Below the pieces are notes generated by a model, which saw nothing but the letters and a program-made list of their open reading frames with translations, searched no databases and had not been told where the DNA came from. Made by a program: the position numbers and the translations under genes. A stretch of 61,569 nt of DNA, filler included. It is 11 parts of 11 records of this genome, joined end to end, with 100 filler letters (N's around TTAATTAATTAA, not from the genome) between each part and the next. Parts side by side here need not be neighbours in the genome. Positions count along the whole stretch, not along the records: positions 8,695 to 18,232 come from SRR15195285_2057; 10 more parts are not named here. The stretch is one strand, 5' to 3'. Below are positions 1 through 61,569 of the stretch, piece by piece (the stretch's first letter is position 1; each line of letters opens with the position of its first letter).

Positions 1-271
1 GTTTCATCGCTGGATCCGAAATTCTTGATCAGTGCCCAGGTTGTGGGGAATTGATGGCACGCGCGCGGATCGTCTCGATATCATATTCCAATATAGCTGT
101 ATTATTGCTTATACTTAACTTATAGTACTACATGTAGTATGCAAATGCAGTCGCGCTTATGTCGTTACGATTCGTCCGCACGCGTCCCGCGCCCATGCAC
201 CGGAGGTCTCGCTCGCTCGAGCTGCTGCACTCAGCTGCCACGAGTGGGGTACTCGACGCGTGGGAGCCGCG

Positions 272-2389
272 ATGAGTGCCCCTGCTGCCGCTGCTTTCGC
301 GCACTTGGACCCCAAATCGGGCGTCCAGCAGCCATACAGCCCGGAGGACAATGCTCGGATCGTCGCCGCGCTACAGAGCGGGGCGAGCGCCGTCAGACTG
401 AGCGACGTGGCGCTACCAAATGGCACGACGCTGCGATTTGAGGTACGTGTGATTTCACGTCCATTAATGCACTAGTCTGCTTCTCCGCCCGAGTGCAGGG
501 TGATTTCGCCGAGACAGGCGTGCTGCTTTGTGTTGGAAGTTGCACTGCTGTGTACAGTACTGATGAACGCTGCATCGGCGGAGCAGGTACGGATCGGCCC
601 GAACGCCAGATCGAAGAGGTACCCAAGGCCGTCGCCAACGGGGCTTCTGCAGGTCAACGTCGACAACAACTTTTCGCGTGTGGTGGTTCAAGTGGGAGGC
701 GACCAAGTGTTTCGGGCCTCGGCACCGCCCTCGGCGCAGGCCGCTGTTTCCCCGCCGGCGCAACCCGCTGGAGACGCTGTCACAGAGTGGCAGGCGCTAA
801 TACAGCCACCACCGACTGACGCAGGGCAAATGCTTCCGGAAACGTGGCAGAACCTTCCGCGTGAAATATCTGTGATGATGAATCAGGCGCAGATGGACGG
901 CAAGTTTTTGGTGGTGTTACCAGGTACTACATGGCCGGGCGGAAGCGAGGCGAATATGGCTACCAACGAGCTCAAGACTGTTCAAACCGATTACTTCCAT
1001 TGCTTTATTGATCAAACTGGACAAGTTCAGAGGGACCCGTATCCCGAAGAGACCAACGCCATGATCGACGAGGCCAGAAGGCGAGGGGAGGATATCCTGC
1101 GTCTTCCGGACGTGCAAATTCCGGGACGCGTTCTGCGCTTCGAGCTGCGGTTCGGCGCGGCGGCTCGCAGTGACAAGATGCCCCGCGGAGTACCAACGGG
1201 AATGATCCAGGTCAACATCGACGACGGGAACACCCGCGCCGTCGAGGGATGTGAAGTTGTGCACACGTTTCCACTACGCAAAACTCTTGGCGCCCCACCT
1301 GTGGCCGCGGCTCCCCATCCTGCCGCACCTGCACCCGCGCCCGCGCCTGCACCGGCGCCACCACCCGCACCAGCGGGTACAAGGGTAGGACGCCCCCCAG
1401 CTGCCACAGTCGTGCGTGGTGCTGCCCATGGTTCCCAGGCTGTGGACGGTGCTCAGTACATAGCGGCGAAGCTGTCGGACGACCAGGTCCAACGTGACCC
1501 AGATTGGGCAGATTGTGAATTTGAGGAAGCCAGAATGCATACCTATCACTGGCATGCTGGAATCGGTCAGTGGCGTGCCAGTCCGACGACTGTGAGCGTT
1601 TGCATCCAAAAAAAGTTGTTCAACGAAGGGAGTCTCCGAAATGTTTATCAGATGCGACAACGTGACGCCTCTACGGGCACGTGGACCCAGATGGTCGCCA
1701 AAAAGTTCAAGGAAGCCTTGATTGGGGTTGGGGACGTGACCGACGTCAAGCAGTGGCATTACCGTGAGGTCGAGTCGCAAGTCGTCGCGAAGTACTACGC
1801 TGATCAGTTCAATCTGCGTGGGCCCCCAAAGAAGTGTGACTTTATCGTTCAGTACTGTATTGAGATGGTACAGCGTCCAGGACAGCCACTTTACAATGTG
1901 GAAGTGCTGTTTGGTGGGCAGTACGAGAAGCACAACACGAACGGAGGTGCTGTGACCTCCGACAGAAACACGCCGCAGGCCTATACTCACTTCAGCTTTG
2001 AGTGTAGCAAAAGGCAAATGTGCGTGTGCGACATCCAGGGCGTGATGGATATGTACACAGACCCACAGGTGCATACTGGTGACGGGAAAGGCTTTGGACA
2101 AGGGAACCTAGGCGCAGACGGGATTCATCGTTTCCTCGCTTCCCACCGGTGCAACGAGATATGCGCGTTCTTAGGTTTGACACAGCCGAAGATACAGCAG
2201 GAGGAGGTGTTTGTGGAATGCCCACCAAATGCAAGGCCTGGCGAGTATATCGACTGGGCTGCGACCTCATCTGACGGCCAGTCACATGATTGGGAAGTAC
2301 CCACGGGCGCAGTGCCTGGTCAGCAGTACAAGATGGTGGTGAATGTGGTGGCGCCGGAAGACCGCGCGGCGGTTGGTCGAGCAGTGTGA
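272..2389 (+). CDS. Alpha-kinase (eEF2K/MHCK family) with N-terminal WWE-like domains; 2 exons (272-442, 587-2389)
   Basis: Alpha-kinase motifs FNEGSLRNVY, MVAKKF, YNVE..GQYEKHNTNGG, TPQAYTHFSF..VCDIQGV..YTDPQVHT, FGQGNLG..GI..F..HRCNEIC. A phase-0 intron 443-586 (GTACGT...CAG) joins FE|VRIG and restores a domain paralogous to the repeat at about 990-1245. Pro/Ala linker; C-terminal CPP..PG..VP.GA.PG module. Confidence 0.9.
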
Positions 2390-2512
2390 GCCAGGATTGC
2401 AGCTCTGGTCGCGTCCTGTTCCACATTGCCCAGGTTGTGCGTGTGAGGGGTTGTGAACACACGAATTGGAGGAGAACCAATTGTTTTATAGCGTACTGTC
2501 GCCGCGATAGCT

Positions 2513-5500
2513 CTACCATGATGCCACTGCAGCAGCCATCCTTTGCTTCAGAGTTCCAGCGTTTGTCTGCTGCGTTTGTCTTTCGCTTGACGCCGAAACC
2601 CCCCACAAGTCAGCTACTGCTGCCATCCTTTGCGTTAACGTCAGCGGGTGCGAAGCTTGGTCACCATTGCAGCTGCTCCGACTAGGGGGGGCAGGGCGCC
2701 AGGGTGGGAGCGGTGTGGGGGCGGTCACTCGATGAGGCATCAACAGCGTTTTCAGCTCCGCCCGCTTCTTGTCCACGTAATCCACTACATTTTGTGACTG
2801 CACCGGCACCGATGGGTGCTCCTGTGGTGGTTGATCATAGGTGGGCTGATCAGCCGGCTGTGCTGGTATCCGCGGTGTCGATTGCTCCAGCGAACTCGAT
2901 TTCACTCGACCATGTTCGGCACCGATAGACCGAGAGCTACCTGATCCAATAGTTGTCACTGCACCCCGACGAGCACGCAGCCGTGAAATTGTTGGGTCCG
3001 CAGCGAGGCGATTTCGCTCAATCTCGCTGCCGCGGAGCTGCTGCGGAGGCATCTTTGCAGCCTTGACTACCCCGTCAGGAATAGCACCGATGCCTGCAGC
3101 TTGCGTTGATTCAAACCGATGGGGATTGGGTGTTTTCAGCAGTGGCGGGGGCGATAGACGCGGCGGCTCGGCGGCAGGTGTATTCAACAGTCGGCCTGAG
3201 GCTCCGGTAGCAGTCACGGCACCCCGCCTCTCCCGCAGCCGTGACACCGTCTGCAGTGAAACAAGTTTGGAAGGTATGGTGGGAGGCGGGGGCGGAGGCT
3301 GACTAAGGATGTAGCCACGCTTGCGGCCCTCTTTGGTCACCATTGGTTCTGGCTCCGGCTCTGCTGCAGGCACCGGCTGTGGCCGAGTAGTCTCGCGCTC
3401 CACCAGAAAGTCATGGTTATTGTGTGCAGCAGTGCTAATGCCATCAGCAGTTAAGAGCAGCAGTGCGATATCGTTGAGCTCACCAACATCGGCTGCTCTG
3501 CACTCTGCAAGCATCGCCTGTGCAATGTTGGTTAGCGATGCCCCAGCCTCCCGAGCTCCCGCCAGCAGTTTGCTTGCCAAAAGCACAGCGTCCTCGTTAG
3601 AAAAACATTGCCAAAAGCAGCTTGTGGCAACGATAACGAAATCCCCCTCTTCTAAGTCAGTGCTCGCGACCCCGAGTCGGCTGGTCAGATACGGTGCAAC
3701 CTGTCGCCGCTGACCGATCGCATTCGTGAGTGTCGTACCAGGCAGTGGGTGCACTCGTCTAAAGTGTTGAGAATTCCAGGCCTCGGCTATGCGTTGATCC
3801 TTCATGTGCATACCACCAAGTGCACGTGTGTGCGCATAGAGACCAAGCAGCCCCTTCTGAGCATCCTTGTGCAGTGCGTCAGGATGCTGATGACGGATCC
3901 TCAACCGCTCACTCAAACTTTCACAGCTGTGCTCTGAGGTGAGCTGGGTGGCACCGACTTGCTTTCCACAGCTGTGAACAACACGACACGTGCCAATATT
4001 AGCCACACAAATTCTTTTTGGCTTCGATTGCACGTCAATGAAGATAGCCGCACTGCAAGCGGCAGCAAACAAGCTAGAAGGTTCATCTGAAAATGCTCTC
4101 CCGAATCCTGACTCGATCTCGAAAAATGCACGCTGAAATGCGACCACTGGGCTGCCACCACTAATGTGAAAATGGCGTTGAAATCCTGGCCACAGGCGTG
4201 ACTGTGCAAATTCTGCACACTGCCGGCCATCGTGTCCATCAAACACAGCCGCGAACAAGAACGTGTGGCAGTCCGAAGCAATACAGGTTTCCGTGAAGAC
4301 TTGTGTAGCGAATGCCGGTCTCAAACTCCCCATATGTAAAGATGGGCATTCGGAATTGAAGCAATACAGCACATTCTCTTTGCTCTGTACCTGATTGTGC
4401 CCGACAACCTGAGCAAAGCACCGTGTCCATGGCCCTCCGATCTCATCTACCGACTCGCCTTCAAGGAACATTACCGCTGCGTTTAACTCAACCTGAGACA
4501 CACTCTTGATGTAGCGGACCATACGTTTGCGAACATGCCGCAGTTTCTCCTGCAATATCGCCTTGGCCTCCTTGGGATGATTGTCTGGCTCCAGAGCCTT
4601 CAGAAGCGCCTTCTGCGCCCGTGTAAGAGCAGCAGCTGCCATGACCAGCGAGTCGTGATTGTTCGCATTCGTAGTTTTGTCCGCAGTCAGGGCTCTTTGC
4701 AGTAGCTGGATAGCTGTCTGAAGGTACGTTGGCTGCTGTATGGGTTGGTAAATGATCGACGGTGGTGGCGGCGGTATTCCAGCGCGCTCCGCTGCTGCAG
4801 TTTTCTCCTGCTCGACTTCCTTTTTCTGCTTTGCCTCCAAGAGCCGATCCACAAGCGATGATTGCGGCTGTAGCTGTGACAGAGGGCTTGGTTCGCTCTC
4901 TACTGCTGCTACTGGGCTCGCCACAGTTGGACGTTGTGGCAATGCCTTTCGTCGTGCCTCTTTGGTGGCGTGCATTCGCGATGCTGCACGTCGGCTCTCT
5001 GCCATCCGCTCATAAATACCAACGGCTTTGACCATCTGCTGCATCTCTCCTCGCTGGGACTGTCCGGTGAGTAGTCCAAGCACCTGGTCCATCTGTGACT
5101 GCAACTTGGCAAATTGTGGACCCATGGAGCCGGAGAGTCCGTCAGCTATCCGCGGGCCAGATACCCGTACTACACCAAGCTCCACTGCCACGTTCTGCAA
5201 TCTGTCCTTCAGCGTTCCTTTCATTGATATCCCAGAGGCCTCTTCCACGTGCTGCACTGCGCTCGCAATGATCTGTTCATCGTCCGGTTGGATACCGAGC
5301 TCTTTCTGAACCAACGTAAGCATTCGTGCAACTGTCATTGGCTGTGCAGCCGATGCCGGAGGACTGTCCACCTCGTTTCCTCGCTCCAGTGCTAGGGTGA
5401 CCTGTGAAACAGTTTGACGATCAGTGTCGCTATCATCATCGTGCTGTTCGCGCAAATCATCATTTCCACTGTCTTCTGCAGCTGTGCTCATCAAGTCGTC

Positions 5501-8500
5501 TTCATCCGAGCTCAGACATTCATCTGAGCTCGATTCAGTCACGGCAGGCAAGTGATGCCTATCTGCCGCTTTTGTTGCAGCTTCTGTTGCAGCTTCACTG
5601 TTCACTTCACTGGCTGCTTGCATCAACTTTGGACGTGAGGGTATTTGAGCATGCAACCGCTGATGTTGGTCAGCAGGCATCATCTCTGAGACAGACTCCT
5701 GCGGCTCTTCCATCAGGAGATCTGTTGCCGTGTTCTCGCTGCTGAAGGACACTTGGGCCTTTGCTGTCAACTTCAGGCAAACGGTGTCGCCGTCACCCAT
5801 TGCAACTTCGTTCAAAGTTCGCGCTTCGATCTCCTGCATCTGTCTCCGTGGGAGACGCCTAGACCAACGCACATGTTTGACACAGGAGCTCCACTCCCAC
5901 ACTGATAGTTCTTCAATATCTGAGCGCTGCAGACCATGTAGACGACAACTTTGATCGACTAGGTCATCTAGCGAGCAGAATGTTGACGCCTCCATAGATT
6001 TGAGCTGTCGCGGAACTGCATCGGATGCAGCTAGACCCACACGAAGTTTGGGGGGGGACACCTCAACCCCATATCCGTGCAATCTTTCCCAATAAGACCA
6101 ACGCCGTAGCTCTGGCCCTCCACCATACCATCCGACAAGCATTCGCCACACTGTCTCGCTGACGAGATCAAAGTCTACACCTTCCTTGAGGTGCAAGCGT
6201 GTCAGGCCATCAAGTGTCAGCAAACTAGAATTGTCGATTGGGCCTGGATGCAAGCTACGTTCCCAGTAGTTCACGTGGTCTAGCCAGCTCATCATCCACC
6301 GATGCGCAACAAGGTACCACGCTGTACCGCTACTGTCTACCTTTGCAGCAAGATATTCTTCCATTGCCGCACGCTCTGCTTCAATATTCTGCAGAGGAGT
6401 ATAGTGTCGAGAAGAGGTCGCCAGAGTATCCTGTGAGCTCAATGCGTCCACTCTTGAGTGATGATCATGATTCATTCCCTGGCTAAGCTCAACCACATTC
6501 TCAAAAACTTCGGTGCGAAACGCCTTGTCAACTGCGCGAACGATCACATTGCTTTCTCGCAACCGAGCAAGTAGAGCAGTAACGCTATTAGGCCCATGCC
6601 AGCGAGCAAATTTGCCCAGCCGCAGCAGCTGTGCCAGTTGCACCTCGTCGGTGACGGCTGCTTGGAGGATCTCGTGCGGTAGGAGCGACCACTGAATACA
6701 CAGCAGGCATCCAGCAAGGTAGCGAAAACGACCTTGGACGTCTGCCATGACCCAGCGCAACACCAGCTTCAAAATGATCTCTTCTGAGCGCACGACCAAC
6801 TCTGTGCTTTGGATCACAGATAGCAGTGAATTGCTGCACATGGTCTCTATATCACTTTCTGGGTCTGCCACCAGATACTCCAGGAGGCGCACGATGAATT
6901 TCCAACAGTACTTCGCTACCCTCTTTGCTCCTACTCTATGTCCAGCATCATACACCTCGCAGCATTTACCTTCCGCTGCCCACCGAGTGATTGCAGCGAA
7001 GCTCTGTTCCATTGCTGCCGATACACCATACCGGTCCGCACATTGATAGAACTGCACAGTCTGTACGATTGATAGGCGCACAGGCAACCCGTACATGAAG
7101 TGTATCAGGCTAGCGAATGTAGATGCATCTTCGTCTGGCAAAGAGATGGGAACTCGTAGGAATCGACCCGGCTTCTGCTGTGAGCCAATCAGACGCTTGG
7201 CATCTGTGCCGTACAGGTTGTGAAAGAGGTTGAGTCTCTGCGCTATCATTTCTGCAAATGCAGTAGCCTGCTCTAGTACGCCACGATGGGTACACCACTG
7301 CTGTCGAGATAAACCAACCGTGATCAGCACGTCACCTTTCCGCCGGAACGTTATCGTTGCGCTAGAGTCGTCAGACTTCCACTGCGCTGCAACTGGTGGT
7401 GTTGTCAATCTCAGCACAATCTGGGATGGCAGTTGTTGCTCGCCCATTGTCTCGACCTGTGGTGACTGCAGCCACTGAATGACCGCCGCAACTTTCGCTG
7501 CGGGCCAAGCAGCCACACAGCTACGACGACGCAGACGATTGCGCGCCCGGTGGCCACGCCACAGGGCCTGTATCCTCGTCGCTTTCGGTGCGCGGCTAAT
7601 GTTACGGTACGAAAGTGCAACCAGTTTGCGTCGACAGTGTGCCTGAACCTTTGGTAGAGACTTGCGGTGGCGTTTGACTGATCGTCGGTCGAATCTCCCA
7701 CGAGCAACAGCTTGCAAGCGGATCAATATCTGTTTGGTTCGCAAGTACCACTTCTGCACTCTCAGCCTTCGCGCACCGCTTTGAATGACAGCGGCTGCAC
7801 GATGTTTGGTTCGACTTTGCAGCAGTGCAGCGTAAGCATTTCGGCGTGACTGCGCCTTCTCTGCTTCGATTGTATACCTGTATACTTCCCGCGCAGCGTA
7901 GAGTGTATCCATGATCCTGTCCGGAACGTCATCGCGATAGAAGAAATCTGGATGCTTGTTCCCACACTCAAATCCAGCAAAGACCCATGGCTGTGTAACT
8001 TTGGAACTGAGAAATCCATCTGTCACAAACTCGGTTGCGTCTTCACACTTTGCACAGTATCTGCAGACATCTACACTTAAGACGTCTAGTGACTCGCTTG
8101 CTTTCTCCATCAACATCTGCACTGAACCGAACCACAATGGGCTACCGGCAAGCACTTTTTGACGTCGCTGCTCCAATTCAAGCGCCCGCAGCTCTAACTC
8201 GTCTGTGTCTGACAACAAATCGTCAAATTCGGCCGCAGTAAATGCTCCAGCCACTCGATCTGCCAAGGGTTGCAGCTGAACATCTCGTGGATTTTTCCCG
8301 TCGGCCTCCTTTCGCGCTGCAGTGATCTGCCTTACAATCTCAAGCTCTGTTGCAACACCGTTCGACCTCAGTGATATCTCCAAGGCACTGATAGCTCCAA
8401 TGGTGAGGCTGCGCGACCTCGCCGACATGTGCAGCAAGCTGCAGAGCTGCAGCTCTGAGAGACCAGCGCTCACGACTGGAGCTAGCTTCTGGTCGCCTCC

Positions 8501-8594
8501 TTGTCGTAGCACCGTCTCCAGCTCGATAAGCTCTGCATCAACTAACTCAATCCTCTTGTCTCCTTCCTCGTCATCTGCTCCCTCGTCTTCCGAG
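2513..8594 (-). CDS. Large multidomain protein, 5'-truncated: IQ motifs, BTB/POZ-BACK, DUSP plus Ubl-like, MIT-like helices, degenerate PP2C domain, Pro-rich tail
   Basis: Uninterrupted ORF of about 2000 aa, open up to the linker. IQ motifs AAAVIQSGARR, LQAVARG, ATRIQALWRGHRAR; BTB/BACK HRGVL..AFAEM, FMYG, ADRYGV, LVVRSEEIILKLVLRWV; DUSP WYLVAHRW..W..PGPIDNSSLL..LKEGVDFDLV..W..L..WYGGGP; PP2C FAAVFDGHDG, ICVANIG, QLTSEH, TRALG. Confidence 0.85.
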
Positions 8595-8694
8595 NNNNNN
8601 NNNNNNNNNNNNNNNNNNNNNNNNNNNNNNNNNNNNNNTTAATTAATTAANNNNNNNNNNNNNNNNNNNNNNNNNNNNNNNNNNNNNNNNNNNN
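8595..8694. other. Artificial contig linker (N44-TTAATTAATTAA-N44)
   Basis: Identical 100-nt spacer with stop codons in all six frames, present 10 times in the window. Confidence 0.98.
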
Positions 8695-8949
8695 CCCCGC
8701 CTGTGGATTGAATCCTGACCCAACCTCAACCTGTGTTGATCATCCGCTCCACGGACGGCCTCTCAAGCGCCGGTATTAACTATTTTTAAACACCGGTTTT
8801 GCCCTTCGAGATGACCCAGCCCTCTGCCTTCACTGTGCGCACGGATCTCGAATGGAGCGGCCCGATCCCCCGCGCGCGCAAGCGCAAAAAAAGCGGACGG
8901 AATGGGGAATGTTCAACCGCCTGCATTACAATACTGTATGTAGGATCAT

Positions 8950-8966
8950 GTGTAGGATTCCTACAC
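8950..8966. promoter_or_regulatory. Palindrome GTGTAGGA-T-TCCTACAC, candidate cis-element
   Basis: Perfect 8-bp inverted arms about 200 nt upstream of the ATG at 9160; the same core occurs at 12913 and 34934. Confidence 0.35.
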
Positions 8967-9159
8967 TGAATGGGCCTATGAACCGGCACATGTACGGCAC
9001 CGCGCGGGGTCCGACGCCGAACTCGGAGTCAGAAGTCGCAGTACCGTAGTTCCTGCAGAATTGTATACAAATTCACTATGGTTTTGAGGACTTCGGGAAA
9101 TCGTATGTAAATACGCGAGGCTGCTCCAGCCGAACGTCGTCGTGGTGTCGCTGGTCGGG

Positions 9160-12100
9160 ATGGGGCGGCAAAGGCTGGTTGTCGCGGGCTTGCTGGCGGC
9201 GTCGGTGGCGAGCGTGGTGGCGCAGCCGGGGCGGTTTGATCAGGCCGGCGGCGGGCAGTATTATCAGGGGGGCTTGTTGGCTAGTTGCGATGTGACGGCG
9301 CCGTGCTCGAGAGAGTGCGGGCGCCATTTCGTCCCGCTGGTGAGCGAGTGCGCCGCGTTCTTCGAGGCCATGAGCGAGGAGCCGCCCGTCACCAACGCGC
9401 CCGCGAAGCAGGGCGCCGACGTCTCGTTCCTGCAACATGCGTGGGAGTTTGCGGAATCGTGCCCGGATCCGGTGGAATCCACCAGAGATCTGCTCACCGC
9501 GCACTTGCCGTACGCTGGGCGGCCAGGCGTAGTCGCGACGTTGACGCAGTGCGGGTTCGTCACGCAGGATGGGGCACCTGTGGACGGCTCCGACCTGCTG
9601 GATGCGCACCCACGCGACGCAGACGCGTGCGATTCGCACGGATGTGCACATTCTGTCAACACAATGATACACCGGTGCATGCATCAGCTGCCCGAAGCAA
9701 TGGGCTGGGGAATTGAACAGCAGCAGGCAATTCACAACCTTGGACCTGGTAGCGCGGTCCAGTGGAAGCCCTGGTTCCGAAACTTCCAGCGATCGTGCGC
9801 CTCCAGTGGTGGGAAAAGCGCACCGCCACCTCTGCGGCCGGATGGGCACAGAGAAGGTCACCCGCGTTCGCATCGATGCGAGCACAACCGTTTCCGTGCA
9901 ATCTTTCTGCTGTGCGATCTCATCGATTTGGACTCTGCAGTCGGGCGACGCAGTCTGCAAATGCGACCGCCGCCACATCGCGGGCCTTCACCTATGCACG
10001 GGCCTGTCGGCGACCCGCCGCACCGACCGGACGGTCCGCATCGACCGGACAGTCCACATTATCCTGGTGGTTTCAAGTCCCACCTCTCCAACTTCTTCTG
10101 CGGAGATAACCTTTGCCAGCTTCCGAGCGACACGATAAACGAGACGTTCCAACAGTACGTGTGCGGACAACCAGTGTGCACGAGGGCACTGAGGGTCTCT
10201 GCCGGCGAGTGCATGGACACGCCAAGTTTAGTTAGCGACGGACTGGGCCAGTGTAGCGGTGACGAAGCGCTGCCGAGCAAAGCAGTGGATGACGCCGACG
10301 ACTCTGTGTGGAGCCAGCTACATATGACAGTCGTCCTCGAGCTCAACCAGTCATCCCCGATTGTGGGCGTGAACGAGACGTTGGTGCAACAGGTGGTCGC
10401 CGCCGCTTTGCAGGTGCCGAACTCTGCCGTCCAAGGCCTAACTTTCGGGGGGGTGCGGCGTGTGCTTCAGGCGTCAGCAGCCGGCGTTGCTGACACGGAA
10501 AACTCGACGGTCGCCTTTCAGCTAATGCGCACAGGATCTGGCAGCGGAGCTGCGGCCTCTTCGGGATCAAGCTCGAGCGCTACTCCCTCCACTGAATTAG
10601 ATAGTCACACGGTTCGTGAGCGGCTAGAGCCTCTACGAGCAACACGCATAGACATCCAGGAACACGCGATAGCTACAACGGCAGACGGTCATACGCTGGG
10701 CCCGCCTACAGGCGAAACTGGTGGCACAGCCGCCAACCCGCTGGTGCTGGTGCTGGCGTTTTTTGCCGTGTCTGCAGGACTAGCATTTGTTCTGTCTAGT
10801 AAGCATGAGAAAGTGAAAGACGCTGGCGGTATGGTCCACGCACCTCTGGTGTTTGGCGGTGGTGGTGGGCAGGTCAATCCGATGGCTGCGGATCCGGATC
10901 AGCAAAACGGGAACATCGATGTCGAAAAGATAGGTCGTGATGATATGGTGCCCGTTCCAGCTGACACGTGTGAACCCTCCGCACTGACGAGGGGCAGGAG
11001 TAGCGGCAACGGAGCTGACAGTGAGGACGAAGACCCTGGCGGAAATCACAAGCGATTCCGCGCCGCCTCCGAAACAGACAGCTCCTCAGAGGCTTCTGGT
11101 AGCCCACGGAATTCGTCCGATGAGTCAGTAGTCTTGGGCGGTGAAGCTTCAGGTTGGACAAGTGAGGAAGCTGCGAGCTCCATCGATGAGACTTGCGTTT
11201 TTGACACTCCTAGTTCCTTGGCCTTGTACGAAGACATGGACGAGGGAGTTTTCGACAGTGTCGAATTGGATATGGCGTTTGGCGTTGCGCATGACCTGGA
11301 TCCGACATCAGGCTTGAATCTGTCTGAAACGGCCGATCACCACAGAGATGAATCAGGCGGGAGACAATTTGTGGCACCACCCGCTGTGGGCGAGCCGCCG
11401 GCATCTGATCTGCCGCCAAACTGGGAGATGAGGTACACACCCAACGGTCAAGCGTTTTTCATTGATCACAACACACGTACAACCACGTGGACTGATCCGC
11501 GACACGCATCGAGCACGCCTCCGGTCGTGCATTTGCCGCCGGATCGCGCAGTGTTGCCAGAGCCCAGTGCAGGAGCTCTGGGCACTTTGGGTGCAGCATC
11601 AGCCGGGGCACTCGACTCACTGGGTTCTTTCGAGCTGGACGACAGCGCCTTAGCTGAGTTGCCACTATATGAAGGCAACGACGTTGTCAGCGCTGTCGGG
11701 GCCACGGTGTTTAGTGTCGCGGTCATGGTCCAGCAACCTGTTCCGACCGCCAGACCAGCACCGCCTCAGGGTGGCGCTGTTTGCGGAGGATCGCGGCGGC
11801 AAGGGATCGCCCGTGCTCTGCCACCAGTTGCCCCGAGGGGGAAGATGGAGACCTCCCAGCCGCAAAGCAAGCCGAATCCGAGAACCCTGAAACAGATTGG
11901 CGGCGCGTTGGAGTTGGAGCCTCGACCGGCGCCTAACCGACCTTTCGCATGCACTGTTCCTGGTTGTACATACACCGCAACCAAGGCCCGTTATGTAACC
12001 GAGCACATGAAGGTGCACACAGGCGAGAAGCCTCACAGGTGCACAGTGCCAGGTTGTGGATATGCAGCCAGTGGATCGGGGCATTTGCTTCGCCACATGC

Positions 12101-12515
12101 GCACGCATACTGGCGACAAGCCGTACCAGTGCAAACACCCAGGGTGTGGCTACGCTTCGTCTCAACCGACGCACCTGAGAGCCCACATGCGAAAGCACAC
12201 GGGAGAGAAGCCGTACGTCTCTTTCTGACCGACTCAGCCTTCCTTCAGAGCTACTATATCTTTTGGGTGAATGCTTCGTGACTGGCTTGCACCCGCTAAA
12301 TGTGACCATCTGTTCATGTTCTACATGGTATCTAATCTAGCTCCGTGTCCTATGTACGCAGGTTTCAATGCTGGGTGGACGGCTGTGATTACAGAGCCGC
12401 GCGCTCTTGGCACATTACTCGCCATGCCAAGACAAAGCACGGCGACGCGGCGTTGTCCTCGCGGCCTGAGAAAATCGAGCCGAGCGCCGATACACGTACC
12501 CCAACGCCAGAGTAA
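9160..12515 (+). CDS. Type-I membrane protein: signal peptide, Cys-rich ectodomain, single TM helix, cytoplasmic WW domain and 4 C2H2 zinc fingers; 2 exons (9160-12212, 12362-12515)
   Basis: Signal peptide [43 protein letters not shown] followed by SSKHEKVK (about 10738-10818); [33 protein letters not shown] (about 11410-11502); three C-x4-C..H-x3-H fingers with TGEKP/TGDKP linkers. Splicing intron 12213-12361 (GTACGT..CTAAT..CAG) adds a fourth finger [26 protein letters not shown] and a TAA stop at 12513. Confidence 0.88.
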
Positions 12516-12912
12516 CCGGCCACGGCAGGATGAAATTTTATCCTGGAGTTTTGAAATGGAGTTTGCCTGTTGGTTTTGGCTGGCATTACACTTGTCTGAC
12601 GGCATCCAAGCACACACACAGCTATTTGCCATCAAATTGGGCCGTCATGCATGCATGGTTCCCATCGTATCGCGCATCATGTCGCACATGACACTCGTGC
12701 CCAAGAAGCTGGGCACTGCTGCGGTTCGAGGCACGAGCCAGGATCCATCGCACGACGGTTCGCGATCCGTTCGCCTGGAGTGCATCTTGGATCTTGAGAG
12801 ATTCCGCGTTACATGTAGCGTGGGTCACACTGCCTGCCAGACGCACGCTCACACGCACACGCGCCGGGGTACCCTCTGTACAGTACTAGATCTAGCAGGA
12901 ACTTCATGACAT

Positions 12913-12929
12913 GTTTAGGATTCCTAAAC
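12913..12929. promoter_or_regulatory. Palindrome GTTTAGGA-T-TCCTAAAC, candidate cis-element
   Basis: Perfect 8-bp inverted arms in the AT-rich intergenic patch upstream of the ATG at 13345. Confidence 0.35.
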
Positions 12930-13344
12930 CGCTTTTTATAATACGCATTCTTGAGTGTATACTACAGTACTACTAGTAGGATCAAGGATGTAGGAATATA
13001 TACTTATATAGTGCTAGGAATGTAAGGCCGCCGCCTCCCCGGTGACTCGAGTGACGATCCTTAGCTTATCTGACGCCGCGGGGCACGCGGTGCCGGCGAG
13101 ACCGTACTCTCGTCCCAGACGAGGGGCGGGGCGGGGCAGGGCGGGGCAGGGCGGGCTATATAGCCGGCTGCGAAGCGGTGCTGGGAGGACTGGTGAGGCT
13201 GCTGGAGTGAGAGTGGTGGGTGGAGGAGGGGTGGGATGTGAGGAGGGATGATTTGGGGCTGAGGTCGGTCGTGGGGCATCAGCAGGCGTGTCTGTGCACG
13301 CACGCGCGTTCCTGACCGGCGTCGGTGCCGGTGCCTCTGCAAAA

Positions 13345-16300
13345 ATGCGCTCCGGAGGGCTGCTTTTCGCGGTTGCAGCGCTGGTTTCCCGGCCCGAAAC
13401 GGCGGCACAGGATGCGTGTCACGACGCAAACACGCAATGCGCCGTGTTCCTTGACCTCGGATATCCGTGCTCGCACGAGCTCACACCGGGCGTGCTGCTC
13501 TCGGACCAGTGCCAGCTGTCATGTGGTGTTTGCACCTCGGCTGCGGCTGCGCAACCCGCCGATACCGCGCCTACACCGTCCGTTCCTGATGCTCCCGAAT
13601 GCCGCGACTCGATGACGAACTGCGAGAGCCTACTCACGGCGGGCTACCCGTGCTCCTTCGAGCCGGTACCAGGACAATCTCTGTCACAATTCTGCCCGCT
13701 GTCGTGCGGCATCTGCGGCGGGCTGGGCTGCCCGGGGAACAGCATCGAAGATTGCGCTGGGCACTGTGTGCCAGTCGCCTACGTTGGTGATGGTGTGTGC
13801 GACAATGAGCCAGGTTCAGACTTAAACTGCGACGCTGGCCAGTGGGACGGCGGAGACTGTGGAGAGTGTGGCGTCGCAGTCGGTGTCTTGGTCACCGTCA
13901 CCGTCACGACATACGGGAATGAGATCCGGTGGCAAATGAATGATGCAGGACTGACGTACGGTAACTATCCAGATAATCAGCAAGCTGTCCGTGGCATCTG
14001 CCTCGAGAGCGGAGTGGACCACTTTCTCAACGCGACCGACGCGCTGCACGACGGCTGGCATGGTGGGTGGTTTTCTGTGCATGTTCGTGAGAGCGGCCGG
14101 TACCTTGTTCACCCCACCCCGGTTCACGGCAGCGGACATGTTGCCGAGTTCTCCACTGAGATCGACTGCACGGCTCAGCAAGTTATCAGCTGCTCGGGTG
14201 GGTGTGTGCCAGCGTTCTATGTCGGCGATGGTACGTGCGATGACAGGACGCGAGCTCGTGGCTGGCACCTTGACTGCGCTGAAAACAACTTCGACGGCGG
14301 GGACTGCCTGTGTAGGTCCTTCGATCCAGAGGCCTGCGGCTGTGCTCCCGGGGAGATTGTTAGCTGCGAGATGGAATGTGCGCCGGGGGAGTTCCTTGGC
14401 GACGGAGTGTGCGACGGCCCTGATGCATATCGCGGGCATGATCTCAACTGCCCAGAAAACACAAACGATGGAGGAGACTGTGAGGACTTTTGCTACTCCA
14501 CATCCATTGTGGACCGTGCCACACACGAAATATTACTCAGCGCTGCCCAGCCAACCGAGGAGCTTGTCCTTGGCGACGACGAGATGTCGCTTCCTATCGA
14601 GTTTGGATTTGACTTCCCCTTTTATCGGCAGCAATACAGAGCTCTTCGAGTGTCGAGCAATGGCTTCGTGGCGTTCGACTATCGTTCTGAGCATGGATGC
14701 TGTGAAGGCCGTGAGCTTCCCGACCTGGACTTTGGCAGCCTGATTGCCCCATACTGGGAAGACATTGATCCAGCTAGTGGCGGGACTGTACTGTACGGCA
14801 GCAACAGCAACACCTTCATCCTACGCTTTGACGCAGTGCCGCACGCTGAGCGGCCTGCTGGCGGAGACACGACGTGGAACCTGATCCTACACCGGGATGG
14901 CACCTTCTTTCTGGATTTTGAACGCGCCATTGGCGACGGTGGGATGCATACTGTCGGCTGGCAAGAGCTCGGGGCTACCCAATATCAGATGCTTTGCCAT
15001 GGTTCCGGCAGCACAACTTGCCAGTATTCAGATATTACGCTTGAAGTATCGTATGAGCCCAGCCATGTGCGTGACGAGTGTGGAGTCTGCGAAGGTGATG
15101 GCTCAGCGTGTTTAGGATGTGACGGCGTTGCACATTCTGGCTTAGTCGAAGACGAGTGCGGTGAATGTGGAGGGGACGGTACTGCATGTGGTGGTTGCCT
15201 CGACGAGCGAGCTGAAAACTTCGACCCTGCGGCGACCCAGGACTTTTGGTGGCTGTGCGAATACGAGGGAGGCTGCCCTGAAGGCGAAGTGCTTTCGTGT
15301 GATGGATCTATGTGCTCTGGAACGCAATATATTGGCGATGGGCTCTGTGATGGAGCCGATATGGTTTTCGGTGTGAACATGAACTGCAGCCAACACAATT
15401 GGGACGGTGGTGACTGTCTTGGGTGTGACGACCTGCATGTCACTACTTGTGATGGACAGTGTGTCTCCGCCGATACCTGGGGCGATGGCTACTGCGATGA
15501 TGCCGCTACAGCAGCTCTGAGAGGATCGAACGGGTTTATCTTGGACTGTGAAGAGCTTGAATACGATCATGGAGACTGTAGCGATAGTTGTCCAGACGGG
15601 CAGATCGAGTCATGCACAGGTGAGTGCACGAGCGTGGTGTACCATGGAGATGGAGTGTGCGACGATGAAGCAGCTACTACGGGCATACACTTCAATTGCG
15701 AAAGACTGTGGTATGATCTTGGCGATTGTGAGCAGCAAGGACAGTGCGCATCACATGAAGATTGTGCAGCTTGGCAGACTACGGGGCCGATGTACTGCAA
15801 TGCGCAGACCACTTGCCAGGAGTGCCGTCATATCTCTACTGCCATGTGTGACGTGCTCGGAGGCGATTGCTGTTCGGCTGATTTCATCTTTCATTGCGGA
15901 GATCGTACTGACTGTGAGGCTGTACCAACGTGCAGGGACCATGAAATTGTCAGCTGTGCGAATCTTTGTGCACCAGAGATCTTCATCGGAGACGGCATCT
16001 GGTGAGCCCCACATCCACATTCGCGTGTCTTTGTGCCTCTGCTGAAAACGGTCATGCGCAGCGATGGAGATCGAATCGGCAGCCATCATCTGGACTGCGA
16101 GGAATTTGGGTGGGACGGAGGGGATTGCCTCTGTGGTAACGATATGGTCCGCTCGTGTACTGGGTCTTGTTCACCGGCAGAGTAACACCTCCATACAAAC
16201 CAAAACAGTCAATGCAACATGCACTTGCACTAATCTCGTTCACGCGTTTCAGGTATCTGGGCGATGGAATCTGTGACAGCGACGACGTTCCCGGCGGGCA

Positions 16301-18232
16301 TCATCTGAACTGCTCAGCTCTTATGTATGACGAGGGCGACTGCACAGGTAGATGTCCTGACCGTCAGATCGTTGGATGTTTTGATGAATGCATTCCAGCC
16401 GCGTGGCTTGGGAATGGCGTCTGCGATCACGAAGGATTCCGAGGGACTCAAAGTGCAGATTGTGATGCCCTCGGGTGGGATGGGGGCGACTGTGTACATG
16501 GGTGTACAGATGCTACTGCAGATAACTTCGTTCGCAATGCGAATGTCGACGATGGCTCTTGCCAACGATTGGGGTGCACTGACCCTGATGCAGACAACTA
16601 CGACCCATTGGCCAACGTTAACGATAACAGCTGCCTTTTAGAGGCATGTATGGAGCCAACTGCGTGCAACTACCACCCATCTGCAACCCACGCATGCGCG
16701 AGTGATCCCCGAAGACCTGAGTCTGATTGCTGTCGCTATGAGCTCCCCGAAACGTGCGACGAAAGGCGCAGTACGTGTCAAGAGCTTTTTGGGCAAGAGT
16801 GTCCATGTGAAATATACGAGCCAAGAAACACGATAGAGTACAGCGGTTTCATCTATGCAACGCTGGACGACATGCGGCCTTCGGTTGGCGGGTATGGCGG
16901 CACGTCTTTGGAGGGACAGCGCTGTCCAATGGACGACCCCGAGTGCCGAGGATCCTCGTGCGCGTGGGGGCGTGCTGGGCAGAATTACTACTTAAAGTTG
17001 CCTTGTGGATGGGATCTGTTCCCCATCTTGCATTCGTGTCATCATCACATATGGGAAAACATTGTTCCGCAAGCATGGGGGACAAGATGCATTGTTGACA
17101 TCTTTTCACAGGTGCCTCTGTGGTCCCTTGGACCTCAAGCTGGAATGCAAGGCGATGAGGTGGACTGGGGACGTGATGGGAACGTGCACAGTGTTGCCAA
17201 CGAGTGTGGTGAACAAGGCAACGGATTTGTCTCATCAAACAGCGCACGCAACCGCTTTTGGTCTTCGCGCTATGCAACATTCACCCCGCATGATGGTTTT
17301 AAAGCAGAAGATTGTGGCATGCGTTTTCTAATTCGCAAGCCGATCGATTGTGAATACGCGCACGTTGGATGTGACGGAGTTGACAACAGTGGGTTGACTC
17401 TAGACGAATGTGGGGTCTGCGGTGGCGATGGTACATTGTGCGCTGATGTCTGTGGAGTACCTTACGGCGATGACAGCTCTTGTCAAGACTGCGCGGGCGT
17501 TTCGAATGGTCTGTCGTACGAGGATGTGTGTGGCGACTGCGACGCCGATCCCTCTAATGATGGCGACAAGTGCGTCGGGTGTGATGGTGTTGCTTACTCC
17601 GGGGTCGCTGAAGACCAATGCGGCATCTGCGGAGGAGATGGACACCAATGTGCAATGTGCATTGATCGCCCTGAGTGCCCAGAGTGGATGGCTGCGGGCT
17701 ACCCATGTGACCTCGTCCTGAGTAACATCGAGCTCAGGCATTTGTGTCCAGTTGAGTGCGATCATGACGCCTGTGGATGCAACGGACTCGGCTACGAATT
17801 TGGAGGTCTTCGCGAAGATGTCTGCGGTGTTTGTGGGGGAGACAGCTCGACATGCATTGGTTGCGATGGTGTGCCCCTCGCTGATGGTGGCCTAAGGCTT
17901 GATGTCTGCGGTGTTTGTGGTGGAGACGGTGAATCTTGCATTGGTTGTGATGGAATTGTCAACAGCGGTCTGAACTGGGATGTATGTGGAGAGTGCGACG
18001 GCCATGGAGTATCTTGCACTGGTTGTGACGGTATCATCAACTCTGGTCTGGTCAGGGATGAGTGTGGGGTGTGTGCAGGCGACAACACACGCTGTGCCGG
18101 ATGTGATGGCGTTGCAAACTCCGGAATGGTTGTGGACGAATGTGGTGTATGCGGTGGCTCCTCAGCGTGTCTTGCACCCGCCTGTGAGACGGGGGCGGAA
18201 ATACAGGATGGAACCAACTGCGTAGACTGTGT
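13345..18232 (+). CDS. Large secreted/surface Cys-rich protein, 3'-truncated: ShK-like domains, many LNR/Notch-like repeats, NIDO-like domain, GCTD..A.NY and D.CGVCGGD repeats; exons 13345-16001, 16062-16181, 16253-18232
   Basis: Signal peptide MRSGGLLFAVAALVS; ShK-like C..D...C......C.....CxxSCGxC twice; repeated GDG.CD....LNC.....DGGDC; NIDO-like FGFDFPFY..QY..L.VSSNGFV.F..IAPYWEDIDP. Introns 16002-16061 and 16182-16252 restore the repeat frame (GDGIC|DGD.., PAE|YLGDGIC). Confidence 0.88.
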
Positions 18233-18332
18233 NNNNNNNNNNNNNNNNNNNNNNNNNNNNNNNNNNNNNNNNNNNNTTAATTAATTAANNNNNNNNNNNN
18301 NNNNNNNNNNNNNNNNNNNNNNNNNNNNNNNN
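18233..18332. other. Artificial contig linker
   Basis: N44-TTAATTAATTAA-N44. Confidence 0.98.
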
Positions 18333-19500
18333 CAGACTGTCCAGTAGATAGCCGTAATATGGCAGTGTCGCCTTTGCGACCTCTTCAGACGACGGTGGCA
18401 CCAGACGGTCAGCCCACCCAAAGCCAAAACCTGGCATTCCTGCGCCACCCAGCTGGGTGCACAACCGACCAGGCAGATTTCATTTCGACCACAAGTGTGA
18501 CTCAATGTCGTCAGCGCTATAAATCACTGTGGCCACTAGGGCAATTGCCATTCTTACCTTCACGAACACATTCGGATACTCTGCTAATGCTGCAACATTA
18601 TGTTTCCACTGCTCGAGCGACTCACCACCATCGTCCTCCTTTGGCAATCGGAAGCAGCAGTGATTCACGACGATTTTCAGCGATGGGAACCTTTGCGCCA
18701 GCCTCACGGTGTCTGCTCCAAGTCCGGTCTCAAATACTACGCCCAGTTTCTCGAGGATCGCTAAACCGGGGTCTGTAGGCGCTGAGCGAATGCCACGGAA
18801 ATTTGGCACGCGTATGAACGACTCCAGCGCATTCTGTAGTGCGTCTGTAGGCAGGGACAGGTCCAGTGTTCCCGTGATGCCAGCACAGATTTGCGCAGTA
18901 CCATACGTACCAGACTCGGCCGCTGACGCAGCCCCTTGCGCGAAATACACCTCACCTAGTGATCGGAGGTGCACAGGTCCAGTTTTGCTGAACATGGTGC
19001 CGCATTCCACAAAGCAAGTGTGGGTGACGTTGTGCCCTGAGCAGCGGATGTCGGCGACGACATCGTCCAGCAGATAGCGCTGTTGGCAACCGGCTGGATT
19101 GGGCGCTCCATAAGACCTGGGCATGTGCCGCGCGCACGATGAATTGACTCTGAGCGGGCTCAGTTGCGTGTGGCTATGGCCCACATCTGGGTTGCTACAA
19201 CTTACTCGGCCGCTGGGTCCACGGGACCTCCGGGTCGCGTGTCTACGATGTGCGCGCCACCCTCACCTGCTCTCGCGTCCCTGGTACACCCGGGACGTAG
19301 CCACACCGACACCTCAGCATAGTCGCAAATGAAGCGTGGAGCGTTCTATGCCACATTCTCGCACACCAGAGGTGGTGGTGAGGGTCGCAAATGGCGAGGT
19401 CGGGCTCAAGCGCCTCCTCTTGCGTGAGCTCGAGCCAGCGGTGAAGTGCTGCGTCCTCTTCCGCGCACGGTGGTGGCTGCATGACCTGCCGAGCCACCAT
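18333..19500 (-). CDS. Amidohydrolase_2 family metal-dependent hydrolase (lactonase-like), 3'-truncated; introns 19281-19366, 19117-19205, 18453-18557
   Basis: Spliced product reads E.ALEPDLAICDPHHHLWD...RYLLDDVVAD...HNVTHTCFVECG..F...NFRGIR...VVNH...YPNVFVK|LGGAGMPGFGFGW..PPSSEEVA...PYY. All three introns are GT-AG and restore the frame. Confidence 0.85.
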
Positions 19501-20150
19501 AGGTGGCGCCTGTGGTGCAGCTAGCCTGCCACCGCACGGCTCTCAGCTACCCTTTTTGCCAACCTTGAGCCGCGGACCTGGAGCCCTCTGCTGGTACCCA
19601 CCACGCGGTGGGTAGGGCTCGGCGCCTCTAGGGGTATACGTACGGTCGTACGGCGCGCGCGCGCGATCATGCACCGGCGCCACCGACCGGCAGGGGCGCG
19701 CATCCGGCATCGCCATCGGCGTCTACCTGGGCACTCCGAACCCGGAGCGCGGAGGGGTTAAAGGGGTATCCGCGTATCCGACGGACCGTATCGATGAGTA
19801 GTCTTGAACGGTCGCTCGCGGCGGCTCGGTCGATCTTGTATCTTCGCCGCGGCCGCCGCAGTGCATCTGCATGCGCCAGATGTTGGCGACATCTCTAGGC
19901 GATCGATGCCTGCGCTGTGACGGCAGCAGCCAGCCTGCCAGCCGCTGTGATAGCTATGTCTCTCTGAGGACTCGAGAGATCCAGCTAGCGTACCGGGCTA
20001 CTACTTCACACGGGACGGATGGGCAGCCAGACAGATAGATCGACTGGGGGGTAGCAGGCAGACTGGCAGGTTAGCGGGCGGACGTCTAATCCCGCGGCCG
20101 GCGCTTGATCCGTCGCTTGATCTGCAGGTTATTCTCGCTCCCGTCACGAG

Positions 20151-23100
20151 ATGGAGGAGTACGAGTGCGGCGAGGTGCTGGGGCGCGGGGCGTTCGGTGC
20201 GGCCTACAAGGTCACTCGCAAGCGCGACCACAGCGACTTTGTCATCAAAAAAGTGGATGTCAGCCGGATGCCCGAGGAAGAGAAGAAGGAGACGAAGCGT
20301 GAGGTGTTAATCATGCAGAAGCTGGCTGAGCTGTGTGACCATCCGAACATTGTCGCATACTACGACTCGTTCCTGGACAAGGACTCCAACCAGCTCTGCA
20401 TTGTCATGGAGTATGCCGATGCTGGCGCGCTAAGTGACATCGTTAAGGAACACAAAAATGCAGGCACTCAGCTTCCGCTCAAATTGATCTTGCAGCTGTT
20501 TACGCAGCTTGTCTTGGCAGTGCGCGCAATGCACGATGTCAAGCCTGCCGGTATCCTGCATCGTGACCTGAAAACACAAAATGTCTTCTTGAAGCGCGAG
20601 GCGCAGTCTGGACGGCTTGACGTCAAGCTTGGGGACTTTGGGCTCTCAAAAAGCCTGAAGGAGGATGAGATGGCCAAGACCATCGTGGGTACACCATACA
20701 ACCTAGCCCCCGAGCTCTGCCAAGGCCTATCCTACGCCAAACCTGTCGATGTGTGGGCGCTGGGCTGTGTTCTGTACGAAATCACAACGACACGGCATGC
20801 TTTCGAAGGGTCATCTCTCCCAGCGCTGGTCATGAAGATCATGCGTGGATTGTGCCCATCCGTGAGGGAACGGCGCTACTTTGAGAATGGAGAACATGTC
20901 TCAAGCGAAGAGCCTAGCGAGACGGAGATGAATGATGCCGAAGAGATGAAGGATGGCGCTGAAGATCCCAGGCAAGTCATCGAAGATATTGATGACCTCA
21001 TCAGTCGCTGTTTGCAGGGCGAGCCTGTGCGTTGCCTTGCCGGTCTACGAATGCTCCCCAATTTCTAGCTGTTGCATGCGAGCGCGTGTGCAACGCGCAA
21101 ATTCAACGCGTGGCGCTGCGTTTGCAGGATGACCGCTGCACGTGTGACAAAATGTTAGGGCACCCACTATTAATGCGTCGTAAACGACAGGAAGAGCACC
21201 GCCAAGCACAAGACCGTGAGGCGCGCTTAAAACTCCAAGAATCGTTCGCTTTGGCTGGCGAAGATGCGTCTACTGCTGCCCGCTTAGGTGAATTTGCACC
21301 CACAGCAGCCGAGGAGCGTGATGCGGAAATTCAGGCCCGTGCCGTACCAGTGGCCGCACCTGATGTACCCCTGGAGTGGGGTGCTGGCCGGAGACACCCT
21401 GCGCCTGTGCAAAACTGGGAGAAAAAGGACGTTGCTCGCCCTGGAGCAATGAAGGTGTTAGGAATGTCAGCACAATATGATGGCCGCAGGGAGCGTGATT
21501 TTCAGCTATTAATTACAGACGGAGGAACTTTGCTCTCGCGTGGCAAAAACTGTCATCATGGTCAATTAGGACAATTCAATCCAGATATTGACGCTGGGCT
21601 GTTTGCGCCAGTGCATGGGCTGGAAGGCTTGTGCATCCAGCAAGTTGCGTGTGGCACTGTACATGCGTTGGCGCTCACTGATGATGCGCGGGTATTTTCA
21701 TGGGGATCGGACTACGAAGAGAAGCTCGGAGCGCGAGCTTCTGATGGTAGGCTTGGATACATAGCCAGCCGTGTGCCAGTCACGATACCGAAAGAAATCG
21801 AAGCGCTTCGACCAGAGAAGCGCTTTCAGATCATTCGCCCTCTCCCCCTGTTCGTGCGACGCAAGGATATCGACAAGGCGATCGAAAAGGTGCTAGCACA
21901 AAGTCCAGAAGAAGGTGACAAGATTTTGTTGATGTGGAATCACATTGAGCATTGGATTCACCAGCGCGAGACACAACGTGGTCGCGGCAATGGTGCTGGC
22001 TCGTCGAGAAGAGAGTCTTCAAATCCGGCCGAGGTATTGATCGACGGATTCTTTCAGGTTGCGGCACTTAAAGATGCAGTGGTGGCGCTCCACCAAGATC
22101 CAAATGTTGATGAGGGCAAAGGTAAACTTGTGCTGGAGCATTTGCGATTGCAATTTGTGCCCTCAGAGCTAAGACCTCCCTCTCAGATTGATGAGCTCGC
22201 GGCGATTACATTGCACGGCAAACGTTGGATGCATGTCAGCGGAGATCGACCAGAGGGCGATTTTGTTGACGAGACATCAGCATTCTACACAGATCAAGAC
22301 GACGAGCTGCAGTGGTCAGCGTGGGTGTGGCAACCAGAAACATCGACGCAAAAAGTAATGACGGAGATAGTGAAACGGGACAATGTGGTGAGCATTAGTG
22401 CGGGAGAAAAGCACTCTGCTGCTATCACAGACTCTGGCAGACTTTTTTGCTGGGGCTGCGGCAAAGACGGTCGCCTTGGCAATGGTAGTGAAGACAACCA
22501 GCATGAACCTGCTGAACCAGTTGAGTTTGTCACAAAGAAATGGTCTGATATGGAGGCAGATGTGTTGGCACAGACAAGCGATGGACGGAAACAGCTTGCA
22601 AAGTGGTTGCGCGAGCACTGCGTTGAGGATGCGTCGACCAATGGGGCAATTGACGGAGCCGCGGTAGTTGACGATGGTGCCGCGTTGTGCCGCCTTTACT
22701 TCAATTGCCGTCCGTTCCTTCGGCAGGAACGTATAGTTCAAGTCGCGTGTGGCAGTGGTCAAGACGGCTTTACTCTAGCCATTTCCCAAACTGGTGATGT
22801 ATACAGCTGGGGCTATGGAGAGCGTGGACAGCTAGGGCATGGACAGGAAGATGACGTGTCAGCGCAACGTTCACCGAGGCATATTGTAGCGCTTCGTGAG
22901 AAAGTAGACATCTATGGTCGCGTAACACAGGTAGCCTGTGGCGAAGCTCATGTTCTGGCGCTGACTGAGAATGCATCAGTGATTGCGTGGGGCGAATCAG
23001 GCATGGGTCAATGTGGAGTCCATCTAGGTCAAGAAAGCAATGCGGCAGCAGGCGCTGCCGATGGTTACGGTTCGGACGACTCCTGTGGGACATCTACAGA

Positions 23101-23962
23101 TATCGACACCATTGTGTGGAATCCCCGAGAGATAACAGAATTGCTTCCGTCTCCCTCACCTAATGGCATCGACGAGCGTCTCAATGAAGCATGTGTGCCA
23201 CAGCGCATGCGTTGCGAGCAGGCTGTGGGTGACCGCGTGGTACAAGTCGCTGCCGGAGCAGAGCATTCTCTAGCTCTTGTCGATGCTGGTCACGTCCTGA
23301 GCTGGGGCAAAGCCGGTTATGGCGGAAACGGTCCCCTAGGGAGACGACTTTCAGAGAAAGAGAAGCGCGATGGATGCTGCGCAATGCCCAAGTTAGTGAC
23401 GACAGCACCACCAGCTGGTCAGGATCGCGGTGACTTCCTGTTCGATATGTGCGTTGCCGTGCATTGATGTACCGAGCTTGCACTAACCGCTGTTGCTTGC
23501 TCCTGAGCTGGAGAAATAATAATGCTGTTGGTGCCGTGCAGGTTCGATCGTTACCGAGTTGTCGCACGAGGCGGGGTTGCAGTCTATGCAAACCCGAGTC
23601 ATTCCTCCCCAGTGATATACCACTTTGCGCAAGACGATGAGATGAGCGTGGATCGCAAAACTGATGAAAACGGAATGGTTTGGGTCCACCATGCACACGG
23701 TCTGGGTGCCGACGATATTCTCGCAGGTTCACCGCAGATAGCAAAGCCTGGAGCCGTAGGGGTGGGCAGTGACCAACGTGTTAAGCGTGATATAGATGGG
23801 GATGGTCAAGGTTGGATACCCATCCTCAGCAAAGCGGGCCAAATCCAGATGCAGCAGCTAGAGCGTCGTAAACCAGTCAGGCTTATCCAGGCTGCTGGCG
23901 AACGCTCGTTTGCTTTCACTGGAGACAAGAAACCGTTGCGCCGCCACCTCTCGCAAATCTAA
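20151..23962 (+). CDS. NIMA-related kinase with C-terminal RCC1 repeats (NEK8/NEK9-like architecture) and an SH3-like insert; exons 20151-21026, 21128-23448, 23542-23962
   Basis: Kinase motifs GRGAFG, VIKKV, HRDLKTQNVFL, KLGDFGLSK, TIVGTPYNLAPELC; RCC1 blades VACGTVHALAL..VFSWG, ISAGEKHSAAIT..LFCWG.GKDGRLG, VACGEAHVLAL..WG. Introns 21027-21127 and 23449-23541 both start GTGCGT and end CAG. Confidence 0.9.
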
Positions 23963-24473
23963 GAGGCCACTGGGCTCGGGCAGCTAGGAGGCCACGAATG
24001 TTGGTTTATGCAGTAGAAGTTGCAACATCCTCAATGAATTCAATGCGATCAATGTAGTCAACCCGACTGATACGATTAAGCATTCCTGCTTGCATGTTGA
24101 CGTTGCTCTTTCCAGCGGCCTTTCGTCGTGAAGCCTCGAGGGCAAGCGACGTCAAATCCTGAGGTGTGACTACCTTATCCGCGGATTGGCAGGGTTGTAG
24201 GGCCACCAGTGGCGATACACAACAAGACAGCGCTGCAGATTCTGCAGCAAGCGCAACCACCCACCTGACTAGAAATATTCACAGAACAGCCCATCGACGC
24301 TCAAGACGAGGGCTCGAGCTCGCCTGTCCAGCCAGCAGTTACGATCACTGCCAGAGATTATCAAGCAAGGAACGTGGACTTTGTTGACTATTCGCTTGAG
24401 GCTAGACAAGTCGTCAGCTCGTTCATAACTGTTTCTGACCACCAACATTACCACCGGCATGAACGCTGCGGGC

Positions 24474-26453
24474 TTACATTCGAATCCGAAGTCCAGGAAG
24501 GAGCTTGCGCAGGTGTGCCGCTGTTCCTGCCGTGACTGCACAGTTGTACACTGACAGGTGGGTAAGGGAGACCAGTCCCACCCTCACTGGCGGGAGCAGC
24601 GCCGCGTTCTGTGCTGCCTGACGGCTTTGGCGGGCAGAGGATTCAGGCGCTGGCCGACGGCACGTTGTGACAATGGTCTCCAAACCTTGCGCGGAAACGT
24701 TAGTGTAGCCAAGCGAAAGAGATTGCAGCCGTGGAAGGCCCTGGACAAGGTAGGACAGGCCTACATCCGAGACGGCAAAATTTTGAGCCAAGCCAAGTGA
24801 CACCAGCCCCCGCAAGTACCCGAGCTCACGGCAGCCGTCGTCGGTAATCCGGCAGCCAGAGAGCTCGAGCTGCCGAAGAGCAGACGCTTCGCGCCGGCGG
24901 CTGAGCGCTGCCGCACCCTGATCCGTGACAAGCGAGCCAAAGAGGTCTAGCTGAGTGAGCGAATTCAGCTGAGCGCATGCGGCTGCCACACCGTCGCCTA
25001 CCTCCGCGGCATCCAAGTTAAGCATTGTCAGTGACTGGCACCGTGCGAGCGCAGCCAAACCAGCTGGATCGTTGTCATTGACTGCAGAGTGTGATAGGTT
25101 CAGCTCCGTCAACTCACTCAGCTCTGCAATGTATCCTAGCGAAGCAGATGATACTCGAGTGTCAGACAGGTTCAAGCACCGGAGTTTACGAAGCTTCCCA
25201 ATCGCTGGCAGCGCCGCGTCGGTGATTGGGGAAGAATCGAGGTTCAGCGAAGTCAATCCGGCAAGCGATGGCGGCCGCTTGACCTCGCGAGAGATGCCAC
25301 TGGTGCCGCCAATACCAAGCAAAGCCCACCTTTCAGCCTGCATCCCACCCTCCCCAGTAGCGTCGCCCCTATCGATATGACCTCCACTGGTAGCATCCGT
25401 AGTTTCACTGTCACATAGCCGGCTGACGAGAGCATCATCCGCGCTGCAGAACGCCAGATCCAACGAACGCAGCTCGCTGAGCGTGAGCAGGCTGGCCATT
25501 CCTGCGGTCGTGACTGATGTACCGTGAACGTCGATGCTCTCCAGCCGTGCACAGCAGTCAGCGCTGGCAGCGAGGGATTCTAGTGTCGAGTCAGTCACGT
25601 TGCATCCACCGAGGCTCAGGTGGCGAAGCTGTGGAATCTGTATGAGCGTAGTTGTGGCGGCTGCGTCTGAGATGCTGGTGTGCGACAGGAACAACGTGCG
25701 CAGCTCCGGGTGTCCGGCCAGATTCGCGACTCCATGATCCGAGATTTTGTTGCACCACCCGAGCAGCAGTGTGTGCAGCCGCACCATACCGCGGACAGCA
25801 GCCATCGCCTCGTCGGTGAGGTTCCGCAGCTGGTTAAGATTCAAAGATGTGAGCTTCCGCAGATCTTGCAGCGATCGGATACCACGCACAGTCACGTTGG
25901 CACAGGCTTCAAGACTGAGCGACTGCAGCTCGTACATGCCACGCAGGTACCCCAGACCATCATCGGTGATCTGGACGCAGTAGTCAAGCGCCAGCACGCG
26001 CAGGTTTCGGTACGGGACGAAGAGCTCCAAGCTTAAGTCTGGCACACGTGGGCACCGCCGCAGCTCTACCCGCTGCATGCTGTTGGCCGATGCCCTCGTG
26101 ATCGCAGCGAGCTGGCGCATCCACTGCTCGTCGATCGCCTGGTCTGCGACGCAGACCTCTGAGAGATGCTGGCAGCAGCGAAAACTCTCCAGGGCAGCCG
26201 TGTCCAGGGCGCCCGCAGCTGCCATGGTGCGAAACATGTAGTTCGCAAGCTCGTGAGGCAGCGTTGCCAGGAGCTCCGGCGAGTACTGCTCTAGGTTCGC
26301 CAGGACGGTCCGTGCGCACAACTCGGTCAGCGGCCACATCCGTGTTGGATCGAGCTGCTGCACGCGCAGGCTCGAGGCGCTGTGCTCCGGATCCGCCTGC
26401 CCGATCGTCGTGTGCCGCCGCCGCCGCGCGGCACGGCTGCACGCGCCACCCAT
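24474..26453 (-). CDS. Leucine-rich repeat protein (RNI/FBXL14-like LRR) with a predicted N-myristoylation/palmitoylation start MGGACSR
   Basis: About 18 LxxLxLxxCxxITDxGL-type repeats; LTELC...LP.EL...F cap motif; the ATG at 26453 gives MG-x-x-C-S followed by an Arg run. Confidence 0.88.
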   Translation of the reverse strand: MGGACSRAARRRRHTTIGQADPEHSASSLRVQQLDPTRMWPLTELCARTVLANLEQYSPELLATLPHELANYMFRTMAAAGALDTAALESFRCCQHLSEVCVADQAIDEQWMRQLAAITRASANSMQRVELRRCPRVPDLSLELFVPYRNLRVLALDYCVQITDDGLGYLRGMYELQSLSLEACANVTVRGIRSLQDLRKLTSLNLNQLRNLTDEAMAAVRGMVRLHTLLLGWCNKISDHGVANLAGHPELRTLFLSHTSISDAAATTTLIQIPQLRHLSLGGCNVTDSTLESLAASADCCARLESIDVHGTSVTTAGMASLLTLSELRSLDLAFCSADDALVSRLCDSETTDATSGGHIDRGDATGEGGMQAERWALLGIGGTSGISREVKRPPSLAGLTSLNLDSSPITDAALPAIGKLRKLRCLNLSDTRVSSASLGYIAELSELTELNLSHSAVNDNDPAGLAALARCQSLTMLNLDAAEVGDGVAAACAQLNSLTQLDLFGSLVTDQGAAALSRRREASALRQLELSGCRITDDGCRELGYLRGLVSLGLAQNFAVSDVGLSYLVQGLPRLQSLSLGYTNVSAQGLETIVTTCRRPAPESSARQSRQAAQNAALLPPVRVGLVSLTHLSVYNCAVTAGTAAHLRKLLPGLRIRM

Positions 26454-26869
26454 CGCAGCAGCACAGCCAGCGGCCCTGCGACTGCGTTGGGATGGCACTG
26501 TGGTGCAGTGTGAAGAGGGAGGGGGAAGGGGGGGGTCTACCGGTCCATCCCGGAGGGGCGGCGCCCGTCGCTGCGTTCTCGCCCGCGCCTCCTGCCTGCG
26601 CACCGCCAGACCACCTGCCTGCGCACGCCAACATCAAACCAAGAGTACTAGCTAGTAGACTCAACTGGGTTGGTCATACTCCCGGCATTCTGGCGGGATC
26701 CGCGTGTTCCATCCCCGGCAGGTCGGGTAACGAAAAATAGAGCATTCCGGCGCTAAAATGCGTTCAGAGTCTCCCCTTGGAGCTTGGTCATACTGCATAT
26801 CTGTCATTTCAACAGTTATCGTATAAGTATGGGTAAATTCTACCGTGTATTGATCACAAATTGCAGCTT

Positions 26870-26969
26870 NNNNNNNNNNNNNNNNNNNNNNNNNNNNNNN
26901 NNNNNNNNNNNNNTTAATTAATTAANNNNNNNNNNNNNNNNNNNNNNNNNNNNNNNNNNNNNNNNNNNN
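26870..26969. other. Artificial contig linker
   Basis: N44-TTAATTAATTAA-N44. Confidence 0.98.
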
Positions 26970-27257
26970 ACGAAAGTGCCGTCTTGGAATTCGGACGTAG
27001 GATGTGCTTGTCCCCGCAACTATGCTGCACTACGCCCGCCACTTAGCTAGTCGCATTGCTAGTGAGAGCCGACTGTGTACTACTACTTCTATTGGCATCG
27101 TGTGAAGCAATCAATATAGGTCCCTAGATCACCGTGCATATATGACACCGGGCATAAGGCCAGAAAGGACCATAACCAGTTCTCCATTGGCACCCTGAAT
27201 TAGCCTGGCACTACTTGTATCTAGTAAAATCAGCTGCGGCATTGGTTGTCATCACGC

Positions 27258-27322
27258 CGCACGCGGTCGTCGCGCGCGTCGTCGGCGCACGCGGTCGTCG
27301 CGCCGCGTCGTCGGCGCACGCC
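27258..27322. repeat. Short GC-rich tandem repeat (about 29-30 nt unit, about 2.2 copies)
   Basis: The unit cgcacgcggtcgtcgcg(c)cgcgtcgtcgg occurs twice, followed by a partial third copy. Confidence 0.7.
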
Positions 27323-27886
27323 ACTCGGCGCGACTGCTATTCATCGATGAATACATAAAACCTCGCGATGACGACTGAGCGTGGGAGACTACTGGTACTA
27401 TATACGAGTACAGTATACATGTATGACCCAAGCAGCAGTGCCCAGGTCCGAATGACTGATTTTTGTGTCAAAAAAGCGGAGACGCGGGATGGCGAGCTAG
27501 CTGGGAGCGGATGGCGGGGGAAGGTTGCGGGCCAACTTGGTATCACTTGGTGTAAGTTTCGCCACTTTGACACAGAACCAGATATATCTGTGATTACGAC
27601 ACTGAGGTGCGATTTTCCAGTGCTGTCGAAGGGGTCAGCTACCAAATGTAAACTAGCGTGAGCATAGGAGCTTGCGCATGAGACATGTAGGGCATGCAAG
27701 TTGCATGGTTTGCCCAAGCATGCCCTCACTATTAGCGAGCATTATGCCTGGGTTGGCGTGGCCTGTGGGGGGGGGCAGAAGGCGCCGTATACCCGCCCAC
27801 ATTGCCATTTTGCAGTACATATAGATTTATGTTTACCTTGCGTCGCCCTTCGAAGCGATGTTTGTCGCATCTGGCCGACAATCACT

Positions 27887-29778
27887 TCAAATTTGAAGGT
27901 CTGTGGCTACCTTTTTGAAAGCAGCCAAACCTAGATCACAGTCCTCCTTACTAAATGTTGCCGAAACAATTACGCGAACACGCGCTGTACCCTTCGGCAC
28001 CTGACGCGCAGCATCCCGAGCGTGTCAGTGCACCTTGAGTAGATCGGCATGGAAGCCATTGGACCGCACCATCGGGTAGCAAATCGCCGAAGCAAAGACA
28101 CCTTCTTCAAAGAGCTTAGCACTGAAGGTCTGAGCAAGTTCTTCGTCCCCAAGCATGACCTGCAATGCCACAACGCTATGTCAGATACTATACGCTATGT
28201 CAGATACATGCCACCTGCTGTCGTGTTGCTTGTGCAAACATAAGACTGCGTAGACACATGAGAATCGCACCGGAATTATTGGTGTTTCTGAGTGGCCGAT
28301 ATCGAATCCAAGCTCCCGGAAACCGTCGCTGAGATACTTTACATTCGACCACAGCCTCTCTACTTTGTCTTCCGACTCCCCCAACATCGTCACGGCTTCG
28401 AGCAGTGCGGCAGTGTCCTACATTGCATGCAAACACGCACGTCAGAGCCATCGGTAACCCAGATATTGGAGCAGAAATAGCTGCAAATACGCTAGCAACG
28501 CACAGGAATGGTGAGCGCAATCGAGAACAGCCGCTGCCGTGCCGACATCAGGTAGGCGTCTATCAGCGGCTGCTTCGCTGCAATGAAGCCGCCCATTACG
28601 GAGAAAGCCTTTGAGAGGCTGCCAATCTCAATATCGACCTACCATCGCAATATGCAAGTGACTCGGGCTGTCCATACCCAGCTGCAACTGTAGAGGCAGT
28701 CCAGCAAGTCGACGCAGCTGTGTGCACGGATGATGGTTACCTGCCCTTCCAGACCGAAGTGGTTGACCACGCCTCTGCCCCCGTGGCCCAGCACACCCTC
28801 ACCGTGGGCATCGTCTACCATCGTAAGCGCATCGTATTTGTGCGCCAACTCCACAATCTGCAGTAGACGAACTGTGTCAGCTTGAGTGTGCATTGCTGTC
28901 CTCTAGTAGGCTGGGTGCTCGGTACCTCCGGCAGTCGCGCCAAATCGCCGTCCATTGAAAACACGCCGTCCGTGACGATCTGCGGTTGGGTCCGAGCACC
29001 GCATTAAATTTGAGTTGTGGGATGGAATGCAGTAGTCAACTACTGACGGACCAGTATCAACGGCTGCTCGCCGTTTGTCTTGGGCTGCTTTTGCAGCTCT
29101 GAGGCCGCACGCAGCTTCGCCTCTAAGTCGGACATGTCAGAGTGCGCGTATGCAAACTTGTTCTTCACACCAGCCACCCTAATCGCGTCGATGATGGAAG
29201 CGTGATTTAGCTGGTCGCTAACAACAATGTCTTCTTTGCCCTGCGACCGTGTGGCGGTGTTAGGGATTGCAGGCACCGCTAGGATCTGACAATGCATCGG
29301 AACTGGCAGACAGCATGGTCGCACCAGGATAGTCTGGACTGCTGAAGCGTTCGCAGCGTAGGCGCTGGAGAATGTCACAGCGGCCTCGGTGCCCTTGAAC
29401 TGGGCGATCTTCTCCTCAAGCTCAATGTGCAACGCATGCGTTCCCGACAGGGTGCGATAGCCGGTACCCAGCCCGTACCTACTCCAAACAGCGAGTGCAG
29501 TGGTCAGCGACGGCAAGACCGACGCAGTTCTGTCGACAACAAGAACAGGTCGTCACGGAACTGGATCTCGGCAATTCGTACTTGTCGATTGCATCCTGTG
29601 CCGCCCGCTTGAGCCGCGGATCTTCCGCGAAGCCCAGGTAGTGACTGGAGCAGAAGTTCAGGTAATCGCGGCCGCCAATGGTGAGGTAGGCTCCCTGCCC
29701 GGAGCTCACAACTCGCGGCACAACCTTGTTCGCCGACGCCGCGCTGAGCTTGCGCCAGAACGCCGCGGTCGTGGCCAT
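27887..29778 (-). CDS. kbl: PLP-dependent class II acyltransferase, 2-amino-3-ketobutyrate CoA ligase / 8-amino-7-oxononanoate synthase family; 9 exons
   Basis: Spliced protein has [69 protein letters not shown] (PLP lysine), SETPIIPVM and [12 protein letters not shown]. Introns 29479-29581, 29241-29324, 28980-29051, 28858-28925, 28639-28740, 28418-28503, 28160-28270 and 28001-28069 are all GT-AG and restore the frame. Kbl versus BioF specificity is not certain. Confidence 0.9.
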
Positions 29779-31274
29779 CACGGCGCCGCTGCCGCCCACC
29801 CGCCGACGCACGAGCTCGTGGCGCCACCGCCTGCGCGGCCACCTGTCGGTACGCCCTCTTCCACGCACGCAGCGCGCAGCCTGCGTGCGTCGCGCGTCCG
29901 GCGCGCGCGAACCCTCGCGCCAGCAGTCGCATCGCGCGCGCGTCGTCCGCAGCACAGACCCACCGTATACGTACGAGGACCCGGCGATGTGTCGATTTGT
30001 GTCCGTCCCGACGAAGCAAGGCGCAGTGCCCAGGTTGAAAGTGGCTCAACCGTGACACTTTCTGACGCCGTAGACCCATACGTACACTACTACAGTACTA
30101 TTCTAGATCTAGTACGTCACAACCTGCTATTGATACTGGGTTGGTTTGTGCTGCGTCCGTCTGTGTGAGCGTAGATCAGAATAGAATACTGAATAGATCT
30201 AAAGTAATTCTAGTCGCCAACGAAGGATCCTGGCGCGGCGACCATGGTCGACATGCGTGCGCGTCGCGCGGCTCTGTGCGCGCCGGGTGCGTGGCCGCGC
30301 GCAACGAGGGGCGCCCGGGGTGCGGCAAGCTCGGACACCACCGGCCAGCAACAGCAGCATTTCGTGTGCCTAGTAGAACAACAAGAGCGCACAGGCCACC
30401 GACAGAGCGCAAGAACCGACACCCTCCTCCCGCCTTCTTCTCACTCGCAGCCATGGAATCCTCCATGATGGCGAAGGCCGGCGCTAGGGAGGTCGTGCAA
30501 GCTGTCGTGTATGTACTGCAGCCCTCGGACACCCAAGAAATTGCTGCGAGTGCACCCTTGCTATCAGGTGCTGAGTAAGCAACTGCGTAAGCAACTGGTA
30601 TTGCCGCTGCTGTAGTTAGGGAGGCACTGTGGCCACTCGGCCTTTTGCCCGGGGGCACGCACAAGCCCAACCGGGCAAACTAGGGTTAATGCTCCGGGCA
30701 CACTAGGGCAAGTGGCGTAAATTTACACCGGGCACACAAAAGGCCCACACTTGTATTACGAATACATTGTGTTTGTTCGGTCCTCGTCATCGCTCTCGTA
30801 CTCGTCCGTCACACAATAGTGCATCGCGTGCGCCACCGCGCTCATTAGTAGCAGTATCCATGCGATCGCACACCCTGCCGCCGGTTCAATATCGCATGAC
30901 GCCGTGAAAACGTCACCACACACACACTGAAGGCCAGCCATTTCTTACTAGGGTGATCAAATGTTGTGGATAGCACCGGCGAGGTCGCTCAGTCCGTCGC
31001 GTACCAAACCTTCACCGGGATATGAGAATAATCCACTGCCGACAACAGTCAGGCCCACACCGGCGATTACCCGGTCATGGTCCAAGAGCATCGACACGCC
31101 CGGTGTGATTCGCCAAGTCATACGGCTGTTCGGTCGCGCACATTCGAACCTCGTCGTACAGTTCAATATTGAACATGTTAGAGGGGCATACGGGCCGGCC
31201 CGTATGCCCTCTATCACGACAGATTTTCACTGCCCCAAAGGGAAAGGCATTTCGGAAATTCTTGTCGAGAATTC

Positions 31275-31374
31275 NNNNNNNNNNNNNNNNNNNNNNNNNN
31301 NNNNNNNNNNNNNNNNNNTTAATTAATTAANNNNNNNNNNNNNNNNNNNNNNNNNNNNNNNNNNNNNNNNNNNN
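31275..31374. other. Artificial contig linker
   Basis: N44-TTAATTAATTAA-N44. Confidence 0.98.
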
Positions 31375-31663
31375 ACTTGTGGCGCAAGAGTCAATGATGC
31401 CCTCTGGGTAGGTGTTCCTACCCCCCGGTGTATCCGGGCTTACCCGTATGTCTTAAGTCATCCATAGGTGTGCCTTCCCGCACTCCATGGCCTCCTGGAT
31501 ACTCCGACCTGCTTTACATGCCGCGTGTGTGTGCTTCAGTCACATTTTCCCTTCTCAGTCTACGATCCATGACTACGTTCCATGGTAGTGATTCTGGCAT
31601 GTCTCTTTCTCCCACGCTCTCATTGTACAGTTGTATATGTAGCTGTGTCGCGCGCAACTTCAG

Positions 31664-32160
31664 GTATGGCCGGGCACTCATATTCCGCTCTGGCACCATG
31701 TCCGCGAGTGCAAGCTGAAGAACCTACCGTACCATCCATATCACGATCCGACGCTACAGCAGCTTAAGCATGCGAGTGAGCAACAGCCTCGCCACCTATT
31801 CTGATAGTTTCGTTTCTCACTGCTAGATTCTTAATTCGGGGTTTACAACCGCACTCGAGTGATTCAATAGGTAGCGGTCCGGTAGAGACACATGGGCCAG
31901 CAGGGACGGTCGTGCTGTGGCATCAGCTGACAGTCCATATCGCCGGCATCAACCACAGCACAGACAAAATTCGCATGGCTATGATCCACGACTTCAAGCA
32001 GACACATATGAGTGTGAGCGATGCGCAGCTCATGGACTTCGACGACCGTGATATCTGGCGAGATTGGTCGCAAGACTTTCGAGACTGTCATGTGCAGGCA
32101 GAGAAAGGCAATGACGTTGACAGGGAAGGAGAGTGGGAGCCGCGCAGACCACGACTTTAG
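31664..32160 (+). CDS. 3' exons of a PhyH-like Fe(II)/2-oxoglutarate dioxygenase, 5' part missing; exons 31664-31775, 31871-32160
   Basis: Spliced sequence VWPGTH....GPVETHGPAGTVVLWHQLTVHIAGINHSTDKIRMAMIHDF matches the PhyH PGSH and G.AG.VV.WH...H....N.S..R motifs; phase-1 intron 31776-31870 (GTGAG..TAG). Confidence 0.75.
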
Positions 32161-32490
32161 CGCGATAATACATGTCGTGCCTGTGCTCCAGGCTAAGATT
32201 ATTCATGCGGAGAAGCGGCTGCGAGAAGAGACGGACGCGACCGTACACAGCAGCTAGTCGCGTGTCAAGGTCCGCGAGACTTGCACACCATTTGAGCTGA
32301 AAAGAAAACGTATCGCATGATGTTATATGATGGTCCATACTAAGCCACGCACAAACTGAGTGTCGAAGCAAAACAGCAATTAGTATGCGTTTTCTTTGGC
32401 AAGAACCGATGTCACAAAGCACAACAGTACAAGATTGTACCTGCTGATCAGAGCGGATCAGCGCGTCAGCGACGGTGGGACGCGTTAGCG

Positions 32491-34607
32491 TCATGCTATC
32501 TTCGTGACAATCAGCAATGCTGTGTCGTGGGCGCTAATGTCGCGTCCCCAGCTACCCTGCACTCGAGTATGATTTACACCAAGCCATGCATCGTGTACGG
32601 AAAACTGTCCACCGAGCATATCTTGTGGATGCAACCCGACAAGCTGTAGATCTGGCAGCTTCACAAACTCCAGCATAATGTGGTCAATACTTGGTGAACG
32701 ATTAACTAGCGCCACAGCCCAACGCATCTGTCCACCCGCTGCAGGTGATAGGATTCCGGCCCAAACCTCGAGCGCTGCACCAGAGTGCACAGCAACGCAG
32801 AAACTTCCGCCCCTGGTCACTGTGCCCGCGTTGTCGTCGTCAATAATGTTCGTCTCAGCTGACCGAATGGTGCCCCCATCTTCTGAGGCGAGTTCGTCCA
32901 GATCAAGTATATAAGGACCAGGACTTATCTTATAAGCTGGAGGGTTGCCGTTGTGGTTGCCGTTCCTGTCATAGCTATTCTGGTACTTATCACCCATCAA
33001 CCAACGCGAATGTGGAATAGGACCAGACGCAAAAGGCTGCATAGAATATGCGAGCTGTGCTGTGTCCCGCGAACTTGGTCCATCGGAGACGTTGTAGTAG
33101 CCGTCGGAACGTGCGGAGAAATTCCAGTTGAGTACTGTCCCATCTAGCAGTTCTCCAGTGCTACTAAGGTTGCACGTCACGGGACCTCGCGGTGCAGCTG
33201 CTGGAGAAAACGGTCCGGAATTGCCCAAGCACCATTTCTGTCCGGTTTGTGGATCAATAGTGTACAGTACAGAGCCATTTGTAACTTTGCCGTGGTTCGC
33301 TTGAGACACGTTGCGCCAACGCCAGCGTTGTAGCGAATTAAGTGGATCACAACGTTGCAAGAGCTGCAGCGGGTTAAATGGATAGGTTGAAAGCAAAGAC
33401 ACATTCTTCGGAGTTTGTGCATCAATACGACGGGCTTGAATTCCCCATGGATCTTGATTGCACTCGATTACCTCTTTCTGCAGCAGTATTTCAAGTGTAG
33501 CGTTTCCTACTCTTGTCAGGTCGAGGCTGAGTAAAAGATGACTCTTCATGATGCCGAACAATGAGTAGTGAGTCCGCGCCTGCGCCGCCGCGAGAGGACT
33601 CCGTTCGGCAACGAAGTCTCCCCACCCGGGAACATATTGGCCGTTTTGATGGTCTGTCCCGATACCTATCATCTCAATGCCGTTCCAAAAGCCAGAGGTT
33701 GATCCGTTGATCCCCTTGCTGCCGTTGTGAGCAAACGGCCATAGTTCTGCACCGTGGTCGATAAGTGATAGGACAGGTATCCACTGCGGCGAGAGATCAG
33801 TTCCAACTCGTGCTACGTTGCCACAGCACCCTGTGTTGTAGATCTTTGTTACGTCGGGATGGCCCTGGAAATTGCACATTGGTGATTTAGCAAAACTCAA
33901 GCACTAGAGCTCCAGTAGTATCAATCAAATATTGTGCTAACAGAGTACCAAGGGCGTACCTCCGTTGTGAAAAGGATTTCTTGCTTTACACTGTCTATCG
34001 CTGCCTGCTGAGCTGCGTAGTCAGCGTGAGGGGGCCCAGCGCCATCTGTGCGGCAGGCACCGCAGCTGTCGTCCTTGATGTATGACACTGACCAGTTTGA
34101 CCAGCGTTGAGCATCGATGAGCTCATTCATACAAGAGCCGGCGCGATTGCCACAGGTTCGCTGATGCCGTGCAGTGTACAGCCCCAGCTCAAGCCCGAGC
34201 CCGCGCAAGTGGTCGGCGACCGCGCGGATCCCGTCTGGGAAACCCTTTGATGGGCGCATCGCACCGTGTGGCAGATCCTTTCCACCTGGGCACGTTCCGT
34301 CAGGCCGGGTGCCATTCGGGCACGGCCCTTGCTCACGGCCGCCGTTCCAGCCATCGTCACTGTTCACGTACTTGTAACCTAGTTCCTTGAGACCCAGGTT
34401 GACGAATGCCTCCCCAGTCTCAATTAGAATGGTCGCATTGGTCTTCATCCCAAATTGCACCCAGGTATTAAACCCGAGTGGTGGAGTTCTCGCTGGTGCC
34501 CGTGCACCACCGGCCAGGCTGCACATCACCACGGTGACCGTGGCTCGTAGCAGGGCTGCAGCTGTGCGTGGCCCGGTATCAATGGATCTAGCACCGGTGA
34601 CTAACAT
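32491..34607 (-). CDS. GH27 alpha-galactosidase (melibiase) with ricin-B-like inserts before the C-terminal beta-sandwich; exons 34607-33960, 33864-32491
   Basis: Motifs RTPPLGFNTW, GYKYVNSDDGW, FPDGIRAVAD.L...GL.LG.YT, YIKDDSC (nucleophile), ARVGTD (acid/base), ARTHYSLF.IMKS.LLL..D, EVI..NQDPWGIQA, LEVWAG.L..WAVALVNR, SAHDTALL; intron 33865-33959. Start codon is approximate. Confidence 0.9.
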
Positions 34608-34775
34608 TCCGCGCGCCGTTGTTCGTCCACACTTCCCCGTCGCGCCCGTCCCCCGCGCCGGGGCCGCGCGGGCGACGCGCCGCGCCGCGCACGCGGCGGC
34701 ACTCGCACGTTGCATGCGTATGTTAACCGGCTTAGGCCACCACAGTGCGATTCCCGGGTCGGGGTGCACATGTGA

Positions 34776-34875
34776 NNNNNNNNNNNNNNNNNNNNNNNNN
34801 NNNNNNNNNNNNNNNNNNNTTAATTAATTAANNNNNNNNNNNNNNNNNNNNNNNNNNNNNNNNNNNNNNNNNNNN
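34776..34875. other. Artificial contig linker
   Basis: N44-TTAATTAATTAA-N44. Confidence 0.98.
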
Positions 34876-34933
34876 TGCTTACACGTTTGTCCGAAAATCC
34901 CCAATGCAATCTGGCGCCTCGACTCGGCGGGCG

Positions 34934-34945
34934 TAGGAATTCCTA
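34934..34945. promoter_or_regulatory. Palindrome TAGGAATTCCTA, candidate cis-element
   Basis: Perfect 12-bp palindrome just upstream of the secreted glycosidase start. Confidence 0.3.
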
Positions 34946-34977
34946 TACGTAGCACTCCATGCACGCGCGCGCACGCG

Positions 34978-36870
34978 ATGCGGGACGCGCGCGCCAGGGC
35001 GATGTTGCTGCTGGCGCTGAGCAATCTCTTCATTGCGAGGTGCCTCGCTGCTGACGGCGCTGCTGCTATGCCACCACCGCCACCGTCGGAGCCACCGACC
35101 CATGGCGGTGGCAGTTGCACTACCGAGATGGAATGCAGTCTGGCTGGTGAGTGCAGGTCATCAGTCTGCAGCTGCGATGCGTGGGCCACAGGCGCGCATT
35201 GCCAGCTGCTCAACTTCAAGACCCCAGAGTCAAACGAAGGGTACGGCCTGCAGCTTCCGGGCTACCATTCTTGGGGTGGAGGCGCGCTGTTCGACGGCCA
35301 GGTGTATCATCTGATCATGTCGTTCATGTGCAACCACGGCAGCCTAGCCCAATGGACGACAGTATCCTCGATATACCGAGCCACAAGCGTCAAATCAGAA
35401 GGCCCATACGAGATGCAAGAGATGATTGCACAGCCCTGGAGCCACAACGCCATGCCTGTCGAGAATCCGTCAGGTAGCCCAGAAACAAACGACAGGTTTC
35501 TGATCTTCGATATCGGCGATGCGTGCGCCAACCGCTCTGTCTGGTCGCCTTGCTACAACAGCACTCTTGAAACTGTGGCAAAGGGACCCAGCCAAGACGT
35601 GGCCGAGTGCATTGGTAGCAGACAAGGCTACAAACTGTATGCACGATCAGCACCCCACCCGGCCGGACCCTGGAGCTGGAAAGGCGCAGCTGAGCCGTTG
35701 TGTTGCGACGTCGCCGCCTTGTGTCCACCGTGTCCTGGACAGCAGCAGCTTGAGCATTCTGCTGCGTGGAAGATCTCAGGATCCGGTGGCAATCCAGCAC
35801 CAGTGATTTTTCCGAATGGAACGACTCTGCTCTACGTCAGTGCCAATCCATGCCCACCAGGCTGGGGGAACGCAAGTCCTGGCAACAATTGCATCGGCGT
35901 CATGAGAGCACCACGCTGGAGTGGGCCATATCAGCTCGCTAACTCAGTGCCAGTGACACATCCAGAGAGCGAAGATCCATTCGTGTTTCGAACGAAGAGA
36001 GGCTATCACCTGCTGACGAACGTGAACAACGATCATGCACGATGTCCAGCAGGTGCTGCTTGTGGTGGTCATGCGTGGTCAACGGACGGGTTGCACTTCA
36101 GCAATCTCACCATTGGGGCGTTCGGACCGGCGATTCGTCTCGCCAATGGTTCGCAGTGGAGAAACGCGTACATCGAACGACCGCAGGTGCTGCTCAACGC
36201 AACCTCTGGGGAGCCACAGACATTTTTTGCTGGGCTGGGACGATCATCATACGATGACTCCGTGACGTGGGCAGCTCCTTTCTGCACGGCAGACGACTCC
36301 TCAGGCGCGTGTGGTCCGACTGGTACAGCACGCGGGCCGTGGACACCGCCGGCTCCAGCGCCACCCTCGCCACCAGCGAGATACTTCAGAAGCGATGGCA
36401 GGTGCTTGGCAACAAATGACACGGAGTTGCAAAATTGTCCAAATCCACCACCGAAGGCGACAGGTCCCGTCTGCCCAGTATTTCTGGCGACAAACTGTAC
36501 AGGGCTGAACAGCGTCTGGAGCATAATAGCAGATAGCAGGTCCGGGGAGACGTCCATGGTGAACAAGCACAGCGGTGGGGCGATCAACCTTGATGGCAAT
36601 CGTTGCACGGCAGGGACAATCACGCACGCTTATCGTACTGGCAACGAAATACGCTTCGAAAACTTAACATCGGACACACAGCCTGGCAAGTACTTTACCG
36701 TCTTGAAGGCCACCACCTGCGGTCCAACGAGCGGCTGCTTGAACGACGGTTCTGGGAGCGCTAACGCTCCAAGTCGCCACACAGAGCACGTCATTGCTGG
36801 TCAGGTGAAGCTAGCGAGCTGCCTGAATCCATCAGCAGCTGGGTGGAGACGTGAGGAATTGCTCAGGTAG
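34978..36870 (+). CDS. Secreted five-bladed beta-propeller glycoside hydrolase (GH43-like) with N-terminal EGF-like and C-terminal ricin-like modules
   Basis: Signal peptide; EGF-like CTTEMECSLAGEC...C.CD..ATG.HC; motifs SWGG, SHN, NPAP..FPNGT, EDPFVF..RGYHLL, GGHAWS.DG..FS, ERPQVLL. The true start may be the ATG at 35002. Confidence 0.75.
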   Translation: MRDARARAMLLLALSNLFIARCLAADGAAAMPPPPPSEPPTHGGGSCTTEMECSLAGECRSSVCSCDAWATGAHCQLLNFKTPESNEGYGLQLPGYHSWGGGALFDGQVYHLIMSFMCNHGSLAQWTTVSSIYRATSVKSEGPYEMQEMIAQPWSHNAMPVENPSGSPETNDRFLIFDIGDACANRSVWSPCYNSTLETVAKGPSQDVAECIGSRQGYKLYARSAPHPAGPWSWKGAAEPLCCDVAALCPPCPGQQQLEHSAAWKISGSGGNPAPVIFPNGTTLLYVSANPCPPGWGNASPGNNCIGVMRAPRWSGPYQLANSVPVTHPESEDPFVFRTKRGYHLLTNVNNDHARCPAGAACGGHAWSTDGLHFSNLTIGAFGPAIRLANGSQWRNAYIERPQVLLNATSGEPQTFFAGLGRSSYDDSVTWAAPFCTADDSSGACGPTGTARGPWTPPAPAPPSPPARYFRSDGRCLATNDTELQNCPNPPPKATGPVCPVFLATNCTGLNSVWSIIADSRSGETSMVNKHSGGAINLDGNRCTAGTITHAYRTGNEIRFENLTSDTQPGKYFTVLKATTCGPTSGCLNDGSGSANAPSRHTEHVIAGQVKLASCLNPSAAGWRREELLR

Positions 36871-36980
36871 AGGCGAAGGGTACGGAAAGAGATCGCCACG
36901 CGGGCATCTAGATCGCTGGATGCGTGGAGCAAACATGTTCGGAGTGCGAACTTTCCCTTAAATGACACATGTAGCTGATT

Positions 36981-38859
36981 TTAGCCGTAGCTACGCTGCC
37001 TTCCTACCGTCAGCCCTCGCATCATCTCTCCAACTTCGTCGTGCATATCATTCATTTCCGAGAAACGATGCCGCGGGAACAGGATTCCAAAAAGCTTTCC
37101 GTCTCTGTCGCGACCCTCCGGCACCCGGCCACGTAAGTGCCTCGGCATCCGCTTATATTTCTGGCTTAGTCGTCGCGAATCTACATAGCGCCCGGCCGTG
37201 CCACTCGTGCCGCTGGTAGAGGTTGCCAGCACCTGCGATGCCGTGAAGTCTGTTGGACTAGGGCTAAAGGAGTGACGAATTTTACCCAAAGAGGGTGCTC
37301 TTGTGAGCATATCAGGCGTGCCACGACTACGGCTGCGTTGCAGCGCAAGCTGGCGCGACTCCTCGTGCATTGTGGTTTCTTGCGCTGCAGCGACCTGCGG
37401 ATCCACCGGCAAAAGTGCGGTCGGATTGAACGCCTTCTTGAAGTTCTCTGAGGCCGCATGTTTTGGCTCAGCTTGCACGTTGGCCCGGTTCTTCAGAAAC
37501 GCATTCATGAAGAATTCGCGCTCCGCCACTGCGCGCATCCCATCGTCAACCACTTCGCGCAGGTTGGAGCTCTGAACATCCATGTCTGCGAGCAAGCTCG
37601 ACAGGAAACGGTTATCTTCCAGGCGTGCAGCATCCCCAACATCACAGTAGTAAGCTCCGTCTGGCATCTTCGCCGCCTCAGTGGTATCCGGTTTCACAGC
37701 CGAGCGCAGGTCGCCGGTGATCACCAGCCGTCCTTCCGGCAAACCTTTCGCACCACCCTCCGGGGGTGCGATAGTGACTCCGGTACTCGTTGCGACCTTC
37801 GAGTTGACCAGAGCGCGCGCCGTCATATGTGTTGATCCGAGGAGTAAGTGGTCGCCCATGTTGTTCCAGTCGAACACCTCAACGACCACCTCGTGATCGA
37901 GATTGCCCGCGCACAATCGGTGCAAGGTCATCTCCACCGCCTTCCATCGAGGCAAGTCTGTCTGCCAGCACACCTCTGAGCGATACACCGCCTCTACGTT
38001 GGTCACATCGCCGCCTTCACCACCGCGGTACAGGATGAAGAAAAGGTCTAGCAGGCTCGCCTTATCTTTCATAAACTCTTCGTCCACGCGAAAGTTGGAT
38101 CCGGACACGGCGACGGAGACGCTGAAATCGTCCCTCTGGACGGGTGTCATTTTGATGGTTGCAAATCCGTTGTTGTCCGGCAGCTTACATCGATCGGTCG
38201 ATCCCGGCACATGAAACAGATCGCTGAGCGTGAACTCGTGTTGACCCAGCATCATTTGCTCTGCGAGCCGGGGGCTGGTTGACACTCGGCTGTAGATGTT
38301 TAGCCGGCATCGCTGCGCAGGTGCTGACGTAGCCGATCCAGTTGCAGGCTTGCCCAGCAGGTCGAGGAAGAAGGAGCGTGCGAACTCTGGAGATGAACCG
38401 TGCTGCACGGTCTCCGTCCGCCCATACTCCACCCACTCGCTATGGGGCAGCTCGTCGTCGTCGTCGTCTCCACCTGTCGTCTGAGTCCACACGAAAAGCA
38501 CCGCGAACGCCCGACAGCAGGCATCTGTCTTTCCGAGGCGCGGCAGGCCCGACAGGGCGACAGTTAGCTCGGTTCGCACGTTCTCTAGCCCTGCCACGTG
38601 ATCCTTTGAAGTCACCTCCGGCGGTGCGATCGTGACCGAAGATACAGATGCATCCAGCGAGACACCCTCCACACCTCGCAGCCCGAGCGGGGCCGAGAGA
38701 CCTCGGCGAGAGTGATGCACGCTGCGCAGCTCGCGCTTAGTGGCGTGCGCATCGACCACGCGCCCCCCGTCCAGTGTGGAGGACGCGTTGGAAAGCTGCG
38801 ACTTCGGCGAAAACTCGGCGCTCTCGTTCATCACGCCACTCGCCAGCAAATCCTCCCCC
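36981..38859 (-). CDS. Copine-like tandem C2-domain protein lacking a VWA domain, probably 5'-truncated
   Basis: C2A: W.EYGRTETV....PEFARSF.LD, LG..EFTL..L; C2B: D.FF.LYR..VYRSEV.....PRW......L.RLC.GN.D....EVFDWN..GDH.LLG; followed by a low-complexity tail. Confidence 0.8.
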
Positions 38860-38959
38860 NNNNNNNNNNNNNNNNNNNNNNNNNNNNNNNNNNNNNNNNN
38901 NNNTTAATTAATTAANNNNNNNNNNNNNNNNNNNNNNNNNNNNNNNNNNNNNNNNNNNN
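38860..38959. other. Artificial contig linker
   Basis: N44-TTAATTAATTAA-N44. Confidence 0.98.
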
Positions 38960-39151
38960 GCGGATTCATGTGTGTATAGAGGCCGCGCGCGCGCGCGCGC
39001 GCCGCCCGGAGGAACTCACGCACGCGACGCGCGGTCGCGCGCGCTGTACTACATATTCTTCTGAGCTCGTGCGTGCGCGTGGGGTGCGCACCGACTGCAC
39101 CAGGGTTACTAGCAACTAGCACTACCATATTGTGTTCATAGGTAGACGGAG

Positions 39152-40498
39152 ATGAGGGTGTTTTGGGGATCATGTTTCGTTGCGCAGCTCGCTGCCCTAG
39201 GGCTCGTTGCGTTGGGCACGACTGCCTCGACCTCGCAGCTGAAATCGGGCGACCCAGCAGTGCGATTCGTCGGGCTGGCTGGGTTCGAGGACTGTGATGG
39301 CTGCCGATCTGACGATTGCTGCCTCGCGCTCAAGTCACCGCGAGGTGCTTGCGGCTGCCGGGGGGCGACGCTTCTCGTTCCGGGAGATATTCGAGACGTG
39401 AACGACACTATCTGGGGGATGGTAGACTGGCCACTGGACGACGTTTGCGCTGAGATGTACCCTGGGTCTCGCGCCGCAACAATGCTGGAGCTTGTACGCA
39501 AATCCATTTCAGGGTTGCCGGCGACTACCTTCGACCCGAAGCACAAAGGACGGTGGACTGTACCTGGTTGCCAGGGTATGCACGAAGACGAGTGGCCAGC
39601 GCAACCGACTGGCCGCCAGTGGATGTGCAGCTACGCCGGGGCCGGTGATTACCGCTGGGCGATGCAGCCGAACGCATCGCTCGAGAGCGTCTCTGACGGC
39701 GGTGGTTGGGTGCTAGACAAGAAGCCTGCGTACTACGAAGGAGATATCGTTGGATCATTCTACTGCGCAGATATCAGCCGCGAGCTTCCTGGCTTGGAGC
39801 AGGCGATCTGCGTGAATGGTGGGCCTGCTCCACCACCACCTCCTCCTCCGCCGCCTCCTCCGCCCACTCCTCCAGTTTATACGAAGCCGTTCATCCGGTT
39901 CGGCAATGCAGTGCCATCAAGCGAGAAAGTAACGTGTCTGATTCGCCAAGGAAGCATCCACAAGACCTGGTCCTCTTATGCGTTTGGGCAGTTCAGCGAC
40001 TGGGAAGACAGCTTCAGTCCGGGGATGGGGATCATCACGGTCTTGAGCGCAGAGGGCAAGATCATTGCTCAAGCCGACCGCCTGCTGACCCCGGGACCGC
40101 TAGTTGTAGTGTTGCACGGGGTGTGGCCTGTGAGTTTCGACGATTCCATCGAGGCTATAGCGGCCAGCTACATCGAGCCCCCGGCTGGGATGGCGTCGGT
40201 CCGACTGTTCAATCTCTCACCGGACACCGTCGAAGCTGGCTGGACACGAGACGGGCAGACGATGGCGAACGGCGTAAAGTTTTTGACCGGCTCAAACTGG
40301 GTTGCATGCAACGCTACGCCAGCCCCTTACGAGCTCGATGACTTCGACTCGTCAACTGGGACAGGAACGGTGCTATTGACAGGTACTTGGGCTCCGCCAT
40401 CAGGAGCCAGCACAATCTTTGTCCTCGGACTGCAAGCCAACAGTTCGTATCCTCCCGAGTTCCGGAACTTGACCGATGCTCCCGAGAGCACTCAGTAG
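39152..40498 (+). CDS. Secreted protein: Cys-rich N-terminal domain, polyproline linker, DUF4397-like beta-sandwich C-terminal domain
   Basis: Signal peptide; long poly-Pro tract; tandem lobes IRFGNAVP.. and SVRLFNLSPD.. typical of DUF4397-like domains (recognised by eye). Confidence 0.7.
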   Translation: MRVFWGSCFVAQLAALGLVALGTTASTSQLKSGDPAVRFVGLAGFEDCDGCRSDDCCLALKSPRGACGCRGATLLVPGDIRDVNDTIWGMVDWPLDDVCAEMYPGSRAATMLELVRKSISGLPATTFDPKHKGRWTVPGCQGMHEDEWPAQPTGRQWMCSYAGAGDYRWAMQPNASLESVSDGGGWVLDKKPAYYEGDIVGSFYCADISRELPGLEQAICVNGGPAPPPPPPPPPPPPTPPVYTKPFIRFGNAVPSSEKVTCLIRQGSIHKTWSSYAFGQFSDWEDSFSPGMGIITVLSAEGKIIAQADRLLTPGPLVVVLHGVWPVSFDDSIEAIAASYIEPPAGMASVRLFNLSPDTVEAGWTRDGQTMANGVKFLTGSNWVACNATPAPYELDDFDSSTGTGTVLLTGTWAPPSGASTIFVLGLQANSSYPPEFRNLTDAPESTQ

Positions 40499-40613
40499 TG
40501 CGACAATGCGCAACACCGAGGGAGCTGCTGCCGGCTTGTTGCGCCAAACCGAGGCAGTGTGCGGGTAATCTGCAATGTAGCACAGGTGATCATTGTGTGT
40601 TCATTGTGGCACC

Positions 40614-41687
40614 TCATCGTAATCGCGATCTAGGAGACAACGCCGCGTGTTCGTCTCCTTCTGCAGCTATCAAAGGATGCATCATGCTCCAGACAGTGTT
40701 TGTACGGCTCGTCGGGTTGACTGTCCTCTTGCCCCGCTCTTGCATCGGCTCGCTGTACGTAGCAGGGATGCACGGTGACTGCCGCGCGGGTGCCGGTGGG
40801 GCCACCAGCGCAGAAGGAGACCACGAGGGCTGGTACTGGGAGTCCCCTGCGGCATGGCGTGGCGAGGCGGCAGGCTCTGGTTGCCGTGCTGGAGCCATTC
40901 GGCTGCGCCGCGCACGCCCTTGCGTTGTCGCAAAATCGCCCGGGCTCCCAGGGGGGCGCGCACCCTCGAGGTCCTTGTTGTCCCAGCCAGCGTAGCCGCG
41001 CTTGTATACCGGCACAAAGCTCGATTCAGCCGTCACGACCTCATCTAGTACCGTGCATGAACGATCAAGCGGGCGGTGCAGCTCCTTAGGTCGCGACTGC
41101 GCCACGGTATCGGGGGCAGACTCCCAACCCGCCACGTCGCGTGGCGCTGGATGGATGTACCCTACCTGCGCCGCGACCCGGTGCTTCAGCACTTGATGCG
41201 AGCTGTCCGACTCGGCGTAGACGACTGAACCGTCCGGTGCAATGTGGTCGGGCGCCTGATGCTCTAGCGGGACGCGGGATCGCACGTACGGCGACGGCGC
41301 TGACGAACCGTCAATATCAGTGCCCCCCAGCACGGGAGCGCGCTCTGGAAACTTGGCGGCCGACGCATCGAGGGCAAACGGTTGCGAGCGTGGCTCGGCA
41401 GGTGGGCGGGCACCGGCCGCCACCATGCTGTGCTGCTCGGCCATCTGCTCCTGGAACACTTCGGCAGCTGATGGAAGCGCATGCACTGGCGCGTAGGGCT
41501 GCGCGGGCGGCGGCGGAAGCACGCCGTCGACGAACTGCTGCGTGCCGCCGCCACGCCGCCACGAGCCATCGGCCGCGTTGCGAGCAATCATCATCCGGCT
41601 GCTGAGCCCGCCCACCGACCCCGCGGTCTGACGAGCCGGCGGGCTGGCGGCGTCCGCCTCAACCTGCTGCGCGAACCGACCCAGCAT
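40614..41687 (-). CDS. Hypothetical protein (Ala/Pro-rich, probably disordered)
   Basis: 357-aa ATG-initiated ORF convergent with the upstream gene and preceded by a promoter-like CG/TA patch; no family recognised. Confidence 0.6.
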   Translation of the reverse strand: MLGRFAQQVEADAASPPARQTAGSVGGLSSRMMIARNAADGSWRRGGGTQQFVDGVLPPPPAQPYAPVHALPSAAEVFQEQMAEQHSMVAAGARPPAEPRSQPFALDASAAKFPERAPVLGGTDIDGSSAPSPYVRSRVPLEHQAPDHIAPDGSVVYAESDSSHQVLKHRVAAQVGYIHPAPRDVAGWESAPDTVAQSRPKELHRPLDRSCTVLDEVVTAESSFVPVYKRGYAGWDNKDLEGARPPGSPGDFATTQGRARRSRMAPARQPEPAASPRHAAGDSQYQPSWSPSALVAPPAPARQSPCIPATYSEPMQERGKRTVNPTSRTNTVWSMMHPLIAAEGDEHAALSPRSRLR

Positions 41688-41963
41688 ACGGTACCCACGG
41701 TGTCTGGTGGAGACCGTGCAGCGCTCGTCTACGTCGTCACGTTACGTGTCCGTCCGTCCGCGTTCGGAGCGCCACGCCGCGCGTGTGATTTTCTGCACAC
41801 GCGCGCGTTCAGTTGAATTCCGAAACGACCGCCGGTGCGGGTGCTCTGTGTGGAACTGGTTTGGAAATCTTCCGGCGCTTGCGACCATTTTCAGCACTCC
41901 GATCCCATACGAATTACTAGTACTGTAGCTTTCCCATAATCCCATCACTTTGGGACGGGGGAC

Positions 41964-42063
41964 NNNNNNNNNNNNNNNNNNNNNNNNNNNNNNNNNNNNN
42001 NNNNNNNTTAATTAATTAANNNNNNNNNNNNNNNNNNNNNNNNNNNNNNNNNNNNNNNNNNNN
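41964..42063. other. Artificial contig linker
   Basis: N44-TTAATTAATTAA-N44. Confidence 0.98.
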
Positions 42064-45000
42064 GTCTGGCACTCGTTCCGTGCCTCGTTCGGCTCGTAGC
42101 CGCTCTCGCATTTGGTGCAGGTTGTTTTGGCGTCGTCGACAACGCTAGAAGAATCGTCACAGGCATCGCAAAAGCCACTGCCCTCGGCACTGAAATGTAG
42201 CCCTTCACAGGCAACGCAAGCTGTCTGCAGTGCATTTGGCCCAGTACCTGCCTCGCAGATGGTGCAGGTAGTTTTCGCATCGTTAACCACATACGGCCAC
42301 GAACAGACGTCACAACTCGCCCCGGCTGTCGCAGAGAACGTAGGCGATCCTTGCTTCACTGGACACGGCACACATGCGGCGTCATCTCTAGATCCGCGAC
42401 TAGAGGCCTTCTCTGTACCAGCATTGCACGGCACACAGACACTAAGCACCGCATTCGCGTCGGCAGGCGCCGCGTATATGCGACCATCTGGCCCAAGGGT
42501 TCCGTGTCGCCACTTTCTGCTGTCGACGAACTCAGAGCTGTCTAGCTGAGTAGAAGTGCCATCCATCATCTGATCTAGTCCTGCGGTGTACGTCATAAAC
42601 ATCTCAGTGGCTGGATTGAATTCAAACATGCTGTCCGATGCATAAGGGATCCCATAGATGAACCCGTTGGGACCGAGCACGCCTCCGGACCACGCACTCT
42701 CTCGAGAGACACAAACCTCGATCATTCGAACGCTATCATCGGAGGGATCGACAACCAAAATCGAACTTGCTGTCGCGGGGATTCCGTAGATCAGACCGTT
42801 GGAGGCAAGCACGGCGCCATCCCAAGACTGCGTTGTTGGCACGGCGCCGAATGTTGCCACCGCCCCACCGGGTCGAGTGTCGATCTTCAGCACGGAACTT
42901 GCCCCAGCAGGCATCGCAAATATTGCATGACCAGCCAACACGCCTCCGCGAAATGATGGAAATGCAGGAATAGTGTTCGTACTCATGTCTGAAGGGTCTA
43001 TTACAAGGACATCCTCATGCTGGTATGGTACGCAGAAGATCCGACCGGTTGTCGAACGAACACCGTGCCACCACTTTCCCGGCAGGCCCGGTGTAGCAAT
43101 CGACGTTTCATCGTAGGTATTATCAGATGGGTCTATCACAAGAACATTATTGGAGTTAAACGGCACTCCAAATATCTTGCCGCCGCCAGGATTTGAACAC
43201 TGGGGCTGGTCTGCAGAGGCATCGGCTCCAGCTGCCCAGAGTTGTAAACGTCTGCCACCACCATGACCAGAGCTGCCCGAGCCACCACCTTGACCAGAGC
43301 TGCCCGACGACGATCGAGTGCACAGTGCCTGGACACCACCAGCCCATTTGTTGCCTCTGACAGACAATCCGGAGATTGTCACATCGTCAGCAGTACCTGT
43401 GAGGGGATCGATTATCAGTACCGCTGTTGCGCTCCCGGGTATGGCGTACAGTTTCTTGCTCTGCTCACACAGGACAAATCCGTTGTACTGCTGATCAGTT
43501 GCGTCATAACCTGTGTACGATGATGTCTCAGCAAGGGAGGTTGAGCTGCAAGCACTGAGCACTGTGCAGCAGTGTGCTGCCGTGCATGGGCCTTTAAGGC
43601 ATTCCACGTGCGCTGAGTTTTCAATCAGTACGGACCCGGGCAGCGCAGGAGGCCGCGAGCAGTCGTATTCGTCATTGGTCCCGTCGCCGGCAGTGTCAGC
43701 GCACGTTCGAGATATTGAGCCTTCCTCTCTGAAGCAACATAGATCAGCAGAACAACCAGGGACCGGGCAGTCGACCGTGACCTGGTCAACGACATCTTCG
43801 TCGCCGAACGGCGGGTTTGCAGAGCAATCATACGGGTCCGTCTGAAAGGAATCCCCATCTGTGTCCGCACATGTGGCTTGCATCCAACACGGACTTTCAA
43901 GTCGTAGAACCCTATCGGCACGAAATGGTGCTCCGTACACACGATTGTCCGGCCCCAGTGTGCCGTGAGAGTACAGCAGTCCTGGGCCGCGCGTTGACTG
44001 TGGACCTGGAACTACAATTGCAGTGTCAGACGCTGAGTCAATCTCGAGGAGTAGCCGAGCGTTGTATGGAATGCCGAGAATTTTGCCATCGGCTGCAAGG
44101 ACACCACCAGACCATGCAAAATTGGCACCTGATGCAGTGGCAGCAGGCCAGCCGTCGACTTCCACCTGTGACACTTCATTCGTGCTGGGATCGAGCACCA
44201 TCACAACGTCAGCCATGTGCGGAATCGCATATATCTTCCCGCCTCTACTAAGAACTCCACCGTCCCATGCACGCCTTGGCTGACCGAGGCTTTGTACAGA
44301 GATTGTTTCAGCGTCTGCGAGTGCAGTGCCAGATGCCGGTGCGTCGATCACAAGCACATGCGAGGCAGCATAGGGAATCCCGTATATGAGGCCGTTTTGA
44401 GCAAGCACCCCTCCTCTCCACTTTTCATTCCCAGTAGCCCCAGCCACCAGTAGTAGGTCTAATTGAAGCTCTAGTGGGTCTATCACAAGTATAGCAGGTG
44501 CGTTGTATGGCATGCCATATATGCGGCCATCCGGACCTAAGGCACCATGCCACCACTTCGACGGCAAGGACGCTCCGATGCCTGTGAGCTGAAGTGTGGT
44601 AGAGTCAGCAGTATCGGTACTCGGGTCAATGATAAGCACCGAGGACGCTGAATAGGGGATGCAATATATCATCCCTGCAGCTGGAGAGAAAACGCCACCA
44701 GCCCACTTCTGCGGTTGCGACGATAGACCAGAAATGGTCGACTCATCAGCAGTTTCCAGCGCAGGGTCGACAATCAACACACTACGAGACCCACTCGGGA
44801 TGAAATACAGCTTCGATTCGGCAACGACAACGCCACTGTATTTCATGATGCCCGTGCCTCCTGACAGGTCCGCATAAGTGGCAGTATTAACCGCAATAGA
44901 GCATGGCAAACACGGATAACCAACAAACTCCGAACCGAGAAAAGGTGATGTGCATATCCAAACGCCTCCTCCGCTATACCCATAATCACAGGAAACATCA

Positions 45001-45191
45001 AAGCTCACACCAGCATCTCCACACAAAGAACCGGCTGCGGCAAAATTGGAATTTGGAACCTGCGATGTGGGACAGCTACTGCCTGTAGGCTCACTTTGAC
45101 AGCCCACTGGAGGAGATGGTGAAGGTGCCGACACCGGCGGTGAAGGAGATAGGCTGTAGTCGCAGCTCCCATCATCCTCGGTCGCACTCTC
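42064..45191 (-). CDS. Internal fragment of a large extracellular protein: two beta-propellers of W.GGVL..(D/N)G.IYGIP..A..VL.IDP repeats, Cys-rich linkers, and TNFR/ephrin-receptor-like Cys repeats
   Basis: Open frame across the whole contig; about 7+7 blades of the repeat; TCADT.GD...YDC..CC twice; C..C.AGT..N...T.C..C repeats near the C-terminal break. Confidence 0.85.
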
Positions 45192-45291
45192 NNNNNNNNN
45201 NNNNNNNNNNNNNNNNNNNNNNNNNNNNNNNNNNNTTAATTAATTAANNNNNNNNNNNNNNNNNNNNNNNNNNNNNNNNNNNNNNNNNNNN
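45192..45291. other. Artificial contig linker
   Basis: N44-TTAATTAATTAA-N44. Confidence 0.98.
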
Positions 45292-45516
45292 GGCGGCAAA
45301 ATAGTGCCCAGGATGGCCCACCGATGCGCTCGCCCCTAGGAGGCGCCCGCGCCCAGCGCCCACGCCCCACGCCACGCGCGCGCCACGCGCTGAGGTCAGC
45401 TTCTACGAGCCTGGCGTTCTCACCGAGACCTACTTTACGAACGGCGCATTGTTGAGCTTTACGTAACGCCGCGACACTAGCGCGCGCTAGACGACGCCGA
45501 ACGGCCGCGACGTGCC

Positions 45517-46513
45517 ATGGAGCCGTTGACGGGCGGCACCGAGACGGCCTGGCCGGTCGATATTCCGCGCACGGGCGCGACCTTCACGCTCTGCTTCATC
45601 GCCGTCGTCACGGCCACCGTCGCGGCCTTCGTCTCGCTGTGCAGCCGCGCTGCAGCCGCAACTACGGATTCTGCTGACACGGTCGGCTGGGATGCGGTGC
45701 CCGGACTAAGGGCCGGGTGCCAGGTCATGTGCCTGCTCGTCCCTCTGCTCGTCGCCACGTTCGTGATAGCCTGGAGCGGCGTGCTGCAGCACTGGGACTC
45801 GCTTCCGCCGCCGTTCATGCTGCTCATGCTGCCGCTGTACATCACAACCGTGCTCCTCGCCACCAAGGCGCGGGGCACAAATCAGCTGGGCCACCCTGGC
45901 GTTGCTGCCAGCTTGTCATCGCTGCCGATGGGGCAGCTGGTCGGCTTCCAGAGCTTCCGGATCTTCGTTGAGCTGGTTCTACACTTAGGCTACAACCAAG
46001 GGTAAGCAAGACGAAATGGCGAAACGAATGAAGTCCACACTGACATGTCTGTCGTTAACTCGCAGTCCTACATGGCCCTCGCTGACTCAGTGGATGATGC
46101 GTCACTGGAGCAGATTTATCCCCGTGCAGATGACATGGTCCGGCCGCAACTTGGACGTGATCACCGGTCTGCTCGCCGCGGTTCTGGGTCTGGTCGGCTG
46201 GCAGTTGCCAGAGGCATTCGCACCTGGAGCGCAGCCAGGAACTGCTGCGCTGGCAGCTTACAATACGCTCGGATTGGCTCTGCTGCTCAACGTAAATTTC
46301 ACCGCAGTGACGTCTCTACCAACCCCGCTGCGGCAGTTCCCCGACCCCCCAGCGAACGTCTGGTTTACTTACGCGCCGTTCATCTGGCTGCCTACCATCC
46401 TAGTGCAGCTCGCGCTGGGCTTTCACGTGCTGCTGTACCGCCGACTGGTCTCAGACTACAGGAGCAGCGCAGGTCGTCGCGCCACTGAGGACAGTGAGCT
46501 ATTGGTGGCATAG
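45517..46513 (+). CDS. Multi-pass membrane protein resembling an uncharacterised bacterial family; exons 45517-46001, 46114-46513
   Basis: About 7 hydrophobic segments; splicing intron 46002-46113 (GTAAGC..CAG) yields LVGFQSFRIFVELVL..GY..GFIPVQMTWSGRNLDVITG..PTPLR.F...PAN.....PFIWLP..LV..AL..H. Confidence 0.8.
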
Positions 46514-46746
46514 GTGTCCAATCATTCGCAATTTTTCAAATTATTTTCGCTGGTGCTGGTGCTGGTGTTGGTGCTGGTGCTAGCGGCAGCCTCGCCGCGG
46601 CGGCGCGCGTGGCGCCGGCGTCGGACCGTCAACGAACGGACAGCTGGAGGCCCAGAATGTGCGCCCACCGTCGCCTGCACCGGTGCTGACACCGGGCATA
46701 AGGCGCTACAATAAGGATCCTACAATAAGCGGGTATTATTATGTTG

Positions 46747-49010
46747 TTACGACTCGGCGCTTCCAGCCTGCCCCACCCCATTTCCTACCGAAATCAGCCA
46801 CGTGACCGCAGAGCCCAGCACACTGGCTGCGCCGATCACCACCTTCCCCAAGAACCGCTTGTCGACCACCGTGCCGAAGATAATAAAGCCGAGCCCTTGC
46901 CCCTTGTTGAGGCGGGTGATCGACCACCTGAACTGCATGCATCGATCTTTGTGGTCCATGCCCCCGAGGAAACTGATCTCGGTCAGCTGGTCGAACAGGT
47001 CGTCGCAGCTGCTGGAGACTGTCGCGGGCGCAAAAGCGACGACCAGTGGCAGAGCACTAATACCAATCAGCACACCGATCAGCACCATGTCCTCCATCGC
47101 GACGGCAGTTGGCAGCATCCCCAAAGAGGCGAAGACACAGCCGACGATCGACGCGCCCATCGCCGAGCCCCACGCGCTGAGTTCTCCCATTGTGGATACA
47201 AGCATCGCACCAGGCAGCGAAACCTGCATGTTCCAATTGTCCCGTGCCACCTTCTCCGACACAGCGTCCTCGCTTGTCTCCTCCTCCTCTGCGCCTAGCA
47301 GCGCCGAGGTCGCGATGAAAGTGCAGACCACCTTGTCTGGCTCCAGCTTCCGCATGACATCATCCACGTTGTCTGCCGCTAGCACAACCGCCAGTTGCAA
47401 CGACATGATCCAGAGCGGCCACACCAAGCTGGCGATCATGGCTGCTGGCAGCCAGAGCAGTAACATCAGCCACGCATAGGTCCGCAAAACACCATCCGGG
47501 ACGCAGCGCGCCGGCCGAAAGAAGAAAAGCGCAGCCTGCTGGACAAATACATCGTCGTCGTCGGTATGGTCGCCCAACCGTGCGTGATCAAAGCCCGAGG
47601 CAAGAGACTTCAAAATGCCCACGCCCATGCACAGCACTGATGCAAGTAGGAGCATGGTGATCAGCGCTGTCCAGTAGCGCCACCGATTGATCTTCTGGAA
47701 AGTCTGCCAAGCGATCCTCACGCGGTTCATCGTGAGCCCACCAGCAAACGCAAGCTGTGTGAATGCTCCACCGTGCCGATTAACGGTCGAGAGCGCCATC
47801 GAAGACATGGACCCTGAGCTCTTTCTTTCTGCATCATATTGCTGCACTACCAGGTCAACCCCTCCTGCTTTGAGATCCACCGCTGCCAGCGTGACCTCTA
47901 GGGCTTGCTGATTGCCCAAGGTTACGAGAGCATAGCTTCGGTTTTGGAGCTCTGTCGAACCGTCTGGCATACTCACCATCCGGACTTTGTGACGCAGTTG
48001 GACCTTCTCGATGGAACTTCTCACGACACGCCCAAGATCTGAGAGAACCATCCGCACACCGTTCTCGTTTTCGAACGCCCCCCGCCCAGCCTCTGTGCTG
48101 TCCCACCCAGAGACTCCGATGTTTCGTATCATGATCATGGGCTTCTGCACTACGGAATCGCCGGTTGTCCTGTAGTTGTATCTACGCTGAAGTGTCTGTC
48201 CCACATCGCTTTGCAACTCTGTTAGGCGTCGCTGTCCAACAATTTCTTCAAGGCTTGATGTGTTCGCCTGTGCAAGCCGAGCTTTCTCAAGACTGTCATT
48301 CATGAAATCCTTCATAGCGCCCTTCGCGTTGAGTCCGACCGTGGTGTCGAACTTGGACAGGACTAGTGGAGTAGCACCAGCTAGCACGCGTCCGTCCGCA
48401 TCGAGCACAGCGTTCGCTTCTGCCTCACTACCCATCGTGATGACCGCCCATGACGTGTTGCGCCACCGCTGCTGTGGCACTTGTGAGGAGTCATCCACAG
48501 AAAACGCAGCGGCGGAAGCGGAGCCCGAGGACACCTCCAACTGCGTGCGATGGCGTATGTACACCTCAACGACGGTGCCGAAGCGCCGAAAGATGCGTGC
48601 AATGGCAATTTTGTTTTCGTAGTCCCCCTTGCCTCCTTCCGAGCCGTCGTATCCACTGACGCCGATGCCCCGCACGTGGATCTGCCTCCCAAAAAGAGCA
48701 CGGACGTCGCTTTCCGCCATGATGTTCCCAGGCTTGGCACCACGAGGCCGTGGGCTCTCTTGGCTGGTCAGTTGCTTCGCCAACGCTTCCCGTGCCTGCT
48801 CGACCACCTTCGTGTGCACAGATCGGTGCAGGGTTGCTGCATTTTGGTTGGCTCCGCGAACCACGTCGCGCAGGCTGTGGAAGACGACGACCCAGACGCT
48901 GGCGAAACTGAAAGTCCCCAGCGTGGCCAACATCGCAGCCGACATGGGCACGGTGGAGCAGTCATAGACCAGGTCCATCAGCGAGCCGGCGCTCGTGAGG
49001 AACGGTGCCA
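46747..49010 (-). CDS. Multi-pass membrane protein with gustatory-receptor-like (7TMIC) C-terminal architecture and two RRM-like domains in a cytoplasmic loop, 5'-truncated
   Basis: Hydrophobic helices flank two paralogous RRM-like units (IHVRGIG..IFRRFGTV..V.IRHR..NTSWAVITM; IMIRNIG..LSDLG..V.LRHK..NRSYALVTL). The C-terminus ATVSSSCDDL..L...LNKGQGLGFIIFGTVVDKRFLGKV resembles TM6-TM7 of GRL/DUF3537 proteins. The CDS is secure; the family call is tentative. Confidence 0.7.
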
Positions 49011-49110
49011 NNNNNNNNNNNNNNNNNNNNNNNNNNNNNNNNNNNNNNNNNNNNTTAATTAATTAANNNNNNNNNNNNNNNNNNNNNNNNNNNNNNNNNN
49101 NNNNNNNNNN
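49011..49110. other. Artificial contig linker
   Basis: N44-TTAATTAATTAA-N44. Confidence 0.98.
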
Positions 49111-49135
49111 CTCTCTCTCTCTCTCTCTCTCTCTC
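49111..49135. repeat. (CT)n microsatellite at contig start
   Basis: About 12 CT units; likely cause of the assembly break. Confidence 0.9.
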
Positions 49136-49805
49136 GTGCCCAGATCTACTACAGGGAGCAAAGCCAGTGCGCGTACATGAACAGGGAGGGGAGAGATGTC
49201 GCACAGCCGAGCTTGCGAGCGACAGCAGGCGGCTTACCTACCACAGAGGGGGGCGGACCAATGCGTCAAGCAACCGTCGGTCGCGCCGGCGCGGGGACGC
49301 GCGCGCGCGCGCCGGTGACGAATTGGGCAACGAATCATTCATCGCAAGTTCGCAACGGATCAAAATGAGAAATATTCCGGACGATGTATGCACAAAAAAA
49401 AGAAAAAGAATGATATATGAATGGCCAGAACCATTTTTTCATGCACGCCGGCATTGGCCATCCGCCGGTGGTTCGGCGTGATCACGCCAGACGAAGGCGT
49501 GATTTTCTCCGCGCGGATGGAGTTGTGAATTACGCCGAGTTCATGCATCGCGGCGATTCTGTGCAAATTCTCGATCAATGTTGATCATCAATCCTTGCAC
49601 ACATGTGCCTGTGAATCAGCAGCCTGCTGTGAGTGTGTGTCGAGTGTGTGTCTCACGTCAGCATCCGCCACTCGATTCATACATACGCTAGTCGTACTAG
49701 ACTGCTATTCGAATACTAGCAGCATTCTTACTAGTATATGATATGCGCACCGCGCGGCGGCGCGTCGTCCGCGCGCGCGGGGGCAGGGTGTGCGCCGGCT
49801 CCGTC

Positions 49806-51954
49806 ATGTCCGGCACGGCCATCCCCAGCGACGGCGAGGGTGGTGGTCAGGGTGGCAGCAAAGCGACCGCTAACGTTCTAAACCCAATAGACAGTTCAAA
49901 CGTGGCGGCTGAAGTGGTGCAGCCGTTTGAGATCGAGGCTGGCGCAGATGCGCCGTCCGACCCTTCCGATGGAGCACTGGTGGCGGCGATGGTCGATCTG
50001 GAGTCCGCGCTTGCAGCGCTGCGATCTGGGACCGGTTCCGAAGCCGGCGCGGCCGGCGCGGTCCGCAATCTTCACTCGCTGCTTCAGTTGCAGTTGCCGC
50101 CGAGCCAGCACCCGATGGCCGACGGCGGGGCGATCGGCAGCATGGAGATGGCCGTCCGTGCGATCTTCGGTCGACTGGCTGAAGCACCAGCCAAGTACGC
50201 CACGCCCTGACCAGCTTTTGTATGCCCACTGCTCAACTTAGCACACGCATTCAAATTTGAATCTTGCCGATGCTGCCGCTATAACACCACTTTGTGCTAC
50301 AGTTGGCACCAGGCAGTGGTGTTCGCGCTGGCCGCGCCGGATGACGAGCCGCTGGCCCGCCAGGCCAAGGCGCTCTTCGCCATAGGCTGGTGCATCGTGC
50401 TGGTGCAGACTTTTACCGTTGTCGGCATGCTGAGTGGCACTGCCCAGCCGGCTTGCGCCTCGTCTGACCAATGTGAAGCCGGACGGTTCTGTTCGATCGG
50501 CAACCGCGATCGCTGTGGGTACTGTGGCGACAACGCCCCGATGCCGATGCAGATTGACTTCCGAACAGGCGCCGCCTACAACGTCATCGGATGCCAGGGA
50601 GCAGGCGATAAAGCTACGCAGGGCATCGGCTTTTGCGGTCCGAACGGCAAGTACAACGATGTCCCGGGTGTCTTCTATGCAGGCTTCAACCTCACTGGGG
50701 TGGCTGACATGTGCCGAGACCCGAGCGCATACCTCGTCAATGTAGTCGGTAACGATGGGACTGTGCGGCTGGAAGGCGTTGTGGGGGATGGGTCGACAAT
50801 GCTTTTCGCGGAGACTGCAGCACTCGAGTGGTGCAAGGCGTGTGTCACATTTGGGAGCTCGGCCGACCACGTGCTTGCGGCCGATGATCTCGGACAATGG
50901 GACGTGATTGCGCTGAGTGTCGACTCGATGGGAATCTTTGAGTAAGGTTAAGTCTAGAGCTAATTTTAGGTTAGTTGCTACTCTTGCTCGATAGTGGCAC
51001 TGACAAGAATCGCCGTGTGCTTGTAGTTGGATGGCATTGTTGTTGTCTTGCTTCGTCGTATCCACCACGATCACGGGTGAATTGAAGGTGAGCCTGTGAC
51101 CTGGTCTATATTCAATTATTTTGGTACTGGAGTGTGTTGGCAACACCAGATCATGTTTGTATGATACATCATAGATCATTACTATCGTTGTTGTTTGCCC
51201 TCGTTGCTGTTGCTGCTGTTTGTCAGGACATCACAATTTGCTTGCTCGCATTGGAAAGATCGAGTGATCACATATCCAAACCGTTTCGGGTCGGTATTTT
51301 CGTGATGAATTGGGTTAGACGGTGGGTGTTCCTGATTGCACTGGCGTATACAGTACCCGTCCTGGTCCTCTTCAGGGGCTCCGACGCACTAGCAGTGTGT
51401 TTCAACAGTGAGTTTAGTTGTCCAGCATTATATAGCCGTTGCTCGTAGGTAGCATGGAAGATTGCAAGCATCGCTTAACTTCTGTGAACGATTGGTGTCG
51501 GCTCTTGGCGTCGCACCATGCAGCCGTCGCCATCCTGTTTACATGCGAGGTCGACAATATTGCGTACAACATGGGCCTCGGTGAGAAAGAGCGTGGCCAC
51601 GTGGAAGCAGGTGGTCGGGTCGACCTCACTACCATCGAAGCCTCTACATTAGCCAAGGCCAAGGCAGCCCACATCGGGCTGGTACCACTGTTCTTGATGT
51701 TGGTTGTCCGACTAGTGCCAGTCCTCCTCTATGTGCCCGCACTTGGATTTGTTGGGATGCTGTGCGTGCCCGCCACGTTTGTGGTCCCTGGCATTCTTGA
51801 GGCAGTTTGGGCGCGGCGGATTCCGGTCGGCACGAAAGCGAATCAGTGCCGTACTGCTTGCGCGCGAACTGTTGTGGTTGTTGCGAACTGGTTTCTAGGA
51901 TTCACCTGCATGATGGTGTGCTTCTTTGTGGCGCTTGGAGGACATTCCGAATAG
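49806..51954 (+). CDS. Multi-pass membrane protein of unknown function with a large Cys-rich extracellular loop; 5 exons (49806-50194, 50303-50941, 51027-51087, 51227-51407, 51524-51954)
   Basis: Four GT-AG introns join four ORF fragments and one unlisted 61-nt exon in frame (APAN|WHQ, GIFD|WMALL, GELK|DITIC, VCFNT|VAILF.CEVDN). Several TM-length hydrophobic stretches; loop C..SDQC..G.FC......RC.YCG. Confidence 0.78.
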
Positions 51955-52418
51955 GTTAGCATCGGGTGTAGAGACACTTGTGTTCGATTCCCAGACTCGT
52001 GCTTGAGCACATTCTTTGCTACGGAAGTGTGATTCATCGCAAAGTCAGATGGGTGGAGCGGAACAGCACCAGTACCGGGTAATACAGAGCGGGACACCAA
52101 TGACTACAGGTCAGGCTCTACTGGGGTCCGTGGGATGTCTGAAGAATTTCTTGGTGGCGGGCGCGCCATGCCCTTTGCGACAACTTCTAAGTTGTCACAA
52201 AGCGTTTGTGACGCCCTGTGATCACATCACAAAGGCGGCCTTTGCCCCTGCTCACGGCCCAGTGGCGATGCATCTCGGCGGCACAAAAGCCAAAGGGGAG
52301 CTTCTGAAGCGCAAAAGCAAAGATGAATGCTAACTATTCGTTTTGCAGTCACGAGTGGCGCTACGTGACCCTGTTCTGAATCTCTGCACCCAACTTGCCG
52401 TTAGCCTGAGCGGCCAAG

Positions 52419-53871
52419 TCAACCCGCCGCAACGCAGCCTCCAGCACGGCGAGACACGTCGTTCACCAATGATTCAAACGTGCCATCGCCGCCTTCGGCA
52501 GCTTCAGAATCCGCATACGCGTGGTACACCTCATTTAGAGCAGCTTCAGCAGCCGCGAGAGCCACCTCAAGGCGCGCGCACTTGGCACAGCCACCGATCA
52601 CAGGAGCTGGCATCTCAGCCTGTCTGACCTTCGGCGGGTCACGGTCGAGACGTGGCGTCTCTCCTGGCTCAGACATAATCAGTCTTTCTAGATCGTCGTT
52701 GGTAGACAGGTCAAGGTCTAGTCCACTCATGCTCTGTCGCTGCTGCTGCTCCAACTGTGATTTCAGTGACTGGATCTGTCGTGCTTGTGCTTCCAGCTCA
52801 TGCTCCTTCTGCTGTAGCTCACCGCGAAGACGGACGATTTCTGCTTCCGAAGCGGTTGGCACCACAACGGAGTTGTCAGCAGCTCCACCGCCTGGCCCAC
52901 CTGCGCGGAGCAGAGGCCGCTGCGAGCTGCGCGCTTTTGCCGCTTTCGGCGGCTGACCAAAACACGGACCGTTGTAGCTGCTGAGGGTGAACGCCAGCTT
53001 GCTCAGATTCCTGAGACAGATCTCGACATTCCTCAGATTCTTGGAGCCTTCTTTGTACAGGTCTTCAGTGTCCTGCAGTAATCGCAGAAGCCCATAAGTT
53101 AGCAGCTAGCGCTCAGGTCGAGCAGGCTGACGCAAGCAGCTGAAGAGGCTTGTGCGCACAAATGTCTGATGGTCTTGCAGGCCGAGCTCTTTGGCGGCGG
53201 TTATGAACTGCGTGATGTTCTCCCGATGGAACATTTGCTTGTCCTTGACTTTAATTCGCTTTCCTCCCAGCTTCTCGATGAGATCGCAGAGGACAACGCC
53301 TGACTTTAAGCACTCTTGCATCGCCCAGCCCTTGCTCTGCAGCTCGTCGTTTCTGCCTGTCACCTCGCCCACCCACCTCACGGCCTGCTCCTCGTCTGTT
53401 CCCTCGTACTTCTTGAACCGGTTGATGTCCAATGTCGGCGCGTCTGGTGGTCGGCCGAATACGATGGTCACCGGACGGGCGGCCGAGACTAGCATGTCTG
53501 TAGTCGCGTTGAATGACAAGCCAGCGACACTCCTTCCTTGAATCTCCTTGACCATGTGCCCCTTGCGCAACGCTGGATGCGCTGCGGCAGGGGTTCCCGG
53601 ATTCACCCCCGACACCTCAACGTACGCGCACGGGGCATCGGGGCTCTGCGGTTCGTTCCCGTACCTGCTCCACGCAGGAAATCAGAACCGCTTGACCAGC
53701 AGCATGCCAGCAGCCTGCTGCCACAAGCGGTACAGAGCTCTAGTTGAAGGCTACGCACGCATCGACCCCTGTCAGGACCAGCCCGATCCGCTGCTCCGGA
53801 AAGGACAGCTCGACGTCGTCCGGACCCACCGGATCGAACAGGCTCGAGGAACGGGCGCGCCCAGCTTCCAT
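52419..53871 (-). CDS. PDZ plus calponin-homology (CH) plus coiled-coil protein; exons 53871-53759, 53664-53160, 53072-52419
   Basis: PDZ VELSFPEQRIGLVL..VSGVNPGTPAA....LRKG..V.EI.G.SV.GLSF......L..A.RPVTIVF; CH WV.EVTG..CLKSGVVLC.LI..L..RENITQFI.AAKELGL....F|DTEDLY....L..V..CL..L. Introns 53665-53758 and 53073-53159. The 3' end may include one more intron. Confidence 0.85.
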
Positions 53872-53911
53872 CGCCTCCCCACAGCGACGTGGTCCCAGCG
53901 ACGTGGTCCCA

Positions 53912-54011
53912 NNNNNNNNNNNNNNNNNNNNNNNNNNNNNNNNNNNNNNNNNNNNTTAATTAATTAANNNNNNNNNNNNNNNNNNNNNNNNNNNNNNNNN
54001 NNNNNNNNNNN
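53912..54011. other. Artificial contig linker
   Basis: N44-TTAATTAATTAA-N44. Confidence 0.98.
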
Positions 54012-54369
54012 ACTAGCGCTGTGAATTCACAGCTAGTCATATATGGCAACAGGGCCACATGCAGACCGTAGACTGTGCCATCTAGCATAAATTCTGTCAG
54101 ATTTCTACATTGCGCATTATGGAAAAGAAAAATGGATTTGGAGAAGACTTCTCGATACATTATTTTCTTCTCGATACCCGTGCTCGAGCCTTGATGTGGC
54201 ACAGATACACTCCAAGTTGTATAGAACTGCACTGCCCAAGGGCGGTTTAGCGCGATCGATCTGAATGCAAGGCTTCCGGAAATGATTGTGATGCGGCACA
54301 GATACCTGCACGATCCCACGAGTTTATGCTGTTTTTGCGCGCCCGGATAATTATTATTCTTGAACAAAG

Positions 54370-56375
54370 TCACGCGCCCTGTTGCAGCCAATCTGTGAAC
54401 TTCTTCTCGTCGTCGGCTGTAAAGTTGCGGTACGCATTCGCCAGGAGGGCCTTCCAACCGTCTGCAGGAAATGCAGCCATCCAGCGTGTCGCCCAGTCGT
54501 GGCCCTGCTTCTCGTATTCTACCATTACAGTCGCGTAGTCTATCTGCGACCGAAGCTTGACATCGAGCTCCTCAACAACTTCAAAGTTGCTCGCGGCGAC
54601 GTTGTGCATCTCCCACGGGTCTGCTTCCAGGTCGAACAGCTGCGGTAGAAATACCTTTGGGGACGCCGCCGTGGCGTACGTAATCAACTTCCACTTGCCC
54701 TCGCGCTGCGCAACACGAAGCAACCAGCGGGTTGTCAATGATTATCAGAAAGCCTCTTCGCTAAAGTCAATCGTTTGTGTCTTGTGGATCACCAGCATAA
54801 ACTGCCCAGCGTTGAGACTGTCGCATGCCGCCATTGCCGCAACGTACGGCGGACGGCGGGCTTTGTCGTCGTTTGAGCTCGCCTCGACCACCGGAAGTAG
54901 CGAGTACCTGCATTCCCCACAGAGTACATGACCGCATTGCTTGCATAGAACATACACACAGTACCTATTCTCGAGACTATCAAACCACCAGAACAAATGC
55001 AATGTGCCTACTCAGCTTACCCATCAAGGAAGCTGTAGGGCTCTGTAGTGGGGCTAGCGCCAGCGAGGTCAATGAACGTCGGAAAGATGTCCAATAACGA
55101 GACGAGGGTTGTCTCGGTTACGGCCGCCCGAATGCCTGGCCCGGCAATGATCAGCGGGACGCGGGCGGAGCCTTCGTAGTGAGTCATTTTCTCTACGTGA
55201 CGATGCTCGAGGTGCATTTCCCCGTGATCACTCGTAAACAGTATGAAAGTATTGTCGGCCGCCGGACTAGCAGCGAGGGCATCGATGACTTTCCCCATCA
55301 TCGCGTCGGTCTCTGCTGTCTGACCGTGCCATGCCCTCGCCAACCGCCGCGCCAAAGACCGATCGTAAGCCGCTGGCACACCTTCTGCTTGAAATTGGAA
55401 TACATCGGCTGGATGCAAAGCTTCCAATGGTTGCCACCGTGTGGCGTTAATTGTCACGTCTAGCGCGTGCTCGTCAATGTGATCGAGCCACGTGGCGTTC
55501 GTGAAGTACGGTGGATGCGGATCGCAAATTGAGCAATACAGCGCCCATGGCTTCGCGGCGTTTTCGCCGTCTGCGGGGATTTGACCAAGGGCTCCAATCC
55601 AGTCTTGGCATTGCTGAATCGTCGGCCAGTCGTGCACGAACGGCCCGCCGCTTGGATTCGTCTCGTTAATCCAGCCGTTTTCAGCGAGCAGCGGCTGAAA
55701 AACAGGCTTGGAGATACCAGCCTCTCCGGCCCAGGAGTGTATTAGATCACCGTGATAGTATGTTGGACGCGAGTTGTGTGCCACCGTCGCGGTGCTCCAG
55801 TTGCCTGTATCGTGGTAACCGTTGGCGTTGCAAATGTCAATTCCAGGCCGGCAGACGCCTCCTCCTGTGTCCATCTTACCGAACAGCTGCACGCGGTAGC
55901 CCAGGGCAACCAGTGCGTGCCGAATCGACCCAACGCTGGAGATATTCTGTTTCTTGCCTTCAGCGATGCACCAGTCAGTGCCGTAGCCGACTACGCTCGC
56001 ACACGTCTTGTCTGCTACATCAGGTTGGCCGATCATGGATGTGAGGGCCTTGACGTTGTTCCACGTACGGATGCTAGCTGTTCGCCGTCCCGTCCACGTC
56101 GACGCACGTGAAGGGGCACACAGGGGATTTTCAGCGTACGTTTGGACGAAATTAACCCCGCGCTTCGCCAGCGCCGTGAGATGCGGCATGTCCGTAACGC
56201 GACTGAGCGGGTGGGAGGGGTCGAGAACTCGGCCGTCCATCTCGTCGCACTGCAGAAAGAGAAGATTGGGGCGGGCGGTGGTGACGCTAGCGCTGCCGGT
56301 GGGCAGCAGCAGCAGCAGGCTGAGCGACAGCAGCAGGGGCAAGACCACGCCGCCGCCTGCTGACGCATGGCCCAT
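54370..56375 (-). CDS. ARSK: Secreted/lysosomal formylglycine-dependent sulfatase (S1), arylsulfatase K-like; exons 56375-55021, 54907-54793, 54705-54370
   Basis: Signal peptide; motifs RPNLLFLQCDEMD, PLCAPSRASTWTGR (CxPSR), WNN, GKMD, DPHPP, AETDAMMG, TSDHGE...EHR...KM..YEGSARVPLI, VSLLDIFPT, ML|REGKWKLI.Y..PQLFDL..DP.E..NVA; introns 54908-55020 and 54706-54792. The symbol denotes similarity, not proven orthology. Confidence 0.9.
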
Positions 56376-56825
56376 CGCGGTCCCCGCTGCTCGAGCTCGA
56401 ACAACGATGAACGAACTTCAACGTACAACGACGGCGGTTACACCCAGCCTGTTATACCCTCGCTGGTGGCGACAGCTCGTTCACTCACGACTCCGTCACG
56501 CGCTGGCAGGGTGTCGTCCGTCGTCGCGCCGCCGCCGCCGCCGGCGGCGGCGCTAACGCGGCGCGCCGGTACTAGTAGCTGGCGACGCGAAGTTACCATG
56601 ACCTGGGCACTGTATTTTCTGGTGTGTACACGACGTTCGACGAGGCACATGAATGGATTACCGCGCGCCGGCCTCGCGGCGGGATCGATCGGATCGCGCG
56701 GATCGATCTATAGGGAACGCGCGGTACATTAACATACTACCGGTATTATGGTAGTACGTACGCGCGCGCGCCGCGCGCGCGCGGCGCTGACGGACGTCAC
56801 GAAGAAGCCGAGGGCGGAGCGCGAT

Positions 56826-59800
56826 ATGCAGTTCAGCTCCGTGCCCGTCGCGGCCTCACCCCTGGGTACGGCGCACTCAGCCCCAAGGGCCCCCTCTTTC
56901 GCTCTTGCAAGCAGTGGCAGTTGGTCGGTGCTGTCAGTTTTCGGCTCTCTGTGCGGACTGTGGAGTCGAGCCGCGCGCTGCAGTCAATCCAATCCCCCAG
57001 TCACTCCAAGATCACAGCGTATGAGAGAGTATGGGGGGAAAGCTTGCAAGCATGTCATTTGGCGCCATGCGCAATGCGGGATGGCTCAGCGGGTGGGCTA
57101 CCGTGCCCAAGCTGAGTCCTCCCTGTGCGAATGACTGGGAGGGAGGGAGGCAGCCCGTCTTTTGATGGCGCTCAGATTTGTGCTGACTGATGCATTGCAC
57201 TGCGGCGCAGTGGGGGAGGAGGATGTGGACGCTGCATCAAGCGCAGGGGCGAGCTCTCTCGCGGCACAGTCTGAGCGCGTTGCTCGATTGGCTGGCAAGG
57301 ACAGCGGCAGCGGCAGCGATGCCAACTCCACCGCCCCGATGGCGGTGCCGGCCGCAGCAGCTGCTTCCGCGGCCGCCCCAGAGGCCAGCGGCACTCCATC
57401 CAACATTTCCAGCCGGTGGTTTGACGAAAGCCTCAGCTACTGGGACCAGCATGAACTGGCGCCGTCAGAGCGTGGTGAGGCTGCTCCCTTCGCCTCGCCA
57501 AATGCCGCGCGCACCCGTGCGCCTTCTACCTTGGAGGTGGAGGACGGCTCTGCGGCTGAGCCGGCCCCAGAGCCTGAGCAACCGATCGCTGCGTCACAAA
57601 CACAGTCAGTGTCACAGGCCGGCGCTGTGGAAGCCAGACCTTCCATGGCAACAGCGCAACTGGCTGCAGCGGTGGGTACCCCCCGCGCGGCAGCTCCTCC
57701 GCAATCACCCGCCGTCCCCACGCCTGAGAAGACTTCCGCTCCAAAAGCTCGGCGTACCGTCAGTAGCGTGAGCGCAGGCGCGGTGGGAATCGGCCATACA
57801 GCCTCGCAGCGCAGCGGGATGGGCACGCGACGCAAGCGCCAGCTCCACGTTCCAGAGTCACTGCTGCCGCACCTCAATCAGCTGCACAAGATGTTCCCCA
57901 AGGTTTCTGTCACAGTGCGTTCCCTTGCAATCGCTACCCTAGCCAGCGGGAGCGCCTGGCTCTTCTCCGTGAGCACAGCGTGACTCAGAACCGAAGCTAA
58001 CACGAACGGAACCGGTCTGCATGTGGCGTGATTTGAACCCACCGCGTCTGCAGGCCATTGCGGAAGACCTGATGAAGACAAACAACAACATGCAGCGAAC
58101 TATCGAGAACATTCTGAACGGTCTTGAGTCTGAAATCCCAACTGTGGCACGCCGCACGCCCGAGGCGGTTGATGAGAGTGCAACCCAGCGTCGTCAGCTG
58201 CTTGCCGTCCAAAACCGACTGTTGAGCCAGCAAAATTCGTTGCGGGCGGCCGTCGCAACGTCCGAACAGGAAAAGTAAGCTCGTTTTCTGCCCACGCGCA
58301 CAGTTTGATTCTGCGATCGACGGACCCTCTGTGTGCATCATTCTTGATTTTGCACAGCCTGACGAGCAAGATATGTCGTTTGCTGGATCATTTGCAGAGA
58401 AAAGCACCGAGAGGAAGCGCACTCTTACATCCTCCAGTTGCAGTCTTTCGGATGCTTCTCCATAGTGGCACGCTTTCGGATCCGGATGTTGTTCCGGATA
58501 CACCGGTCTGGTGAGCTCCAACCACGAACCTGTTCTTGTGCGATGATTGGCGATACTTGACACCGTTCGCGGTATGTGCTGCTGGCTGCTTGCTTTAATG
58601 GTGCCTTTTGGTTATTCAATCGGTGTAGAGCTCAAGCGGGAGGTGCAAGGGCTGTGCTTGGACCGAATCGCATCGACCCTGGAGAGCATCGAGTCGCGGT
58701 TGAAGCTGCAGGAGGTCGAGTACACAGCAGAAGATGAAGCTTGGATGACGCCCTCGTCAGTGTTTAAGCAGGCGGAAGACATCTCCTCTTTATGGCGCAA
58801 GATCAAACTGCTAGATGCCCACTTTATGAAGTACGATACAGTGTTGCGCCAGCAGGTGTGTTTTGCAGTCATCGGATTCCCCCGCGTACCATTCTATCCA
58901 GCCTGCGTTGGTACCGACCTGACTACTACCAATGCGTCGCTTTTCCTTTCTCGTCGGCAACAATTTCTCACAGATCCGGGAGGAGACTCGACGCCTTGAA
59001 TTTGCGGAACGGAGCAAAACAATTCTTGCAATCATCGGGCAGACAGAGCTGGAGAAAGGGAATGGAAGTGATGCAGAACAGGAGCAGGACGCGGCAGGTG
59101 GCTTGATTCACCACGTGTGGCATGACGAGCGTCAGAGGATCTTCAACGAGCTCATTCTAGACCAACGGACAAAGGAGGGTGATTTCATCCAGAACCTCGC
59201 CTCGCTGGTCAATGGCCAGCAGGTAAGTGCGACAACGTCTAGCGGCGGTGGTAACGGGACTGACCCGGACTCGATCAAAGCCACGATTCAGCATCTAGTT
59301 GAGGTGATGGCGAGGGATCACAACCTGGCTGGCTCGGAGCAGCAGGTGGCAATCCTGCGGCTTTACGTGCATCGGGCAGTGTTTCCGCTGATTGCTGACT
59401 CCTGCTTCTGGTTCGCTTCGGAAGATTCTGATACCGACGAGGAGTACATCCGTTACAAGGACACGGTCTTCCGCAAGCAGCTGCAATTGTTACTACCAAA
59501 ATCTCAGGTTCAAGTTGGGATTGACCCAAAGTTTTGTCGGCCACCGAAGGAGACCGACGCGCTGTTTGAAGACGAGGAGGAGTCACCGTATGCGAACGCG
59601 TACAAAATTCTCAGGCAGCTCAGCTACCTTGTGCGCAAATTTTCTCGCGTCTATCGTCTATTGTACCTTTTTGCGCGTCAGCGAGAACTGCGGGTGCGGC
59701 CGCTCTGACCTGCCGAAAATAAATGCTGGCGACACAGGTGGTGCCGAGTGATATGCTCTACTGTCTGTGGAAAGTGGGGCGCGCAATTTACGAGCTTGCT

Positions 59801-60614
59801 GAGGGTTACGCTGAGGCGAACGAAGAACGGGCGATAGATGAGGCCGAAGCCAGAGGAGAAGACGTTGCGAAGAGGCGGTGCGTTTGCTCGCAAGGAAGAC
59901 AACTTGGGGTCTCATTTGCCATCTGCTTGTCCATTCGTCAGGTTCGTTTGGCCTGTGCGGGCGCGCTTGCCTGTGATGACACAGTGTCGCGTGTGTCGTC
60001 TGCACGTAGCCAAAAAGCGGCGCAAAAGTCGAAGAAAGAAGGCATTGGGGCAGACGATTTTGTACCGATCTTTCTGTTTGTCACCATCCATGCCGAACTC
60101 CCAACCCCTTTTCAAATCTGCACATGTATCAAAAGGTTTGCCTCAGACACGGAGCGCAACTCCGAGGTGTGTACCCTCACAGATGTGCACAGATCGTCAG
60201 CCCTTACACGTGTGCACTGGCGCGGTTGTTCAAACTGACCTCATTGTGTGGAACTGATATCCAGGCCGGCTACTACCTGACTTGTTTTGAGGGTGCCCTG
60301 ATGCACATCACTGATACCGACCACGGGATCTCGGCGGCGCGCGAGGATGCAGCCGAAGCTGCCGGTACTGTCCGCCCCCCCGTTCACAGCACAGCTCTCT
60401 ACACTGCACTGACCGCGATATGCTGTGCTTGTTCGCAGGTGCACAGCACGGCGGCGAGGAAGGAGGCGCGGGAGGTAACGCTGCTGCAGGACTGAGTGCA
60501 CGCATCTCAGAGATCGGTGCGGAGAATAGTCCTACGGACCGTGACTCGACAGGAGGCGATGTTGGGGCTGGCGGCACAGATACAGTTACTGTCAGTGATA
60601 TATGGGATGACTAG
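56826..60614 (+). CDS. VPS9-domain Rab5-family GEF with an upstream CUE domain; multi-exon, start uncertain
   Basis: VPS9 motifs PSDML.CL, GADDFVPIFLFV.I.A, I.RF......SE|AGYYLTCFEGAL..I. The CUE domain QLHKMFPKVSVT|AIAEDLMKTNNNMQRTIENIL.G forms across intron 57915-58053. Stop TAG at 60612-60614. Not all junctions were resolved. Confidence 0.8.
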
Positions 60615-60713
60615 CCTGTAGTTGTTTGCCAGGACACAGAGCCTTTGTGCGGTGATACGAATGAACTTCGGACTGGAAAGGAAACTGTGTCCATTGCTCC
60701 AGACCAACAGGAG

Positions 60714-61513
60714 CTACACGTCACCCTGCAATGCATCTCTCTGCCAACCAGCACTACCGGCACCCGTAGCAGTAGTGACCTGGATCCCGGAGCAGGCTGC
60801 GGGTACGGCAAAGCTCGACGGCGGGGCAGGGGTCACCCATTTGAGACCAAAATCACGCGCGCCGACGCCCGCTGGCTGCCCAGGGATGCTATGGTAGTGC
60901 AAGGGCAAGTGCAGGGGTCAGCTTAAACTTCTGCAGGCTTGCGCTGGCGCGAACTCAGATGCTGTACACCTTCGTACCTGTGGTTGAACGCGTTGCGGAC
61001 GAGCTGCTTCGGTTGGTCGGCGGCCGTGCTCACGTTTCGTGTATACCAGTTCATAACCATGCCAGGCCCTCGAACGTGCACGAAATGATCCACCTCCACG
61101 CCATCCAGCATGGTGCTCCCCACCCGCTTCGCCACGCCGCGTTGGTCGTCGTCCAGCAGAATGAAAGAGAAAGGCATTCCGTCTGGTGGGTCACATTGCC
61201 CGGGCGGGCACGGCTTCTTCGTGCAATTCCCGACCCAGTCAACGTCGTACGTGATTCCAGTGCCCGTGTAGATGGACTGGGCGACATTGGGGCCGGAAGG
61301 GCAAGGCACGCCCTTTGCACAGGTGATCGCGTAGCTCTTCGATTTCACATCCATGCAGAGCGTGTAATTGAACTCTTGCACCATGGTGCCACTCGCGTCG
61401 AGCTGGAAGTCGCGGTTGGAGTCGCAGAATGAGTTGATCATCTTCGGCACGACGTCTGGTTGGACCTGCGTGGCGGCCCCAGCCATCAGCACTGGGATTA
61501 GCAGCACCGCCAT
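60714..61513 (-). CDS. Small secreted protein, ependymin-related/LolA-fold-like; exons 61513-60978, 60888-60714
   Basis: Signal peptide; beta-rich body with Y.V...GNC, G...LDGVEVDHF, NWY and a C-terminal F.VP..C motif; intron 60889-60977 restores the frame. The family call is tentative. Confidence 0.65.
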
Positions 61514-61569
61514 CCTGGCGCGCTCGCTGCGTGCCCAGCAATTACAGAGTCGTAAATTCAGCCTATGAA

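What the first reader, a model, noticed from the sequence alone, without database searches (positions are those of the whole stretch)
9160..12515. Putative membrane-tethered transcription factor: receptor ectodomain + TM + WW + four C2H2 zinc fingers
Seen: one stop-free frame encodes a signal peptide, about 500 aa of Cys-rich ectodomain with N-glycosylation sequons, one TM helix followed by basic residues, a KRFR basic patch, acidic/hydrophobic stretches ([30 protein letters not shown]), a canonical WW domain, and a TGEKP-linked C2H2 array completed by a short terminal exon. Known: TGEKP-linked C2H2 arrays bind DNA, and Notch, SREBP, ATF6 and plant membrane NAC/bZIP factors are released from membranes by regulated proteolysis. 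I know of no characterised type-I receptor with its own C-terminal C2H2 array. Inference: a one-protein surface-to-nucleus signalling system in a protist, Notch-like in logic, where the released tail binds DNA directly and recruits PPxY partners through WW.
Basis: partly seen in the sequence, partly recalled or inferred. Interest (0 to 1): 0.85.

Follow-up and report, generated by a model that had tools for sequence, protein, structure and literature searches.

The report
Receptor-like membrane protein with zinc fingers
An uncultured marine protist has one expressed gene that joins a receptor-like outer domain, a single membrane span, a WW domain and four DNA-binding-type zinc fingers, which looks like a one-protein route from membrane to genes, though release from the membrane is not yet shown.

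Summary
Window 9160-12212 is one stop-free exon. A 149-nt GT..AG intron (12213-12361) and a last exon (12362-12515) follow, giving a 1068-aa protein. A metatranscriptome contig joins 12212 to 12362 exactly.

The protein has:
- a signal-peptide-like N-terminus;
- about 505 aa with 18 cysteines, all kept in relatives (77 of 77 cells);
- one strong membrane helix, aa 527-546;
- a largely low-complexity tail with a NEDD4L-WW3-like WW domain;
- four C2H2 fingers joined by TGEKP-type linkers.

Four further environmental sequences at 56-77% identity keep membrane span, WW and fingers in one open frame. This argues strongly against a chimera or two genes.

The outer domain has no detectable relatives beyond this small clade and no Pfam family. 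Next to the membrane lies a predicted beta-alpha-beta-beta-alpha-beta domain with an invariant RRVL in a flexible loop.

Release by proteolysis, nuclear entry and DNA binding are inferred, not shown. Four literature searches found no natural type-I receptor with its own C2H2 array. I file it as a new variant of membrane-tethered transcription factors.

The parts
9046..9159 (+). 5' leader. It contains a 10-codon upstream ORF, ATG 9078 to TAA 9108-9110.
   Evidence: RNA contigs cover 9046-9158 (X1 record 1) and 9120-9266 (X2 record 13). An in-frame TGA at 9085-9087 closes the frame upstream, and upstream ATGs lie at 9078 and 9105. Sequence read.
9160..9222 (+). Start codon and signal-peptide-like N-terminus (aa 1-21, ...VVA|QP).
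   Evidence: Hydropathy peak at aa 6-24. Eleven-residue peaks of 2.27-2.65 occur in all 5 N-termini available: P0001, P0003, P0004, P0010, P0011.
9286..9915 (+). Cys-rich, mostly helical N-terminal ectodomain module (aa 43-252, 12 Cys).
   Evidence: All Cys are kept in every relative that covers them. Identity to relatives is 54-72%. The AlphaFold model shows helices at pLDDT about 55-70 only. No Pfam family at E<=5.
9916..10098 (+). Pro/His/Gly-rich low-complexity spacer (aa 253-313).
   Evidence: Read. Identity is 34-72%, with in-frame indels between relatives.
10099..10254 (+). Small Cys module (aa 314-365, 6 Cys).
   Evidence: Cys are kept in 4/4 to 5/5 of the relatives that cover them. 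Identity 57-70%.
10303..10674 (+). Juxtamembrane beta-alpha-beta-beta-alpha-beta domain (aa 382-505) with three conserved sequons: N396, N405, N448.
   Evidence: AlphaFold model of aa 336-527: strands and helices in the order E-H-E-E-H-E, with block pLDDT 66-80 in the core, mean 52.3 and pTM 0.47. Foldseek gives only generic ferredoxin-like matches, 0 with E<=0.001. Identity 68-86%. Sequons are kept in 4/5, 5/5 and 4/4 relatives.
10456..10467 (+). RRVL (aa 433-436), a candidate luminal protease site at the start of a flexible loop between strands 2 and 3.
   Evidence: RRVLQ is identical in all 5 sequences that cover it. The loop has pLDDT<50 (model residues 97-113). It resembles the site-1-protease motifs RRIL and Rx[LIT][KL] quoted in PMC9237531, where V at the third place is not listed.
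10738..10797 (+). Single transmembrane helix (aa 527-546).
   Evidence: Kyte-Doolittle 2.6 over aa 528-546. The same peak (2.32-2.6) is present in P0003, P0004, P0005 and P0009. Identity 70-100%. Net charge is -1 on the N-side flank and +1 on the C-side flank.
11050..11061 (+). KRFR basic patch (aa 631-634) within the conserved KRFRA(A/T)(S/T) stretch, followed by a Ser-rich acidic run.
   Evidence: Present in all 5 sequences that cover it.
11410..11499 (+). WW domain (aa 751-780).
   Evidence: Pfam WW E 1.7e-11. The best solved relative is NEDD4-like WW3, 49.4 bits for that stretch. Identity 70-82% among relatives. The RNA-contig variants inside and just after it (aa 759, 780, 789, 799) are all synonymous.
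11788..11835 (+). Conserved short motif SRRQGI..ALPPV (aa 877-892) in the otherwise variable tail.
   Evidence: 14 of 16 residues are identical in each of 4 relatives, against 15-59% in the flanking linkers.
11950..12198 (+). C2H2 fingers 1-3 (aa 931-1013) with TGEKP and TGDKP linkers.
   Evidence: Pfam zf-H2C2_2 E 1.5e-15 and zf-C2H2 E 1.1e-6. Pattern matches. Solved relatives include ZNF568, Aart, PRDM9, CTCF, ZNF410 and YY1. Identity 90-97%.
12213..12361 (+). Intron, 149 nt, GT..AG, phase 2.
   Evidence: Sequence read. RNA contig X3 record 21 joins 12212 to 12362, with 165 nt on the shorter side. X1 record 6 (12103-12305) is unspliced.
12362..12515 (+). Last exon: end of the third linker, finger 4 (aa 1021-1044, nt 12369-12440), a short tail and the stop TAA at 12513-12515.
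   Evidence: Pfam zf-C2H2 is weak on the exon alone, E 0.042. RNA contigs cover 12362-12579 in X1, X2 and X3.

Best explanation
Shown: this is one two-exon gene of an uncultured marine protist that encodes a 1068-aa type-I membrane glycoprotein.

Architecture:
- The N-terminal ~505 aa face the lumen or cell exterior. They comprise a disulfide-rich helical module, a low-complexity spacer, a small Cys module, and a juxtamembrane ferredoxin-like beta-alpha-beta-beta-alpha-beta domain.
- One conserved helix spans the membrane.
- The ~520-aa cytosolic tail is mostly low-complexity. It carries conserved short motifs (KRFRAAS, SRRQGI..PPV, two acidic/hydrophobic stretches), a NEDD4-type WW domain and four TGEKP-linked C2H2 fingers.

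Inferred mechanism: it is a membrane-tethered transcription factor.
1. A stimulus sensed by the outer domain permits cleavage near or within the membrane. The candidate first cut is the invariant RRVL loop of the juxtamembrane domain, followed by an intramembrane or juxtamembrane cut.
2. The freed tail enters the nucleus, via KRFR and/or the fingers.
3. There it binds a fixed DNA target through the fingers. The acidic stretches act on transcription, and the WW domain recruits a PPxY partner.

The gene model, architecture, topology signature, expression and conservation are shown. Cleavage, nuclear entry, DNA binding and WW partners are inferred.
For: Gene and protein:
- Open frame and splice. 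The splice is seen in RNA.
- RNA contigs from 4 marine metatranscriptome runs cover pieces along the whole gene, with no joint inside exon 1.

One protein, not two:
- P0003, P0004, P0005 and P0009 (56-77% identity) keep ectodomain, membrane span, WW and fingers in one frame, despite many substitutions and in-frame indels.

Topology:
- 18 of 18 ectodomain Cys are kept (77 of 77 cells). None of the 3 non-finger tail Cys is kept.
- Sequons are kept in 4/5, 5/5 and 4/4 relatives.
- Flank charges are -1 outside and +1 inside.

Modular selection on both sides of the membrane:
- fingers 90-97% identity;
- WW 70-82%;
- membrane span 70-100%;
- juxtamembrane domain 68-86%;
- linkers 15-59%.

DNA-binding type:
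- Pfam hits and three TGEKP-type linkers.
- The best solved relatives are DNA-bound arrays: ZNF568, Aart, PRDM9, CTCF, YY1.

Release logic:
- The membrane helix is more conserved than the protein as a whole.
- RRVLQ is invariant in 5 of 5 sequences, in a low-confidence loop of a domain that abuts the membrane. It is similar to the site-1-protease motifs quoted in PMC9237531.
- KRFR is kept in 5 of 5 sequences and fits the K-(K/R)-x-(K/R) nuclear-import pattern (recalled).
Against: - No cleavage product, localisation or DNA binding has been observed.
- No single RNA record spans from the membrane-span codons to the fingers, so continuity rests on overlapping pieces and on the open frame.
- Signal peptide and membrane span were judged by hydropathy only.
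- RRVL is a four-residue motif. The review that gives the consensus calls such motifs too short and degenerate to identify substrates, and its consensus does not list V at the third place.
- Known site-1/site-2 substrates are type II, the opposite orientation (recalled).
- The fold of the juxtamembrane domain is only moderately confident (mean pLDDT 52.3). It matches generic ferredoxin-like folds, with no specific SEA or Notch match: 0 hits with E<=0.001.
- C2H2 arrays can also bind RNA or protein (established knowledge).
- Of 32 coding variants seen in RNA contigs, 17 change the residue, mostly in the linkers.
- No genome is held, so the needed proteases could not be sought.
Confidence: 0.5

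Rival explanations
1. The protein is never released. It is a resident of the endoplasmic reticulum or inner nuclear membrane. Its nucleoplasmic fingers bind DNA while anchored, tethering specific loci to the nuclear envelope or regulating them there, as bacterial ToxR/CadC-type factors do at the cell membrane. The luminal domain senses luminal conditions.
For: The architecture and topology fit this reading as well as they fit release. A conserved membrane helix is also expected if the helix pairs with partners. The tail of about 520 aa is close to, but not clearly over, the size said to pass to the inner nuclear membrane (recalled).
Against: The invariant RRVL loop and the acidic/hydrophobic activation-like stretches are not needed for a pure tether. 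The long flexible tail with a WW domain resembles signalling tails. No lamina- or chromatin-tether domain was found by Pfam.
Confidence: 0.2
2. The fingers do not act on DNA. The tail is a membrane-proximal scaffold in which the WW domain and fingers bind proteins or RNA, for example in ubiquitin- or endocytosis-linked trafficking of the receptor.
For: The WW domain is closest to those of NEDD4-family ligases, which act in trafficking. C2H2 fingers can bind RNA or protein (established knowledge). No DNA binding has been tested.
Against: There are three TGEKP-type linkers and 90-97% identity across the array. Its best solved relatives are DNA-bound arrays. These are the marks of sequence-specific DNA readers. 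A basic patch and acidic stretches are conserved.
Confidence: 0.15
3. Two products from one locus. The long form is a decoy or precursor of little activity. The active factor is a soluble WW-finger protein made from an internal promoter, an internal start or alternative splicing that drops the membrane span, as described for some plant membrane-bound factors.
For: Alternative transcripts lacking the membrane span are reported for 18 Arabidopsis membrane-bound factors (PMC9237531, passage read). No single RNA record here spans the whole gene.
Against: No joint other than the 149-nt intron was seen in 4 runs. The only Met near the fingers (aa 896) is not conserved in the alignment. The whole-library search with aa 1-930 found no soluble relatives of the tail linker regions: 146 of the best 150 hits match the WW region only.
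Confidence: 0.1
4. Artefact: a chimeric contig, or two adjacent genes whose frames happen to run together.
For: The window is a string of short contigs joined by spacers, so the assembly is fragmentary.
Against: The whole gene lies inside one contig, 8695-18232. Five independent, divergent sequences show the same co-linear open frame. The chance of a stop-free run of this length is about 2e-15. Conserved motifs continue through the supposed junction.
Confidence: 0.05

Closest known systems
Notch receptors (regulated intramembrane proteolysis of a type-I receptor)
   Same: Predicted type-I orientation. A structured alpha/beta domain abuts the membrane and carries a basic motif in an exposed loop, comparable in position to the furin S1 loop of the Notch heterodimerisation domain (recalled). 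The cytosolic tail is proposed to act in the nucleus.
   Different: No EGF, LNR, NOD, RAM or ankyrin domains were found by Pfam. The tail carries its own DNA-binding-type array instead of acting as a co-activator. There is no sequence or specific fold relation. Cleavage is not shown.
SREBP, ATF6/CREB3 and plant bZIP17/28 (site-1/site-2 protease substrates)
   Same: A DNA-binding factor held in a membrane, with a luminal R-x-hydrophobic-L type motif. RRIL is the plant site-1-protease site per PMC9237531; here the motif is RRVL.
   Different: Those factors are type II, or hairpin, with the DNA-binding domain N-terminal (recalled). They have bZIP or bHLH domains, not C2H2. Here the orientation is opposite, which would call for a different intramembrane protease class.
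Plant membrane-bound transcription factors predicted in silico, including C2H2 members
   Same: A C2H2 domain and a membrane span in one protein. 70 C2H2 members were counted among 1,089 predicted membrane-bound factors in 14 plants (PMC5694209).
   Different: Those are computational predictions, with spans mostly at the N- or C-terminal ends (abstract passage). No signal peptide plus ~500-aa conserved ectodomain plus WW architecture is described there. No sequence relatives of this protein were found outside its own small clade.
synNotch / SNIPR synthetic receptors
   Same: The same design: extracellular sensor, membrane core with cleavage sites, and an intracellular transcription factor (including zinc-finger-based synthetic factors) released to the nucleus (PMC10761793, passages read).
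   Different: Those are engineered from the Notch core. This is a natural gene with an unrelated core and an untested release step.
NEDD4-family and YAP WW domains
   Same: The WW domain aligns best with WW3 of NEDD4-like (49.4 bits), and next with Itch, WWP1, Su(dx), YAP1 and Smurf2. This points to PPxY-type ligands (the function of those domains is recalled).
   Different: There is a single WW domain with no C2 or HECT domain. It sits on a membrane protein next to fingers rather than on a ligase or co-activator.

Membership tests
C2H2 (Krueppel-type) zinc-finger arrays | C-x2-4-C-x12-H-x3-5-H units recognised by the Pfam C2H2 models above their cut-offs | tested here: met
   Four units at aa 931-953, 961-983, 991-1013 and 1021-1044. 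zf-H2C2_2 scores 57 bits against cut-off 40, and zf-C2H2 29.2 against 25.2. The fourth finger alone is below cut-off, 14.8 bits.
C2H2 (Krueppel-type) zinc-finger arrays | Conserved TGEKP-type linkers between fingers | tested here: met
   The linkers are TGEKP, TGDKP and TGEKP. The last one is completed across the splice seen in RNA.
C2H2 (Krueppel-type) zinc-finger arrays | Sequence-specific DNA binding | not testable with these tools
   Only likeness to DNA-bound solved arrays is available.
WW domain, PPxY-binding class | Pfam WW above cut-off, with two Trp about 22 residues apart and a C-terminal Pro | tested here: met
   44.4 bits against cut-off 26.9 at aa 751-780. W755, W777 and P780 are invariant in the family alignment.
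WW domain, PPxY-binding class | Binding of PPxY peptides | not testable with these tools
   Inferred from the closest solved relatives, NEDD4-like WW3, Itch and YAP1.
Membrane-tethered transcription factors released by proteolysis | A membrane span with the DNA-binding domain on the cytosolic side | tested here: met
   One hydropathy peak of 2.6, conserved in 4 relatives. Cys and sequon asymmetry. Flank charges. This is prediction only; no dedicated topology predictor was available.
Membrane-tethered transcription factors released by proteolysis | Proteolytic release of the DNA-binding part | not testable with these tools
   The only hints are the invariant RRVL loop motif and the conserved helix.
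Membrane-tethered transcription factors released by proteolysis | The matching proteases are encoded by the organism | not testable with these tools
   No whole genome is held. The 61.6-kb window is too small for an absence to mean anything.
Notch family | EGF repeats, LNR modules, heterodimerisation domain, RAM and ankyrin repeats | tested here: not met
   Pfam finds only WW and C2H2 families in the protein at E<=1, and nothing in the ectodomain at E<=5.
SEA domain | Pfam SEA match, or a specific fold match to SEA or Notch-HD structures | tested here: not met
   No Pfam match. Foldseek returns generic ferredoxin-like folds only, 0 with E<=0.001, and no SEA or Notch chain among the rows listed. 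The shared beta-alpha-beta-beta-alpha-beta order is a resemblance only.
Site-1/site-2 protease substrates (SREBP/ATF6 type) | Type II orientation with a luminal Rx[LIT][KL] site | tested here: not met
   The predicted orientation is type I. RRVL differs from the quoted consensus at the third place.

The most novel reading that the evidence does not exclude
A natural, Notch-independent one-protein route from surface to nucleus in an uncultured marine protist lineage. The outer domain senses a ligand or force. The ferredoxin-like juxtamembrane domain is pre-cut or cut on demand at the invariant RRVL loop. An intramembrane protease then frees a tail that is itself a complete transcription factor: nuclear-import patch, activation stretches, a WW docking site and a four-finger DNA reader. 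In effect this would be nature's own synNotch, evolved convergently outside animals.
Probability: 0.3. Interest if true: 0.85.

Novelty: new variant of a known kind. Interest (0 to 1): 0.68.

Why it matters
Membrane-tethered transcription factors are known, but the well-studied ones either are type II with bZIP, bHLH or NAC domains, or, like Notch, release a co-activator that needs a separate DNA-binding partner. A type-I receptor whose tail is a full C2H2 factor would be the shortest conceivable surface-to-gene pathway. It would be a natural counterpart of engineered synNotch-type receptors.

It would also show that protists outside animals evolved this logic independently. The gene is expressed in the sea in runs of several studies, so it is a live part of plankton biology.

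The outer domain and the juxtamembrane domain have no detectable relatives. They may therefore offer new sensor and cleavage modules for receptor engineering. The fixed four-finger array gives a direct handle (a DNA motif) for finding the genes it controls.

Tried and rejected
Searches that gave nothing useful:
- Own-genome search: no genome is held, so no protease inventory was possible.
- Protein Atlas on aa 22-560: best scores were 0.81, 0.79 and 0.76, all under the 0.9 level, so no lead.
- AlphaFold on the whole ectodomain: mean pLDDT 38.3, unusable. Foldseek with it gave 0 hits at E<=0.001.
- Foldseek with the juxtamembrane model gave only generic ferredoxin-like folds, best E 3.9e-3. A specific SEA or Notch-HD relation is therefore not claimed.
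- JGI metagenome scan with the family alignment: 162 pattern matches and 1 locus (L001), which matches only the fingers (38% over residues 924-1019) and is unrelated.
- Earlier findings of this scan: nothing by place, sequence or words.
- tblastn of the protein against the window: only the self-match, so no paralogue here.

Lineage:
- The neighbour gene gave one 79% environmental relative and weak bacterial or environmental hits.
- For the NEK-type kinase at 20121-21065, 7 environmental relatives lie at 79-98% identity. The best hits that carry an organism name are at or below 48%, from many phyla.
- The lineage is unresolved.

Readings considered and dropped:
- A third hydrophobic stretch (aa 839-857, score 1.55) was considered as a second membrane span. 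It is not hydrophobic in P0003, P0004 and P0009.
- An excess of first-codon-position changes in aa 603-699 among RNA variants raised the question of another reading frame. The alternative + frame is open only from 11132 to 11317, and the relatives align in the main frame with conserved motifs.
- LPLY at aa 834-837 as a WW ligand within the same protein: the Tyr is His in P0003 and P0004.

RNA cover:
- Nothing in the 4 runs covers 10777-10800, inside the membrane-span codons.
- No single record spans from there to the fingers.
- This says nothing either way.


Full report
**What the window is.** The 61,569-base window is not one molecule. Ten spacers of 44 N, TTAATTAATTAA and 44 N join short contigs. 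The finding lies wholly inside the contig at 8695-18232. Pfam matches on the long frames show a eukaryote: alpha-kinase, a BACK-DUSP-PP2C-IQ giant, a NEK-type kinase next to RCC1 repeats, LRR, sulfatase, alpha-galactosidase and ShK. The lineage could not be named. For the kinase at 20121-21065, seven environmental relatives lie at 79-98% identity. The best hits that carry an organism name are at or below 48% and come from many phyla.

**Check of the observation.** The + frame 9088-12228 is open for 1046 codons. The first ATG is at 9160, and an in-frame TGA at 9085-9087 closes the frame upstream. In 9160-12212 the other five frames hold 21-40 stops each, and base composition gives about 2e-15 for 1017 open codons.

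At 12213 a GTACGT donor starts a 149-nt intron that ends in CAG at 12361. Exon 2 (12362-12515) completes the third linker and supplies a fourth finger, then stops at TAA 12513-12515. The product is 1068 aa.

Pfam calls WW at aa 751-780 (E 1.7e-11), zf-H2C2_2 (E 1.5e-15) and zf-C2H2 (E 1.1e-6). Four C-x4-C-x12-H-x3-4-H units lie at 931-953, 961-983, 991-1013 and 1021-1044, with linkers TGEKP, TGDKP and TGEKP.

Hydropathy shows an N-terminal peak at aa 6-24, one strong peak at 528-546 (2.6) and a weak one at 839-857 (1.55).

**Expression and splicing.** The stretch 9000-12700 shares words with 24 marine or seawater RNA runs from 15 studies, with shares of 0.06-0.33 and none reaching half. Four runs were laid.
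- In X3 a 613-nt contig covers 11765-12212 and continues at 12362-12526. It skips exactly 149 nt with GT..AG ends, which is the predicted intron.
- In X1 one contig (12103-12305) runs into the intron unspliced.
- Other contigs cover 9046-9266, 9690-10167, 10350-10776 and 10801-11951. No other joint appears.
- No contig covers 10777-10800, and no single record runs from the span to the fingers. Transcript continuity is therefore not directly shown.
- Of 33 differences between contigs and window, 32 are coding or in the stop codon: 15 are silent and 17 change the residue. The changes cluster in the linker at aa 603-699. In and just after the WW domain all four (aa 759, 780, 789, 799) are silent.

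**Relatives.** The word-indexed search returned 7 proteins with E<=0.001 among 7998 candidates scored.
- One is the window's own product.
- Three are true relatives: P0003 (1059 aa), P0004 (1106 aa) and the fragment P0005 (790 aa).
- Three match the fingers only, at 9-14% coverage.

The exhaustive search of 1.84 billion representatives with aa 1-930 gave 1926 hits at E<=0.001. Among the best 150, only four match outside the WW domain: P0003, P0009 (768 aa, holding part of the ectodomain, the span, WW and fingers), P0010 (308 aa) and P0011 (504 aa), the last two being N-terminal fragments. The other 146 have their best stretch within residues 705-823, on the WW region.

So the family is small and has no detectable distant kin. 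The relatives' translations run on into the intron, so they come from unspliced sequence.

What matters is that five independent, divergent sequences keep span, WW and fingers in one frame through substitutions and in-frame indels. These are the window, P0003, P0004, P0005 and P0009, at 56-77% identity. A chimera, or two genes read together, would not recur like that.

**Topology and modules.** All 18 cysteines before the span are kept in every relative that covers them (77 of 77 cells). The three tail cysteines outside the fingers are not kept. Sequons at N396, N405 and N448 are kept in 4/5, 5/5 and 4/4 relatives. Flank charge is -1 before and +1 after the helix. This is the expected signature of an oxidising, glycosylating outside and a cytosolic tail.

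The weak third hydrophobic stretch is not conserved and is not a span.

Conservation is modular on both sides of the membrane:

| Module | Identity to relatives |
|---|---|
| Fingers 1-3 | 90-97% |
| SRRQGI..PPV motif | 87% |
| WW domain | 70-82% |
| Membrane span | 70-100% |
| Juxtamembrane domain | 68-86% |
| N-terminal Cys-rich module | 54-72% |
| Linkers | 15-59% |

**The outer part.**
- Pfam finds nothing in aa 22-527 at E<=5.
- The Atlas gives nothing at 0.9 or above.
- AlphaFold on the whole ectodomain is unusable, with mean pLDDT 38.3.
- Modelled alone with five relatives, aa 336-527 reaches mean pLDDT 52.3. Its core has the order strand-helix-strand-strand-helix-strand, with block pLDDT 66-80.
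- Foldseek matches only generic ferredoxin-like folds, best E 3.9e-3 and none at E<=0.001.
- SEA domains and the Notch heterodimerisation domain share this topology (recalled), but no specific match was found. I do not file the domain with them.
- In the low-confidence loop between strands 2 and 3 lies RRVLQ, identical in all 5 sequences that cover it.
- A review of plant membrane-bound factors gives RRIL and Rx[LIT][KL] as site-1-protease motifs. It warns that such motifs are too short and degenerate to prove anything (PMC9237531, passages read). V at the third place is not in that consensus. I recall RSVL as the SREBP-2 site, but did not check it here.

**The tail.** The WW domain aligns best with WW3 of NEDD4-like (49.4 bits for that stretch), and then with Itch, WWP1, Su(dx), YAP1 and Smurf2. 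This points to PPxY-type partners. The fingers align best with DNA-bound arrays: ZNF568, Aart, PRDM9, CTCF, ZNF410 and YY1. KRFR is kept in 5 of 5 sequences. It fits the K-(K/R)-x-(K/R) import pattern and, read with the next residues, an R-x-R-x-x-S kinase-type site (both recalled).

**Mechanism.**
- Shown: one expressed, spliced gene; a conserved receptor-like outside, one span, and a cytosolic WW plus four-finger tail.
- Inferred: a membrane-tethered transcription factor released by proteolysis. The RRVL loop is a candidate first cut and the conserved helix a candidate intramembrane substrate.
- I put this at 0.5.
- Rivals: a never-released nuclear-envelope or ER tether (0.2); a non-DNA scaffold role (0.15); a soluble isoform as the active form (0.1); an artefact (0.05).

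**Comparison and novelty.** It is not a Notch family member, since no EGF, LNR, RAM or ankyrin domains are present. It is not a site-1/site-2 substrate of the known kind either, since its orientation is opposite. It works, if at all, like them in logic.

Its design matches engineered synNotch/SNIPR receptors, in which a membrane core releases a transcription factor, including zinc-finger-based ones (PMC10761793, passages read).

Four full-text searches turned up no natural type-I receptor with its own C2H2 array. For these I saw listings and abstract starts only, apart from the three papers named in this report. Plant surveys predict 70 membrane-bound C2H2 factors in silico (PMC5694209, passages read). 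The pairing of a span with C2H2 is therefore not new in itself.

Supplementary tables of these papers were not opened. They might list architectures closer to this one.

**Verdict.** This is a real, expressed, conserved gene with an architecture that I could not find described. I class it as a new variant of membrane-tethered transcription factors, with the release step untested.

Noticed in passing
window 8595-8694 and nine further places (18233-18332, 26870-26969, 31275-31374, 34776-34875, 38860-38959, 41964-42063, 45192-45291, 49011-49110, 53912-54011): The window is a chain of contigs joined by spacers of 44 N, TTAATTAATTAA and 44 N (a stop in all six frames). Gene neighbourhood is therefore meaningful only within each piece. 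Long frames that end at a spacer are cut genes.
   Followed up: yes
window 13345-16002 (+), perhaps continuing in 16140-18230: The next gene on the same contig encodes a signal-peptide-bearing, very Cys-rich protein. It has a ShK domain (E 1e-5) and many repeats of the form C..C...GDG.CD...C....DGGDC, which recall Notch LNR modules from memory. Pfam does not call LNR. NIDO is weak (E 0.01). One 79%-identical environmental relative exists (P0158).
   Followed up: partly
window 9078-9110: A 10-codon upstream ORF lies in the 5' leader, which is covered by RNA contigs. One contig in run X1 lacks 4 bases at 9103 and departs from the window before 9046, which suggests strain variation in the leader.
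   Followed up: partly
window 12579: RNA contigs in two runs of one study (X1, X2) leave the window sequence at the same place in the 3' untranslated region, with the same following letters. This could be a strain difference or a further joint. It was not resolved.
   Followed up: no
window 10966-11254: Eight of nine differences between RNA contigs and the window in the tail linker (aa 603-699) fall on first codon positions, and seven of them change the residue, mostly among small residues. No alternative frame explains this, so it looks like relaxed constraint on a low-complexity linker.
   Followed up: partly
window 2516-8593 (-): A frame of more than 2000 aa, cut by the contig end, combines IQ, BACK, DUSP and PP2C phosphatase domains. 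This is an unusual multi-domain signalling protein.
   Followed up: no
window 20121-23464 (+): A NEK-type kinase frame (20121-21065) overlaps an RCC1-repeat frame (20996-23464) in another phase. This is probably one Nek8/9-like gene with an intron or frame change between the parts.
   Followed up: no
window 476-2386 (+): A frame with an alpha-kinase domain (E 1.4e-43).
   Followed up: no
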